From Torpedo marmorata (taxonomy: Eukaryota): a DNA stretch of 64,000 bases. The DNA lies in the NCBI GenBank assembly GCA_977017645.1, contig OZ360229.1, forward strand, positions 108,934,001 to 108,998,000, written 5' to 3'. The translations under genes were made by a program, and so were the position numbers. Below the pieces are notes generated by a model. That model saw only the letters and a program-made list of their open reading frames with translations. It was not told the origin of the DNA and ran no database searches. This document shows, piece after piece, positions 1-64,000 of this stretch (positions are counted from its first letter, which is position 1; each line of letters begins with the position of its first letter).

Positions 1-57
1 TCAGGCCTTATTGTGTGCAAAGTCTTGACACTTTTGTCATAAACTGTACAAAACCTA

Positions 58-410
58 ATCGAGGACATCTACATGAGGCGGTGTCTTAAAAAAACAGCCT
101 CTATCCTCAAAGACCCCCACCACCCAGGCCATGCCCTCTTCACTCTGCTTCCATCGGGAAAAAGGTACAGGAGCCTAAAGACGAGCACTCAACGGCACAA
201 GGACAGCTTCTTCCCCGCTGCCATCAGATTCCTGAATAATCAATGAACAAAGACACTGCCTTACTTTTAGTGCACTATTGTTTATAATTTTTTATAGTAA
301 TGTCATTAGATGGTTAATATGAATGTTAATTGCACTATGATGCTGCCGCAAACACAGCGAATTTCATGACTTGTTCATGACAATAAATTCTGATTCTGAT
401 TCTGATTCTG
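58..410 (+). mobile_element. 5'-truncated Rex1/Babar-type LINE 3' end with (TTCTGA)n tail
   Basis: Nearly identical to the reverse complement of 40661-41010. Encodes [40 protein letters not shown]. Ends AATAAA-TTCTGATTCTGATTCTG. Confidence 0.9.
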
Positions 411-683
411 GTTGGAGTTGCTTTGTGTACACTATATAACAAAATAGTAAACCTTATTATAGTGATTGCATTTCACTTTTTTCCATGCTGAACTTGTGGT
501 ATGTGTAGCATTATTGCACAATTGGATCTCTTTTTTAAAAAAATGCAAAAATGATTAAATATGTGTTAGAAATAAAGTGCAACAGTAGTATTCAAGCCTA
601 TCACTGAACCTGATTGTTTCCTGATGCATGGTTAGTTACTGACAAGCAAACCTTTGCCATGCTGGTAAATGGAGGAGTGTCAG

Positions 684-1400
684 GCATAGAACAGTGTATC
701 ACAGGAACAAATCCGACCGCCCACCATGTCTGTGCCAATCATGATGCCGATCTAATTAAACTCATCTGCATGCTCATGCTCTGTGTCCCTCTATTTCCTG
801 CCTGTTCACATGTCTCTCTTGACTCTCTAGTCTAAACACTTCTTAAAATTCTTGATCATATCTGCCTCTACCACTTCACCTGGCTGTGTAACAGCTGCAT
901 AACCAGAGGCCACAGTTTAAGAATAAGGGGTAGGCCATTTAGAACTTTTTCACCCAGAGAGTTGTGGATCTGTGGAATGCTCTGCCTCAGAAGGCAGTGG
1001 AGGCAAATTCTCTGGATGCTTTCAAGAAAGAGTTAGAAAGAGCTCTTAAAGATAGCGGAGTCAAGGGATATGGGGAGAAGGCAGGAACGGGTATTTGATA
1101 GTGGATGATTAGCCATGATCACAGTGAATGGCGGTGCTGGCTCGAAGGGCCGAATGGCCTACTCCTGCACCTATTGTCTATTGTATTCTAAGCATCGACC
1201 TCTCTCTATGTAAAAAGTTGTCTCGCAATTTTTTCCCTTCTCACTTCTGCCCTCTAATATTTGACATTTCACCTCTACAAAACAAACTCAGAATATCTAC
1301 CCTATATATACCACTCAAAAATCAATATATTTCTATCAGGTTGCCCTCAGCTTCTGACACTCCAGAAAAAACAACTCAAATTTGTCCTACCTTTCCAATC
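684..1400 (-). mobile_element. Old CR1-type LINE 3' fragment interrupted by a younger CR1 piece
   Basis: Degenerate antisense CR1 3'UTR-like sequence (atagaacagtgtatcacaggaac...catgtctgtgcc) at ~684-890 resumes at ~1186-1400. Confidence 0.55.
900..1185 (+). mobile_element. CR1/HER1-type LINE 3' end
   Basis: accagaggccacagtttaagaataagggg...gaatggcggtgctggctcgaagggccgaatggcctactcctgcacctattgtctattg is the typical elasmobranch CR1 3' terminus. Confidence 0.85.
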
Positions 1401-2276
1401 TGGACCTGAAATGAACTCTCCAATGCAGTCACAGAACAGCTGCATAAAAGACCATCAGGAAGGTGCGGCAGAACAAGGGACAGAGGAACATGATGATGTT
1501 TGATATAAACGGGCAGCCACAACCCCCATGCCATCATCAGTCCATTTGGACTTCTATCTCTTGAGTGCCGTTGTGAGATGGGGAATCGTCACTCAGGGAG
1601 AGATGTGGCCCTGATGTGCAGAATGTTAATCAATCAATTAATAAGTGTAGAAAATTGAGGCTGGCAGATGCTGAGTGAAGGATATCAATGTCAGAATGGA
1701 TCTGCTTAATTGGTCGCCGCCAAGTTCTGTGTGCTTTCCATCTAATCGCAGGTTGCTGTCAAAACCTCCAATTTATGCTGGCAAGGTAGAATATCTGTGA
1801 CTTGTGACATTACATGTTGCGTGACTAGCGCTGGAAAAATGCTAAACATGCCAAGGTGAATTGCATTCCTAAGAGATCAAGCCAATTTCCTGACTGGTGT
1901 GATTTCACATGAAAATCAAAACTAACTTGGGTTATGCATGATCTTATGTAGGATTTGCTCATGAAAAGCCAGCACGAGGGATCCTATTTCTAGACAGTAC
2001 TTCGTAAACTTTTTTCTGGAACTAGCACAGAGAAAATACTGCTCTGATGTGTCACACTGAAGTATCAAGCAACGATTAAGATGTGCAAAGGGAATTGAAA
2101 AAGAAAAGCATACTCTTTCAAAGTATTTCTTTGTAATATGTGTTAATTAGTTGTTTTGGAATTACTTTTGGTGTGAATGATGGGAAATTAAATAATTAGC
2201 ACCACTACTGTGGCAAAAATACAAGTCCTTCTTTGTATGCTTGCTTAAGCACTTTATCTTCACTTAACTAACATTA

Positions 2277-2870
2277 ACCCTTTTTATGGTACAACCCCGC
2301 ATTAAAGCCGGCTCAAGGAAAAAAATAAAAAGGTGAAATTACTTTTTATGGTGACGACCTCTATGGCATTTCCAGCGTTGTCTTTATGCTGAGCTGCATT
2401 GGGACCCGGCTTCTCGATCTGAGGGAGGCGGGGTGAGTGGTGCAGTAGCGCCGCCCGCCACCATGACGTCAAACTTACGTGCCGAGAAGGGAAAGCGGTC
2501 TATACCCGAAATGGCGACCGAAGAGCAGGTAAAAGTACTGGTGGAGATCTGTGCAGGCAGTCTTAGGACTCAGACAGATCTCCTGCGCAGCGTAATTAGC
2601 ACTACAGGTTATTTAAAAATCACGCTCCTGGGTCGCGAGCTGAAGGCGTCATCGCAACATCATCAGCCCTCCTCTTTGCAGCCGCTTTCAGTGGCTTTCG
2701 TTTTATGGCGAAGGTGGACAGATTCTCTCCACCTCTGTGTGTACCCTCCTAGGCGGATCGGTGTTCGACTGGCCAATCCGCCATCGGACTTTTTATGGAG
2801 GTAAGTGAGGTGACTTAAAGACAGAAATGTTCTGTCTTTACAGTCGCTTTTTTTGCACTATAAAAGGGGC
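2277..2870. mobile_element. Non-autonomous TIR DNA element, probably PIF/Harbinger MITE
   Basis: Imperfect TIRs ACCCTTTTTATGGTAC / (revcomp) GCCCCTTTTATAGTGC. Flanked by TTA and TCA (TWA-like 3-bp TSD). Internal TTTTATGG subterminal repeats. CpG-rich compared with its flanks. Confidence 0.6.
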
Positions 2871-3309
2871 TCATGTAGAGTGGCCCCTACACAGGTGCAG
2901 ATGACTCAAACTTCCAGAGCGATATCCTGTGGTTATTGGCAAAATGAACTGATATAAATTTGTTTTGATATTATTTGGACACTTTGGAATGAAATCATTG
3001 CCAAAACAAATCATAGGTGGAACTAGATAATGCAAAGATTGTTGCCAAGTTCCGTCGGTAAAAATAATTCTATTTGCTCAAATAATGTTGAAAACATACA
3101 AGACAAGGAAGCACAATGAGTTGATAGCCACAAAATATATCAGATGCCTATTTGTATATTTCTAAACAACCTTTCACCCTTTAGGGTGATGGCTGAGAAT
3201 GAAAACCATAAGCAATGTCAGTCTGAGTGAAGTTGAAAGTTGGAGAATATATTGTACAACTAGTAAATTACTTTATTTTAAGTGTAGTCACTGTTGCAAA
3301 GGACAGAGT

Positions 3310-3575
3310 AAAACAGCACAGAAACAGGCTCTTTGGCCCTCTGACTCCATGCTGAACCATCAATGGCCCACTTACATTAATCCCATTTCATTTCCCCCAG
3401 GTTCTACAACTAATTTCTGCAGTAGGGGCAATTTACAGTGGCCAAAATCTTACCAGCCTTCATCTTTGGGATGTGGGAAGAAACCTGAACACCAATATGA
3501 AAACCATAAGACAGGAGAACTTACAAATTCTGCACAGACAGAAGTCAGTTGTAGGAAATACTCCAAATTATAGCA
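3310..3575 (-). mobile_element. Degenerate V-SINE (HE1-like)
   Basis: Antisense CR1-derived tail (acagcacagaaacaggctctttggccc) plus a V-domain-like segment (tctttgggatgtgggaagaaacctgaacacc). Confidence 0.7.
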
Positions 3576-5289
3576 CTGTGATTAAGACAAGATAATCTTT
3601 TATCTTTAACGTTGTTAAGGATAGAATTTCTCTTCCTCAAATTAATAATGGGAAAACATGAGAGAGTAAGCAGGGATCATGATTTAATATTTCGGGTGGA
3701 GGAAACCCCAAAAGGTAATATAGCACTAAACAGCCACCTTGATTTCTGCATTCCATGTGAATTAAATCAAAATCTACCCTTGCAGAGTTAGGAATGTTAT
3801 CAATTGAGCCAAAACTGGCATCAGCTACAACACACAGGGAGAGAGGCTGGTAAAGTTACTCACAGTGATATCTGCTTTTGTAAACAAAATTGGGACAAAA
3901 AGAGAGACCTCCTCAAAGGGTTCAGAAAAGGTTATACGCGAAAGAGATAAATCTAGAATATCCTTCATAATCATCTGAACCTTTATCTACTGGCCTAAAA
4001 TCGTTATTTAATGCAAAATTATGTGAACAATGTGAATTTATCCCGGTAGAGTCTTCAAGTGGTATTGCCACACAGAAAATGTTGACTGCAATTTATTCTA
4101 TTGAACTGACATGTGATGTGACATCAGATCAAGGACTGTGATGTACTAACAGGTTAATTGGGAAATAATATTCTCAATATCCTTCAGGCTGACAAAACAA
4201 CATTGTTTCTTATAAAATCCATGCTGTACCATGTGGCAGAAAAACACATTCTCATTATTCACGTTGTTGACATGAAAAAAGGAACTGGAATTAGTTAGGA
4301 TGAAGCAAGAAAGACACTCTTCAGAAAGAAATAAGTTTTAAAAAAAACATTTGGGAGTACATTGTAGTGATGAATTTAAAGGGAAATAAATCCCTGCAGT
4401 TTATACAAATTGTTCAGTTTACGATGCCATCAATACAACAGAATATTATTCATCATGTGTGCATAATCATTCCATGCCATTTGTAACCTCCTTTTGCAAA
4501 TACAACACAATCCAGGTTATCTAATATCCTGCCTGTAATATCTTCCAGACTATTATTTTGTCTTAATCATGTTATGCCACACTGTGTAATATCCCCTATA
4601 CTATTTACTATCCTGTCTGCAATACAATTCCATATACTATGTTTTACCTCTCTATCCCTGTTTTTATTTGATATTCTCTTTTGGGTTAGATTATGTTTTT
4701 TATCTGTTTTCACCAATAATAACCAAAAATACATTTGAAAACCTCCAAGTTTTAATAAAAATTAAATATTTTCCTGGCAAAGGAAAGTAGATGCATGATA
4801 TTTTATATTTCACCAGGCAGTGATGGAGTGACTCCAAAAGGCAGAAAACAATTAGAACAGTCACAACAATGGTAGTTTTGGTCGACTTTAAACATGCAGG
4901 TATTACCAATGCCATGGCTAATTCTTTGTTGAAGTCAAAAGTTGATTTATTTGTCTTAAGGTTCATCTTGTCAATTTTTTTGTCAAATTATAACTCAGTA
5001 TAAAATTACAAGCTAACCAAAGACAAAACAAAACTAACTCTAGCCCTATGTATATGATATTGTCACAATTCCTAGTAAGGATGATTAATTGTGCCACGAT
5101 TACATCTCAGTACCATATTATCAATTCATGACTGCTAACTTGCCCCTGGAAATCTACACTGACACGAATTAACAGAACGACATGGGTTTCAATGAACAAA
5201 ATCAAAATACAAGGGAATGATTATGGGATTAACATGAAGAGTAGTTTGTCATTGTTGTTACCTGGTGATCATTTCCCACACTCTCTCCT

Positions 5290-5416
5290 GTTTCTCCCAC
5301 GTTCCAAAGATGTATGGGGCTACTTGGTAATTGGTCACATGCGCGTATTTAGGCAGTGTGGGCTCGTGGGCCAGAAGGGCCTGTTATCGAGCTGTATCTC
5401 TCAATTAAAAATAAAA
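5290..5416 (+). mobile_element. V-SINE 3' half
   Basis: tttctcccacgttccaaaga...gggctcgtgggccagaagggcctgtta...gctgtatctc resembles the 3' part of 36551-36813. Confidence 0.65.
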
Positions 5417-5825
5417 CTGCAAGAGTAGGATTAAGTGTCCATCTGAAAATGTGATGAAAAGGATCTGCAACTAGTAGAAATAGTGGAAAGCAAATTGTTA
5501 GGATCAACCTGTCTTTACCCTTACGATGGTGATGGCAAGTCATGAGGACAGCAGTTCAGCTTTGTATAAATGAGGAATATCAGCTGATGTGTTATTTTGG
5601 ATTTCTTATTTGTCTCTGTTTTTTTTTAAGTGGCACAATTTAACATTGGATATCCAAATTAAAGTGGGAGGGATATTTTCTTTGATGTGTATCTTTTGTT
5701 TACCATGATCAGAATGCCTGGAGCACATTTGACCTTTGGGGTGGAATGTGCTTCCAGCTCATTGTAGGTTTGTTGAGGGGGCAGCCTTATGAAGGAAGCT
5801 TGAACATAACTGTTACAACAGCATG

Positions 5826-5848
5826 TATATATATATATATATATATAT
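5826..5848. repeat. (AT)n microsatellite
   Basis: Direct inspection of the sequence. Confidence 0.95.
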
Positions 5849-6128
5849 CCTCCCTAACCTTTTGCAATTCAACTTTACTACCTGCTTTGCATGGAAAGGA
5901 GATGCAAATATGAACACGCTCATGAGCAAAGCTAACCACTGATCTAGTGATGGTGGCCAGGTGCTACAGACTGCATATAGGACACGTTTGATATCTAACA
6001 GGACTGGCTTGATTGCTTGGAATTCTTCTGGTTTATTTAATTAATAAATAGAGTGGCAGTGTAGCAGAGACAGTCTTCTTGCAAAGGGATACAAGCAAAA
6101 TTGAGAGAAGAATAACTATACCTTACAG

Positions 6129-7214
6129 TAAAAACACAATGCTGGAGAAACTCAGCAGGTCAAACAGTGTACTTTATATAGCAAAGATAAAGGTACATAA
6201 CCAACGTTTCAGGCTTGAGCCCTTCATCAAGGTATGGACAAAATGTCCTTTTTGTTTTTTTGTAATTTTGTCCATACCTTGATGAAGGGATCAAGCCTAA
6301 AATGTTGGTTATGTATCTATTTGGAAGATGGCGGCGCTGCCGGAGCCACTGTAACGGCAGCGCCGCCGCTGGTGCGGACCCGTGGGGAACGAGGAGCGGA
6401 GATATAGCACACCCGCGGGGTCCAACCGCCCAGTCGACCCGTTAAAGGAGCCGATGGTAGTTTTATTTAAAATCCCGCGACCGCGGGGTCTGCGCCCAAG
6501 ATGGCAGCGCCTCTGATTGGCAGCAGCCACAAGGGGTTGCAGACTCCAGAGGAGCGGAGGACTGGCGCAGAGCACCAGAAAACAGGGAGACCATCCCCCG
6601 TTTGAGAAGGAGAAGCAGAGGAGATGACCCACAGGACGGTGACCACGGCGGTGGACCAGTGAGGGGGCTCTGCGGCTGGAAGACCAATGCATGCGGCGGG
6701 CTGCTGGCGACTCGAGGCGAGGAACCCGCGGAGGCTGTGGGCTGCTGGAGACTGCTGTCGGGAGACTCGCGCCAGGCTGCGGACTGTTGGAGGCTGGCTC
6801 GAACTGGCTGAAGGGGTACCAGGTATTGGAACCGGGATGCGAAGGGGTGCCGAAGGCACCGAAGGGTTCCTGACCGTGTCGGAGGTTCGGATCTGGAGCT
6901 CGGGTTGCCAATGGTTTGGACTGGACTCTGTGTGGCTGCGGAAGCGCTGGAGGCGAATCTACAGACACGGGGTGACTCTGGGGGGACTCTCCTTTGCTTC
7001 TCTTTTTCTGACTGTAAGAGGCGCTTCAGGCAATTTCTGCCGATGGCGAATCTGTCTGCCTTACAGCAGGCAAAAGCAATTTAGTGTAATATGACACTGT
7101 TTTATTGCATGACAAAAAATTGAATCTTGAATCTTGAATCTTTAACTTTGCTAAGTTTCTCCAGCATTGTGTTTTTACTTCAACCACGGTATCAACAGAC
7201 TTCTGTGTTTTACT
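6129..7214. mobile_element. Non-coding palindromic Penelope-derived element (two inverted 3' ends), interrupted by a nested insertion at ~6319-7140
   Basis: Left arm ~6127-6245 is the reverse complement of the right arm (6265-6318 plus 7141-7214). Both resemble the Penelope 3' tail at 49840-49990. The 14-bp direct repeat ACTATACCTTACAG occurs at 6115-6128 and 7215-7228. Confidence 0.85.
6319..7140 (+). mobile_element. Unclassified CpG-rich non-autonomous retroelement, copy 1
   Basis: Collinear with 21822-22670. Starts AAGATGGCGGCG and ends CATGACAA(A/T)AAA-(TTGAATC)n. It splits the right arm of the Penelope palindrome. Confidence 0.8.
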
Positions 7215-9879
7215 ACTATACCTTACAGCACGTTCACAAAATAAAACAATCAAACTTCAAAGTGTACAAGTGATATCTACAGCTTTATATTACTTCATCA
7301 AGTAGCAGATTTGTTTTTATGCAAAGATGGAAGTAATACCTGGAATGGCCAGAAGCAACCCCATGGAAGGATTTTGATCTATCTCATAGCAGCTTTCACT
7401 GGGTATTGGTATGTCTTTATGACAATCAAGGGCAACAACATTAAAAAATGGACCAAAAGAGAGAGCAAGTACATGTTCTTACCTATATGGCAGGTGTACA
7501 TATCTACTGCTGAGAGAGAGATGAACAATCAGACATTGTGTTGATAAGATGAAAGATAATAGATTCACAGTCCTACCAACGTTAAGCTACAATATACCTT
7601 TTTATTCTATAAAAGCATGTAACATGTACTGTTCCATTTTAGGCATTAGTGACATGGTCTATGGAAGCCTGAAGAAAAAAGTTTTGTTTTTTTCAGAGGA
7701 TTTAATGTCATTGAGATTTGTATTGCATTTAGTTTGCTGGTTGATCAAGCTATTGGACCTCACACTCCTAAGCTGTATCCTATCCAAGTACTGAGCAAGT
7801 CTGCAGTTGGATGTAAATTTCCAAAACATTTCCTCAGCTGTCACCTCTGCAAAGACCCAGAAACTCCAAGGGAATTTATCATCTTTGTTTTTACACAACT
7901 ATTCCCTCCCTTATTAAACTACAAAAAGGTTGACCCCGGTGAAGTCGATGGATCCAGTTTGTAAAAGGATACAAGAATGCACTATGAATTGATGTGTACC
8001 CTGGACAGTGAAACTTGAATGGTTGGAATTTGAACAAAAATTGCAAGTGACGCTTCACTCCCAGCTACACATCAGCAAGATATTCCAACTGTCGGCAATA
8101 TTTCCCATGATGCCATTTTCTTTAAAGTGATAAGAAGCAATCAACATCAATTCACTTAGATGGGCCAAGAATTTAAATTTTCCTGTTTTGATTTCAGGCT
8201 TAAGGTTCTCCCAACTCAAACATTTTTATGCACTGTTGACAGTATATTGCACAGAAGCCCATTTGAAATGCAAATTTTGGAATTTTCTTCAGCAAACCTA
8301 AACATCCTTTTCCAATATTTAATGACCAAAGTAGCATCCTGAAATTAGGGTCACCTTGATATTAGCTGGAGTGATCAATTTTAAAGTTTGTTTAATCACA
8401 TTCTGAAAGCAGATCAATTCTTTACCTGATAATAAACAGCAGATCTGGATGTCGACCAATTATGAGGATTTAATTTCTTTTGAAAATCTTGCATAAGATA
8501 TCTGGAGATGAAACTGTCATGCTCAAAGGGAGAGGGGAGCTGGATAAATTTGTGACAATCAATCATCTGAATTTGGCTGATATCTGTGGCCATTTCTGAT
8601 CCCTTGAACATCATGGAAAATGAATCTCCCAACAGTGCAAAAGAGACTGCTCAGAAGCTCAAGTTAAGGCACTGAGAGAGAATGGCCCAGTCAGGCCAGC
8701 TCTCTGATTCCTTCCTTTTGGGGGAGAAAGCCCACCTCTACTCCTACTATAGACACCGGCTCTATAATTAGAATACTATGTCAGTGGGTGGGCATAAGAG
8801 TGAGCTAAAAACTCACCCACTCTTCAAGAAATAAGATGAAGTGTTACTTTTAATCTCAAGTACCAGATTGAACTTCGATCGGCTGATTTCTCGCTCATTC
8901 TGGGTAGGAAGTTGGAAGACAATTGCACTGAAAAACCCAAAAGCTAAATTGGTTGCCAAGGAATTCTTGCATGAATGAAAGAATGGGGTGAGTAGTCAAT
9001 GTTGTTTAGACTTTCCTTGTGTGATTTGCAGGAAATATTATTGATCCTCCCAAACCTACAAGGAAAATAAAATGGCTAATGTACTCATTCACTGCTGGTT
9101 TGACTGTAACCCCACTGCCTCTTCATGCACTCAGTTAAAATCTGGCTCTGACGTTATTACTGAAGCCAACACCACATGTCAAGAAGGAGTCACCAGCCAA
9201 GGAGCCAAGTCTCCTTGCTTCCTGATAAGTTTGACTGACATCTTCCAGATATGCAAATGACTTGCTCGACCCACACACTAAGGTGAGAAAACTGCATTAC
9301 ATGCCTCCAAGAACTGTCTGAAAAAATATTAAATTACAGTATTTTCAGAAATAATGTCAACATTTCCAAAGGCAATTTCAAGACTTCAAGTATTAAATAA
9401 AAACTAGAGGTGTCACAGGAAAGATCACACATTATTTGGCCATTATTTTGAAGGAAAGAATCAGAATTTCTATTTTCCTGCTGAAGATAGGATTTGCAGA
9501 GTTTTAACACAGACACACCCTCCATTTCACCCCCACCAGTTTTCACTCCTGCTCTGCTGAATGTTCATGACTTCCTATGTGGTACACTTCCTGCAGCAAC
9601 AGCCTCTTACTGTTCCTCATCTATGTGGAGGAAACATTTATGTAGCCTGATCTGTCATAGAGCTTCAAAGATGCCTGATTCTGACATAATAAAGTGCACA
9701 TCTGGTGCAGCAGTCACTGAATAACAATGATTAAGAATGATTGCTATTTACCTTTCTCTCTCAGTTGTGTTGAGTCAAATTGTTGCACTGACAAGGACCT
9801 TTGGGCCCGGTTCACTCAGTGAATCAGTACCAAGCTAGCTGAGAAGCAAAATATTCACAGGGAATTAAAATTAAAAGTT

Positions 9880-10570
9880 TGGAGGCAGAGTGATTTGTGA
9901 GGAGGTGAACAATGGACATCGGTAAGATATAAGTAAGTTAGTAGCAGAGAGGATGAATGGCAAATGAGTCTTAATGATGTGACATGTGGTTTCATTTTGG
10001 GAGAAGGAATGAGGTAATATAAGCTAAAGGGTAAGTTCTAAAAGAACTACAAGAACGGAGAGCTCTGGGGCATGTCTACATTGTTAACTGCATGTAATAG
10101 GGCAAGTTGAAATAGTACTTAAAAAGAAGAGAGCCCTCGTCATTACAAAAAGGGGGAAAGATCGTGCATATTGGACCTTTATTAAATACAGGTCAAGCCA
10201 TAAATGGAGCTGGGTGCCACAGCTCAAGGAAAGAGTAATGGCTTTAGAAAGGGTGCAGAGAAGATTGATTAGTGTGATTCGAGGGATGAGAACTCGGATC
10301 GATTGGGGCTCTTCTGATTCAAGGGCATCTGTTAAAAGTACAGTATTTGAAATCATAAGGATACAGACAGTGCAGATGGAGAGAAACAAAGGGGTCAAGA
10401 ACCAAAGGACATGGAATGACAGGGTATGGAATGCAAATGTAACATTCAAGAAGCTGGATAGGTATACGAGTAGAAATAATTTGTAGGGCTATGTGCAAAG
10501 ATTGGGTCTATGTTGTCCAACTGGATTCTTCTTGCAGAGAAATAGCACAGAATCAATGGGCAGAAATGAT
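9880..10570 (+). mobile_element. Old degenerate CR1 LINE (RT C-terminus and 3'UTR)
   Basis: Residual ALERVQRRLISVIRGM motif in ORF 10214-10486 is typical of the CR1 ORF2 C-terminus. Confidence 0.75.
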
Positions 10571-10654
10571 AGAATGTAAAGAAAGGGGTTGCATTTTGAG
10601 ATGAAAAAAGGACGAGTACTTGAGAAAGATGGAAACCATGAACTGCCTGTGGAA

Positions 10655-11790
10655 ATAAACTGCCACATTCTAGATGGCTTCCTCAGCCTGTGCTGCCTCA
10701 GTTAATCGTGGGTGCCACCAAGTTCTTAACAAAACATTACTCATTCCCCTCTTGCCAAGATAAGTGTCAGTATGCAAACAATCAATAAGTAAAGGCAAAA
10801 GAACATTGGGTATACAGACCTGGCCCACTGGGGTAACCCAGAGATCAGTGGACACAGAGTGGGAACACCCATGTGTCTCCCATAACAGCTTTTCATTTTC
10901 AGGGGCATCCCCCTGTAATTGTATTATCTTAGTCATGTCTGGTTTACCCTTTTCTGGTGGTGAATCGGTAGCTTGAATCACAGCTACATGATCACGTCAA
11001 AACGACATTTTGTGCCTCATGGGAGGCCAATTTAGCAGTGGCATCGGCCCACTTGCTTGCCTGCGTGACTGAGGTGTCATCCTGTAGGTGTGCCGAGCAT
11101 TTTACAATCGCCAAGTGTTTGGGTAAGAGTATAGCCTGAAGTAAATTTTTAACATATGCGGCATTCTGAATGGAACTCCCTGTAGAGGTCAAGAAACCTC
11201 GGTGAGACCACAAAGTTCCAAAGTCATGTGCTACCCCAAAGGCGTAGCGGGAATCAGTATAAATAGTTGCTTCTCTATCTGAGGCCAAAATGCAAGCACG
11301 GGTGAGAGCAAACAATTCTGCTTTCTGGGCGGATATGGGAGGTTGGAGGGCAGAAGATTCAATGGTCTGTTTGCCGTCTACAATGGCATATCCACTCAAC
11401 CGGTCCCCCCTTTCGGAGACAGACAATGTACCGTCCACATAAAAGGTGACCTCTGCTTTGGCTAAAGGTATGTCCTGTAGGTCAGGGCGGGGAGAGGTCA
11501 GGAAGTGGTTTCGGGATAGACAGTCATGGGATGGTCCTGGGAGTTCACTAGGAGGGTCTGTTAAAAATGTCGCTGGATTAATGCTTGTGGAGAAAGCAAA
11601 GGAAAGAGGAGGGTTATGAAGGAGTGCTACCTCGTAGCGATTGAGACATGTCTGGGTAAGATGTTGGGTTTGGTGAGATGTGAGAAGTGCTGTAATGGTG
11701 TGTGTGGAATAAATCACCACTGGTTGATGCAGAGTAATGTTAGCTGCAGCTGTAACAAGAGAATAAATAGCTGGTAGGACCTGAGTGCTT
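10655..11790 (-). pseudogene. pol: Endogenous retrovirus pol fragment (connection, RNase H, integrase N-terminus), class I / epsilon-like
   Basis: RNase H motifs FYVDG, SAQKAELFALTRAC, IYTDSRYAFG and RGFLTS. These are followed after a frameshift by the integrase Zn-finger start (CLHTDTYLG...WWHP). No flanking LTR seen. Confidence 0.9.
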
Positions 11791-12954
11791 TATTCTGTGG
11801 TGTAAGCATACTGTGATTCTGTGAAGTTGGTTCTTTTATCATTCTCCATGCAACTTATTCATGACTAAAGTTACAGATTTGCTGTTAGCAGCCTGTCAAT
11901 GAAACTCAATTAATGAAAAATTACAAAATATTTTGTATTTAAGCAGGTGAGTTTTTCCTTCTCAATGAGATCTTGCAAGCTTTTCCAAATATAACTGAGG
12001 ATAAATCTCAACCAAGTCAGAACATGTCAACTGGAAGAACCCAATATCCTTCCAGCTAAGTATCAAATAATTGATGCATCTTCTAATGCTCGAATGCACA
12101 TAAATTATTTGCCATTTTTACAGTTATAATTAGTCTTCTTATTCTTGCATGTGAACGTAAAGACAGCTAATGAAAGAAGTTTTGAAAATGACCAATAATT
12201 ATAACTATGTATTAATTCACGACTGGAGCAATCAGTTTTGTATAAATTTGAGGCTTCAAAATTACAGTTTATAGGATATGCATTGTAAGCTGTCATATTT
12301 GAGGAAAAATAATGGGCATTACCTCAAAGAATGTTGTATAAAATTGTGAGGAATTTACCGGGACTAAATCTATGTCAATAATGATAAATTGGAGGTTTCA
12401 GTACAAGTCATTTACTTTCTGATATAAAGACAGTTACTCCCTGTATTATTGCCAACATCTACTCATCATATCAGCACCAGATCCATTCCAACAAGTATGG
12501 AATTTTTAATGATCTTTAGTAGAATGTTTATCATCCTGTTACAATGGATAATTTCTGGGCAAAAAAAAATAAATCCTGTGTTAAGCTTCTGAATACTGAA
12601 CTGAAACAGTTGCTTTGTTGTAACCAGCTAAGTGTTCAGTAAAAGTGAACCTTCATGACACTGAAGGCATCACAGAGTGTGACACATCTGCACCTATATC
12701 CCTTCAAATACTGAGATCTGAATCCCTCCCATGCTGTTGTTGCAAGGCAATGCTAAGAGGAATATCATTTGAAGAAACAATGTCTGGGTAACTCACAACT
12801 CTGGATACTCAACCAGCACACATTTTATTCACTGCAAAATTGCTCTACAGTATCTGGGGAGCTGGCATTCAGCTTGTGATCATTGCTAGGGCATGAAGGT
12901 TTGGTGTGGGGTGACTTTGAAAACAAGAAGAGCAGTAAATGCAAATTAACTTAC

Positions 12955-13077
12955 CACAAAAGGAAATGCTGCTCAGTTTAGTTATGACTTCCTTTACTCC
13001 ACATTGCAGGCACAATTTGCCATGTGCTTTGATCCGATTGTTTTTCACAACATTCAGCATTGTGCCCTGCTCTGCTG
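12955..13077 (-). other. Possible 123-nt exon of an unidentified minus-strand transcript
   Basis: Acceptor tttttgcag (NAGNAG) and donor G|GTAAGT. The phase-1 frame is open (AEQGTMLNVVKNNRIKAHGKLCLQCGVKEVITKLSSISFC), but no homolog is recognised. Confidence 0.2.
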
Positions 13078-13872
13078 CTGCAAAAAGCTATTTGATAGAT
13101 GACAAAAACATGATAGTGCTCAGAAGGTCAAAGAAAATCCTTCATAATCAAAGAACTGAAACAAATAATATCATAGAAAATAGAAGTTACGGTATATGTC
13201 GGATTGGTAATTCATTGGAACAATATGATTCAAGGTGTTTTCATGACTCTGAAATAATAAATTGGCCAAATTAATGTTGTTATTTTAACTGTAAGTTCAA
13301 AAATATATCACCATTCCATTGCAGTTTCAGACATATTCTGTAATATTGCTGGTATTGTTTCAAGATAACTCAACCTTAAGCACAGAAAAGGTTGACTCTG
13401 TGAGACCAGGAGCTCTCCTCTGTGCTCTGAAAAGATGTGTGAGGGGTTAAACCTCGTTCACAAAATTTAAGTGGATTTTGATTTCCTTGTTAAATTCAGA
13501 ATACATCAACATAATTTCTCAATTTCCGAAGCAACCTCTCCAACCTTGCGTCTATCATTTTCAAATTAGGATGATTTACAGCATGGAGTCAGGTGATTCT
13601 GGTTCACAATGCGTCAGCAGTTTCAGGAAGAAACTTCTGTGACATCATTTGAACCTTTAGTAATTTTACTAGTTTCCAGCCAATGCATTTCCACCCAAAC
13701 AAAATGTTTTTGCTTGGAAGGCTGCAATAAGTTTCAAATATGCATTTGAATACTTGAAAGTTTAAATCCAACACAATCCATCAGTTCCATTTTATTCAAC
13801 TGGAAAAAATGCAATATCAAAGCAACTCTAGAATAATGTTACTAAGACCCTTATAGCTGTGTATTCCACCAT

Positions 13873-14056
13873 CTCCCACTAATGCCATACCTGCAACTAA
13901 CACCACACCTCCCATTAACGCCATACCTCCCAGTAATGCCATACCTGCAACTAACACCACACCTCCCATTAACGCCATACCTCCCACTAATGCCATACCT
14001 GCAACTAACACCACACCTCCCATTAACGCCATACCTCCCACTAATGCCATACCTCC
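13873..14056. repeat. Minisatellite, 54-bp unit x ~3.4, built from three 18-bp variants
   Basis: ctcccactaatgccatac-ctgcaactaacaccacac-ctcccattaacgccatac is repeated almost perfectly. Confidence 0.95.
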
Positions 14057-16717
14057 TATTTCTGGATTTTTTTCCTTGGTCTGGAATCTGCTCTGTGGCC
14101 TTGTGGCACAATTGCACTTCAAAAGAACACAATTGTAAGTTACAAATTCCACCTGGCCTGAATTTGTACAGTTATAGTGTGGGAGGGACTATTGCCAATA
14201 AAATCATCGACTCAGAAGCACTAAACATGCTACATAGCAAAAATTGCATGTTGTACTCTGCTACCAAGATTTGGTTGTGTTGACTGAAACAAAATTGCAT
14301 TTTATACGCAGAGTCAAACTGCCATGTGGCAGATTCAGTGCTAATGACAGGATGAGTTCTTAGGTATGTGTTTACGACGTGATCCAAGTGTACAATCACC
14401 TGCTGCCTGAGGCTAGCTGAATACAGCAATTGATCACACTGTCAACCCCATGAATTGAGATCTCCCAAATTTAAATAAACAAAAAATGATCAATAATAAT
14501 TTGATAGTAAAATAACCACAAACATTGAAAGTGCAAAATCTAACATTATCTCCAAGATTATTCCAACTATCTTCTGCAACAAAGAAATTAGAACAAAATC
14601 TCACATAGCCAGAAATAGTTTTTAAACGGGTACCATTGTTTACATTTAATTTCTCATTGAAATGCATCATGCCAACAAAATAAAAGGGATCCTGCAACTT
14701 TAAGCAATCACATGGCTTCCCTTTTTATAAACTAGTAACACAGAAACAGAGATGCCAATAGTACAGGGTACTGAAAATGCCTTCCCAGTGTGCATTTCAA
14801 ATGGTGATCACATTCTCGTGATTGGTTCGCAATTCCGCCCAAGGTCCAAGGCAGCACAGAAAAAGCCCACAGCAAAATTTGTAAGTACATTGGACTCAGT
14901 GCAGAAATGTGGTTATGTGCACACATAATACACAATCAAATGGAAACTGAGGAGTTATATATTTACTTTAACATACATGACATATACAATTGTATTAGTT
15001 TCCACAATTTATATATTATGGTGATAGTCGATGTGGGCCTAAACATTAGTGAGATATATTTCTGTAATAGAATTGCTCTAAGATAAAGATCCTTAAACTT
15101 TAATGTAAAACTGCCCCTTTTGTTATAAGTGTGCAGCTATCTGCTAAATGTTTGCTCAGTTAGCCAATGAGCTACAGTCCACCTGTTAATTAGCCAATGG
15201 TCTACAGGCATGTTACATTAGTTACAAATAGTATACAGGTAAATTATATTATCCACCTAGTAAAACCACAGACAGCTTTACATACGTGAGGAAAAGGTAC
15301 CTGCATAAATAAACATCATGAAAAGCATAAAATATGTAAACACTACATCAGCTAAAACATGGAGGTTTAAAAACTGGAAAATCAACAGTAACTGAACTAA
15401 CAGTTCTGACAGCAATTATGCACCAGCGCCCTGCAGCCAACAGAGGGGAAATATCAGTATGGACTCACAAAAAAACAAATACTTGTCAGCACAGAACCTA
15501 TATGCGATGTTTTGTAGCCTGTGCACAACCTGTGCAGGGCAAAGTTTATTTGTTCTGTTCGGGTTAGAGGCAGTGCGCTGTTCAATGGTGGCACGCCACG
15601 TCAAAATTTGAAGAGGAGGTGGACGAAGAGTATCACCAGTAGCCATAGTGATGGAGTCACTCCTGCAGAAGCACGGTTATTTCCATCAAGCACTGCTCCA
15701 GGACCTGTGGAGTGACAAGCACATATTACCAGCTCAGTGACATGCACCAACGTTTGAACCTTACAGTGATGTAGATTGTTGCTCACCCTGACCGGAAATG
15801 CCTCTGAGAGGTGCTTGAAAGCTTTAAAACATATTCAGGAACAGTGAGGTCGAAATTCATCCTTTGTCACATGCTCTAAATGCATGATACAATGGCATAT
15901 CTTGAATCCTGTTTCCACACCACCAGTTCAACACATCCAAAGCCAAAATTCAAGCTTAGCACATGCGTTTGAAGATGAATTTGCTCCTCAGTTACTGTCC
16001 ATAAGGTCCCTCTGTTGCATTTCCTTTAACCTCTGGAATATTCATTGAAGTTCTACATTTCACTGTGAAAATTCTAAAATAAATTAAATTGGGATTCCAA
16101 ATTCAGCTTTCTGTATTTAAATGTTATCACAGTTTGGTGTCAGGTTTTATTGGTAAATTTTAGTTCAAAATCTGTCAAAGAAGGAGTTAGTGTTTTTTGG
16201 TATGTTCAAAGTTTCAGGCCAAACATGGTTGCCATCTGATGTTGCCTTATTGTATCTCTCATTCTTCATTTATTGGACATCTCATTCTTTGTTGAAATAT
16301 AATTGATTGATAGGATAAGTAGTCGCACTGTTAAAGAAGCCAATGATCTTCTGAAACTGGGCTTAAAGTTAACCAATAGATAATCACCTTTGGTTGCTTA
16401 TGTTTCAAAGGCATTGAAGGATTGGATTCTGTTTCAACTCCCCAATTCAATCATCCTGCCCGCAAAGTGCAGACAGCATGGGGTCTCAAGGGAGACATTT
16501 CAAGCTGAAACAATGTTAGGGTCACCAGCATATTCCTCCAAATAACTAATCAATAGACAACTTAGGTTGGATTATCACAATGATACATGAAAGAAGAATT
16601 TGAATATATGAAGAATGTGGCCTGAAGGGTGAAGTTTCCTTTGCTTCTTGCGGGTTATTTTTCACTTGAGTTTCTCTAGGAGAAGCAGATGTAATGGGCC
16701 AATTCTGCTGATCCCAT

Positions 16718-16747
16718 CTGCCCCCTCTTGCTAACTGCACAGCTGCA
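16718..16747 (-). promoter_or_regulatory. Candidate CTCF site with upstream module
   Basis: Minus strand reads TGCAGctgtgcagtTAGCAAGAGGGGGCAG, resembling the CTCF core with an upstream TGCAG motif. Motif match only. Confidence 0.25.
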
Positions 16748-19700
16748 TTTACCTGCTACAGCACACATGGGAGCTGAGGGCCTCATATCTGTATCTGCAC
16801 CATGACATGGAGTGGGTCCCAAAAGCTGATTAGACCTGAGGTTGTAGAACCAGAAATACTGCCTCAAGCAAAACCAGGTTTTAGGGTCATCAAAAACAGT
16901 CGATATAGATTCATATAAAATATTAATGTTTGTTAATAATATTTGATAATTATGGTACACCCACAATTTTATTTGCTTATTTAATTCATTTATATTTATG
17001 TGCTCATTTTAATTTCACCATATATTATACTGTTAATGAACAAATTAATTAAATTAATATTTCATCAATATTTATTTGTGCCTTGTAAATATTAATTTTA
17101 ATTTATCAATATTTCAAATGAATGGGCTCACACTTAAAGTGCCAGCAATGGCTGGAGTAAAATTGTGGGGTGAAGGAGAAGTTTATCCATTTCCTCAGGT
17201 CACTGTGCTCCTGAGCTGTTGCATGGTCCCATAGTGCAGTCGAAGAATCCACCGGCACCTCACCTTCAACACTTCCAAACTTGGCAGTGGTCAGATGTAG
17301 AACTTCCCTTTTAATGTATTCCCTTTTCCAATAATGGGTAGAGCCAGCCAATGAGCTGCCAATGGCATTAAATACTCTTTTTTAGCAGACAATGTTCAGC
17401 TAAGGAGACTTCAGAGTCCAACCAATTAGGTCATTTTATATTTTACATTCATAAAATTGTATTAAAAGGGATCTAAAAGTAAAATTGTTACATTCTGCAG
17501 CAGCTGACAGAATTAAAGGCACTGTGGGAATGTTATGTGTACCTGTGGCCAAATTTGTTTTTATGCTGAAGAATTAACTCTTGCTCTCCCCCCCCACCCA
17601 AAAAAAAATATTTAATGCACCCTCAGAAGCCTTTCAGTGACTTCAGGTTCATCTTTTCCTTAATTATTATGAAAATTATTTGTTGACTCACAATTTTTTT
17701 AATGCATTCATACTGTACCATCAGAATGAAAGCAATTTAACAAGGTGCTTTACAGATTGATAAACTACATAGCACTTTACAGATACAGGTACAGTATTGT
17801 GTTTACCTTCATCTGTTATCATTAAAACACAGAATGAAAGGTGTCTCTGTTTTAGAGATAAGCTCTGAAGGGAATCAATAGCATGTGTTGGCTCATGTCA
17901 CAAAATAAAATGACATCAATGTCTGACAATATCAAGATCATTTAACATTAAGTGATCATCATATGGACATGAATTACACTGTGGTAACAATGGGTACAAA
18001 TGCATATGGTGTTCACCCAAATTTCCCTGATCTGCTGGTACAGCAGGAATATTAATACATTAAAATTACACAAATAATTTAACTTACAATATTTATTCTT
18101 GTCATAATTATTTAAGGAGAATCAATTAGGCATTTGGGCCTATTGCCCCACAGTTCAATTTCAAAGCCAACAACTCTTCATCCACAATGGTGTGCCAATT
18201 GCTGGAGCAGTTCGACTTGTGGCAAGGACAGTGAATTGGAATTTTTTTTTTCCTCAGCCTGAAAGTTGCTGCACATTTGCACCACAAGCTGCTGGAATTG
18301 AAAATCGACAACATTGCAGCAAGAATATTACTCTATTCTGGGATCACTTGAAATTTGCCTGCAATAGCTTGTAATCGTATTCATTGCAATCCCAACATTG
18401 GGACAGAGATAACCCACAGGAAATGAAGGAAGTAGAGCTAAATGGACTGCAGAAATCAAATACACCGAAGGTATTGAAAGGGAATCTGTTGAAAGGGAGT
18501 AAAAACAAAACACAGCAAAGAAAAATATAAAATAAATGGGAAAAAATACTCGCATGATCCACTATTTCCACATGCTCTATGAAAGTTGCCGTTGAGAATA
18601 TTATGTACCAAGTGGTGGAGGAGCACAAACTATGCAGCAAGTTGTGGTGATTCGCAATTCATGACACATCTCTGAGTCAACACGAATTGCCTGGGGTGGT
18701 CGTGAGTAGCAGAGATGATGGGGAGTCATGCATTAATACTGGTGGATATCATAAACAAGCCATTATTTCTCCAGCAATCTCTCAACCATAAACTCTATTA
18801 CATGTTCTTCTATTTCCAATATGATTTAAATTAACCTATGAAAACAGGCCCATGAGTTAGATGAAAAAATATTTCATCGTACAACATCTATAGAAATACA
18901 TATTTAATACCCAAATCATGCCCAGCAAGATCACTCATCTCCAAAACCATTAAAAATTCTTGGTTGATCTTACTGGGGATTTGGCTGGAATTCTTATCTA
19001 TGAAGAATATTTCAAAGCACAGTTTCAAAAAGCATTATATCACAATGATAATTTTGAGTATTTTAGTGTACAATCTGAAATGATCCAATACTACTGATGA
19101 AAACTTTAAACACGTACATGCACATGTCTACAATGCATTCAGTACAGCAAACTAAATGACTAAACCAGCTCACTACAACTCTGCTAATTGGACTAGATGA
19201 ATGGAAACACTACAAAGCAACAGGCATTTTAAAGGGATTTGAATATTGGGAATTAATTAATGGAGCAAATTTACTCAGAAGCTTTAAAGAGGCAACAACA
19301 GTATAGGTATTGAAGACCAATTTATTTTGTTAATATATTAATTCATTTGCTTGAACACAAGCATTTAGTTTAGCATTCTTAGAACTCAGACTGTTAAGTT
19401 GTAGTGCAGTTATAATTTGTTACATGCATTTTTAACTTTTTTTCATTTTACAAACCTTTCCAATTTGCAAGAATTGTGGAAGTTTTCTCTTCTAAAAAAA
19501 AAATTGAAGAAAGCAAAAAAGCTTATGATAAACAATTTAAATGTAAATTAAATCGCAACAAGAGTGTGGAGGAAACTTCAATATCGGATTTTGGTATTAG
19601 TCACATGATGCACTGGATGATAAATCCAGAACTAAATACATGCATTCAAAAATCGAAGGTCCAGTGCTATGAAAGACACTTTTGGGAGTATCCAAATTAA

Positions 19701-21821
19701 TTATTTCAGATGTTGTTGACAAAACGAAACCAATCGATTCAATTCTACCTTACAACAAAGGCAACCCAAAATTACTCAAATCTAACATCTGTGCATCAAC
19801 CCACCTAAATGATTGACAATGTAGAACTGGGTGAAGATAATCAACCAATTTCTGGGTGAAGATATTAACCAATTTTTGGCAACCTACTTTGCAGTTTCCC
19901 TCAAGTGAGTGACCAGCCTGTCAATAAGTCTCAGATAGCTAAATGTATCAGAAGATATGTCTTTGGATTATGTAGTCTAACAATGTTTACCTGGCACCAC
20001 ACTGCAAAGCATGGTTATTTTAGGATTCACTTTTGAACAAAGTTAGAATACTAGTTGATTGAGGGGATAATTGACCTGCAAGTTTTAAAGACCAGTGAAT
20101 GTTCTCTTCATCTTTGTTTGAAGTATCTGGTTAAGACTACTTCCCTTGCCTTTAGCAGAAGGGGTGGCGGAAAAACTCTCATCATCATCTGCAAACCTTA
20201 TTACTTCACTCAAGGAACAAGGAAAATTTCAAGGGGTATCATGTTAAGCACATCACTGTTAATTATTCAACCTGCAGGCTCTTGAGGATTCCCTTTTTAT
20301 GGATTGGCTGTACCACCAAGCTGCCACCAGGTACAAATGGCTGCTATTCTTGAAAAAATAAAGGCTGCAGGTAGGTCTGTGATGTCTTAAGGCCCACAGC
20401 GAGTTCTGGCTGCTCACAACTGACATAATGGCAATTAAAGAACTGGATATTCAATTCAAGAAGCATGTATCACTTCAGGCTGCAGAAAGAATGAAGATTT
20501 GTCAATAGAAAAAAATGATTGCAAATTTGTTCAAAATCGTTATAAACTGTTAGTGATTAGTTCATGAAAAGATTACTTACATTGAAGTATATAGTTCTTT
20601 TAACTATGACAAATCATAAGAAAAAGACGTTTGCAGCAGTATCAACGTAAATGATGCAAAAGAGGCAAAGTTGAATCAATGTGTTGGCAAGAATTGTTAC
20701 TTAAAATGTTGATTCTTTCTTGGTATTAACTTCCCCTCTCCAGACAGTGTGTAGAGAGCCTTCCAAACATCACTACTGACAGCTTCAACCTTCCAACCAG
20801 CAAAATTCTCGATTTAACTTTGAACAAACTGCGCTGCAGGAGCTATTAATCTCATTCTGAGTTTGCACCAAGTTCATTTTCTTTAATGAAAAAGTACAGA
20901 TGAATGGTTAAATGAAACACTTACCCAAACAACATGAATTTCTCTATAAATAAAATTGAATTGGATCCTTGCCGTACATAAAAACACATCTGTCTCTTGC
21001 ATCCTGCACTTATTCCATTCTAAATTAAGGTAACCTCAATTTTCTCATGGACTCCTGCTGTGTGAACCACTATTTATGGTTAAAATGTTAGACTGGTTAT
21101 GTTGGATACCTGCTGCTCACAGGGTGTAATGAGACACTGAGTTCCAGTACAAAACCCAGAAAATTACTGAGAGCTGTTAGATTTTATAGGGCCCTTTGCT
21201 CTACATTAGTTAGGGTTGTTCTTATATTTAAAAGAACTATTTTTTTAGAAGGGTGAATTTTAGAAATTATGTTCAATACAGCGTTAGTACAAGGTGGTAT
21301 TTAATGTTGGGATGTTTCCTTTCACCATTTGAACCTGTGGACCAAACTAAATCAGACACTTTCTTTTAAAGGTAGATGTCAAAGGATGACATGAGTGAGG
21401 GCCAGTTTCAAGGAAGTTCTTGATCACTCCAGAACACAAAACCATTTAAAATTTAGGACAATTTCCACTTCATCTGAGATACCTAAATAGTATCTGTATT
21501 AAACAAGGAAACATCAATCATCTTCATGCAACTGTTTATAGTTTTGAGTGAAAGAGTACAATATTAGAGATGGCCACAAATCAACATCCAAGCTGGCATT
21601 GAAAAATATACCAGTATTTCCTTTTCTGGAACGTGCGCACAGAATGCGAACCTACTGGAAGTGATGTTGAGATTTGGAACTGATTTTAGGTGCACAGGGT
21701 CATTCTTGTAAATCTGACAAACTGAATTTTGGTACTGTCATTTTAAACAAAATCATTTATCAGACAATAGGAAACGTTGGAAAAAAAAGTAAATTTGCTA
21801 TTCTTTTCATTCTGAGAAGGT

Positions 21822-22670
21822 GAGCGATGGCGGCGCTGCCGGAGCCGCTGTAGCGGCAGCGCTGCCGCTGGTGCGGACCCGCGGGGAGCGTGGGAGCGGA
21901 GATACAGTGCTCCCGCGGGGTCCATCCACCCAGTCGACTGCCGTCGGTTCCGCACGGGCTTTGAACGGCCCGTTAAAGGAGCCGATGGTGGTTTTATTTG
22001 AGATCCCATGACCACGGGGTCTGCGCCCAAGATGGCAGCGCCTATTAATTGGCAGCAGCCATGAGGGGCTGCAGACTCTGGGGAAGCAGGGGACTGGAGC
22101 AGGGCACCAGTGGACGGGAAGATCACCCCCGTCTGAGAAGGAGAAGCGGAGGAGACGACCCACGGGACGGTGAGCACAGCGGCGGACCGGTGAGGGGCTC
22201 TGAGGCTGAAGTACCAGTGCATGTGGCAGGCTGCTGGCGACTCGAGGCGAGGAACCCGCGGAGGCTGTGGGCTGCTGGAGACTGCTGTCGGGGGACTCAC
22301 GACGGGCTGCAGACTGCTGGAGGTTGGCTCGATCTGGCTGGAGGAGCACCAGGTATCGGAACCGGGATGTGAGGGGGTGCCAAGGGCGACCTGACCGTGT
22401 TGGAGGTTCGGATCTGGAGCTCGGGATGCCGATCGTTTGGACTGGACTCTGTGTGGCTGCGGAAGCTGCGGAAGTGCTGGAGGCGAATCTATGGACGCTC
22501 GGTGTCTCTGGGGGGACTCTCTTTTGCTTCTCTTTCTCTGACTGTAAGGAATGTTAGAGGCGCTTAGGCAATTTCTGCCGATGGCAAATCTGTCTGCCTT
22601 GCAGCAGGCAAAAAGAAATTTTGTGGTATATGACACTGTCTTATTGCTATGACAATAAATTGAATCTTGA
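21822..22670 (+). mobile_element. Unclassified CpG-rich non-autonomous retroelement, copy 2
   Basis: Collinear with 6319-7140 apart from small indels. Ends TATGACAATAAATTGAATCTTGAA. Confidence 0.8.
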
Positions 22671-23304
22671 AGTTCTAGCCTTGAGATAAAAAATAGTTTT
22701 TTATGCAAAGTTTCATTGACTTATGATTTAGGGGCTGCATTTATGGAAATTGTGTTGTGTGATGATCTCAAATGCAACAACAGGGACATTCATTTAAATG
22801 TCCTTTTGTTGCCATGAAGATTGTAATGAATGAAATTAATGCAATTCAAGATTTTTAGCAAATGAAAACAAATTAAGTGCAATTAAGTGACAAAATTCAA
22901 CATTCAAAGATAACATGATAAGAACCAAAAAATACAATATCCTGAAATAGTTGCAGAACGAACTCGTCAATGAAGAGTTATACAAAAACTTCCTGTTTAA
23001 ATCAAAGGTTAAATTTTATATCATTCTGGAACACAGTTTTAAATTGCATTAAATAGCATTATTAAAAGGGCATTATATATTAGATTTTGTTTCAAGATTT
23101 GCCCAATACTTTAAGCAGCTGACTAATTCAGAAGGCTAAGAATTGAGTGATAATTTTGATGTGCTACTTTTTGACCAAGGTGCTAATGGAAAGCTGCTCT
23201 ACATATTATGCCTCCTTTTCTGATAACTGGAGGGGAGAGGGAGTGGAAAAGAAGGCTTAACTGGTTTGGAAGAGTGAATAAACTAAAACATCTAAAGGGC
23301 GAAA

Positions 23305-24550
23305 GAGTCATCAAGCACACAAACAAGTCCTTTGGCCCATCATTTCTCTTCTGACCAACAGTAACCATCTGTACCAATCCTATTTAACCAGCACTTTGAC
23401 CTTCTCTGCCTGAACAATTCAAGTTTTTGTTCAGATACCTTAAATATTGTGAGATATCCACCTCCACCACCTGCTCAGGCAGTTTGTTCCAGATTGTAAC
23501 CATCCTATGAGTGAAGAGAAATTCCTCAGACCCCCTCTAAGCCACTCACTCCTCACTTTAAACCAATGCCCACTGGCTTTCAATATCTCCATTGTGGTAA
23601 ATGTTTCTTACTATCTACGCAATAATGTCCCTTATGATTTTGGATAAGTCTTTCAGGTTTCCCTTCTTCGCCACAAACCCAGCCTATCCAGTCCCTCCTC
23701 ATAACTGAAATGTTCAAAAAAAAAAAAAAAATTACTTATAATTTACGTAATAAATATCATTCTTTTTTAAAATTTTGGAGCCCATATATGAGAGTTATGG
23801 GTTTGAGGATTTGAAATTTTTTAGAAATCAGATCTATTGGCGAGTTTAACCTCCAGATTAAAAATGGTTTTCAGATGGTTCTCTCCTCATTATTAATCTC
23901 TATTAATCTCTTTTTCTTTTTCTTTTTTCTTTTTCTATTTCTATTTTTAGAATAGTGGGGTTGGGGGGGTTGGGGAGGGGTGGGAGGGTGTGGGGGGAGG
24001 AAATTTATATCACTGTATTTTTGAAACTATATATTTTGAATTATGTATTATGTGATTTAAAAAATTTAAATAAAATAATAACTGAAATGTTCCATCTCAG
24101 GCAACATCCTAGTGATTCTCCTCTGTACCCTCTCCACTGTCTTCACATCCTTCCTCCAGTGTGGCAACCAAAACTGGATACAATTCTATGCCCCGACCAA
24201 TGAAGGCCAGCATCATGCATGTATTCTTTACTGCATTATTGACTTGCACTGTTACCTTTAGGGATCATGGACATATAGACCAAGGTCCCTCTGTTCCTCA
24301 GTACTTACCAGAGCCCCACCATTCATGGTATAGGTCCTACCAATGTTAGTCCTCTCAAAATGCATCACTTATTAGGATTAAATTACATCTCCATTGCTCT
24401 GCTCAAATTTACCAGCTAATCAATATAATTCCGTAACCTCCTCACTATTGACAGCACCTTCAGCTTTTGTGTTATCTGCAAATTTACTAACCATGCCTCT
24501 GACATTCTTATCCAAATTGTTAATGTGTATGACAAAGAGTAAGGGTCTGT
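23305..24550 (-). mobile_element. CR1 LINE 3' portion, interrupted by an L1 fragment
   Basis: Antisense CR1 3'UTR and RT C-terminus (ccagcctatccagtccctcctcataactgaaatgttc...ttttgtgttatctgcaaattt, i.e. the KFAD motif). Confidence 0.75.
23716..24077 (+). mobile_element. 5'-truncated L1 3' end with 15-bp TSD
   Basis: Encodes KITYNLRNKYHSFLKFWSPY (L1 ORF2 C-terminus), then a G-rich 3'UTR and AATAAA. TSD ATAACTGAAATGTTC at 23701-23715 and 24078-24092. Confidence 0.85.
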
Positions 24551-27500
24551 AGGTGACTGATGACAGAAATTCATCTGATGTTTTAAGTTCTGAAATCATA
24601 ATTTATGGAGGCATATTGAACTCCCTTTTAAGTTCACCGACATTAAAGTCAATACATTTGAATTTAACAAATGAAGTTTAATCTACAAATGTTGCTTCAT
24701 ATCAAGTTTTTCCACATATAATTTAAGACAGATTTCTCACCTAACTAAATGAAGAAAACGACAACGAGTAGCTATGTTCAGTTGAATTTATAATGAGCAG
24801 GTAGAATTATTGGAGTGAATTCTTGGATATTTAGTTATAATAGGATAAAAGAATAACTTAGCATTTAAGTTATATCATGCTCCCAGATCTTTCTGGTTGA
24901 TCCCAAATTATACTAATTTAGTTCTGAATATTTTCCACTTTCCACAGATGCCCAGAGGAGAAAATATACAATAAAAAGTAGAAAATAAACATCAACATTT
25001 CACTGACAATTGCTGGATCTACATGCCAATTTCCAGATATCCCCTGGGAACAAGGGTGATCTTTCCTGAAAAATATTTTGCAGTCCTCGATAGGGAATTA
25101 AAACCCAATGGACAACATTAGATTCAGGCAAAGAAAATAAATAAAGCATGGATTTTCCCCTGATAATTCATTTTCTATTCATCAATGAAACTGGCTGATT
25201 TTCTTGCTGCTAAAATGCATATCTTCCATTGATATGGGAACATGACACAAGCAAGTGCTGAAAATTATGTTTAGCTATGAAATAAAGTTTTCTTCAATTT
25301 TAGCTCAGGCAGAAAATATGTAACAAGCTTTTTAATAATGACAATTAGGAAGAATCTAGGTGGGAGTTATTTATACAACTCACAGCTGATTAATAAAGGG
25401 CAGAATGAACACTTTTTTTTTGGAATGTCAAAGATCAAATTATTTGGAACCAGAATGATGACTTCCACTGTTGGATATGCATGAGAACAGTAATAGTAAA
25501 ATATACATAACAAGGGTTGCAAAGAAAGTACAAGGTGAAAGGAAATGGCCTAAAACAGCTTTAACATATGTGTTTCTTTTAAATATCATGACACCATTTT
25601 TCTAAATATCACTTTTGCATTTTCATTGCAAAGTGAAATAATGGCTGCAAATCTGTTGAGTGAGATTCTGAAGAGTAAGCATTACTAAAAATGTATTGAA
25701 GATGACCATAAAATAAATTGGGAAGCACTGTGCATTAGCTACTCTTGACTTGAAATCCTAGTCTATTGTTATTACAAAGTTTCAAAAGAGCAGGCTACTA
25801 TTGGCTAATGTCAAATGAGGAAATATTTAATTCGAGCCATATGTGTCATCATATTCAGGTTCTTACGAACAGTACTTGCTTCATCAGTAATGCTAGATTT
25901 CTCCAAATGTGTTCATCTTCATTGATAAACATCAGGATGGTCTGGCTTTCTCTGGTCTGTGTTTTTTTTCTGCACATGATGTATCTGAGTAGTTCACTGA
26001 ACAGGCTTTGAATATTGGTGCAAATTAGGTCATATAAATGAACTATAATTCTGTACTTGTAATGCACAATTCCCAGCTAACAATTATTCATTCATGTCAG
26101 CTCTAAATGCAACTTGAAGGTTTGGCTTGATTACAGGTTGTCAGCCATTTCTCTTGAAGTGTCAGCCATTTCCTTTCATCTCTCAGCAGTACAGAATTTA
26201 TTATTTTTAAAAGGAGCGAGGAGAAAAGCAGGGTTAACAACACAACATTATGGAACATTCAGGAACTAATTCATGTCAACAAACTGCCATGGAAACAGAT
26301 CTTAAAGAGACAGTGCTCCTTTCATTGCTGAATTTTCTATTTCCGGACAATGATCTAATTTTAGAAATAAATACACTTTTAATTTACTTAAAATGTAATG
26401 ATTTTAATTTTTAGCTAAATAATACAAGCTGAATTATATATTTCTAACAAAATATATGAATTATTTAGTGTTTATTTTCATACTAAATATCACATCTTAG
26501 AAATCTAATGGAATAAGATTTGCTCAGGATTTTTGAAAAGGCAGCACTGTCTCCTCAGTAAACAAAAAAGAAGCAGAATAGTCTTCATCAAATAAAGTAA
26601 TCCTGAAGTCAAAGACTTATAAGATAAAGAAGCCTGGGTTCATAGGTCAGGTAGTAATATCTTATTCTTTTCTACAACTAATTAACCATTAACGCAAACT
26701 AAAGATATACTCCAACCAGGAGCAAAATGCAATACAATTATCTTTTTTAACAAGTCAAAGGATTTGTTCTTGTAATTTATCCCCTTCAGGGTCTAGGGAA
26801 TGGAATGGACTAACAAAGGGATAAAATGGTTATATGATTACTCACATGATGAAAATGAAAGAAGATAAAAAGCAGAACACGCCCAGGAACCATGAGATTG
26901 AGAGAATAGACAGAAATGGAACAAAATAATAGGTTAGTAGAACAGCAAAAAAGACACCACCTGAGGTACCACTTTCTGCACTGACAGGGTATCATTGCTG
27001 CAAATTCTAAGCAAATGCTTCTACCACTAGAGCAAGCTATAATATAGCTGAGTGGGCTGAAGTAACTTGACTGTTCGGGTTCCTTTATTTTAGTTCAGAA
27101 GCGAAATTGTTTCTTTATCGAGCAGTTTCCCAACACAGTGGGATGAAATGGTATAAAACTGTACCATTGCACAATATTATGCAATTAGATCTTGAGTTTC
27201 AGACATAATCTGAGAGCAAATGAGGAAAGACATTAGATGCAAGTGAAATCATGCCATTATGATCCATTTCCCAGCAACTAGTTCAATATTGGCTTGATCA
27301 AAGACTGAAAATGCATCAGAGTATGGTACATCATGAAAGTTTAGCAAAACATGAGCAGCATTAGTGGAAATGTGTGTAATGCATTAATGTATGAAAATTT
27401 GATACACTTGTGTGGATTATTTTATGTTACTTATTGCTGAGAATGCAAAAATAGCAGGCAAGGGTATTTGATGTGAACAGTAAATGTGCTCCTATTTTAT

Positions 27501-27614
27501 TTTTAGCATTTTCTTTCTTCTGAAATATTACCATCTTGAAACACAATATATTCTCATGCCTTCCAAATTATTTTCCCACTTGCAAATTTTGTTTATGTGT
27601 ACAGATTAACTTTA

Positions 27615-27849
27615 CTTTTAACAATACAGCATGGTAGAAGCCCATTCCAGCCATTGAAACCCGTGCCACCCAGTTACACCCAATTAACAAACCAGATCTG
27701 TATGTTTTGGAGGGTGGGAAAAAAAATGGAGCACCCAGAGAAAACCCACAGGGAGAATGTACAAACTCATTACAGACAGCGCTGGATTCAAACCCGTCAC
27801 TGACACTGTAACAGCATTGCACTAACCGCTACACTAACCATGCCACCCC
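27615..27849 (-). mobile_element. tRNA-derived V-SINE (HE1-like)
   Basis: Reverse complement resembles 36551-36813: tRNA-like head, V-domain (GAGTTTGTACATTCTCCCTGTGGGTTTTCTCTGGGTGCTCC) and CR1 tail. Confidence 0.85.
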
Positions 27850-29204
27850 AAGATCACACAGACCTTCAACTGTTTTCACCATTTTAAATAGTTTCTTTTT
27901 ATATTAATCTGAGCAAAGTGAATATCTGCAGCATTTAAATGTGGGGTGTGTGGTGTCCAGATTGATTAACCTACTGCATTTGAAACGCATTAAACTGAGG
28001 CCTCCATTTTATGGCCCCTTCACAAGGTGGAGAGGTCCACAGACAAAGATCTGGCCTCAACTGGTAGAACCTCCTGTCCCACCACCACCTGGTCTAATTG
28101 CATTAACAGCCCTTGACAGCTTCACTATTTCTAAAAGTCTGATATTCAGAACATTTAACTTGACCAAAATAATTGAAAAAATATAATAAAAAGTACATTC
28201 AACATCTATAACTTCATTTTAAACATAAATATAAAGTGAACTTAAAATGTGAATGAACAATGAACCTAAGCTTACTTCATAATGAAGGTTTCTGACTCCT
28301 TTAAAATGGAATCCCATCATAAACTGAGGAATCAGATGTGAGGTGCATCGGGACCCACGACTGGATGCCATGATGAGTCTAGCGATGCAGTGATAGGTCA
28401 GAGTCACAAAGCTCTCAGCTTCCAACCAATCTCCAACGTTTGTCTTACAATGCACATTCCCAGAGACAGAAGGTACACTGAACATCTATGGACAGATGGG
28501 CGGCCATTCTCAATGGAATCACTTCCCACAATGGAGTTCAAACCAGCCCAGCATTTCATCTGCCAACTTTCCCACTCTCTTGGTTAATCATTTATCCCAT
28601 TTCAGTCTTGTAATGGCTCACATTGACTTTTCCTACTCAGCTTTTAATGATCAGTCCTTTCGTTTGAGATACTCATGGCTAAGGCTCCAGCACTGCTCGT
28701 CCCAGACACTCGCGACAAGTGTTAGGTTAACTGAACAGATGCAAAAGCCTTTGATCATCTACATTCTTTCAATAATTGCAATGTGTCATTTGTTGACAGT
28801 AAATATCATCCTTTCTCGACTCAGTTATTATCATCTGAAGCTGAGCTCCACAGAACAGATCCCAAAATTAAATTCTTGACTCTTTGAAAGTGAAGATGCT
28901 CCTGTTGACCTCAACATTCCTGGTTTGGAAAGGCAAACAAAAAAAAAACTACCTGGATTCAGGCTCCTAAAAATGTTGTAATGACTCCCTTCTGGAAAAT
29001 AGTGACAGGGTGAACTGGGTGTGCCTGCCACCTTCGCCCTGTACCACTCCCAGTTGTGTGTGGGACTTTAAACTTGAGTGAGGTGCTATAGGGCCAATGG
29101 TATCAATGGAATGATGGACCTAATGACTCTTCAAAAGGATATTTCTGAATTGGAAAAGTTGCAAGAAAATAATTATTCTCTGACAGCCATAGGTTCTCTT
29201 GCCA

Positions 29205-29660
29205 GATGACAAGATTGTTCTGTAGAGGGTGCAATGGAGATTCATCAAGATGTTATCTGGATTGGAACGCTTCAGTTGCAAGGATAGTCCGGATTGGCTA
29301 AGTTTTTCCATAGAGTGGAGGAGGCTAAGGAGTGACCTAATTGATGTATATAACATCTTGAGGGGGATGGATAAGGTTGACACCTCTTCCCAAGGCACGG
29401 GTGTCGAAAACAAGAGAGCGGAGGTTTACGTTGAGAAGTAGGACATTTAGAAATCTTCACTCAGAGGCTGGTTGGAATCTGGAATGAACTGCCTGAAGAG
29501 TGGTGGAAACAGACGCTCTCACAACATTTAAGAAGTATATGAGGAATGTATAGAAAATAACAGACCTAACACAGGATTATGGGATGAGTTTCGGTCGTGA
29601 CCAATGTCAGCATAGACCTGATGAGCTGTAGGGCCTGTTTCTGTGCTGAAGGCTGTGACT
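29205..29660 (+). mobile_element. CR1 LINE 3' end
   Basis: ORF 29229-29441 contains RRLRSDLIDVYNILRGMDKVD (CR1 C-terminus), followed by a CR1 3'UTR. Confidence 0.85.
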
Positions 29661-29879
29661 TTATAGTAATATTTCTTGTCTCTGCACTCTGAATTTCAAA
29701 ACATAACTCCTTTGTTATTTCTAAACTACAAATATTCAGTCCATCATCTCTACTGCAACATAATGATGTTGAAATCACTAGGGATCTCCCATTCACCATA
29801 CACCTCAGGACCATGGCTTCCTTCCCCTTCTTCTTCTTTAGTCTTGCTACTTAAGATCTGATCTTTTTTTTTCATAACA

Positions 29880-30200
29880 ACGAGGGCATTCAGCCCAACA
29901 AGTCTTTCCTGGCTCTTAGAACATTCCCTCCTATCTCATTCCAGCACTTATTACCTGTGACCTAGTCTCTCTCACGTTCCCATCAACTCCCAATTCTCCT
30001 GCCAATCACATACACAAGGGATAATTCACACTACCCAATTAACCTACTAATCTGCATATCTTCAACAATGAGAGGAAAACCAGAACACTCAGACCAAAGC
30101 CATACGGTCATGCCGAGAGCATGCACATTCCACAGAGAGAGCATCCAAGATCAGGATCAAACCCATTGTCTTTGGCATTATGATGTGCCACTGAGCCAGC
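29880..30200 (-). mobile_element. Old V-SINE
   Basis: Antisense V-domain remnants (aattaacctact...gaggaaaaccagaacactc...ccacagagagagc). Confidence 0.6.
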
Positions 30201-33005
30201 CTTACATTCATGAATTGCGAGTGACACAATTCACAAACAAAAGTAAAGATTGGGGAAGAACCATGCTAAAGCCTGGTGGACGAGCCCATTTCCAAGTATC
30301 TTTGGAAAGAGCTACAAAAAAGGTAGTGGGGAGTGAGATCAGACTTAGTGAATCGGTGTGTTCATCTAACAAAATGTATTTGTTGATGTCCGCAAACCTG
30401 ACTCAAAACAGTGATAAACAGATTGCTTGTTCGTGGAATAGGATATCAAAACTTTTTTTTATTATTATTGCCCTGAAACTTATTGGGAAAAGGCAACATT
30501 ATTTTGAACCAAAACCTTTCCTCAAACTGTCGTCCCATAAGAGGCAAACACTGAAACACTGGAGCAACTTAGACATCGGATTTTAATGCAGTAACCAAAT
30601 TGTAAAGGATATTGACTTTCTTCATCTGGCGACCAGTTTCAACCAAAGTATGGTATAATTTTCAACCCTTACAAATTCAAAACATGAGTGTTTTAAAATG
30701 ATGGGAATGTTTTAGGATCTCTGGTGAAGTGAATCCCATTGCCATCTGACTGACAAACTAATCTAACTTGGAGCATGGGATCAGGTTAGCTTTCAGCAGG
30801 TTTTTAATAGTGGTGTATGGATAATGATGCTTTGCCATCAAAAGTACTTCTATATAAAACATTGTTCCCCCATAATGCAATCTGTGAAGTCTAATGGAAA
30901 ATAATAACACACTATATCTCTAAACTATTCCAATACAACTTGCGATATGGAAGTGCAGGATTGAGACTATTTTGCTGGATATACAATAATTCCACAAATA
31001 ATGTGTGCTCTGCCGGTCTGCAGAAACTGAATTAAATACTTGCAGCAGTGTTGTGGGTGTCTCTGAGTTGGATTGTTCCCTCAACATTCGATAGATGTTT
31101 TCTGAACTGCATGCTGATGTGATGACAAGGAAGAATAATTCAAGTTGATGTAATGGACAAAGGTTGTGGAGTTTTGCTCAATGTGTTTTGCTCAGGGCCA
31201 GTAATGGATTTTGTTTCTACACAACAAATGAGTTGGGTAGAATGAATGACAACATTGATTGCATGCATACGGTCAGCGAATGGAATGGATCAAACAGTAA
31301 TCTTTTCTTTGAATGTATTATCCTCAAAGCTCCAGTCTCGAATTGGGGTGGAAACTTATCCTAGGTCACAAGTAAGACAGCTGCAGATCTGCAAGTGACA
31401 ATTTGTCTAAATTGTGACTGCTAAATTCAATAGAAACGAATCTCGGAAGGGGAGTACACATGGAGAGCTACATCACACAAGCCACTGGGAAAACATGTCT
31501 TCTTTAAGATCCCTTGGATTCAATCTTTCCTTCAGAAGTTTAGCCCATTGTGTTCATTTCTGAAAATATTTTTTGCTTCTCACAATTAATATTTCTGTGG
31601 TTTTTGTTCTTTGTCGTAAAAGCTATGTTGACAATATCCTGGAATGATCTTTGATGATAACAAAGTGATATTCTACAATAGAAAGTGAATCCATGCCCAG
31701 AATTGAACAGGCAAAGTATCTTTGCCCATAGTTGATCACAGTAGTGATCACACCTGGGTAAAATTAGACCCCTTTGGAAATGAGTGTACAACTCACGTTA
31801 ATGAGTTGCACACTGTCTGAAGTCACAGGTTGCTTAGGGTCTCCTGCACAGTGAGCGGAACGTGAAGCTTCTGGAGACAAGCCTCAACTATTTATGTTTC
31901 CTCATGCAACAAAAACATGAGGAGCTCACCATGCAGGAATGGGCAGCAAGACACCGATTAAAGGGCCTCCGTTCTGACATTGACATCTTACACATATAAA
32001 TGGTCAGTATATTTAAGCTGTGAGCTTTGGTCACCATCTGTTGATCAACCTGAAACTTGCAGTGGCTTGGGGCTACTCGTGACACAGTAGATGACCAGGT
32101 TGAACTACCATATGGAGAGGCTGGGAGATCACTGTTCACTACCTCTACCTACCCACCATGTTTTCCTTCACTTCCTTTATGGTCACTTCTGCTGCTCTGC
32201 TGGGCAGCCATGAGGAGAGTTATTTAAGCTCTTTGTCACTTCCCAGAATGGCAATGATGTGGCAGCTGCCAAATCTTCTTGCAGCTTCCAGCCAGAGGCA
32301 CACAGGTGCCATTTCAGCCATCATCTAGGTACAATACACCATTGGTTTCATTGCATTTTAGAGGTGATCTAAGTGACAAGAGGATCAACTCCAATATTTC
32401 TTCAAATGCACATTCTGAGAAATCCTTGACTCAACTTCTTTTCCCACCCACTTCCCATGGGAAATGACTGAAATCCCAATGCATTTTAATAAACAATATG
32501 CAAGATTGTTGAGATAAGGTGTGGAAATAGAGGTTTGGCTCAAGTTTTAAAACAGCCAACGGAGGAACATTTCTCCTTTAATGTTATTTAATGAAAAGCA
32601 ATGCAGGTCGGCCAGAGCTTTTTAGCTTTCCCATCAACTTTGATTACCCAGAAATTCTTGGTACAAGATGAAAATATATTGAAGTTTAATTCTATTTAGA
32701 ATTAGGATGAAAATTTAGCAAGTTGCACTCAGTTGTAGATTGGTTAACTCTGAAATATATTTGCAGCTACTACACGGGGCTATGAACCACTATTCCACTC
32801 TCTTGTTGCAAACAGCAAGGAAAATATTCCAAATAAGGTCTCAATAAAATTCTGAGTTGTTGATTCTTTGCTTCCAGATAGCATTATTTTCATTTTTGCT
32901 AATTGTGTAAAACCCCTGGCAGTGCTGAAAGAGGTCCCCTTCCCTCATGCAATAGAGAAAAGCTGAGGAGATGCAGCCACAGAAATGACAGTGCTCTGTA
33001 CTGAC

Positions 33006-33041
33006 CTTGAATCTGGGTCGAGCTCGTAGGCTCGCTTACTT
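33006..33041 (-). other. Candidate 36-nt alternatively spliced microexon of an unidentified minus-strand gene
   Basis: Minus strand: ~100-nt pyrimidine tract, then ttatag|AAGTAAGCGAGCCTACGAGCTCGACCCAGATTCAAG|gtcagt. Frame-preserving and CpG-retaining, with TGCATG ~55 nt downstream. Confidence 0.45.
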
Positions 33042-34864
33042 CTATAATCGGAGAAAATGGTGAGGTGGTTTGGGAGGTGGGGGGTGGCAGGAAGAGGGGA
33101 GGTAGGGGAAGAATTGAAGGAAGGAGAGAAGGAAGGAAAAGAAATCCAAAAATTACAGTTTACATATCCTTACAGTCATGGAACTGAGCAGCAAAGTGAA
33201 GCTAGTGACAACACACATGCAATAAAATGAACCTGAAACATTATGAAGGTTACAGACTGTTCATGACGGTGTATCATGGGTTTGAACTGGGAAAAAGTAA
33301 TTAATCTAATTAGTAGCAAAGAGTTGACACCTTTAACTCACCAATTAATAATGTGTCATTCCTATCACACCATTTCACTGACAAGCATTTCAACCTTGAG
33401 GAATACATTTGATTGACCTCCTGCTCATTTTTCTTTATGATGAGTTTCTCAACATGTGGGTGGGCATTTTGAACATTGAGCAAAAAATCCTGCAAGTTAA
33501 ACCAGTACTGACTTTTGTGTATTCTTTAAAGGGTGCCGCTGATGTTCACATACTTTTTTTGAGTGGATGAAAGAATTATTATTATTATCTCCAGCCACAA
33601 CATCCAGCACCCAAGATTAATTTCAGTTGAGTTATTGTCCATAATATTGGTTTATATTTCAAGTGGCTGAATGTCAGTGATGGTATCACAGTGATGGCAC
33701 ATTTGCAAGATAATAATCCATCAGGATACACAAATGATTTTTACCTTTTCCCTGAAAGGGAGGAAAATATCTGCAAAAATTTCAACAGTGCCCTTATCAG
33801 TCCACACCCAAAAAAGAGGCAAAGTTCAGAGAATATTTCTGTGCACCAACAAAAGATAACTGAACAAAGGCATTACTGTAAGGTTCAGCATATAAACATC
33901 CAGAGATCTTCTTACGGGTCAATATTTTAAATTCCTGGTGAGGAATAAATGTTGAAACCTTATTTCTTAAACTTTAGCTTATCTTTTTGTCAGTATCAAA
34001 ATCAGTCAGCAAACAAACAGGTTCAATCCCCAGCCATTGGTTCCTCTGATGCTTGGGCACTGATCATCTGGAGAAAGTGGAGGTTATTGCGAAATAATTT
34101 GATTTTGTAAAAGCACAGGACTTTATCTTGCATCAGAATAATGCTTGAAATACATTACATTCTTCAGAAGGAGTGTTTTACTTTTTTATACTTTATTATG
34201 AGACTCGTGAGAGACAGATAAGCCACGTCGATTTCCAGCAAATTCTGCCTTCGTACTTTTCAATTTGAATTTGCTTTTAGATAGATAATTTTGAAGCTTT
34301 GAAGGGTGGGCAAGAAATCTGAAGTTCATTTTTTTGCAGGAGCTCATCTGGGCTTTTCATCGTAACACTGCACTTCAATATACTGTGTGTTATACCATGA
34401 CCACCACATTAAATGTGTTTCAATTTCTTTTATAAAGTTATCTCTCAAGACCATAGAAATGAATGCAAAAGAAACAGATGCTTACAAAGAAAATGAAGTG
34501 GTGCAATCATTTCAAACACTTTCCCACAGTGAATAGGTCCAGATGACTTTGTGTTAACAACGATTTGGCTGTCAGCATAAGATGATCACAAAATTTAAGG
34601 GAAATTTTCATAAACGTGATGAAGCTAAAAGAGTTTCTCATATTTGTACTTTCTGGCTGCAGCAGTGAGACCCATTTATGAGAAAATCAATGAGGGATTG
34701 TCATCAGTTATAATGTACAGGTTCGGTTCCATCTTCAGAAAAATCACACTCATTCAGGGAGGCAATGCTAGATCTGGCGGCCTAAAAATTTGACAACAAC
34801 TGACTCAGGGGATGTCTTCTGTGCTGGGTTCATTAAAAAGACCATAGGTCATGAGTAACGCAAA

Positions 34865-35160
34865 GACAGCAGATGCTGGAATCTTGAGCAAACAAAAAGC
34901 TGCTGGAGGAACTCGGTGGGTGGAAATGGTCAGTCAACATTTCAGGTTGGGATCCTTTATCAAGATGAAAGAGGCGATATTGTGTATATAGCTGGTGGAG
35001 GGCCTATGAGGAGAAAGGGCAGAGGACAGGTGGGGGAAGTGGTCACACAGGGAGAGGGTGAGATCACTGGGAAGGGAGGGGGGGGCAGAAATAAAATTAG
35101 AGAGAATAATGGAAGTGGGTAAAGAAGAAATGAGAACAGTGGAACCAGGTGGGGAGGGGG
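34865..35160 (-). mobile_element. Old Penelope 3' end remnant
   Basis: cagcagatgctggaatcttgagcaaacaaaaagctgctggaggaactc...caacatttcaggttgggatcctttatcaag followed by a G-rich tract, as in the antisense Penelope tail. Confidence 0.7.
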
Positions 35161-35484
35161 GAGCCTTCTTCTGGACAGCCCTAAACCTAACGGTAAGAAC
35201 ATTGATTTTTTTTTTCCAGCTTCCGTGCCCAACAATGGCATATAAATATAACGTGATACCCAAAGGGGCAAGAATCATATAGTGCCCTTTCCGGTCGAGA
35301 CAGCATCGACTTTTCCAACCTGTCCCTCTTGTTCTTCGGGGTCGCTGCTTGCAAAGTAGTGATCTCGACTTCATATGCTGCAGCAGGTTAACTAGCAATG
35401 TTGTGTGTCAGCAACTCACCTGCATTCTCAAAATGAGGACAAGCCAATTATCCAATTGAGATGAAAATAAAATATAAAAATAAT

Positions 35485-35646
35485 TGCAGATGCTCAAAAT
35501 CTGAAATAAAAACAGAAAATGCTGGAAACATTCATCAGATCAGATAGTGTCTGTGGGAAGAGATGCAACATTAACTTTTCAGGTCCAGGACTTTATTTCT
35601 CTTTCACCAGTTGACCTGCCTGAGTATTTCCAGCATTTCTGTTTCC
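35485..35646. mobile_element. Old short palindromic Penelope-derived element
   Basis: aacagaaaatgctggaaacattca ... tgagtatttccagcatttctgttt form inverted arms resembling the Penelope terminus. Confidence 0.7.
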
Positions 35647-36550
35647 TCCGTTTGACATGCTGCTACGTCTGTGCTACGTCGATTTTGAATCTCCAGTCCC
35701 ATATGTTTTACATATCCTCACTGCAATGCACAGAAACAATTCAATTACCATGTTATATTTCCCTCAAAACAAGGTCAAGCAAACATGATGAAGTGGATTT
35801 TTTTTTGATTGAGAGCAGCAATCTTTATGAAAGAGATTTGATGATTGTATTTTTTTCCTTTTAGGAATGAGAAATGCCAGATGATTCCTTTATCATTTCA
35901 TTACATTGTCCTTAGATCTAAATAACTCATGTTGCAATGCAATTTGTACATGAAAACAAATGAAAGGTTTGCAATCATTTTTTCATGAAGATATTATCCT
36001 TCAAAATGTCTGTCAGATGTACAATGAAGTGCAATTCTGTGTTACATTTACTGTATATTGTAATCATTAATTCATGGGTTTGACTTGCATTGGTCTCTAA
36101 GAATCCCTTGGCAAATACTTTCAAGATGCTGGAAATAACAGTTTTGATTAGTATTATTCCTCAGGGTGCCCCAGTAGTTTAAGCTTTCAGCAGTTAGCAC
36201 TCTTGCTAAGAGAGTTGCTAGCATATATAACAGGCCTGTTTGACATTCACTTACCTTGTCTGTGGAATCTAGGACATTAGATAAAAAGCCAGCAAACAGC
36301 AAAATGTTTCTTTGGGAGTGGGGTTGAGAAGAATTTGCATTTACCAAATCACACAATAACTGCATCTCTGGATGGACATTATGTATCACCTTGTCGTCAA
36401 GAATGAGGGTGTTGCAAAGAGATCCTTTTTAATAAGGTGGGGCACAGAGGTAATTTAAGAAATACCTATGGATCATCAGAAGTCTGTATTATAAAATGTT
36501 AGGAAGCAGCTTTGTTGCTGCAGTGCCTCTGCTTTTGTTTTAACCTTAGC

Positions 36551-36813
36551 TGCGGCACGGTTAGGGTAGCAGTTAGCGCAACGCTGTTACAGCGCCAATG
36601 ACCAGGAAATGGGTTCGAATCCTGCGCTATCTGTAAGGAGTTTGTACGTTCTCCCCGTGTCTGCGTGGGTTTCCTCTGGGTGCTCCGATTAACTCCCAAC
36701 ATTCAAAAACGTATCGGGGTTGTAGGTCAGTTGGATGTAATTGGGCGGCACGGGCTCATGGGCCGAAAGGGCCTGTTACCGGTGCTGTATGTCTAAATAA
36801 ATAAATAAATAAA
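36551..36813 (+). mobile_element. Young full-length tRNA-derived V-SINE (HE1-like)
   Basis: A-box-like head, B box GGGTTCGAATCC, V-domain GGAGTTTGTACGTTCTCCCCGTGTCTGCGTGGGTTTCCTCTGGGTGCTCC, CR1-like tail and (TAAA)n. Confidence 0.92.
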
Positions 36814-37176
36814 TTGTGCAGAGGTGGCAGCGCTATATCACATAAAGGTTGAAAATATTGTCAGTTTAGTCAAAACAAACCACTCAGACACATCTCATGA
36901 TTACTACTTGCAATGGAAAAACAGGCAGGGGCCTGGGTGAAGGCAGACTATTCATCCTTGCAGTAAGGGAACAGTGTCTTGGGAAGATTGGAACCTAAAG
37001 GAGGGGCTTAAGTTTCAAAAAAAGCAAATGGTTCTCCTCAGGACTCATTAAGAATCCTTTCATGACCAAACAAACAAAAAAAAAGAGATTATAAATAGTT
37101 TGAGTGAGTGGGGAAAATGGATGCCATGGATTTCATCATGAGAAAATGTGAGGCCATTGGGCCAGTAAGTTTAGAC

Positions 37177-37336
37177 GAGTGGTTCTCAACCTTTTTTTTC
37201 CACTCACATACCACCTTAAGTAATCCCTTACTAACCACAGAGCACCTATGGCATCCTATGCCAAAGGTGCTCTGTGGTTAGTAAGGGATTACTTAAGCTG
37301 GTGTGTGAGTGGAAATAAAAAGGTTGAAAACCACTG
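37177..37336. mobile_element. hAT-Charlie-type palindromic MITE
   Basis: TIRs (G/C)AGTGGTTCTCAACC / GGTTGAAAACCACTG. The whole 160 bp is a near-perfect palindrome. 8-bp TSD GTTTAGAC / CTCTAGAC (NTCTAGAN-like). Confidence 0.9.
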
Positions 37337-37517
37337 CTCTAGACCTATCAAAGATGGAATCGAGAGTTTTAGAAATGCTGTAAATATAAAAAGCAGTCGG
37401 CATTCAAAGAGAACATGGACCATGGCCATCTACAGATAGCAACCAAAACTTTCCAAAGAATGCCAAACCTCATATCAAGAGTCTTGAAATGCAAGAGTGA
37501 GAAGTTATGCTGGACTT

Positions 37518-38389
37518 TGTTATGGACCATGACTGACCATTTGGACTGCGGACAGTCAGCAGGAAGGATGAAGTCTTTTGAGTACACACTGGGACCAGGT
37601 ACTGAAAGAGTTAACATGCCCAGGGCTGGCTGTGCTCAGAGAGAGAGACACATAGAGAGAGAGACAGGCTGTGAAAAAGATACTTTGTTGCTCTTTTGGA
37701 AAAGCAGGTGCAGAACTCTGCAAAAGCAGTCAGTGTAGTTGGAAAGGCTGGAGAGAGAACAGCAAAACCAGAGGCTTGTGCATTCCAGCTAGAAAGGCTG
37801 TGGAGAAGAGCACATGGCCTCCTTTATCAGTAAAAGACTGATTTAAAGCAACTTTCGTGGATAACAGGCGTGAGATCAGCTAGATGGGCTGTGAGATCCA
37901 CGTACCTGCCTTCATCAGTGGAACACTGATTTGAACAGCAACCCTTGTGCACCTACAAAAGGAAAGTCATCGGAAGGATATAGCAGACCAAGCATTCGTA
38001 AGCTTAAACCAGTCAGTGTCTCTCTCTCCAATGTTCATTAAGAAGTCCTTCGTGCTAGCACACAGAGCTGAATTTAGACCCTGAACATAGAGAGTGAATT
38101 TTTGTGGACTGTATTTTTGGGACTAACTTATTTTTATGACTGACCTGGGGTTTTGGGGAAGGTTTTCCATTTTTACATGAGGGTTGGACACAGACTGTAA
38201 TGGTTTGGGCTTTTCACTCACACACACACACTTCAGATAAGTATTTGATAACTGAATATTTGTTATAGACGTTTATAGTGGGGTTAATCGTTAATAAGTT
38301 ATATATTGAATTGTCTTTAATAAATATAAATTTAAATTTTAACTCCTTTGCATTGCATCGTCTGTCGTTGCTGGTTTGAATTTGTAACA
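37518..38389 (+). mobile_element. Solo LTR, copy 1 (Gypsy- or ERV1-type)
   Basis: TGTTA...TAACA termini, 4-bp TSD ACTT/ACCT, AATAAA near the 3' end. Collinear with 59056-59918. Confidence 0.88.
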
Positions 38390-40660
38390 ACCTGCACAAT
38401 GCCCTGGTTAGATCGTACCTGGAGTACTGAGAGCAGGACAGCTTTTGAAGGATATGTGGGCCTTAACCAGATTGCAATCAATATTTATTTGAAAGCATCT
38501 GATTTCAGGGGCTAACCTACAGAGAAAGAGTACAAAAACCATACTTTGATTCTCTTGAATTTTATGTAGTGATTTGATGGATTTTCAAAATGTTCAGAGG
38601 AACTGACTGAGTTTACAGAGAGCAGGCTGATTGGGAAATTTGAAATTTGGAGCCACAGTCCAAAGAGTGAAGCTAGGCATCAAAGGATTTAGTTCAGATT
38701 CACTTCCATGGATTGTGGTAGAAATTTGGAATATCTTTTCACAGATTGACATTTGATGCAAAATCAATTGATACATCTCAATTTTAAGTTCTCAGACTTT
38801 TTTGTTGACCAAAAGTGAGAAGCAGAAACTGCCTGAACTAAAACATTATTTAATGGTGGGATTAGCTTTTGGCGCTGAATGGTTCCTCTTCTTACATGGT
38901 TGGCACCAGGTTCTGCCAATGTCTACGTTGAGTCATGTGATATTAACCTGAGCAATGTTAACGGCATCACAATTGACCTCTGTTCAGCGATATGTAAAAT
39001 TAGCAAGACTTGCATAACTTGACACAATTATGTATTTTTCTGCATGTTCATGCTTCAGTAATGGTCAGGAGGATAATTCACCCAATCCCAGCAGCTGTCA
39101 ATATCTACAGGATGGAAACTATTTGGAGAGTACATTTGAATAAAAATAGCTAATGACAATACTTTTATTTTTATTTCTTTGGGATGGAGGGCAAGAGGAT
39201 GAGGGTGTTTGCTGGCTGATGAAATTATCAGGGTTGTTGATGTTTCCATTTAACATCGGAAATGCTGTGTTCTTCTGACCAAGCACAACAGCTGAACAGG
39301 GATTGAAATGGTGGATGGCTTTTGCCTGAATAATTCCTTGTTTTGAAAACAAACTATTTGCGAGGCAGGGATGAATCACAAGAAGTAGAAGCAGACTCGC
39401 TTTGAGGATGTTGAAAACTGACTGTGAAACTTAAAGAGAGCATGAAAATGTTCTGTGCACTCATTGTGAGACCATATTTAATGGGAGATTAGGTCAGGGA
39501 ATTTCTGAGCCCAAGTCCCTGATGGGGAACAGAGTTAATCCTATAATTTCAGGTTTTTTTTAATACGTGGTAGAACTGAGCTCAGATGGACAACTTGGCC
39601 AACATGGATGAGTTGGGCTGAAGGGCCCGTTTCAATACTGCACAGCTCTATGATTCTTGATTTATGGAAGAAAATCCCATTAAAGTCGAAGCATTACATT
39701 AGATATCATTTGAAGGGCTGTCGTTAAAGGTGACTGGTTTTGTTAACTTGGGAATATGGGGAGAATTAAATGGGGTGAGTGTAGGATTGGTGCAAATTGT
39801 TGGCATGGATTCAGTGGGCTGAGAACCCTGTTTCTGCACTGTACGACTCCATGACTAATTAAACATGTCCTTAAGTTAAAACAAGTGAGCTTGGAAGAAA
39901 ACAGGTGTTAGATGGAAAATTCTGTCCTCCTGGGGTGATGAGCAATGGAAAACAACAGCTTCCAAGCAGCTACCAGAAGTGTCACTGAAGCACTGACTGC
40001 GCAGCATTCTGCTATGACCTTTTCAACAGAGCTATTTCTAAAGAGTGATGGACAGATAAAATTCTACAATGTGGTGAATAGAGAGCTTGTGACTGTTTTG
40101 AATATCACCAAGCTAAGAAACCTTGACTGCTTGGGTTTGAAATGTGTCAATCTGATTATGCTAAGCAATTTTGTGTAGGCATCCAACAAACACATTGCAT
40201 TTTAATTGATCAACAATATTACTGTTGACAGCTAACAAAATTAATTCCAAACATACTGAGCTTTGGTTCCTCATTCACTGCAGACACTGAAGCAAGATTT
40301 TGTTCCTGATGCAGATCAAGTCCACAGCATAACTCATCAATTTTCCCACCTGCTCAGAACATGAGGCTGTTTCCATCATTCTCACTGCTGCCTACAGTGT
40401 TAAACATTAAATCAGAGACACCATGAACATTTGTATTTCAATGCTTAGTTACCAGGTTTTCACTTGCTACCATTGCATGCTCCATGTTTTTTGCACAGAA
40501 TTGCATACAGAAACAATTTGAGATGTAAATAGTCATAACCGATTGTTCGTCTCCAATTTTCGGATGCAGAATTGAAAGGTGTAGCTGACAGAAGGTTTGT
40601 TTAATCGTAGAGCAGCAGGTGGTGCCCTCATCTTAGTGCTACTCTCCACTCAAAGAAATC

Positions 40661-42325
40661 ATCAGAATCAGAATCAGAATTTATTGTCATGAACAAATCA
40701 TGAAATTCGGTGTTTTGCGGCAGCATCATTGTGCAATTAACATTCATATTAACCATCTAACGACATTACTATAAAAAATTATAAACAATAGTGCACGAAA
40801 AGTAAGGCAGTGTCTTTGGTTCATTGATTATTCAGGAATCTGATGGCAGCGGGGAAGAAGCTGTCCTTGTGCCGTTGAGTGCTCGTCTTTAGGCTCCTGT
40901 ACCTTTTTCCCGATAGAAGCAGAGTGAAGAGGGCATGGCCTGGGTGGTGGGGGTCTTTGAGGATAGAGGCTGCTTTTTTAAGACACCACCTCATGTAGAT
41001 GTCCTCGATGGAGTGAGGTTTGGTGCCTGTGATGTCACAGGCCGAGTTAAAAACTCTCTGGAGTTTACTCTTGTCCTGGGAGTTGGCAGCTCCATACCAG
41101 GCAGTGATGCAACCAGCCTGAATGCTCTCCACGGTACACCTGTAGAAGTTTACGAGAGTCTTTGGTGACATACCGAATCTCCGCAGACTCCTCACAAAGT
41201 ATAGCCGCTGACGAGCCTTCTTTGTGATTGCATCAACGTGGATGCTCCAGGACAGATCCTCGGAGATGTTGACACCCAGGAATTTGAAGTTCTTGACCCT
41301 CTCCACAACTGAGCCCTCGATGAGGACTGGGTCGTGTTCCTCATCCCCTGACTTCCTCCTGAAGTCCACAATCATCTCCTTGGTTTTGCTGACGTTGAGC
41401 TCAAGGTTGTTGCCATTACACCATTCAACGAGCTGATCTATCTCCCTCCTGTACGCTTCCTCATTGCCGTTTGTGATTCTGCCGACAACTATGGTGTCAT
41501 CGGCAAACTTGTAGTTGGCATTGGAATTGTGCCTAGCCACACAGTCATGGGCGTATAACGAGTAGAGCAGTGGACTAAGCACGCATCCTTGGGGTGCGCC
41601 TATGTTGATAATCAGTGAGGAGGAGACATTGTTTCCAATTCGTACTGACTGTGGTCTTCCAATGAGAAAGTCAAGGATCCAGTTGCAGAGTGGGGTACAG
41701 AGGCCAAGAGTTTGTAGCTTCTTGACGAGCACTGAGGGAATAATGGTATTGAAGGCTGAGCTGTAGTCGATGAAGAGCAGCCGTATGTATGAATTGCTGT
41801 TTTCGAGGTGATCCAGAGCTGAGTGGAGAGCCAGCGATATTGCATCTGCTGTGGAGCGATTGTGGCGATAGGCGAATTGCAGTGGGTCCAGATCTTTGCT
41901 TAGGTATGTGTTAATTCTGGCCATGACCAGCCTCTCAAAGCATTTCATCACAGTAGAAGTTAGTGCTACTGGGCGGTAGTCGTTGAGGCAGCCCACACTA
42001 CTATTCTTGGGTACCGGGAATGATTGATGCCCTTTTGAAGCAGGTGGGAACCTCTGACTGCCGCAATGAGAGGTTGAAAATGTCCGTGAACACTCCGGCT
42101 AGTTGGTTGGCACAGATTTTCAAAACCCTGCCAGGTACGCCGTCAGGGCCTGATGCCTTGCGAGGGTTCACCCTCTTGAATGATATTCTGACGTCGCCCT
42201 CAGAGACAGATATCACAGGGTCCTCAGCCTTTTCAGGGATTCTAGAAGGCACTGTTTTGTTCTTCTTCTCAAAGCGGGCATAGAAGGTGTTCAGCTCATC
42301 GTGTAGTGAAGCATCACAGCCATCA
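40661..42325 (-). mobile_element. Young 5'-truncated Rex1/Babar LINE
   Basis: RT ORFs 42001-42345 and 40821-41996 are separated by one frameshift, with a (TTCTGA)n tail at 40661-40680. Confidence 0.93.
40821..41996 (-). CDS. Rex1/Babar reverse transcriptase (truncated, frameshifted from 42001-42345)
   Basis: Motifs [50 protein letters not shown] and FKFLGV. Confidence 0.9.
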
Positions 42326-43450
42326 AAAGTGTTCAATGTAATCAATGTTTATGCATTGATTTGGGGGGTTAATTTAAAGTATTTTTTACCATTCTGCTTG
42401 GAGGTATTTAGATTGGCTATATAGCAAAATATATATAGGTTGCAGGGTGAATTCTAAGTGCTGATAAACCAGACTGAAATTTACTACAAAAAGTCTATTG
42501 TTGTACAACCATTGAATAATTACTCCAACAAAACTGTGATCTGAACGCCCACTGTGCTAATTAGCATGGTTCAAATTAATTTCTGTGTGAGATACGATTA
42601 AATGGCTAATGTATTTTCCAGCAACACTCTCACTCCTAGCAACATGAAATTCCAACCAGTAGATTTTTCCCCAGTAATCTAATTTTCATGATTCAAAATG
42701 TTGTGGATCTTGGATATTTCCATGTCAAGTACAATGAATGACCGGTGCATTTTATATCTGTAGGGATATAATCCAATTTAAGCATCCACCTAACTTGGTA
42801 TTCATTCTTTTGACAATCAGAATATCCACATGAGAACACAATGTGTGTTGTTCAAATGCTCCACTATCACAGACCTTTCCTTTGCCTCTCCACCACTCTC
42901 CTTCCTTCACAAGTCAAAATTTGTTTGTGTTCTAGTTCTTTTTAGTTTTGGTAAAAAGTCATCGATCGGAAATGTTAACCCTTCATTGATGTTGCCTGGT
43001 GCAAGGAGAAATGCACAAATTTTCAATTAAAAAAAGAAATCTTTGAATATTTTCAGACAAAGTGATAAAAATCAACAATCATGGCAAAAAAAAAATTCAA
43101 AGATATCAAATATAATATCCAAAAGTAAACACGAAAATCTGTAGACACCGTGGTTAGAGTAAAAAACACAAAAGCTGGAGAACTCAGCAGGTCAAACAGT
43201 GTCTTTTATGTAGCAAAGGTAGAAATACATAACCGACGTTTCAGGCTTGAGCCCTTCAAAGTATGAGAAAATGCCGGCAGATGTCCGAACAAAGGAGTGA
43301 GGGGGGAAGGGGGGTGGCAAAGGCAGGAGATAATAGGTGGAGAAAGGAGGGAGGGGACAGTAGCAAAGAGGGGGAGGAGGGATGGCTGGGTAGCTGGAGA
43401 AACACAGGAAGGACAGGTGAGGGGGGAGGGGAAGGGAACAACAAGCAGGT

Positions 43451-45631
43451 TTAGTGGAAAGCAGAAAAGTCAATGTTAATTCCATCTGGCTGGAGAGTGC
43501 CGAGACGGAATATGAGATGTTGTTCCTCCAGTTTGCGGGTAGTCTGGGTGGGATAGTACATGAGGCCATGGACAGACATGTGAGTGTGGGAGTGTGACCC
43601 AGAATTGAAATGGTTGGCCACTGGGAGGTCGCTGTTGTTGCGAACCGAGCGGAGGTGCTGAGCGAAGCGATCTCCCAATCTACGACCGGTCTCTCCAATG
43701 TATAGAAAGCCACAAAGGGAGCACCGGATGCAGTAAATAAGTCCTCTGGATGTACAAGTGAAGTGTTGCTTCACTTGGAAGGCCTGTTTGGGGCGCTGGA
43801 CCGTGGTGAGGGGGGAGGTGTGGGCGCAGGTGTTGCACCTCCTGCGGGCACAGGGGAAGGTTCCGGGGGTGCGATGGGTGGGGAGGGACGAGTGCACGAG
43901 TGAATCACGGAGGGAGCGGTCCCTACGGAAGGCCGAGAGGGGAGGAGAAGGAAAAATGTGTCTGGTGGTGGGATCCTGCAGCAAGTGCCGGAAATTCCGG
44001 CGGATAATGTGTTGGATGCGGAGGCTGGTGGGGTGGTAGGTGAGGATGAGGGGTATTCTATGTTTGTTGTGTCTGGGGGCAGAGGGGGCCAGGGCAGATG
44101 AGTGGGAAATGGAGGAGATGCGGGTGAGGGCTGAGTTGATGGTGGTGGAGGGGAAGCCACGTTTGTGGAAAAAGGCAGACAGTTCAGAAGATCTGGACTG
44201 GAAGACCTCATCTTGGGAACAGATGCGGCGGAGGCGGAGAAATTGAGAGAAGGGGATGGAGTCCTTGCAGGGGACAGGGTGTGAGGAAGTGTAGTCCAGA
44301 TAGTTGTGGGAGTTGGAGGGTTTGTAGTAAATGTCGGTGGAAAGCTTGTCTCCCGAGATGGAGACAGAGAGATCCAGGAAGGGGAGAGTGTTATCGGAGA
44401 TGGACCAGGTGAGTTTGAGATCGTGGTGAAAGTTGGATGCGAAGTGGATGAAGTTGACAAGCTCATCGTGGGTGCATGAGGCAGCCCCGATGTAGTCGTC
44501 GATATACCGGAGGAAGAGATGAGGGGTCTTGACTGTGTAGGCTTGCAGCATGCATTGCTCCACAAAGCCCACAAACAGGCAGGCGTAGCTGGGACCCATG
44601 CGGGTACCCATGGCTACTCCTTTGATTTGGAGGAAGTGGGATGAGTTGAAGGAGAAGTTATTGAGAGTAAGGACAAGTTCTGCCAGGCGGAGGAGGGTGG
44701 TGGTAGAGGGTGACTGGTCGGGTCTTTGGTCCAGGAAGAAGCGAAGTGCTTTCAGACCTTCTGTGTGGGGGATAGAGGTACAAAGCGATTGGACATCCAT
44801 GGTGAAGATGATGCGTTCCGGTTCAGGGAATCTGAAGTCATTGAGGAGATGGAGGGCATGTGAGGTGTCGCGGATGTAGGTGGGGAGGGATTGGACCAGG
44901 GGAGAAAAGATGGAGTCCAGGTAAGATGAAACTCGTTCGGTGGGGCAGGAGCAGGCAGAAACAATGGGTCTGCCCGGATGGTTGGGTTTGTGTATCTTGG
45001 GTAGAAGGTAGAAACGGGCAGTGCGGGGGTGGGGGAGAATGAGGTTGGTGGCCATGGAGGGGAGGTGACTGTAGGTGATGAGGTCGGAGATGGTGTTGGA
45101 GACAGTGGCTTGATGTGCTGTGGTGGGATTCTGTGGGAGGGGTCGGTAGGAGGAGGTGTCTGAGAGTTGTCGACTGACCTCGGCAAGGTAGAGGTCAGTG
45201 CGCCAGACCACAACCGCACCGCCCTTGTCTGCGGGTTTGATGGTGAGGTTGGGATTGTTGTGGAGAGAGTGGAGGGCAGAGCGTTCTGAGGAGGTGAGGT
45301 TGGAATACGAGAGGGGGGTGGTGAAGTTGAGACGGTTGATGTCTCGGCGGCAGTTGGAAATAAAAAGGTCCAGAGCGGGCAGCTGGCCAGGGCGGGGTGT
45401 CCAGGAAGAGGAAGAAGGCTTGAAGCGGGAGAAAGGGTCTTGGGTGGGGGGTGGTGAATCACGGTCATGGAAGTGAGCACGGAGGCGGAGGCGACGGAAG
45501 AAGAGTTCGGCATCATGGCGTGCGCGGAACTCGTTGAGGTGTGGGCGGAGGGGGACGAAGGTGAGGCCTCTACTGAGGACGGAGCGCTCCGTCTCAGAGA
45601 GGGGAAGGTCGGAGGGGATAGTAAACACCAA
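43451..45631 (-). CDS. Penelope-like RT + Cys-rich linker + GIY-YIG endonuclease (probably 5'-truncated)
   Basis: Motifs IKPADKGG, TMDVQSL, QIKGVAMGTRMGPSYA, RYIDD, FPCARRRCNTC linker and LIYCIRCSLCGFLYIGETGR. The ORF is uninterrupted. Confidence 0.92.
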   Translation of the reverse strand: MVFTIPSDLPLSETERSVLSRGLTFVPLRPHLNEFRARHDAELFFRRLRLRAHFHDRDSPPPTQDPFSRFKPSSSSWTPRPGQLPALDLFISNCRRDINRLNFTTPLSYSNLTSSERSALHSLHNNPNLTIKPADKGGAVVVWRTDLYLAEVSRQLSDTSSYRPLPQNPTTAHQATVSNTISDLITYSHLPSMATNLILPHPRTARFYLLPKIHKPNHPGRPIVSACSCPTERVSSYLDSIFSPLVQSLPTYIRDTSHALHLLNDFRFPEPERIIFTMDVQSLCTSIPHTEGLKALRFFLDQRPDQSPSTTTLLRLAELVLTLNNFSFNSSHFLQIKGVAMGTRMGPSYACLFVGFVEQCMLQAYTVKTPHLFLRYIDDYIGAASCTHDELVNFIHFASNFHHDLKLTWSISDNTLPFLDLSVSISGDKLSTDIYYKPSNSHNYLDYTSSHPVPCKDSIPFSQFLRLRRICSQDEVFQSRSSELSAFFHKRGFPSTTINSALTRISSISHSSALAPSAPRHNKHRIPLILTYHPTSLRIQHIIRRNFRHLLQDPTTRHIFPSPPLSAFRRDRSLRDSLVHSSLPTHRTPGTFPCARRRCNTCAHTSPLTTVQRPKQAFQVKQHFTCTSRGLIYCIRCSLCGFLYIGETGRRLGDRFAQHLRSVRNNSDLPVANHFNSGSHSHTHMSVHGLMYYPTQTTRKLEEQHLIFRLGTLQPDGINIDFSAFH

Positions 45632-45841
45632 GCAGGGGTTAGAGTGGGGATCGGTGTTGTGGAGGGTGTTGGGGGGAGGGGGAGGGTTGGGGAGGTCAGA
45701 GGGGGGAGGTAGAGGGTGGGGGAGGTTGGAGGGAGGGGGAGGGGGGTCGGAGGGGGGAGGTGGGGGGTAGGGGAGGTGGGAGGGTGGGAGAGGGGGGTAG
45801 GGAGGGTAGCCAGAGAGAGGGGGGGATGGAGGGAAGGGAAG

Positions 45842-47410
45842 GCCCGTTTCTACCTTCTACCCAAGATACACAAACCCAACCAACCGGGCAGACCCATTGT
45901 TTCTGCCTGCTTCTGCCCCACCGAACGAGTTTCATCTTACCTTGACTCCATCTTTTCTCCCCTGGTCCAATCCCTCCCCACCTACATCCGCGACACCTCA
46001 CATGCCCTCCATCTCCTCAATGACTTCAGATTCCCTGAACCGGACCGCATCATCTTCACCATGGATGTCCAATCCCTTTATACCTCCATCCCCCACACAG
46101 AAGGTCTGAAAGCACTTCGCTTCTTCCTGGACCAAAGACCCGACCAGTCACCCTCTACCACCACCCTCCTCCGCCTGGCAGAACTTGTCCTTACTCTCAA
46201 TAACTTCTCCTTCAACTCATCCCACTTCCTCCAAATCAAAGGAGTAGCCATGGGTACCCGCATGGGTCCCAGCTACGCCTGCCTGTTTGTGGGCTTTGTG
46301 GAGCAATGCATGCTGCAAGCCTACACAGGCAAGACCCCTCATCTCTTCCTCCGGTATATCGACGACTACATCGGGGCTGCCTCATGCACCCACGATGAGC
46401 TTGTCAACTTCATCCACTTCGCATCCAACTTTCACCACAATCTCAAACTCACCTGGTCCATCTCCGATAACACTCTCCCCTTCCTGGATCTCTCTGTCTC
46501 CATCTCGGGAGACAAGCTTTCCACCGACATTTACTACAAACCCTCCAACTCCCACAACTATCTGGACTACACATCCTCACACCCTGTCCCCTGCAAGGAC
46601 TCCATCCCCTTCTCTCAATTTCTCCGCCTCCGCCGCATCTGTTCCCAAGATGATGTGTTCCACTCCAGATCTTCTGAAATGTCTGCCTTTTTCCACAAAC
46701 GTGGCTTCCCCTCCACCACCATCAACTCAGCCCTCACCCGCATCTCCTCCATTTCCCGCTCATCTGCCCTGGCCCCCTCTGCCCCCAGACACAACAAACA
46801 TAGAATACCCCTCATCCTCACCTACCACCCCACCAGCCTCCGCATCCAACACATTATCCGCCGGAATTTCCGGCACTTGCTGCAGGATCCCACCACCAGA
46901 CACATTTTTCCTTCTCCTCCCCTCTCGGCCTTCCGTAGGGACCGCTCCCTCCGTGATTCACTCGTGCACTCGTCCCTCCCCACCCATCGCACCCCCGGAA
47001 CCTTCCCCTGTGCCCGCAGGAGGTGCAACACCTGCGCCCACACCTCCCCCCTCACCACGGTCCAGGGCCCCAAACAGGCCTTCCAAGTGAAGCAACACTT
47101 CACTTGTACATCCAGAGGACTTATTTACTGCATCCGGTGCTCCCTTTGTGGCTTTCTATACATTGGAGAGACCGGTCGTAGATTGGGAGATCGCTTCGCT
47201 CAGCACCTCCGCTCGGTTCGCAACAACAGCGACCTCCCAGTGGCCAACCATTTCAATTCTGGGTCACACTCCCACACTCACATGTCTGTCCATGGCCTCA
47301 TGTACTATCCCACCCAGACTACCCGCAAACTGGAGGAACAACATCTCATATTCCGTCTCGGCACTCTCCAGCCAGATGGAATTAACATTGACTTTTCTGC
47401 TTTCCACTAA
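45842..47410 (+). CDS. Penelope-like RT + GIY-YIG, 5'-truncated second arm
   Basis: Same protein from ARFYLLPKIHK onward, with no stops. The first ~42 aa of the listed 564-aa ORF come from the G-rich junction. Confidence 0.9.
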   Translation, partial: ARFYLLPKIHKPNQPGRPIVSACFCPTERVSSYLDSIFSPLVQSLPTYIRDTSHALHLLNDFRFPEPDRIIFTMDVQSLYTSIPHTEGLKALRFFLDQRPDQSPSTTTLLRLAELVLTLNNFSFNSSHFLQIKGVAMGTRMGPSYACLFVGFVEQCMLQAYTGKTPHLFLRYIDDYIGAASCTHDELVNFIHFASNFHHNLKLTWSISDNTLPFLDLSVSISGDKLSTDIYYKPSNSHNYLDYTSSHPVPCKDSIPFSQFLRLRRICSQDDVFHSRSSEMSAFFHKRGFPSTTINSALTRISSISRSSALAPSAPRHNKHRIPLILTYHPTSLRIQHIIRRNFRHLLQDPTTRHIFPSPPLSAFRRDRSLRDSLVHSSLPTHRTPGTFPCARRRCNTCAHTSPLTTVQGPKQAFQVKQHFTCTSRGLIYCIRCSLCGFLYIGETGRRLGDRFAQHLRSVRNNSDLPVANHFNSGSHSHTHMSVHGLMYYPTQTTRKLEEQHLIFRLGTLQPDGINIDFSAFH

Positions 47411-47595
47411 ACCTGCTTGTTGTTCCCTTCCCCTCCCTCCTCACCTGTCCTTCCTGTGTTTCTCCAGCTACCCAGCCATCCCTCCTCCCCCTCTTTGCTA
47501 CTGTCCCCTCCCTCCTTTCTCCACCTATTATCTCCTGCCTTTGCCACCCCCCTTCCCCCCTCACTCCTTTGTTCGGACATCTGCCGGCATTTTCT

Positions 47596-47636
47596 CATAC
47601 TTTGAAGAAGGGCTCAAGCCTGAAACGTCGGTTATG
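47596..47636 (+). ncRNA. Minimal type I hammerhead ribozyme motif of Penelope
   Basis: catac-tTTGAAGA-aGGGCTcaAGCCT-GAAACGTC-ggttatg contains the core, stem II, palindromic ACGT stem III and stem I. Confidence 0.6.
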
Positions 47637-48510
47637 TATTTCTACCTTTGCTACATAAAAGACACTGTTTGACCTGCTGAGTTCTCCAGCTTTTGTGTTT
47701 TTAAATATAATATCCATGTTAACATTCAAAGGAAAAATTGTGATAATATTAAGGGCTGAAAATTTATAGGAGCAGTGAATAATAATAAAAGGCAGGAAAT
47801 GTTATTTGTTCAGAATGATCAAAATGGCCTTTATATTAAGGACATAACAGCAAGAAAAATTATTGACCAGAAGTGGTTTTATTTTCCAGTTTAGTCGTTT
47901 GCACTTGACTGATCATTTGAGTTTGACCGTGATTCTCACCCCTCTTAAAACCATTGATAATTTGATAATATTTACTGCCATTTATCGATGACTGAATGGT
48001 TCATTCTGCTACCGACTGCACATTGCTGACATCAATACCACACTGTGGCTTAAGAATAAGATCCACGTTAATTCACTTAAAAATGATTTATTTTTCACAA
48101 AGCAGGGAAAAGTACCAGCAAAGTAGAATTTAATGGAAAATATTCTCTTTTCACCATTTTTTTCATCATTTTCAATGTTTCTTTCTTTAAATTGTTGTTT
48201 TTGTGGACCATTGTTCCAATCTGACCACCATCTTGAGCGAAAAGCTCAATTATACATGTGTAAACCTCAACCTGTCATGTTATTAGGCATGTCAATAATG
48301 TGGCACAACATGAACAAGCAAAGTTCACCTTCTGTCAATGTACTTTTAGTAGGAATTGCAGTCTAATGATTGGGACAGGATCTCAAAGTTAATTTCCCAC
48401 TGCCCAGTGGAAGAAGATCATGTTTGAGCCACGAGTACTCAATTTGAAATCAGATAACTCTCCACTAACTGTAAAATGAATCTTGTTTCTACCTTAATCA
48501 AAATGGTTCA

Positions 48511-49990
48511 GTCCCAGCTACGCCTGCCTGTTTGTGGGCTTTGTGGAGCAATCCATGCTGCAAGCCTGCACAGGCAAGACCCCTCATCTCTTCCTCCGTT
48601 ATATCGACGACTACATCGGGGCTGCCTCATGCACCTGCGATGAGCTTGTCAACTTCATCCACTTCGTATCCAACTTCCACCACGATCTCAAACTCACCTG
48701 GTCCATCTCCGATAACACTCTCCCCTTCCTGTATCTCTCTGTCTCCATCTCGGGAGACAAGCTTTCCACCGACATTTACTACAAACCCTCCAACTCCCAC
48801 GACTATCTGGACTACACTTCCTCACACCCTGTCCCCTGCAAGGATTCCATCCCCTTCTCTCAATTTCTCCGTCTCCGCCGCATCTGTTCCCAAGATGAGG
48901 TCTTCCAGTCCAGATCTTCTGAAATGTCTGCCTTCTTCCACAAACATGGCTTCCCCTCCACCACCATCAACTCAGCCCTCATCCCGCATCTCCTCCATTT
49001 CCCGCTCATCTGCCCTGGCCCCCTCTGCCCCCAGACGCAACAAACATAGAATTCCCCCTCATCCTCACCTACCACCCCACCAGCCTCCGCATCCAACACA
49101 TTATCCGCCAGAATTTCCGGCACTTACTATAGGATCCCACCACCAGACACATTTTCCTTCTCCTCCCCTCTCGGCCTTCCGTAGTGACTGCTCCCTCTGC
49201 GATTCACTCGTGCACTCATCCCTCCCCACCCATTGCACCCCCGGCACCTTCCCCTGTGCCTGCAGGAGGTGCAACACCTACGCCCACACCTCCCCCCTCA
49301 CCATGGTCCAGGGCCCCAAACAGGCCTTCCAAGTGAAACTACACTTCACTTGTACATCCAGAGAACTTACTTACTGCATCCGGTGCTCCCTTTGTGGCTT
49401 TTTCTACATCGGAGAGACCGGTCGTAGATTCGGAGACCGCTTTGCTGAGCACCTCCTCTCCGTCTGCAACAACAGCGACCTCCCAATAGCCAACCATTTC
49501 AATTCCGGGTCACACTCCCACACTCACATGTCTGTCCATGGCCTTATGTACTATCCCACCCAGACTACCCGCAAATTGGAGGAACAACATCTCATTTTCC
49601 GTCTCGGCACTCTCCAGCCAGATGGCATTAACATTGACTTTTCTGCTTTCCACTAAACCTGCTTGTCGTTCCCTTCCCCTCCCCCCTCACCTGTCCTTCC
49701 TGTTTTTCTTCACCTACCCAGCCATCCCTCCTCCCCCTCTTTGCTGCTGTCCCCTCCCTCCTTTCTCCACCTATCATCTCCTGCCTTTGCCACCCCCCTT
49801 CCCCCCTCACTCTTTTGTTCGGACGCCTGCCGGCATTTTCTCATACCTTGATGAAGGGCTCAAGCCCGAAACGTCGGTTATGTATTTCTACCTTTGCTAC
49901 ATAAAAGACACTGTTTGACCTGCTGAGTTTCTCCAGCATTTGTGTTTTTTACTTCAACCACGGTGTCTACAGATTTTCGTGTTTTACTTT
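48511..49990 (+). mobile_element. Third, older 5'-truncated Penelope copy (monomer, frameshifted)
   Basis: Same family as 45842-47702, with frameshifts near 48980-49150. Direct repeat TGGTTCAGT at 48504-48512 and 49991-49999. Confidence 0.92.
49842..49882 (+). ncRNA. Minimal type I hammerhead ribozyme motif of Penelope
   Basis: CATACC-TTGATGA-A-GGGCTcaAGCCC-GAAACGTC-GGTTATG. Predicted cleavage after GUC at 49875. Confidence 0.7.
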
Positions 49991-50429
49991 TGGTTCAGTT
50001 ATTCATTGGTGAAACTGTCCAGTCACTGATGAGGATGAAGCAAGGCGGAATGAAAGTCCCTTTCCCCTACCCGAGAGAATATTTTCTAGGAGCATCATCA
50101 TCATTTGACATATGACAGCATGATTTATTAACATCAGTAAATCTGAGATTTGCTGACACATTGAACTCAATAATTCTAAAATTGTTTCAATAGACGATTG
50201 CTGGCACAACGTAATTTGTTTGAAGAATAAACCAGATTGCGATGGAGGTTCTGAAACCTTCTTGTCCATTGCTGCTATAAATATCTATCAACAGCTGCAC
50301 AGATTCAAGGGATATTTAAGTAAAAGTGCGTAATTATGTTAAGCCACAAATTAATGATATAAAGAAGATGGTCTTCGGATACTATTTAAATTGGTTTAAA
50401 TACAATTTTAAAATAATGATATGTGGGGC

Positions 50430-50660
50430 AAGTTATTTTACGCAGAGTGGTAGGTCCCTGAAATGGGCTGCCAGGAGCAGTGATGGAAACAGACATGGTT
50501 TACGAGGCTACTCTACAGACACATGAACATGCAGGGGATGAAGGAATATGGATCATGTAAGGCAGAAGAGGTCCAGTTTAGTTTGGCATCGTGGTCAGTG
50601 CAGACATCGTGGGCACAAGGATCTGTTCCTTTGCTGCACTGTTTCATCTTCTATGTTGCA
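50430..50660 (+). mobile_element. CR1 LINE 3' end remnant
   Basis: ttttacgcagagtggtagg...tggcatcgtggtcagtgcagacatcgtgggcacaaggatctgttcctttgctgcactgtt. Confidence 0.7.
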
Positions 50661-51159
50661 TGGTGACAAACTGAAAATAGATTGTTGATTTTATCAATGA
50701 ATCTTTCCTTAAAATTTCCACAGCTAAACACTACTGACAGTAGTTACAGCATGATGTCATGAATAATGTTGGTGATGGCTGCTGCTTCATTCCTTTCATT
50801 TCTTTGAGGGCCGGCATTTTCATATATTATTTCTTATTCACACACAAACGGGCAAAAGTAAGAGGACAGTGGGTCATCAAAAAAAACAACCCAGATGAAA
50901 GGCTTTCGATCTGAAACGTTCTCTCTGTTTCTCTTTCTCTTTCTGCTGCAATTTCAGATTTCAACACCTACTGTTTTTTGTCAATTTTCAACACAAAACC
51001 AAGGCTTTATTCCAAATCTGAACAATTGCATTGAAGTTACTCATCTCTGGTGGATAAGATGAGAACAAAGTTATTTCTTCTTTTACTTCTTCTTGTCAGC
51101 ATTATAGGGATCCCATCAACCCAATGGGAAGTATACAGTGCGAGCATCCATTGTGGGTA

Positions 51160-51490
51160 GCAGGATGTCACAGATAATAAAGATGCTGTTTCACAAATGC
51201 AGTGACCTTGGTTCAATCCTGACCTCTGAAGCTGTGTCTGTGGAGTTTGTATGTTCTCTCTGTGACCAAGGGAGTTTTACCGGATGCTCTGGTTTCCTCC
51301 CACCTCTCAAAAGACACACTGGTAGGTGATATGGTCACCATAAATTGCCCCTAGTGTGGTATAATCTGGGTGGGGAGACATGGTGGGAATGTGGAGACAT
51401 AGGTTACAGGAAAAATTGGCAGGTGAGCGGGATTCATTGATGAGCCATCACTGACTTGATGTGCTGAGATAGCTTCTGTCTATCTCATAA
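51160..51490 (+). mobile_element. Old V-SINE
   Basis: B-box-like GGTTCAATCC and V-domain GGAGTTTGTATGTTCTCTCTGTGACC...GGATGCTCTGGTTTCCTCCCAC. Confidence 0.75.
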
Positions 51491-52069
51491 AGAAATATGG
51501 AATACGAACATTTTGAAGATGGTGCTGTAAGGGTGAAAATGCCAAAAATCCATCACATTGATTATGATGGAATTAACTGAGCAATTCAACATAAAAATGA
51601 AATGCAAGTGTGGGTTTCCGGAAAGATAAACTACAGATCCTGCCACCTGAAGGAAGCACCTGATAATGTCAGATCTTCTCCAGAGCAGTGCACAGGGTTA
51701 ACTATCACTCATTACTTGGCTGTTGCTGTATGAGAAAACCAGGAATAAATCTTACTTCAATCCCACAGGTCTTTGTGTTTTGTTCTGTTAAACTTGGAGG
51801 TTTGTCTGATGAGTTTCAATCAACTTGGTAGCAAATTTTCATTCAGGAAAAGACTTGGATCCACCTGTGCTTCAGCAGCGTGCACAGGCAAGTTATTTCT
51901 ATGAATATATGGAAAAATGGGAGCTCACAATTATCGCCTTGTTGGGTGGTGGTTAAGATTTTCTGGCTCTCCTCAGTATATGGGTGAAGCATAAATGGGA
52001 AACTTTCTTGGACTCTCTTGAATTGAACTGCAATTATAAGGGGAGATTTTAATCTACATAGTGATTGGA

Positions 52070-52300
52070 CCATAGAACAATAGAATACTACAGCACAGAA
52101 AACAGGCCATTCGGCCCTTCTAGTCTGTGCCAAAACATTATACCGCTAGTCCCACTGACCTGTACCCATTCCATAACCCTTCAGACTTCTCCCATCCATG
52201 TATCTATCCAATTTATTTTTAAAACTTAAGAGTGAGCCCGCATTTACCACGTCAGATGACAGCTCGTTCCACACTCCCACCACTCTCTGAGTGAAGAAGT
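52070..52300 (-). mobile_element. CR1 LINE 3' end (antisense)
   Basis: catagaacaatagaatactacagcacagaaaacaggccattcggccc...cactcccaccactctctgagtgaagaa. Confidence 0.8.
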
Positions 52301-52504
52301 TGTCTTCAACTTAAATAGGGCCAATTATTATGTAATCAAAGTGGTGTTGTCTAAAATGGAGAAAATAAGTGAAGAGACAGATCAGCAGATGACAGGGGCA
52401 GATATTCAAATCTATGGTCACAACTCTATGACTCTACGGCAAATAGAATCTTGGCTGATATTGGAAAGGAGCTGGAATTTAAAAAGAGAGGTTCTGTAAT
52501 ACAC

Positions 52505-52840
52505 AAGAGACTGCAGGTGCTGGAAACTGAATTCAAACACAATCTGATGGAGGAGCTCACTGAGTTGAGGAGGATCAGTGGGAGAAAAGAATGGTCAACG
52601 TTGCAAGCCAAAACTCTTCATCAGGCCTGAGGAACATGAGGAACACAGAAGCAGTGTAAAGAGATGGGGTGGGAGGGGTGAGGCAGGAGCCTCACACGGG
52701 ATTGGTGTAACATGATGGGCAGAGGAAGAGGACTAGCAGGTGCCAAGGGGGAGAGAGAGAGAGGCAAGAAATGGGTCAGGTGGTGATAAGTCACATCGGT
52801 TGGAGTGGGTGATTAAGTTGCCAGTGCTTCAATCTGATAG
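52505..52840 (-). mobile_element. Old Penelope 3' end remnant
   Basis: agagactgcaggtgctggaaac...ggtcaacgttgcaagccaaaactcttcatcagg (antisense hammerhead-like core) followed by a G-rich tract. Confidence 0.65.
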
Positions 52841-53044
52841 GTAGAGAAGGTGAGAATGGTGGTATTAAGAGAGACCAGAGGGAGGTGGGCAGAGTGGAAG
52901 AATGCAGTGGGGAGTTAGGGGTGGGGGATAGGACCAAAGAGGAAGGGGATGACAATGGTGAGAGGTTGGGTGGGGGATGGTAGGGAAAGGGATAAAAAAT
53001 AGGGCAGGGAGTGAGAAGAGCAGAAGGGTTAAAGAAGAGAGGCA

Positions 53045-53475
53045 AGTTTTGTTACAGTTGTTGGTCAGGTCAAGCCAGCAATACCGTACATAGTTCAGTT
53101 CCCCTTACATTAAAAAAATCCTGATGAGATAGCTGTCCTATCAGGAATGGTTAGTTTGTGTCTGTGTTCCTTGGACATGAAGAATGACGGTGTTCTTATT
53201 CAATCATTAGGGGGCTTGACAATGTTGATGTTCAGATGATCAGAAATTTCTTCACCTACAGGGTAATGTATTTTTTGAATTCTGAACCCAAGAGGGGGTG
53301 AAGGCGAGGTATGTTCAAGACAGAGAATGACAATTGTTTGACTATTAAGCAAATCAAAGGATATGAGGCAAGTAGAGGAAAATGGCACAGAAGAAGGCGA
53401 GCCATGGTCTTACTGATGGGAAAGTAGACAAAGGGTCAAATATATTACTCCCACTTTTATTTCTTACGTTCTCAT
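53045..53475 (+). mobile_element. Old CR1 LINE remnant
   Basis: Degenerate CR1 C-terminus and 3'UTR ending tactcccacttttatttcttacgttctcat. Confidence 0.6.
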
Positions 53476-56475
53476 AGATTATGAAGTTTCACCAATTAAC
53501 TGGAAATTGTGCAAACAGGGATTTATGCAACCGTGATTGACAGTTACCTGGCACACATGGTCCTGTTGCCACATCCTGAGTCAGGCAGGAAAAATAAACA
53601 ATAAGAAGTTGGAAGAAAAAACATGAAGGATTTGAATGATTCATCCATAACAAGAGTCACAATGGAAATGGTGTGAATTAGAATAAACCTCAACAGCAGT
53701 ATAAAACTATGCACAAAGTTTCATTGGATGAATGAAGGTTTATGAGAATGAGAGACAATGAGAAAGGATTTTTTGTTGTTCATCAAACTCATAACATAAG
53801 AGCAGAATGTCAGGATTATTATCAGAAGATCAAAACTATTATTTGAAAAAATGTCACTTGGGGCAAAATAAGAATTCAGTTCAGAAAACTGAGGAAGAAA
53901 ATAAAGGTGAATGCACTTACCGCATTGCCAGGGAAAGTTTATTAATATATTGAATACATGAGCAAGAATGAACTTCCAGCCCTAATCTTCTTCCAACCCC
54001 TTTCACCTTAAATATATTTCAAATAAACTGATCTTCGTTTGAAAAAGTTGCCATTGGACAATGAACAGCGCACAATGGTCAACAATAAATGATTGAGCTA
54101 TGTTTTTGCTGCATTTGCTTTTAGAATTATCGAGTTACTGGGATGCCTGGACATAATGACTTTCCAGTCGCAAGGTTCACTAACATTACGATTATCAAAT
54201 CAGAGTTTTCAAAATATTGGAACGATTTAACCACCCAGAACCCTGGACATGGTGCACACGAAACAATAAAGGTCCTTGGACACTGTAACTACCTGATTAC
54301 AGGTGGAATCTCTCACTTATCAATAAGTGTGGAGTGGGGATACTACAGAATCTTTGTGAAAATGTAAAACATCACTTTGGAAAACTTATCAAATGAAGGA
54401 TTAATGCAATTTTTACACCATCTTTGGTTTCTGTCATTATCTTAATGGACTTGGATTGTCAATTTATTTGCGTAATGATTCTATATTAATTCAAATGCCA
54501 CATTTTATCAACCAATATCAATGAAACGAAGACAACTTTATTTGTTCCTTCAATAAAGTGAAGGATTTTTGGATTTGCTGGACAAAAGGATGACCAAAAT
54601 CCTTGGATTTAGAATTGACCAGGAACTTCTATGGGCCATGTGTTGGATAGTTCTCGCCATGTACAAGATTAATGCTTTTAAAATAACACATAAGAAAATC
54701 ATTCCAGCCATCTGTTGTTGATCAACACAGGCTCAATAAGCCATGAGAACTTTATAGCTAGCCATGTGCTCAACATCAAAACTGCTCATTCAAGCAATAA
54801 GAGGAAAGCAAAACTCGTGAATCAAAACAGATGCAATGTCAATTTATTTGCATAAAGACTCTGCACTATAGAATTGTCGAATTTGCCTTGTGATGAGAAA
54901 CATTATTAGGATAAATCCTGGATAAAGGTCAGCAAATAAATTAAGCCACAGGGTTAACTGTTATAACTGTATATACACACAAGTTACATCCTAGCCCAGG
55001 GTTATTTGTCAGATGTTATTTGCTGTGGTTAGTAAATAAGTAACCTGCAGATGAATCAGGAATAAAAATGGGGCTGATGTAAAAGTAACCAGCTTTAATA
55101 GAGGTCAGTAAATCCAAGTAAGAATTATGTGAGAAGAAAAGAAATTAATATGTATCAAAGAGGAAATTGCCTTGGGTGATAATTTGAAAAATTGGATTTT
55201 GAAGGCTTAGTAACATAGTTTCATTTTATGTGAAATTGTAATTGCATTCACGAAGAGTGTGCACTTCTGGGTGTTGATTGTGGAGAATCATGTATCAAAG
55301 AATATTGCCCCTCCAACCTTTAACAGGAAATGTATTTCAGATACTGACTTTTAAATTAAAACAAGGTAATTATTTTTCAATTTCTTCAACTGGGTAATAT
55401 TATTTATCGTTCTGTTTAGAGTTAATGAATAGTTTATCTTTGATGGATCAAATTAACATTCTCAATTCAAACCACTTTTGCCCACAGAGGCCTCTGCTCA
55501 AGAGGCTAATTTTCTAGTTTGGAGAAGGGTAGCATAGAACATTAAAAATAATCTTGATCATCACTTCAGTGGATGTTCAGCTGAATCATAATCTAAGAAT
55601 ATTGATGTTTACTTGCAGTCAGGCTGGCCTGTATATGATTAATGTTCCCAATTTTAAATCAGTAAATTGCTTTGACAGTTTTCCAGATCTAACAACCTAG
55701 TTGGAAAATGCCTGTGTGGAATTGATTAAAAAGACCACAACAATGAAAAAAACATTAGTGAACCAATTACAAAGCACAGCAAGAGTAACAAATTGTATAC
55801 AAACCCAACTCTGTAATATTTCACACCAGGCACTCACCAAATAAAATTCAGTCACAACAACAGACATGGCATCTATCATAATTAAACTTTACATAAACAA
55901 AATGATTCTCAAAGAAAAATATTGATGGGTGCATTTACTTATCATGTCAGGAATGTTTTCCATTTAATTAAGACAATATTCTTAAACTGTACTCAGGGAA
56001 AACAATAATCAAAACAATTAAGAACCACAAACATAAAACTTTCTTATTTTATGTGGAGTATAAAGAATTGTAGTAATGGATTTCAATTCATAAAACCAAA
56101 TTATTCTGCAATGTAAAACATGATGAATACTGTTAAGTGCACTATATTTAAATCATTGCTTCTTTCCCTCTAAATTCACAGTTAACAATATCAAAGTGCA
56201 ATGTTCATTTGTAATGTATTTTGGTTAAAATAGAATCCGTAATTTATCATGTTATCCAACCGAAATCAAGGTGTTACTTCCAATGAAAACCCAGGGCCAG
56301 GGCATGAAAATAAGCAGGAATATTCCCAGAAGGTAGCCACTCTATTTAGTTGAAAAGGAATGACAACTCCAGCCATTACAGTGGGTGTGACTAATGGTGC
56401 TTCAGGTCCCTTTACATGTATGAGGAAAAGGGGTGGGGAGGCGAACAGCAGATGACCTGCAATTGATATAAATTA

Positions 56476-57093
56476 CACTGGACAACTAAGATTTTGCTTC
56501 CTGAACATTTTTAGGGGTATTTTATGGATTTTGGGCTGCTGATCACGAAAGTTACCTGAACATTTTCCTATCTTGTAGCGTTTTGTTAGATATAAACTAT
56601 TTTTTGTGATTTCCTATCATATTTTTAACATGCTTCAAGCATAAAAAAACCATGAAGTGCAACATGTAATTGAAAATTCATTTTCTGCATTCGCACTTGG
56701 ACTTCTTCCCTGCTGATCTTGGTGCAATCAGTGACGAACATAGTGAAAGGTTTCACCAGGACATTGCGACCATGGAAAAGCAGTATCAGGGCAACTGGAA
56801 GCCATCAATGCTGGCCGACTATTGTTGGACACTGACACGAGCAGCATCAGATGCTGAGTACAAAGGAAAATCAATGGCAAAACATTTTTACGTCATTTGA
56901 ACTAATGCAAAGTGTCAGCATCATTATGCGATTAAACATGGTAAATTCAATAAAAGTTCATTTAATGTTTCTCCACCTTCCTACGTGATACAGCAGATCT
57001 GAAATCATTTTTGTGTTCAGCTTGAAGTTATCTATCATAATCTCCAATTTTTTTCAGGAAGCAACCCTTTTGAAAAAAAATTGTTGTTCAGTG
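56476..57093 (+). mobile_element. Internally deleted CMC-Chapaev3 DNA transposon
   Basis: TIRs CACTGGACAAC / (revcomp) CACTGAACAAC and a perfect 3-bp TTA TSD (56473-56475, 57094-57096). Transposase C-terminus KIHFLHSHLDFFP...SDEHSERFHQDI..MEKQYQG..MLADYCW. Confidence 0.85.
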
Positions 57094-57740
57094 TTATTAA
57101 CGTTAGTGCCCATCCCCAAAAACGAACAGCTCCGTTGCAGTGTAAACCTTTGACCTATGAAAATATCAGTTCAAGTTCAAACATCTTGTGGTTACCAATC
57201 CTCATTTCAGGTACCTACCAAAGAGAAGAACGCTTGAATTTGAGGTGCCAAGTTTGTTCATTGCCACACAGGTGTAGTTTCCATAATCCTCTTCCGAAAC
57301 ATTAAAGAAGGTGAGCACAGATATATCACCATTTTTCTTAATTTGTATACCATTGAGTCCATTAAAAAGCCTGTGAAATACAAAAATAACCTTTTAGTTT
57401 GACTTTTGCAAAATACCTAACGTATATTTCTGCAATATTTTTGTAACATTTCTAAAACATCCCCATGCATTTCACCAAGTGATCCTTAATTGGAACACGG
57501 TCCAAAATATACCATCCACAACTCTGTTTGCATTTGAGGGCACTGAAGAACCTTAAATTCTCTTTCTGCCTTAACTTAAACATCTTATGTTTAACTGTCA
57601 AAGTTTTGTGAGCTTTTCTAACTGAAATTACACAGCTACTTATAAAATGCTCAAGAAATCAGCTTGTAAAATCTTGGAACATGTGCATCAGAATGTAAAT
57701 GCAATCACTAGCATGGTGATTCATGCATCAAGTTGTATTG

Positions 57741-58534
57741 TCAATTCAAGTTCAAGTTTATTATTATCATACAAAAGTACAACTGGACGAAATAGCGTTT
57801 TTCGGGCCTCGGTTAAAAAAATGCAAACACATATATAGACATAGCACACATTCACAAGCGATTTATATGCAGTACATAGGTATAAAAAATAAATAAATAT
57901 TGTTAAATAATAGTAGATTATTGGCGGGATTGTATGAGCAGTTCCTCAGTCATTCAGCAGTCTCACTGCCCATAGGAAGAAGCTGTTTCTCAGCCTGGTG
58001 GTTCTGGCTCTGATACTTCTGTATCCCTTTCGCAACGGGAGTAGCTGGAAGATGCTATGTGCTAGGTGGAAGGGCTCCTTAATGATTTTGCGCGCCCTCT
58101 TCAGACAACGATCTCGGTAGATCACATCGATGGGGGGGGGAGGGAGACCCCATTGATCCCCTCTGCCACTCTTATAGTCCTGGGGATTGACCTCTGATCC
58201 AATGCTCTACAGCAACCATACCACACTGTGATGCATCCGGCCAGGACATTCTCGATAGAGCTCCTGTAGAAAGTCGACAGGATGGTGGTCAGTAGCCTTG
58301 CCCACCTCAGTCTTCTCAGGAAGTGCAGTCGCTGTTGCACCTTCCTGGCAAGTGAGGAGATGTTGTGTGTCCAGGATAGGTCACTACTTAAGTGGACCCC
58401 AAGGAACTTGGTGCTCTCTACTCTCTCCACTACAGAGATATTGATGTGTAGAGGAGGGTGGTCATACGTAGTCCTCCTGAAATCCACAATCATGTCCTTT
58501 GTCTTATTCACATTGAGATTCAGGTTGTTATTCT
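57741..58534 (-). mobile_element. Rex1/Babar LINE of a second subfamily, (TTGAAC)n tail, cut at its 5' side by the L1
   Basis: ORF 58122-58511 contains KTKDMIVDFRR...KFLGVHLSSDLSW...QQRLHFLRRL. Tail AATAAACTTGAACTTGAA. Confidence 0.88.
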
Positions 58535-58685
58535 AGACTTCCGCTGGTGACCAGATGATGTGAAGAAGTGTGGTCGTGAGCTCCGTGTATATTTCAAATA
58601 TTTCCCAGCTTTATAATCTTTCTTAATTAACCGAACCTTCTGCAGCTTATTTTTATGATGGATACAGAGAGTAGAAGATTATTTC

Positions 58686-60421
58686 ATGCCGAAAAAAAGA
58701 GTTAAAGTTCCTAAAATACCAAAACTTCCTCGACTCAAAGCTATGGCAGAGAGCTAAGAAGCAGAGCTGACACAGGAAGAATTTGGACTTGAACAAGATA
58801 CTCCTTTGACGTTGGGTATGGCTTCTAAAATGATTTCTAAACAGTCTGTGGACATAAATAATGCATTAAAAATGTGGGTCAAAGAGATTGGGAAGAAGTT
58901 AGACCCAGTTTTGGAATCAATACCTCACTTTGAACAACTACTTTGGAATTAGATTGGTCTGTTCTTAATGAATGGCTGGATAACCTCGTAAAACAAAATG
59001 AGACACCGACTGCTGATAATAACAAGTTAAAACAACATGCAATAAATATGGAGAGTGTTATGGACCATGACTGACCATTTGGACTGCGGACGGTCAGCAG
59101 GAAGGATGAAGTCTTTTGGAGTACACAATGGGACCAGGTACTGAAAGAGTTAACTTGCCCAGGACGGGGTGTACTCAGAGAGAGAGAGAGAGAGACACCG
59201 AGAGAGAGACAGGCTGTGGAAAGATACTTTGTTGCACTTTTGCAAAAGCAGATGCAAACCTCTGCAAAAAGCATTCAGATTCAGTTGTTTGGAGTTGCAA
59301 AGGCTGGAGAACACAGCAAATCCAGGCTTGTGCATCACAGGAGAAAAGGCTGGGAGAATAGCAAATGGCCTCCTGTATCAGCAAAATCCTGATTTAAATC
59401 AACTTTCGTGGAGAACAGGCGTGAGATCAGTGAGACCGGCTGTGAGATCCAAGTATACGCTTCAATCAAAACTGATTTGGAGTCACAATCGTCGAGTACC
59501 TACTAAAAGGGAAAGTCATCAGAGAAGAAAAGCAGGCCAAGCATTCGTAAGCTTAAACAGTCATTGTCTCTCTCTCCAAAGTTCATTAAGAAGTCCTTCG
59601 TGCCAGCACACAGAGCTGAATTTAGACCCTGAACACGGAGAGTGATTTTTGTGGACTGTATTTTTGGGACTGACTTATTTTTATGACTGACCTGGGGGTT
59701 TTGGGGAAGGTTTTCCATTTTTACATGAGGGTTGGGCACAGACTGTAATGGTCTGGGCTTTACACACACACTCTTTAGATAAGAATAGTGTTTATAGACG
59801 TTTATAGTGGGGTTAATTGTTAAGAAATTATATGTTTAATTGTCTTTAATAAATATAAATTTCAATTTTACCCCTTTTGCATTATGTCTTCTGTCGTTGC
59901 TGGTTTCAATTTGTAACAAGAGTCAGAGTCACAAAAATAATATCTGTATTATAGGTTTGAAGGAAGGGATTGAGAAGGACAAACCGCCATTAAAATTCTT
60001 CACAAGCTTACTTACAGACCTTTTTGGGGAAGAAGCTATTGGAAAAGACTTTGTGCTTGAAAGAGCACATTGTTCCCTGTCAGCTAAAGATAATTCAGGA
60101 AACCCTAGATCTGTCATTATTTGGTTTCACCATTTTCAGAAGAAAGAAACAATTTTGAGGTTGGCCCGCTCAAAAAAAGATTTAACTTATCAAGGAGCAC
60201 GCGTTCGTATCCTAGAAGATTATTGCCTGGAAATTGTTGCACTCCGCAAAGTCTACCATGAAGTAATGTCGGAGCAATACAAGAAAGGTTTTAAACCTAC
60301 CCCTCTCTATCCGGCGAGACTCAGAATAATGCATGATACTCATAAGAATTTTCTGAATTCACCAGAACCATGGGATTTTCTTAAAATGAAGACCTTGGGA
60401 TCGTCGACTGCTGCTTTATGA
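58686..60421 (+). pseudogene. L1 ORF1 (RNA-binding protein), disrupted
   Basis: Removing the LTR restores INMESQSHKNNICIIGLKEGIE...LERAH...PRSVII, the L1 ORF1 RRM/CTD signature. Confidence 0.85.
59056..59918 (+). mobile_element. Solo LTR, copy 2, inserted in L1 ORF1
   Basis: TGTTA...TAACA termini and a perfect 4-bp TSD AGAG (59052-59055, 59919-59922). Confidence 0.92.
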
Positions 60422-61234
60422 TGAACAAATTGAACGGTTGAATGTGGAAACAGTTCTTTATTTTTTATTTTTTCTTGCTGACTAGTTCAATGATAACATT
60501 ATCTAATATAAGGGAATATATTGAGAAATAGTTTTGGATCAAGCACTAAATGTCTTTAATTAATATGATCTTAGAGAGTCGGGATATAAGTAACAGTCCG
60601 GTCTTTTGTAATTGTTAAATTTTGTCTTCTCTGTGCATGCACCAGACATTCTCTATAGCTCATGTGAGCTTTATTCGATATATTGGTTTATAACTATAGT
60701 AAAGGGGACTGTTGGAAATGAGGGCTATTGATCGTCAGTAGGTTAGTTTTAATTTGGTTTTTTTCAGTTTATCAATTATGTATAGAATTTAACTATTTAA
60801 ACTAAAGTTTAACAGGATATTTTACGGTATAACTGGCGATTGTTGAAGGATCATGCACATTGGAAAACTGAAATGCTATTTAGACCTCACTTGTGTGCTA
60901 TCAGCGTTTTGGCTAACTTTCTTATCTTTATTATGGGGATGAATTATATTATACCATTTGATTAATTAGGAGCAGTAAAATCAACAGTGGAGCCAAAGAG
61001 GGCTGTATTAGATTTTTATGAGCTGGTCACTTTCTCTTTCAGTGACCCTCAAGTAAGGGAGGGGTGGGGGGGGACCTTTCTGGGTTTATATGGAAGAAGG
61101 TTGTATCTAATAATTTATTCTCTTGTGTTTTGTAATGTGGTGGAGGTTCGGGACTGTGGCCTCGGGGGTGAAGAGGGAGTATACACCAGTGCTTTCATCT
61201 ATTTTGATATATTTTAAAGTACTTGGTTAAAGAT

Positions 61235-64000
61235 AGCACCTATTAAAATTATCTCATGGAACGTGAAGGGGCTTAATGGACCTATAAAGCGTCGAAGGAA
61301 TTTAGCACATATTAAACATTTAAAAGCAGATATTATGTTTTTCCAAGAAACACATATCAAAAGGGCAGATAAAGACAGACCAATGTTTAAATGGATGGGA
61401 CAATTTTATCACTCAGCCTCTGAAGCCAAAATTAGGGGAGTCACCATGTTAATACAACCAAACGTACCATTTATACTACATAATAGTATAATAGATAAAA
61501 TGGGGCGCTATATTATCCTTACTGGGACATTACAGAATAAACCGATGGTTTTAGCCAATATTTATGCTCCAAATGGGGATGACCCAGTATTTTTTGAAAG
61601 AGTTTTTGATCTTCTAACGGATCTTTCCCAATACTCACTAATTTTAGGTGGAGATTTTAATTGTTGTTTGAACACAATTTTAGACTGTTCTTCAAAAAAA
61701 AAGGCTAATCTTTCAAAATCGGCTTTAACAATACGCTCTTTATTATCTCATATGGGAGGGTCTGATGTATGGAGATTTTTGAACCCTACTTCTAGAGATT
61801 ACTTTTTTCTCAAACATTCATAAAGTCTATACCAGGATTGATTATTTTTTAATTGACAACCAGTTAATTAACTTGGTTAAAGCTTGCGATTATCAAAGTA
61901 TAGTTATTTCAGATCATGCTCCAGTCTCTTTAAGTTTGGAATTCCCAAGTACTCTAAGTATTAAAAAAACAATGGCGGCTTAATACCCTATTACTTAATA
62001 ATAAAGAGTTTTTGAATTTTTTAGAGAACCAGATCCAATTCTTCTTTGAGGTCAACTCAACCCCAGATGTATCAAATTTAGTGGTTAGAGATACTATGAA
62101 AGCTGACTTACGTGGCCAAATCATTTCTTATGCAGCCAATAAAAACAAAAGGACCAGGGAAGAAAGATTAGATTTGATTAATCAAATTAAACAAATTGAT
62201 TTACAATTTGACCAAAATAGTGACTCAAATCTATTTAGAAGAAGATTTGAACTAAAATCTAAATGTGACCTTCTTTCCACATGCCCAATTGAACAACGGA
62301 TTTTAAGAACTAAAGGTCAATTTTATATCCATGGAGAGAAGTCCGGTAAACTGCTGGCTAATCAATTGAAAGCTACGTCGGTTAGTAAGCAAATTAACAA
62401 GATACGTCTTCCCGATGGTACTATTACTACTGATCATTCCAAAATAAACAATGTTTTCAAGAATTTTTATACTAATTTATATTCTTCTGAATTTAATAAC
62501 CAATACGATTTAATGAATGAATTTTTAGACCATTTGAATATACCGATAATTTCTCGGGAAAATAAAGAACTTCTAGAAGCTCCAATATCACAAGAAGAAT
62601 TGCATAAAGCAGTATTCTCATTACAATCAAATAAAGCTCTGGGGCTGGACGGTTATCCTGTGGAGTTTTACAAAACATTTTCCAAACAACTAGTCCCACA
62701 CTTAAACTTGGTATTAAATGAATCTTTCTGAGAAGGAAAATTACCCCCTTCTTTTAACGAAGCAGCTATTTTGGTGATCTTAAAAAAAGGCAAAGACTCA
62801 GAGGAATGTGCATCTTACAGGCCGATTTCCTTACTCAATGTGGATGTTAAGATTTTATCTAAAGTTTTTGGAGAATGTCTTATCAAGTATAATAAATTTG
62901 GATCAAACAGGTTTCATTAAAAATCGACATTCTTATCATAATATCCACAAACTACTGAATATCATGTATACACCCTCTACTCATAATAATGAATGCATTT
63001 TATCCTTAGACGCTGAAAAAGCGTTCGACAGAGTAGAATGGGAATATTTATTTGCCACCTTAGTAAAATTTAATTTTGGCCCAGTTTTTATACATTGGAT
63101 AAAACTTTTATATACATCTCCAATGGCCTCAATTTGTACCAATTCGCAGCAATCCAAGCTTTCTAAATTATATCGAGGCACGAGACAGGGCTCCCCTCTA
63201 AGCCCATTGCTTTTTGACTTAGTACTGGAACCACTTGCTATTGCTTTGCGGGGAAATCAAGAATTTACTGCTTATATTAAACATTTGTTGGAAATATGGA
63301 CACAGGTAGATAAAGAAATAGGTGGGAAATGATTAATTTCTTTAAATATGCCATTATATCAAAATCCTCTTTTACCATTTACTATTAATAATCAGTTATT
63401 GAAAGCATGGTTTCAAAAAGGAATTAAGAATTTTAAAGATTGTTTTGAGGCTGGAAGATTTGTTACGTTTCAAAGATTGAAGGAAAATTTTAATGTATTA
63501 GATAATACATGGTTAGCTTATTATCAAGTTAAAGCTTTTTTGATTGAGAAACTAGGAGAAGATTTGATTGCTCCAAGACATAATGAGTTAGAATTATTAA
63601 TAACTAAAGCAAATGTTAATAAGTTTATTTCTCAAATGTATAAATTATTTCAGAGAAAAATGCCTAAAGTAGGATTACATAAATCAAGATTAAAATGGGA
63701 ATTAGATTTAAATGTTAATATAGCTGAAAATCACTGGAAATATTTATGTAAATTAAGTATGACTAAAGTTATTAATGTTAGATATAGATTAGTTCAATAT
63801 AATTTTTTTCATCAACTATATTTAACACCAAAAAAATTAAAGAAATTTAATCCGACATTGTCGGATTTGTGTTTTAGATGTAAGAATGAAGTAGGTTCTT
63901 TTGTTCATTCTACATGGTTATGTCCAAAAATTCAAGATTTTTGGTTGAAAGTTAAGAATTTTTTAGATAGAGTTTTTAATGTTATGTTTCCAATGGACCC
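61235..64000 (+). pseudogene. L1 ORF2 (endonuclease + RT), frameshifted and internally deleted
   Basis: Motifs SWNVKGLN, FFQETH, NIYAPN, GGDFN, SDHAP, SLDAEKAFDRVEW and GTRQGSPLSPLLF. Near 63270 the sequence jumps to the C-terminal region, skipping YADD. Confidence 0.9.

Follow-up and report, generated by a model that had tools for sequence, protein, structure and literature searches.

The palindromic element at 6115–7228 of this 64-kb window (the whole stretch of repeat-rich Torpedo marmorata DNA that we analyzed) is almost certainly derived from a Penelope-like element (PLE). We think that it is probably a one-off, old insertion that was made in trans by a Neptune-type PLE, with the second arm most likely formed by twin priming. 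It is a by-product of the same process as the 4.6-kb dimer described below, and not a MITE.

Structure of the miniature and its parent element

The miniature consists of two head-to-head 3' ends of a Neptune-type PLE, with the 3' ends facing outward. Its features are:

6115..6128, + strand: target-site duplication (TSD), left copy, 14 bp
6129..6246, − strand: left arm, the PLE 3' end without the tail, ending at the inner repeat
6196..6236, − strand: minimal type I hammerhead motif in the left arm, core intact, U at position 3 (a pattern match; cleavage is only predicted)
6247..6264, no strand: T-rich junction spacer, 18 nt
6265..6318, + strand: first part of the right arm, containing a decayed hammerhead motif (6273–6313)
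6319..7141, + strand: nested repeat, 823 bp
7142..7214, + strand: second part of the right arm (26-nt deletion after 7153; inner repeat 7169–7179; tail 7180–7214; outer repeat 7205–7214)
7215..7228, + strand: TSD, right copy, 14 bp

The TSD is ACTATACCTTACAG, which has no further occurrence on either strand of the 64-kb window. In a search of 50 × 50 junction positions, about 1.6e-5 such 14-mer pairs are expected by chance. The last 2 nt of the left copy match the element's inner repeat as well, so this boundary is ambiguous by 2 nt. There are 1,086 bp between the two copies, and subtracting the 823-bp insert leaves 263 bp, all of it non-coding. The left-arm limit of 6246 was taken from where records break off in contigs from related species, and the spacer has 18 nt (6247–6264), or 20 nt if we count from the exact inverted match at 6244. 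An earlier, sequence-only reading had described a 14-bp TSD around ~265 bp of two inverted Penelope tails with a ~20-nt spacer, and our measurements agree with it.

The arms have 5 mismatches at 90 shared positions and are 85–92% identical to the young PLE end at 49.8–50.0 kb. The same 3' end is present in the PLE copies at 43–50 kb, including the ORF-bearing element. The terminal repeat, GTGT(n)ACT, occurs twice; the ~35 nt noted earlier between the two copies corresponds to 36–37 nt between their starts and 34–35 nt between their ends. This gives a tail of 34–35 nt. The left arm stops in the inner repeat, and the right arm continues for 35 nt to the outer repeat. At the termini of the miniature there is an inverted match of ~10 nt; the 35-nt tail shifts the long inverted match away from one end, so there are no long terminal inverted repeats.

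The spacer is made of repeated T(n)G units and is similar to the start of the right arm. We did not find a convincing source for it in the PLE 3' region or in the 230-bp flanks (best local scores of 12–22, with no null run). The predicted folding of seven stretches was unremarkable (z-scores of −1.12 to +0.65).

The nested repeat (6319–7141) is unrelated to the PLE and inserted into the right arm after the miniature had formed. It ends in 7-nt tandem units and is flanked by ATCT, which is a 4-nt duplication or microhomology. A second copy lies at 21826–22671, with 11% mismatches between the copies. The 3' end of this repeat is weakly similar to a Rex1-like LINE end (10/500 shuffles), so we disregarded that assignment.

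The parent element has an 801-amino-acid reading frame at 43454–45856 (− strand). The frame contains the reverse transcriptase (RT) motifs DKG, GVAMG, and YIDD, followed by CARRRCNTC at amino acid 669 and by a GIY-YIG-type end (GLIYCIRC..YIGET), with cysteines between the GIY- and YIG-type motifs. The linker between the RT and the endonuclease (EN) is CX4CX2C, which fits CX2-5CxxC, and a linker motif of this kind marks Neptune or Nematis, not Penelope or Poseidon (PMC8557442). Pfam gave RVT_1 below the cut-off (E = 9e-4) and no GIY-YIG match for the parent frame. Homologues of the protein carry RVT_1, and some also carry PF01541; the closest named ones are from sharks and rays (62–71% identity). 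From these motifs, the parent appears to be an EN+ PLE of the Neptune type, with the clade call made from the linker motif that Nematis shares.

Minimal hammerheads have been described for PLEs of fish (PMC4209133). In the window, the pattern for a minimal type I core matches the monomer, the right arm of the dimer, and the left arm of the miniature; the region at 6273–6313 in the miniature's right arm has no match to the core pattern. Rfam reported no hammerhead in the monomer copy (its sole match, sR41 with E = 2.9, is a chance hit), and the predicted fold of the monomer shows hammerhead stems I and II with a z-score of only −0.9. The arms of the miniature begin 8–10 nt upstream of stem I and ~40 nt before the site where cleavage is expected, so self-cleaved RNA was not their template. 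This agrees with a study in which the main template was uncleaved RNA (PMC11167929).

Other copies in the window and in related species

Related copies in the same window show similar ends:

43108..47716, no strand: young head-to-head dimer, TSD of 14 bp (43108–43121 and 47703–47716)
43122–45841, − strand: tail-bearing copy of the dimer
45842–47702, + strand: tail-less copy of the dimer
48504..49999, + strand: monomer, 5'-truncated, with tail, TSD of 9 bp (48504–48512 and 49991–49999)
35451..35659, no strand: older head-to-head miniature, found with a profile of these PLE ends
about 35464–35594, − strand: tail-bearing arm of the older pair
about 35596–35645, + strand: tail-less arm of the older pair, stopping at the inner repeat

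The copies of the dimer are 0.9% apart and meet in a direct joint, and the tailed copy has 822 nt that the other lacks. The monomer reaches the outer repeat and has 2 nt of microhomology at its 5' junction. The ends are thus as the sequence-only reading had them: one arm at the outer repeat and the other at the inner repeat in both the miniature and the dimer, and the outer repeat in the monomer.

The arms of the older pair scored E = 2e-5 and 5e-3 before their own sequence entered the profile, and the best of three shuffles scored 0.76. They are 17% apart (0/1000 shuffles), and their joint lies inside the hammerhead region. The duplication around them (35451–35463 and 35647–35659) is degenerate, with 10 of ~13 bp matching; 29 of 2000 random position pairs were as good (p ≈ 0.015).

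All three head-to-head pairs have one tail each and a duplication of 13–14 bp. Their arm divergences of 0.9%, 5.6%, and 17% imply very different ages, and their inner junctions all differ (a direct joint in the dimer, T-rich filler in the miniature, and a joint inside the hammerhead region in the older pair). One tail in 3/3 pairs has p = 0.125 under an independent 50:50 choice. A strict rule, with one tail per pair and a stagger of ~14 bp, is plausible and rests on these three pairs. The 14-bp length itself is not general: the monomer has 9 bp, and inverted copies in rotifers have 8–10 bp or none (PMC3846280).

Older solo remnants at 34866–34966, 52497–52625, and 50889–50938 seem to reach the tail, with no clear inverted partner and no visible TSD. 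We left them out of the counts, as detection favors tailed copies; 50889–50938 scores no better than a reversed-window control. AANA precedes the tail-side cut at three sites and is absent in the older pair, and we claim no shared target motif. The window also contains a conventional hairpin MITE (37175–37337), with flush ends and an 8-bp duplication.

Seven runs from related species cover part of the region, each of them less than half, and we compared four (X1, X2, X6, and X7), all as contigs. Of 2726 joints, 15 are listed, and of 5398 loose ends, 24; some are not counted, and the statements on joints and loose ends below refer to these rows. The right junction is bridged with at least 31 letters on each side in three of the four runs (X1, X2, and X7). 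The left junction is covered in two of the four (X7 and X2) with only 24–28 letters of the arm, and 8–9% of the letters differ from the window. X6 has zero cover of the flanks. Among the rows listed, there was no empty site without the insertion. The same insertion at the orthologous site, with 8–9% differences, implies that it is old and shared.

The ends fall at two fixed sites. Among the loose ends listed, records with a tail-like consensus break off before 6127 in 797 contigs of X1, 960 of X7, 2020 of X2, and 189 of X6. In X7, another 1094 (343 + 354 + 397) break off before 6128–6130 with mixed AT-rich sequence; several rows of X2 and X6 at 6129–6130 resemble the tail, which leaves the count of copies with an inner end uncertain. 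On the other side, records break off behind 7214 in 293 contigs of X7 and 434 of X2 (again among the ends listed). These break-offs by the hundreds, at 6127–6130 and 7214, indicate two classes of ends in large numbers, although contigs cannot show which ends are paired. Together with the identity of the arms as PLE 3' ends, the two fixed sites bear out the proposal that the palindrome arose by retrotransposition and not through a transposase.

A pattern search gave 0 matches in metagenome contigs and 0 in viral contigs. We disregarded three matches to a 21-nt pattern, which extend over ~24 nt only, lie in an unrelated GC-rich context, and seem to be due to chance.

Formation of the two arms

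From the TSD, we infer that the GIY-YIG endonuclease would nick the two target strands ~14 nt apart and leave 14-nt 3' overhangs. One exposed 3' end would prime cDNA at the outer RT start site, which would give the tail-bearing arm, and the other target end would be joined to the element at the inner start site, which would give the tail-less arm. This second arm was most likely made by priming a second cDNA (twin priming). Both copies end 8–10 nt upstream of the hammerhead motif and were joined through the 18 nt of stuttered T-rich filler. Later, the unrelated repeat entered the right arm, from which 26 nt were also deleted.

In L1 twin priming, both target nicks prime, so that an inversion is formed inside one TSD, and what is inverted comes from another segment of the same RNA. 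In the miniature, by contrast, both arms copy the same 3' end, which requires two RNAs, a tandem RNA, or fold-back.

The sequence-only reading had also proposed a rule-governed mechanism in which first- and second-strand priming use different T-rich registers. The two fixed ends, and the one tail in each of the three pairs, fit with a rule. The tie between strand and site does not stand as well: one tail in three pairs is not statistically compelling, and the in vitro start site is the same for both strands (PMC11167929), which counts against a strict strand rule. Base-paired priming in these registers is doubtful because the primer ends match the element by only 0–2 nt. Also, the primer ends are not rich in A, and the T-rich repeats are therefore more readily understood as start sites that the protein chooses.

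The most serious competitor, which we consider possible, is fold-back: cDNA from the outer site would stop past the hammerhead and then self-prime a second arm that falls 35 nt short and joins the target by microhomology. Twin priming and fold-back yield the same product, and fold-back accounts for the asymmetry as well, with no need for the second strand to be primed on RNA. The junction of the miniature has a 13-nt hairpin (6236–6248) and TGTCC twice (at 6244 and 6269) with a T(n)G stutter between, and self-priming has been proposed for palindromic PLE junctions (PMC3846280). The tail-less arm meets the TSD with microhomology of 2 nt in the miniature and 1 nt in the dimer, and fold-back requires that the tailed arm extend further 5', which holds for the dimer (822 nt) and the older pair. 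In the miniature, however, the arms are about equal, and the tail-less arm seems to reach 0–2 nt further. A loop of 822 nt, for which no pairing is visible, would be required in the dimer. With an RNA template, purified Poseidon protein extends each of the two nicked strands (PMC11167929). On balance, we take twin priming to be the likelier route and fold-back the second.

Another reading is that the 263-bp palindrome is a member of a self-amplifying non-autonomous family, which would be transcribed and re-mobilized as a unit by the PLE. The starts of the two arms do nearly coincide, ahead of the hammerhead, and non-autonomous derivatives of PLEs exist (PMC8557442; bioRxiv 10.64898/2026.07.22.740005). 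Among the joints listed, there are two other head-to-head joints with different junctions, 6235→6275 and 6232→7168. The 6235→6275 joint is found in one contig each of X7 and X2, so a similar joint exists in two organisms. In X7 its depth is 192, as compared to 30–35 for the single-copy flank (~6×), which suggests that some junctions may recur or be amplified. The arms of this joint start near the upstream edge of the hammerhead, as those of the miniature do; those of the 35.5-kb pair do not. On the other hand, no two of the three pairs in the window share a junction. Records that reach 6246 run on into ordinary upstream sequence of the PLE and not into the spacer (406 in X2 and 59 in X6), and summed contig depth, which is not copy number, falls between bins 6206–6256 and 6257–6307 from 30054 to 2198 in X6 and from 532842 to 51456 in X2. 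Also, none of the joints and loose ends listed crosses the spacer, which favors a de novo origin, weakly because few rows are listed. We consider a family origin unlikely for the miniature and favor de novo formation as the quite probable, if unproven, explanation.

It is improbable that the arms came to lie next to each other through two separate PLE insertions or through an internal deletion in a formerly longer dimer. The related-species contigs are very rich in PLE ends, cutting by PLEs inside their own pLTR has been reported (PMC11167929), and PLE copies commonly have microhomology deletions (PMC3846280), as does the right arm here. However, a single shared TSD encloses both arms, their start points differ by no more than 2 nt, and the junction contains extra sequence instead of microhomology.

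Finally, a MITE moved by a transposase is largely refuted and very improbable: the miniature is short, palindromic, non-coding, and flanked by a duplication, and its termini match over ~10 nt, but its arms are PLE sequence with a hammerhead, it lacks flush terminal inverted repeats (the long inverted match is 35 nt off one end), the ORF-bearing dimer shares its ends and TSD length, the duplications of 14, 14, about 13, and 9 bp show no superfamily-specific length, and the true hairpin MITE of this window differs in its flush ends and 8-bp duplication. To our knowledge, the common DDE superfamilies mostly have TSDs of 2–11 bp, and none of them fits one of 14 bp.

Relation to known Penelope-like elements

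The architecture itself is already published, as inverted pLTRs with a TSD, a one-sided tail, and two RT start sites. The closest known cases are Pen2a_Av, Pen2, and Pen3a of Adineta vaga (PMC3846280), which share head-to-head pLTRs, a TSD, a tail of ~31 bp that is optional on one inverted pLTR, short palindromes at the junctions, and pLTR pairs that act in trans. Head-to-head is the commonest arrangement there. Unlike the miniature, whose arms are ~120 bp and whose TSD is 14 bp, the rotifer elements include an ORF or captured DNA, and their TSD is 8–10 bp or absent.

The general PLE scheme includes an inverted 5'-truncated copy, a tail of 30–40 bp that is often at one end only, a hammerhead in the pLTR, and the zinc-finger motif in the Neptune/Nematis linker (PMC8557442; PMC8969392). 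The miniature differs from it in having no direct pLTR or tandem. In the parts of PMC8557442 that we drew on, the tail is ascribed to resolution by the endonuclease, and neither a fixed TSD length nor a one-tail rule is stated.

PAc, a Poseidon element of Anolis, has two RT start sites that map to the ends of the tail, roughly 100–140 nt downstream of the hammerhead (PMC11167929). Its protein cuts and extends both strands, with uncleaved RNA as the main template and no homology between primer and template. Besides belonging to another clade, PAc has an AC-rich start region, in contrast to the U-rich repeats of the PLE in the window. Also, the hammerhead of PAc contains the start of its ORF; in the window's PLE, the frame that opens at this ATG is closed by a stop after 17 codons. 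The same study describes PLE integration after the first strand as still unvalidated.

Non-LTR retrozymes (bioRxiv 10.64898/2026.07.22.740005) are likewise short, non-coding, and pLTR-derived, with a type I hammerhead. They are head-to-tail tandem units, as opposed to the head-to-head miniature with its TSD. Among titles and the starts of abstracts, we found no report of a fixed stagger, or of inverted PLE miniatures that are non-coding in cartilaginous fishes; older papers on PLE structure, or repeat databases, may describe either.

Because the architecture is known, a single miniature is mainly a lesson for annotation: palindromes of this PLE kind can be mistaken for MITEs. This lineage, with its very many copies and clean TSDs, also bears on where the tail is placed, how the cuts are staggered, and by which route the second strand is made. 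We tentatively speculate that, in this Neptune lineage of elasmobranchs, double-ended insertions keep a strict geometry across subfamilies whose ages differ widely, with a stagger of ~14 nt, exactly one arm with a tail, and a template start that is often at the upstream hammerhead edge. If so, thousands of MITE-like palindromes would be a fossil record of second-strand synthesis that could distinguish twin priming from fold-back, and some types of junction may have amplified as palindromic non-autonomous families.

PLE ends in the window and in related genomes

In related genomes, the terminal region of the Penelope-like element (PLE) contains short tandem duplications; among the joints listed, these include jumps from window position 6168 back to 6128 and from 6197 back to 6131, as well as others. 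One such duplication, a 41-nt go-back, was found among the listed joints in three of the four runs (sets of contigs from related species). The window also holds three decayed solo ends from older PLE subfamilies, with hammerhead-like motifs:

34866-34966, minus strand
52497-52625, minus strand
50889-50975, plus strand; this match is only at control level

There is also a second, older head-to-head PLE miniature (35451-35659), with a single tail and a degenerate duplication of ~13 bp.

The nested repeat

The GC-rich repeat of ~820 bp that is nested in the miniature at 6115-7228 ends in 7-nt tandem units and has two copies in the window:

6319-7141
21826-22671

This repeat is very abundant in related genomes (4/4 runs). 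It may be the non-autonomous partner of a LINE of the Rex1/Babar type, although the similarity is weak.

Other repeats

40640-42098, minus strand: LINE with matches to Pfams RVT_1 and ALKBH8_N, and 6-nt tandem units at its end
58-417, plus strand: second 3' fragment, close to the window start
59840-64000, plus strand: broken L1/Tx1-like element with an AP endonuclease match
10992-11789, minus strand: frame with an RNase H domain match
13855-14072: minisatellite, 18-nt period, with higher-order structure of 54 nt
37175-37337: flush-ended hairpin element, its arms 63 nt long, with a duplication of 8 bp (6/8 matching)

The 5' region of the L1/Tx1-like element is present in a second copy (related pair 37511-38390 and 59049-59919). 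The RNase H frame looks like a pol remnant of an endogenous retrovirus. Judging by family features, the hairpin element resembles a true hAT-type MITE.

Follow-up and report, generated by a model that had tools for sequence, protein, structure and literature searches.

Two 5'-truncated copies of a Penelope-like element (PLE) are arranged head to head inside a single 14-bp target-site duplication (TSD) in the window, the whole 64-kb stretch of Torpedo marmorata DNA that was analyzed, and only one of the two outer ends carries the 3' tail. In itself the locus is non-coding and ordinary, a remnant left by a young Penelope-like family. It is probably a standard inverted insertion, in which double priming gave rise to both arms from the same source locus and a second copy contributed a short patch to the left arm. 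The features are listed below, with unit positions numbered along L050, a natural unit of 3914 nt.

43108-43121: left TSD copy, 14 bp, exact match to 47703-47716
43122-43158, minus strand: tail of ~37 nt, in the left arm only, which reaches unit position 3910 versus 3873 in the right arm
43122-45842, minus strand: left arm, 5'-truncated and tailed, unit positions 1189-3910
43451-43453, minus strand: stop of the left-arm open frame, which runs from a proline-rich region through DKG, the reverse transcriptase (RT) and a C-x4-CxxC linker to GIY-YIG
44182-44288 (outer bounds about 44055-44428), minus strand: older-lineage patch in the left arm, unit positions 2744, 2828, 2834 and 2850
45842: head-to-head joint with a 1-nt overlap and no palindrome
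45842-47702, plus strand: right arm, 5'-truncated and tail-less, unit positions 2013-3873, beginning within the RT region, with its stop at 47408-47410
47600-47629, plus strand: presumed hammerhead-like motif of the 3' UTR, within which the left arm has a 3-nt deletion at 43257/43258
47703-47716: right TSD copy, exact match to 43108-43121

The TSD, AAATATAATATCCA, is an exact match that is not extendable, and it occurs only twice in the window on either strand. Matches of at least 10 nt were found in 0 of 194 shuffled flank pairs, which supports the bracketing claimed in the earlier note. In an arm-to-arm alignment over 1861 nt, the arms were 98.9% alike, with 17 substitutions and one 3-nt deletion, and both frames were free of stops over their extent, as had been described. 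The translations differed at 11 amino acids including the QDEVFQSRSSEL / QDDVFHSRSSEM cluster, in agreement with the dozen or so residues first counted. However, the claim that each arm has its own 3' tail was incorrect, as the right arm ends with ...TGTGTTTTT, about 37 nt before the end point of the left arm, and lacks the tail. Neither arm contains the start codon (near unit position 37), both being 5'-truncated relative to L050, and their 5' ends lie 824 nt apart on the unit scale. Within the overlap, the left arm has 12 substitutions of its own relative to the subfamily majority, one of which turns the SLY of the first RT motif into SLC. Both flanks of the unit are single-copy, with no other match in the assembly. 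Contigs from four public runs were compared with the left flank plus 380 nt at the start of the unit. The best of them (X1) showed 13 differing letters over about 730 nt and ended at 43077, 30 nt before the TSD.

Judged by its sequence, the element is classified as a young EN+ PLE with a Neptune/Nematis-type linker. The right arm matched the Pfam families RVT_1 (E 9.8e-6) and then GIY-YIG (E 1.9e-4), both under the curated cut-offs, while the left arm had no Pfam match at an E threshold of 0.001 and a GIY-YIG match (E 0.0016) at a threshold of 0.1. The YIDD and DKG motifs were visible in the translation. Both arms contain an apparent CCHH-type motif, GLIYCIRCSLCGFLYIGE followed by histidines, as read by eye; EN+ PLEs are characterized by such a motif, with its two cysteines placed between GIY and YIG (PMC8557442). 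The linker CARRRCNTC in both arms fits the CX2-5CxxC pattern before the endonuclease, which is present in Neptune and Nematis and absent from Penelope and Poseidon (PMC8557442). Partial tandems (pLTRs) were found in L036, L050, L032 and L044. Given the vertebrate distribution, we presume the clade to be Neptune rather than Nematis. EN+ PLEs have a hammerhead ribozyme motif in the pLTR. For the UGAnGA...GAAAC motif here, which is presumed to be hammerhead-like, a search of Rfam with E up to 5 gave no hit, and it did not fold better than shuffles (z about +0.6), nor did the tail stem-loop.

The family has 1199 candidates genome-wide. The sample used here comprises 78 loci, which were picked by their likeness to this unit and are not a random census. 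In it, 30 further head-to-head units (31 with this one) were identified on many contigs, and 17 of 38 copies selected by their 3' end belonged to such units. The arrangement is thus neither rare nor unusual, and it is already published (PMC3846280, PMC8557442). TSDs of 11-18 bp, with a mode of 14, were present in 29 of the 31 units, and 28 of the 30 others have their own TSD. A tailed end was paired with a tail-less one in 31 of 31 units, where about half would be expected by chance; given the 35:26 ratio of end classes in 61 non-inverted units, independent choice would yield 31/31 with a probability of 2e-10. The same two end classes, about 35-37 nt apart and both located after a TTTT(C)GTGTTT motif, were seen in all copies examined. 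Furthermore, tail-less single copies with TSDs (L033, L047, L083, L084 and L100) indicate that priming does take place at the inner site. In 21 of 31 units, it was the shorter arm that carried the tail. The two 5' ends of a unit were mostly hundreds of nt apart, and junction palindromes of the type in PMC3846280 were absent. The joints showed an overlap of 0-6 nt in 22 of 31 units (mean 2.2, versus 0.58 by chance) and a filler of 1-56 nt in 9 of 31. No target-site motif was recognized by eye in 29 oriented sites. The only new element is quantitative: the one-tail rule is strict, and this suggests a coupled use of two RT start sites.

The two arms of a unit share their source. Of 598 informative non-CpG positions, 583 were the same in both arms (a discordance of 2.5%, versus 41% for random partners), and a rare variant was common to both arms in 10 of 17 pairs with at least 400 nt of overlap (null means 0.00-0.14). 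Seven of eight arm pairs were sister tips in a 91-copy tree, with supports of 0.10-0.93. One RNA and two RNAs from the same source locus are not separable by sequence. Discordance was highest in the present unit (4 of 40 informative sites), whose arms were not sisters in a tree of positions 2700-3865, where they fell in a 6-tip clade. L075, with 3 of 5 informative sites discordant over an overlap of 166 nt, and L048, with a 3'-terminal patch, also point to a second lineage. The variant at unit position 2479 was considered as a source-lineage marker and rejected as recurrent: although "rare" in the sample, it had 61 exact matches genome-wide, and the 30 loci read showed other backgrounds, with this subfamily in none.

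The residue cluster led the earlier note to propose two distinct RNA templates, and the part of this proposal that stands is one older-lineage patch in the left arm. The cluster is not pure chance, since three or four left-arm letters fit an older lineage as a short patch of 0.1-0.37 kb (minimally about 107 nt), within which the cluster lies. For whole arms, templating by two RNAs of different lineage is largely refuted and very unlikely. It would explain why the left-arm letters at 2744, 2828, 2834, 2850 and 2258 fit other lineages, and why 106 nt of the patch (44189-44294) match exactly at 16 other places, all surrounded by older-lineage markers, with this unit's subfamily markers in none and the letter at 2850 in none; L075 likewise resembles a two-lineage pair. 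Nevertheless, both arms carry all subfamily markers outside the patch and have the variants 2098, 2479 and 3714 in common against the subfamily majority, and they are sisters upstream (support 0.76) and only 0.0025 apart downstream. In addition, the second cluster (44769-44798) is private to the left arm, with no donor and only itself as an exact match genome-wide, and 4 of 21 non-inverted copies of the subfamily have patches as well. The neighboring copy at 48511-49984 was rejected as patch donor, as it has letters at 2771, 2798 and 2861 that are absent from the left arm. The patch may have arisen by conversion, template switch or polishing. The last of these, an error introduced from paralogue reads into a real unit, is unlikely; the minimal patch is of short-read size and exact 106-nt donors exist elsewhere, but no donor has the letter at 2850, the assembly appears accurate for this family and similar patches are seen in other copies.

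A different origin of the inverted structure would be a single priming event, in which the first cDNA folds back, or a free hairpin forms, and is copied by DNA synthesis, with uneven EN trimming leaving one tail. Such a course would account for the same-source arms and the junction microhomology, the tail has been viewed as an EN-mediated resolution of an intermediate (PMC8557442), and self-priming has been proposed (PMC3846280). The geometry of this unit alone, with the tail on the longer arm and a 1-nt overlap, fits a fold-back equally well. Across the sample, however, a fold-back seems improbable. The tail is on the shorter arm and absent from the longer one in 21 of 31 units, and a shorter arm of this kind cannot be a copy of a target-anchored longer arm; the distant 5' ends and the lack of palindromes argue in the same direction, and the tail ends fit RT start sites in vitro (PMC11167929). 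A free hairpin cut at both ends is compatible with these counts. It is extremely unlikely that the 14-mer is a coincidence and that the unit reflects either two independent insertions or a fold-back error of the assembly. Inverted repeats are indeed hard for assemblies (PMC8557442), but the arms differ in the tail, in their substitutions and indel and by 824 nt in 5' extent, the flanks are unique, similar units with their own TSDs lie on many contigs, and deletions are few in young copies (9 in 65.5 kb).

The double-priming reading is favored here and agrees with the suggestion in the earlier note that both strands of one staggered cut primed and that the two cDNAs were joined, given the TSDs in 29 of 31 units, the independent 5' breakpoints, the microhomology and the frequent tail on the shorter arm. 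The PLE protein would cut both target strands about 14 nt apart, as judged from the TSDs, and each 3'-OH would prime reverse transcription on the element RNA. Initiation at the outer start site would yield the tail, whereas a start about 37 nt farther upstream, at the inner site, would yield the tail-less end. Priming from the RNA 3' end had been assumed before, while two internal start sites are more likely in view of PMC11167929. The two cDNAs would end independently, be joined where a few bases pair or through a short filler, and then be filled in. One source locus would have provided the template of both arms, as one RNA or sibling RNAs, and the left-arm patch would stem from another copy, either through gene conversion at a later time or because the template was briefly switched.

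It is conceivable, though doubtful, that a coupled double target-primed reaction took place, in which a dimer would hold both cut ends and the two start motifs while the same RNA was copied twice. One copy would be made per start site, with the inner cDNA being displaced by the outer, and a second-lineage RNA in the particle might occasionally be switched onto, giving patches as in the left arm, L048 and L075. If so, the one-tail rule would be obligatory and the arms would be identical at birth. A coupling of the two start sites was not found stated in the PLE literature searched, and no further information on the mechanism came from PMC8969392 or from a preprint on retrozymes (10.64898/2026.07.22.740005). 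The formation of inverted PLE insertions is called open in PMC8557442 and PMC11167929, and the value of this locus lies in being a sample of such an insertion. Three constraints emerge from the sample: each inverted unit has exactly one tail, the tail is usually on the shorter arm, and both arms stem from one source locus. If upheld in a random census, they would link the two RT start sites with the two DNA ends and exclude a simple fold-back.

In L1 twin priming, both strands of a staggered cut prime cDNA synthesis, and the products meet at a microhomology joint within one TSD; the second priming is internal, the arms do not overlap and a single 3' end results. In contrast, both arms here start in the 3' end region and overlap by 1.86 kb, so that the unit, with its two 3' ends, falls outside the L1-type definition, as the earlier note had recognized. 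A closer likeness is found in the Pen2a_Av and Pen2_Av derivatives of Adineta vaga (PMC3846280) and the scheme in PMC8557442 (Fig. 2), which likewise have an inverted 5'-truncated copy at the 5' end, a 30-40-bp tail at one end only and head-to-head as the usual polarity. The whole unit there also lies in one TSD, but of 9-10 bp versus a mode of 14 here. Compared with Adineta vaga, the present unit has no full-length arm, no direct pLTR and no joint palindrome, and its inverted arm is 1.9 kb. The inverted form of Drosophila virilis Penelope (PMC2377424, Fig. 1C) shows a tandem-plus-inverted layout matched by L032 and L044, but belongs to the Penelope/Poseidon clade without the linker zinc finger that is present in this Torpedo marmorata family. 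For the Anolis carolinensis Poseidon element PAc, PMC11167929 describes a protein, predicted to be a dimer, that cleaves and extends both strands in vitro from two start sites bounding the tail; the in vitro data show no strand difference in start site, and in the text consulted the two sites are not tied to inverted structure. PAc is of another clade and has its start sites in an AC-rich stem-loop, versus the TTTT(C)GTGTTT ends here, but resembles this family in its AT-rich targets and in the two start sites that bound the tail.

Two copies of a Penelope-like element lie head to head between exact copies of the 14-mer AAATATAATATCCA at 43108-43121 and 47703-47716. The 14-mer cannot be extended and has no third copy in the window, and the pair inside one 14-bp target-site duplication (TSD) described in an earlier note is real. 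Compared with a natural 3914-nt unit of the family (L050), the minus-strand left arm (43122-45842) covers positions 1189-3910 and the plus-strand right arm (45842-47702) positions 2013-3873, with an overlap of 1 nt at the joint. The start codon lies at about position 37 of that unit, so both frames, described earlier as stop-free, are 5'-truncated and lack it. The same note had given each arm its own 3' tail; the right arm has none and stops about 37 nt before the end point of the left arm. Over their shared 1861 nt the arms are 98.9% identical, differing by 17 substitutions and a single 3-nt deletion, and 11 amino-acid differences were counted by eye from the translations. Transversions account for 11 of the 17 differences, more than in most other pairs, and over the overlap the left arm (43122-45019) carries 12 changes of its own versus 5 in the right arm. 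Two element segments (44805-44836 and 46647-46678) are weakly complementary, and the left-arm change at 44816 and the right-arm change at 46654 each raise their likeness; both changes are possibly templated, possibly chance. Both flanks are unique in the assembly of this genome of 6.2 billion bases, and the nearest public contig ends 30 nt short of the TSD; no empty allele or spanning read was seen.

The 3' UTR contains a motif (right-arm copy 47600-47629) that we take as a candidate hammerhead; Rfam gave no match at E up to 5, and it folded no better than shuffled sequence. The translation shows the motifs DKG and YIDD, the linker CARRRCNTC and two cysteines enclosed by a GIY-YIG domain; Pfam scores for RVT_1 and GIY-YIG lie just under their cut-offs. 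Judged by its sequence, the element is an EN+ Penelope-like element of Neptune/Nematis type under the definitions in PMC8557442.

Other repeats in the window
48511-49984, plus strand: tailed and frameshifted third member of the Penelope-like family, truncated at its 5' end and belonging to an older lineage (about 94-95% identity)
40821-42348, minus strand: remnant of a LINE reverse transcriptase with an open frame of 425 aa (match to RVT_1, E 1.5e-32)
59840-63332, plus strand: disrupted frames resembling ORF1, endonuclease and reverse transcriptase, presumably from an L1/Tx1-type LINE
10992-11789, minus strand: frame of 265 aa similar to the RNase H section of a retrovirus-like pol
6309-7080 and 21743-22720, minus strand: two alike proline-rich open stretches of one unnamed repeat

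A 9-nt candidate TSD of the third copy is within the chance range. Beside the proline-rich stretch at 6309-7080, a 123-nt piece (6123-6245) is 86% like the 3' end of the Penelope-like family.

The arrangement is ordinary for the family. The last 373 nt of the right arm, used as query, gave 1199 candidates, of which 40 were scored and 38 were non-self; 17 of these 38, all selected through their 3' end, belong to head-to-head units, which have two such ends and are picked twice as often. Fetched were 78 stretches of 10 kb, namely all 38 non-self matches and the best 20 of 39 non-self matches from each of two further searches, a choice that biases the sample towards copies resembling this unit. 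A strict end rule yielded 29 head-to-head units, bystander units and the window's own included, 28 of them with TSDs of 11-18 nt (mode 14); a relaxed rule yielded 31, 29 with TSDs, and 194 trials with shuffled flank pairs produced no match of at least 10 nt. All copies end at only two points, about 35-37 nt apart. Every one of the 31 units combines one tailed and one tail-less arm, the tail-less end being eroded by a further 17-46 nt in three; given 35 tailed and 26 tail-less ends among 61 non-inverted units, independent choice would produce this pairing with a probability of 2e-10. Joints overlap by 0-6 nt in 22 of the 31 units (mean 2.2 versus 0.58 by chance) and hold 1-56 nt of filler in nine.

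Extension of the top-strand 3'-OH past the TSD gives antisense sequence from the outer end, and that of the bottom-strand 3'-OH antisense sequence from the inner end. This geometry is that of two target-primed cDNAs and points to priming on both strands; the earlier proposal of double priming stands. TSDs also flank tail-less single copies, which makes the inner end an independent priming site. Fold-back copying of a first cDNA anchored at the target is at odds with most units: an arm made in this way must be the shorter and cannot bear a tail absent from its template, yet among the 31 units the tail sits on the shorter arm in 21 and on the longer in 10. Probably, both nicks prime reverse transcription on RNA of a single locus, each using a different start site, and the two cDNAs would stop independently before joining via microhomology. 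Its main rival, in which a free hairpin intermediate is trimmed by the endonuclease, appears unlikely. The boldest reading, a tentative suggestion, is that a coupled dimer uses both start sites of a single RNA and so makes two copies of it. Short element stretches occur in 2-4 head-to-tail copies at or near the joint at four loci (L131:1319-1793, L032:4564-4684, L048:2746-2829 and L095:3649-4199; about 129 nt long in L131), as if the reverse transcriptase had restarted several times. At L032 and L044 the tail-less arm spans an entire 3.9-kb unit and continues into an upstream unit at its tailed end, which implies a template RNA longer than one unit.

At 44 lineage-splitting non-CpG positions, the arms of one unit agree in 583 of 598 comparisons and random partners disagree in 41%, a null inflated by the lineage mix of the sample and by waves of activity; rare variants were therefore counted as a second test. 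Among pairs overlapping by at least 400 nt, 10 of 17 share at least one letter present in at most one other unit (null means 0.00-0.14). A tree of 91 copies joins the two arms as sister tips in 7 of 8 pairs (supports 0.10-0.93). This unit is the exception: its arms fall in a 6-tip clade, being sisters upstream of a left-arm patch (support 0.76) and 0.0025 apart downstream. Both of its arms carry every subfamily marker and have three letters in common that depart from the subfamily majority; one of these, at position 2479, recurs at 61 places, on this subfamily's background in 0 of 30 loci read. The arms thus derive from one source locus, for which one RNA and two sibling RNAs look alike in sequence.

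Templates from two lineages, the earlier reading of a tight cluster of arm differences, fail for the whole arms and survive only as that short patch (about 44182-44288). The cluster is not simply random: of its four changes, the one at 46654 is a letter rare in the family and carried by the right arm, and the remaining three, like position 2744, are older-lineage states in the left arm. Exact copies of 106 nt of the patch occur at 16 other places, all older-lineage copies and none with the letter at 2850; the patch has a minimum length of 91-107 nt and a maximum of about 370 nt. The neighbour at 48511-49984 was rejected as donor, having three letters (2771, 2798 and 2861) absent from the left arm. 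A second cluster (44769-44798) is private. Among the non-inverted copies of the subfamily, 4 of 21 hold comparable patches, one of the four having been chosen because it resembles this patch; so do 3 of 28 arms. The patch may stem from gene conversion, from a switch of template to a second RNA or from a polishing error. In two further units another lineage makes up part or most of one arm, namely the final 160 nt of the tailed arm (L048:2827-3721) and most of the short tail-less arm (L075:3321-3498); these are the best candidates for a second RNA.

Strict tail complementarity and the arm-origin test are unstated in the literature searched, mostly non-subscription main texts, and Fig. S2 of PMC11167929 may bear on them; PMC8969392 and preprint 10.64898/2026.07.22.740005 added nothing. 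According to PMC11167929, a Poseidon protein cuts both strands and extends them from two internal start sites, which bound the tail; a dimer is predicted, and no strand difference in start site was seen. The head-to-head unit is real, ordinary for its family and already described: in D. virilis, PMC2377424 shows inverted insertions to be the commonest form, and PMC3846280 gives head-to-head as the commonest polarity and, as the typical structure, an inverted pLTR adjoining the insert, with a single TSD and one of the inverted pLTRs tailed.
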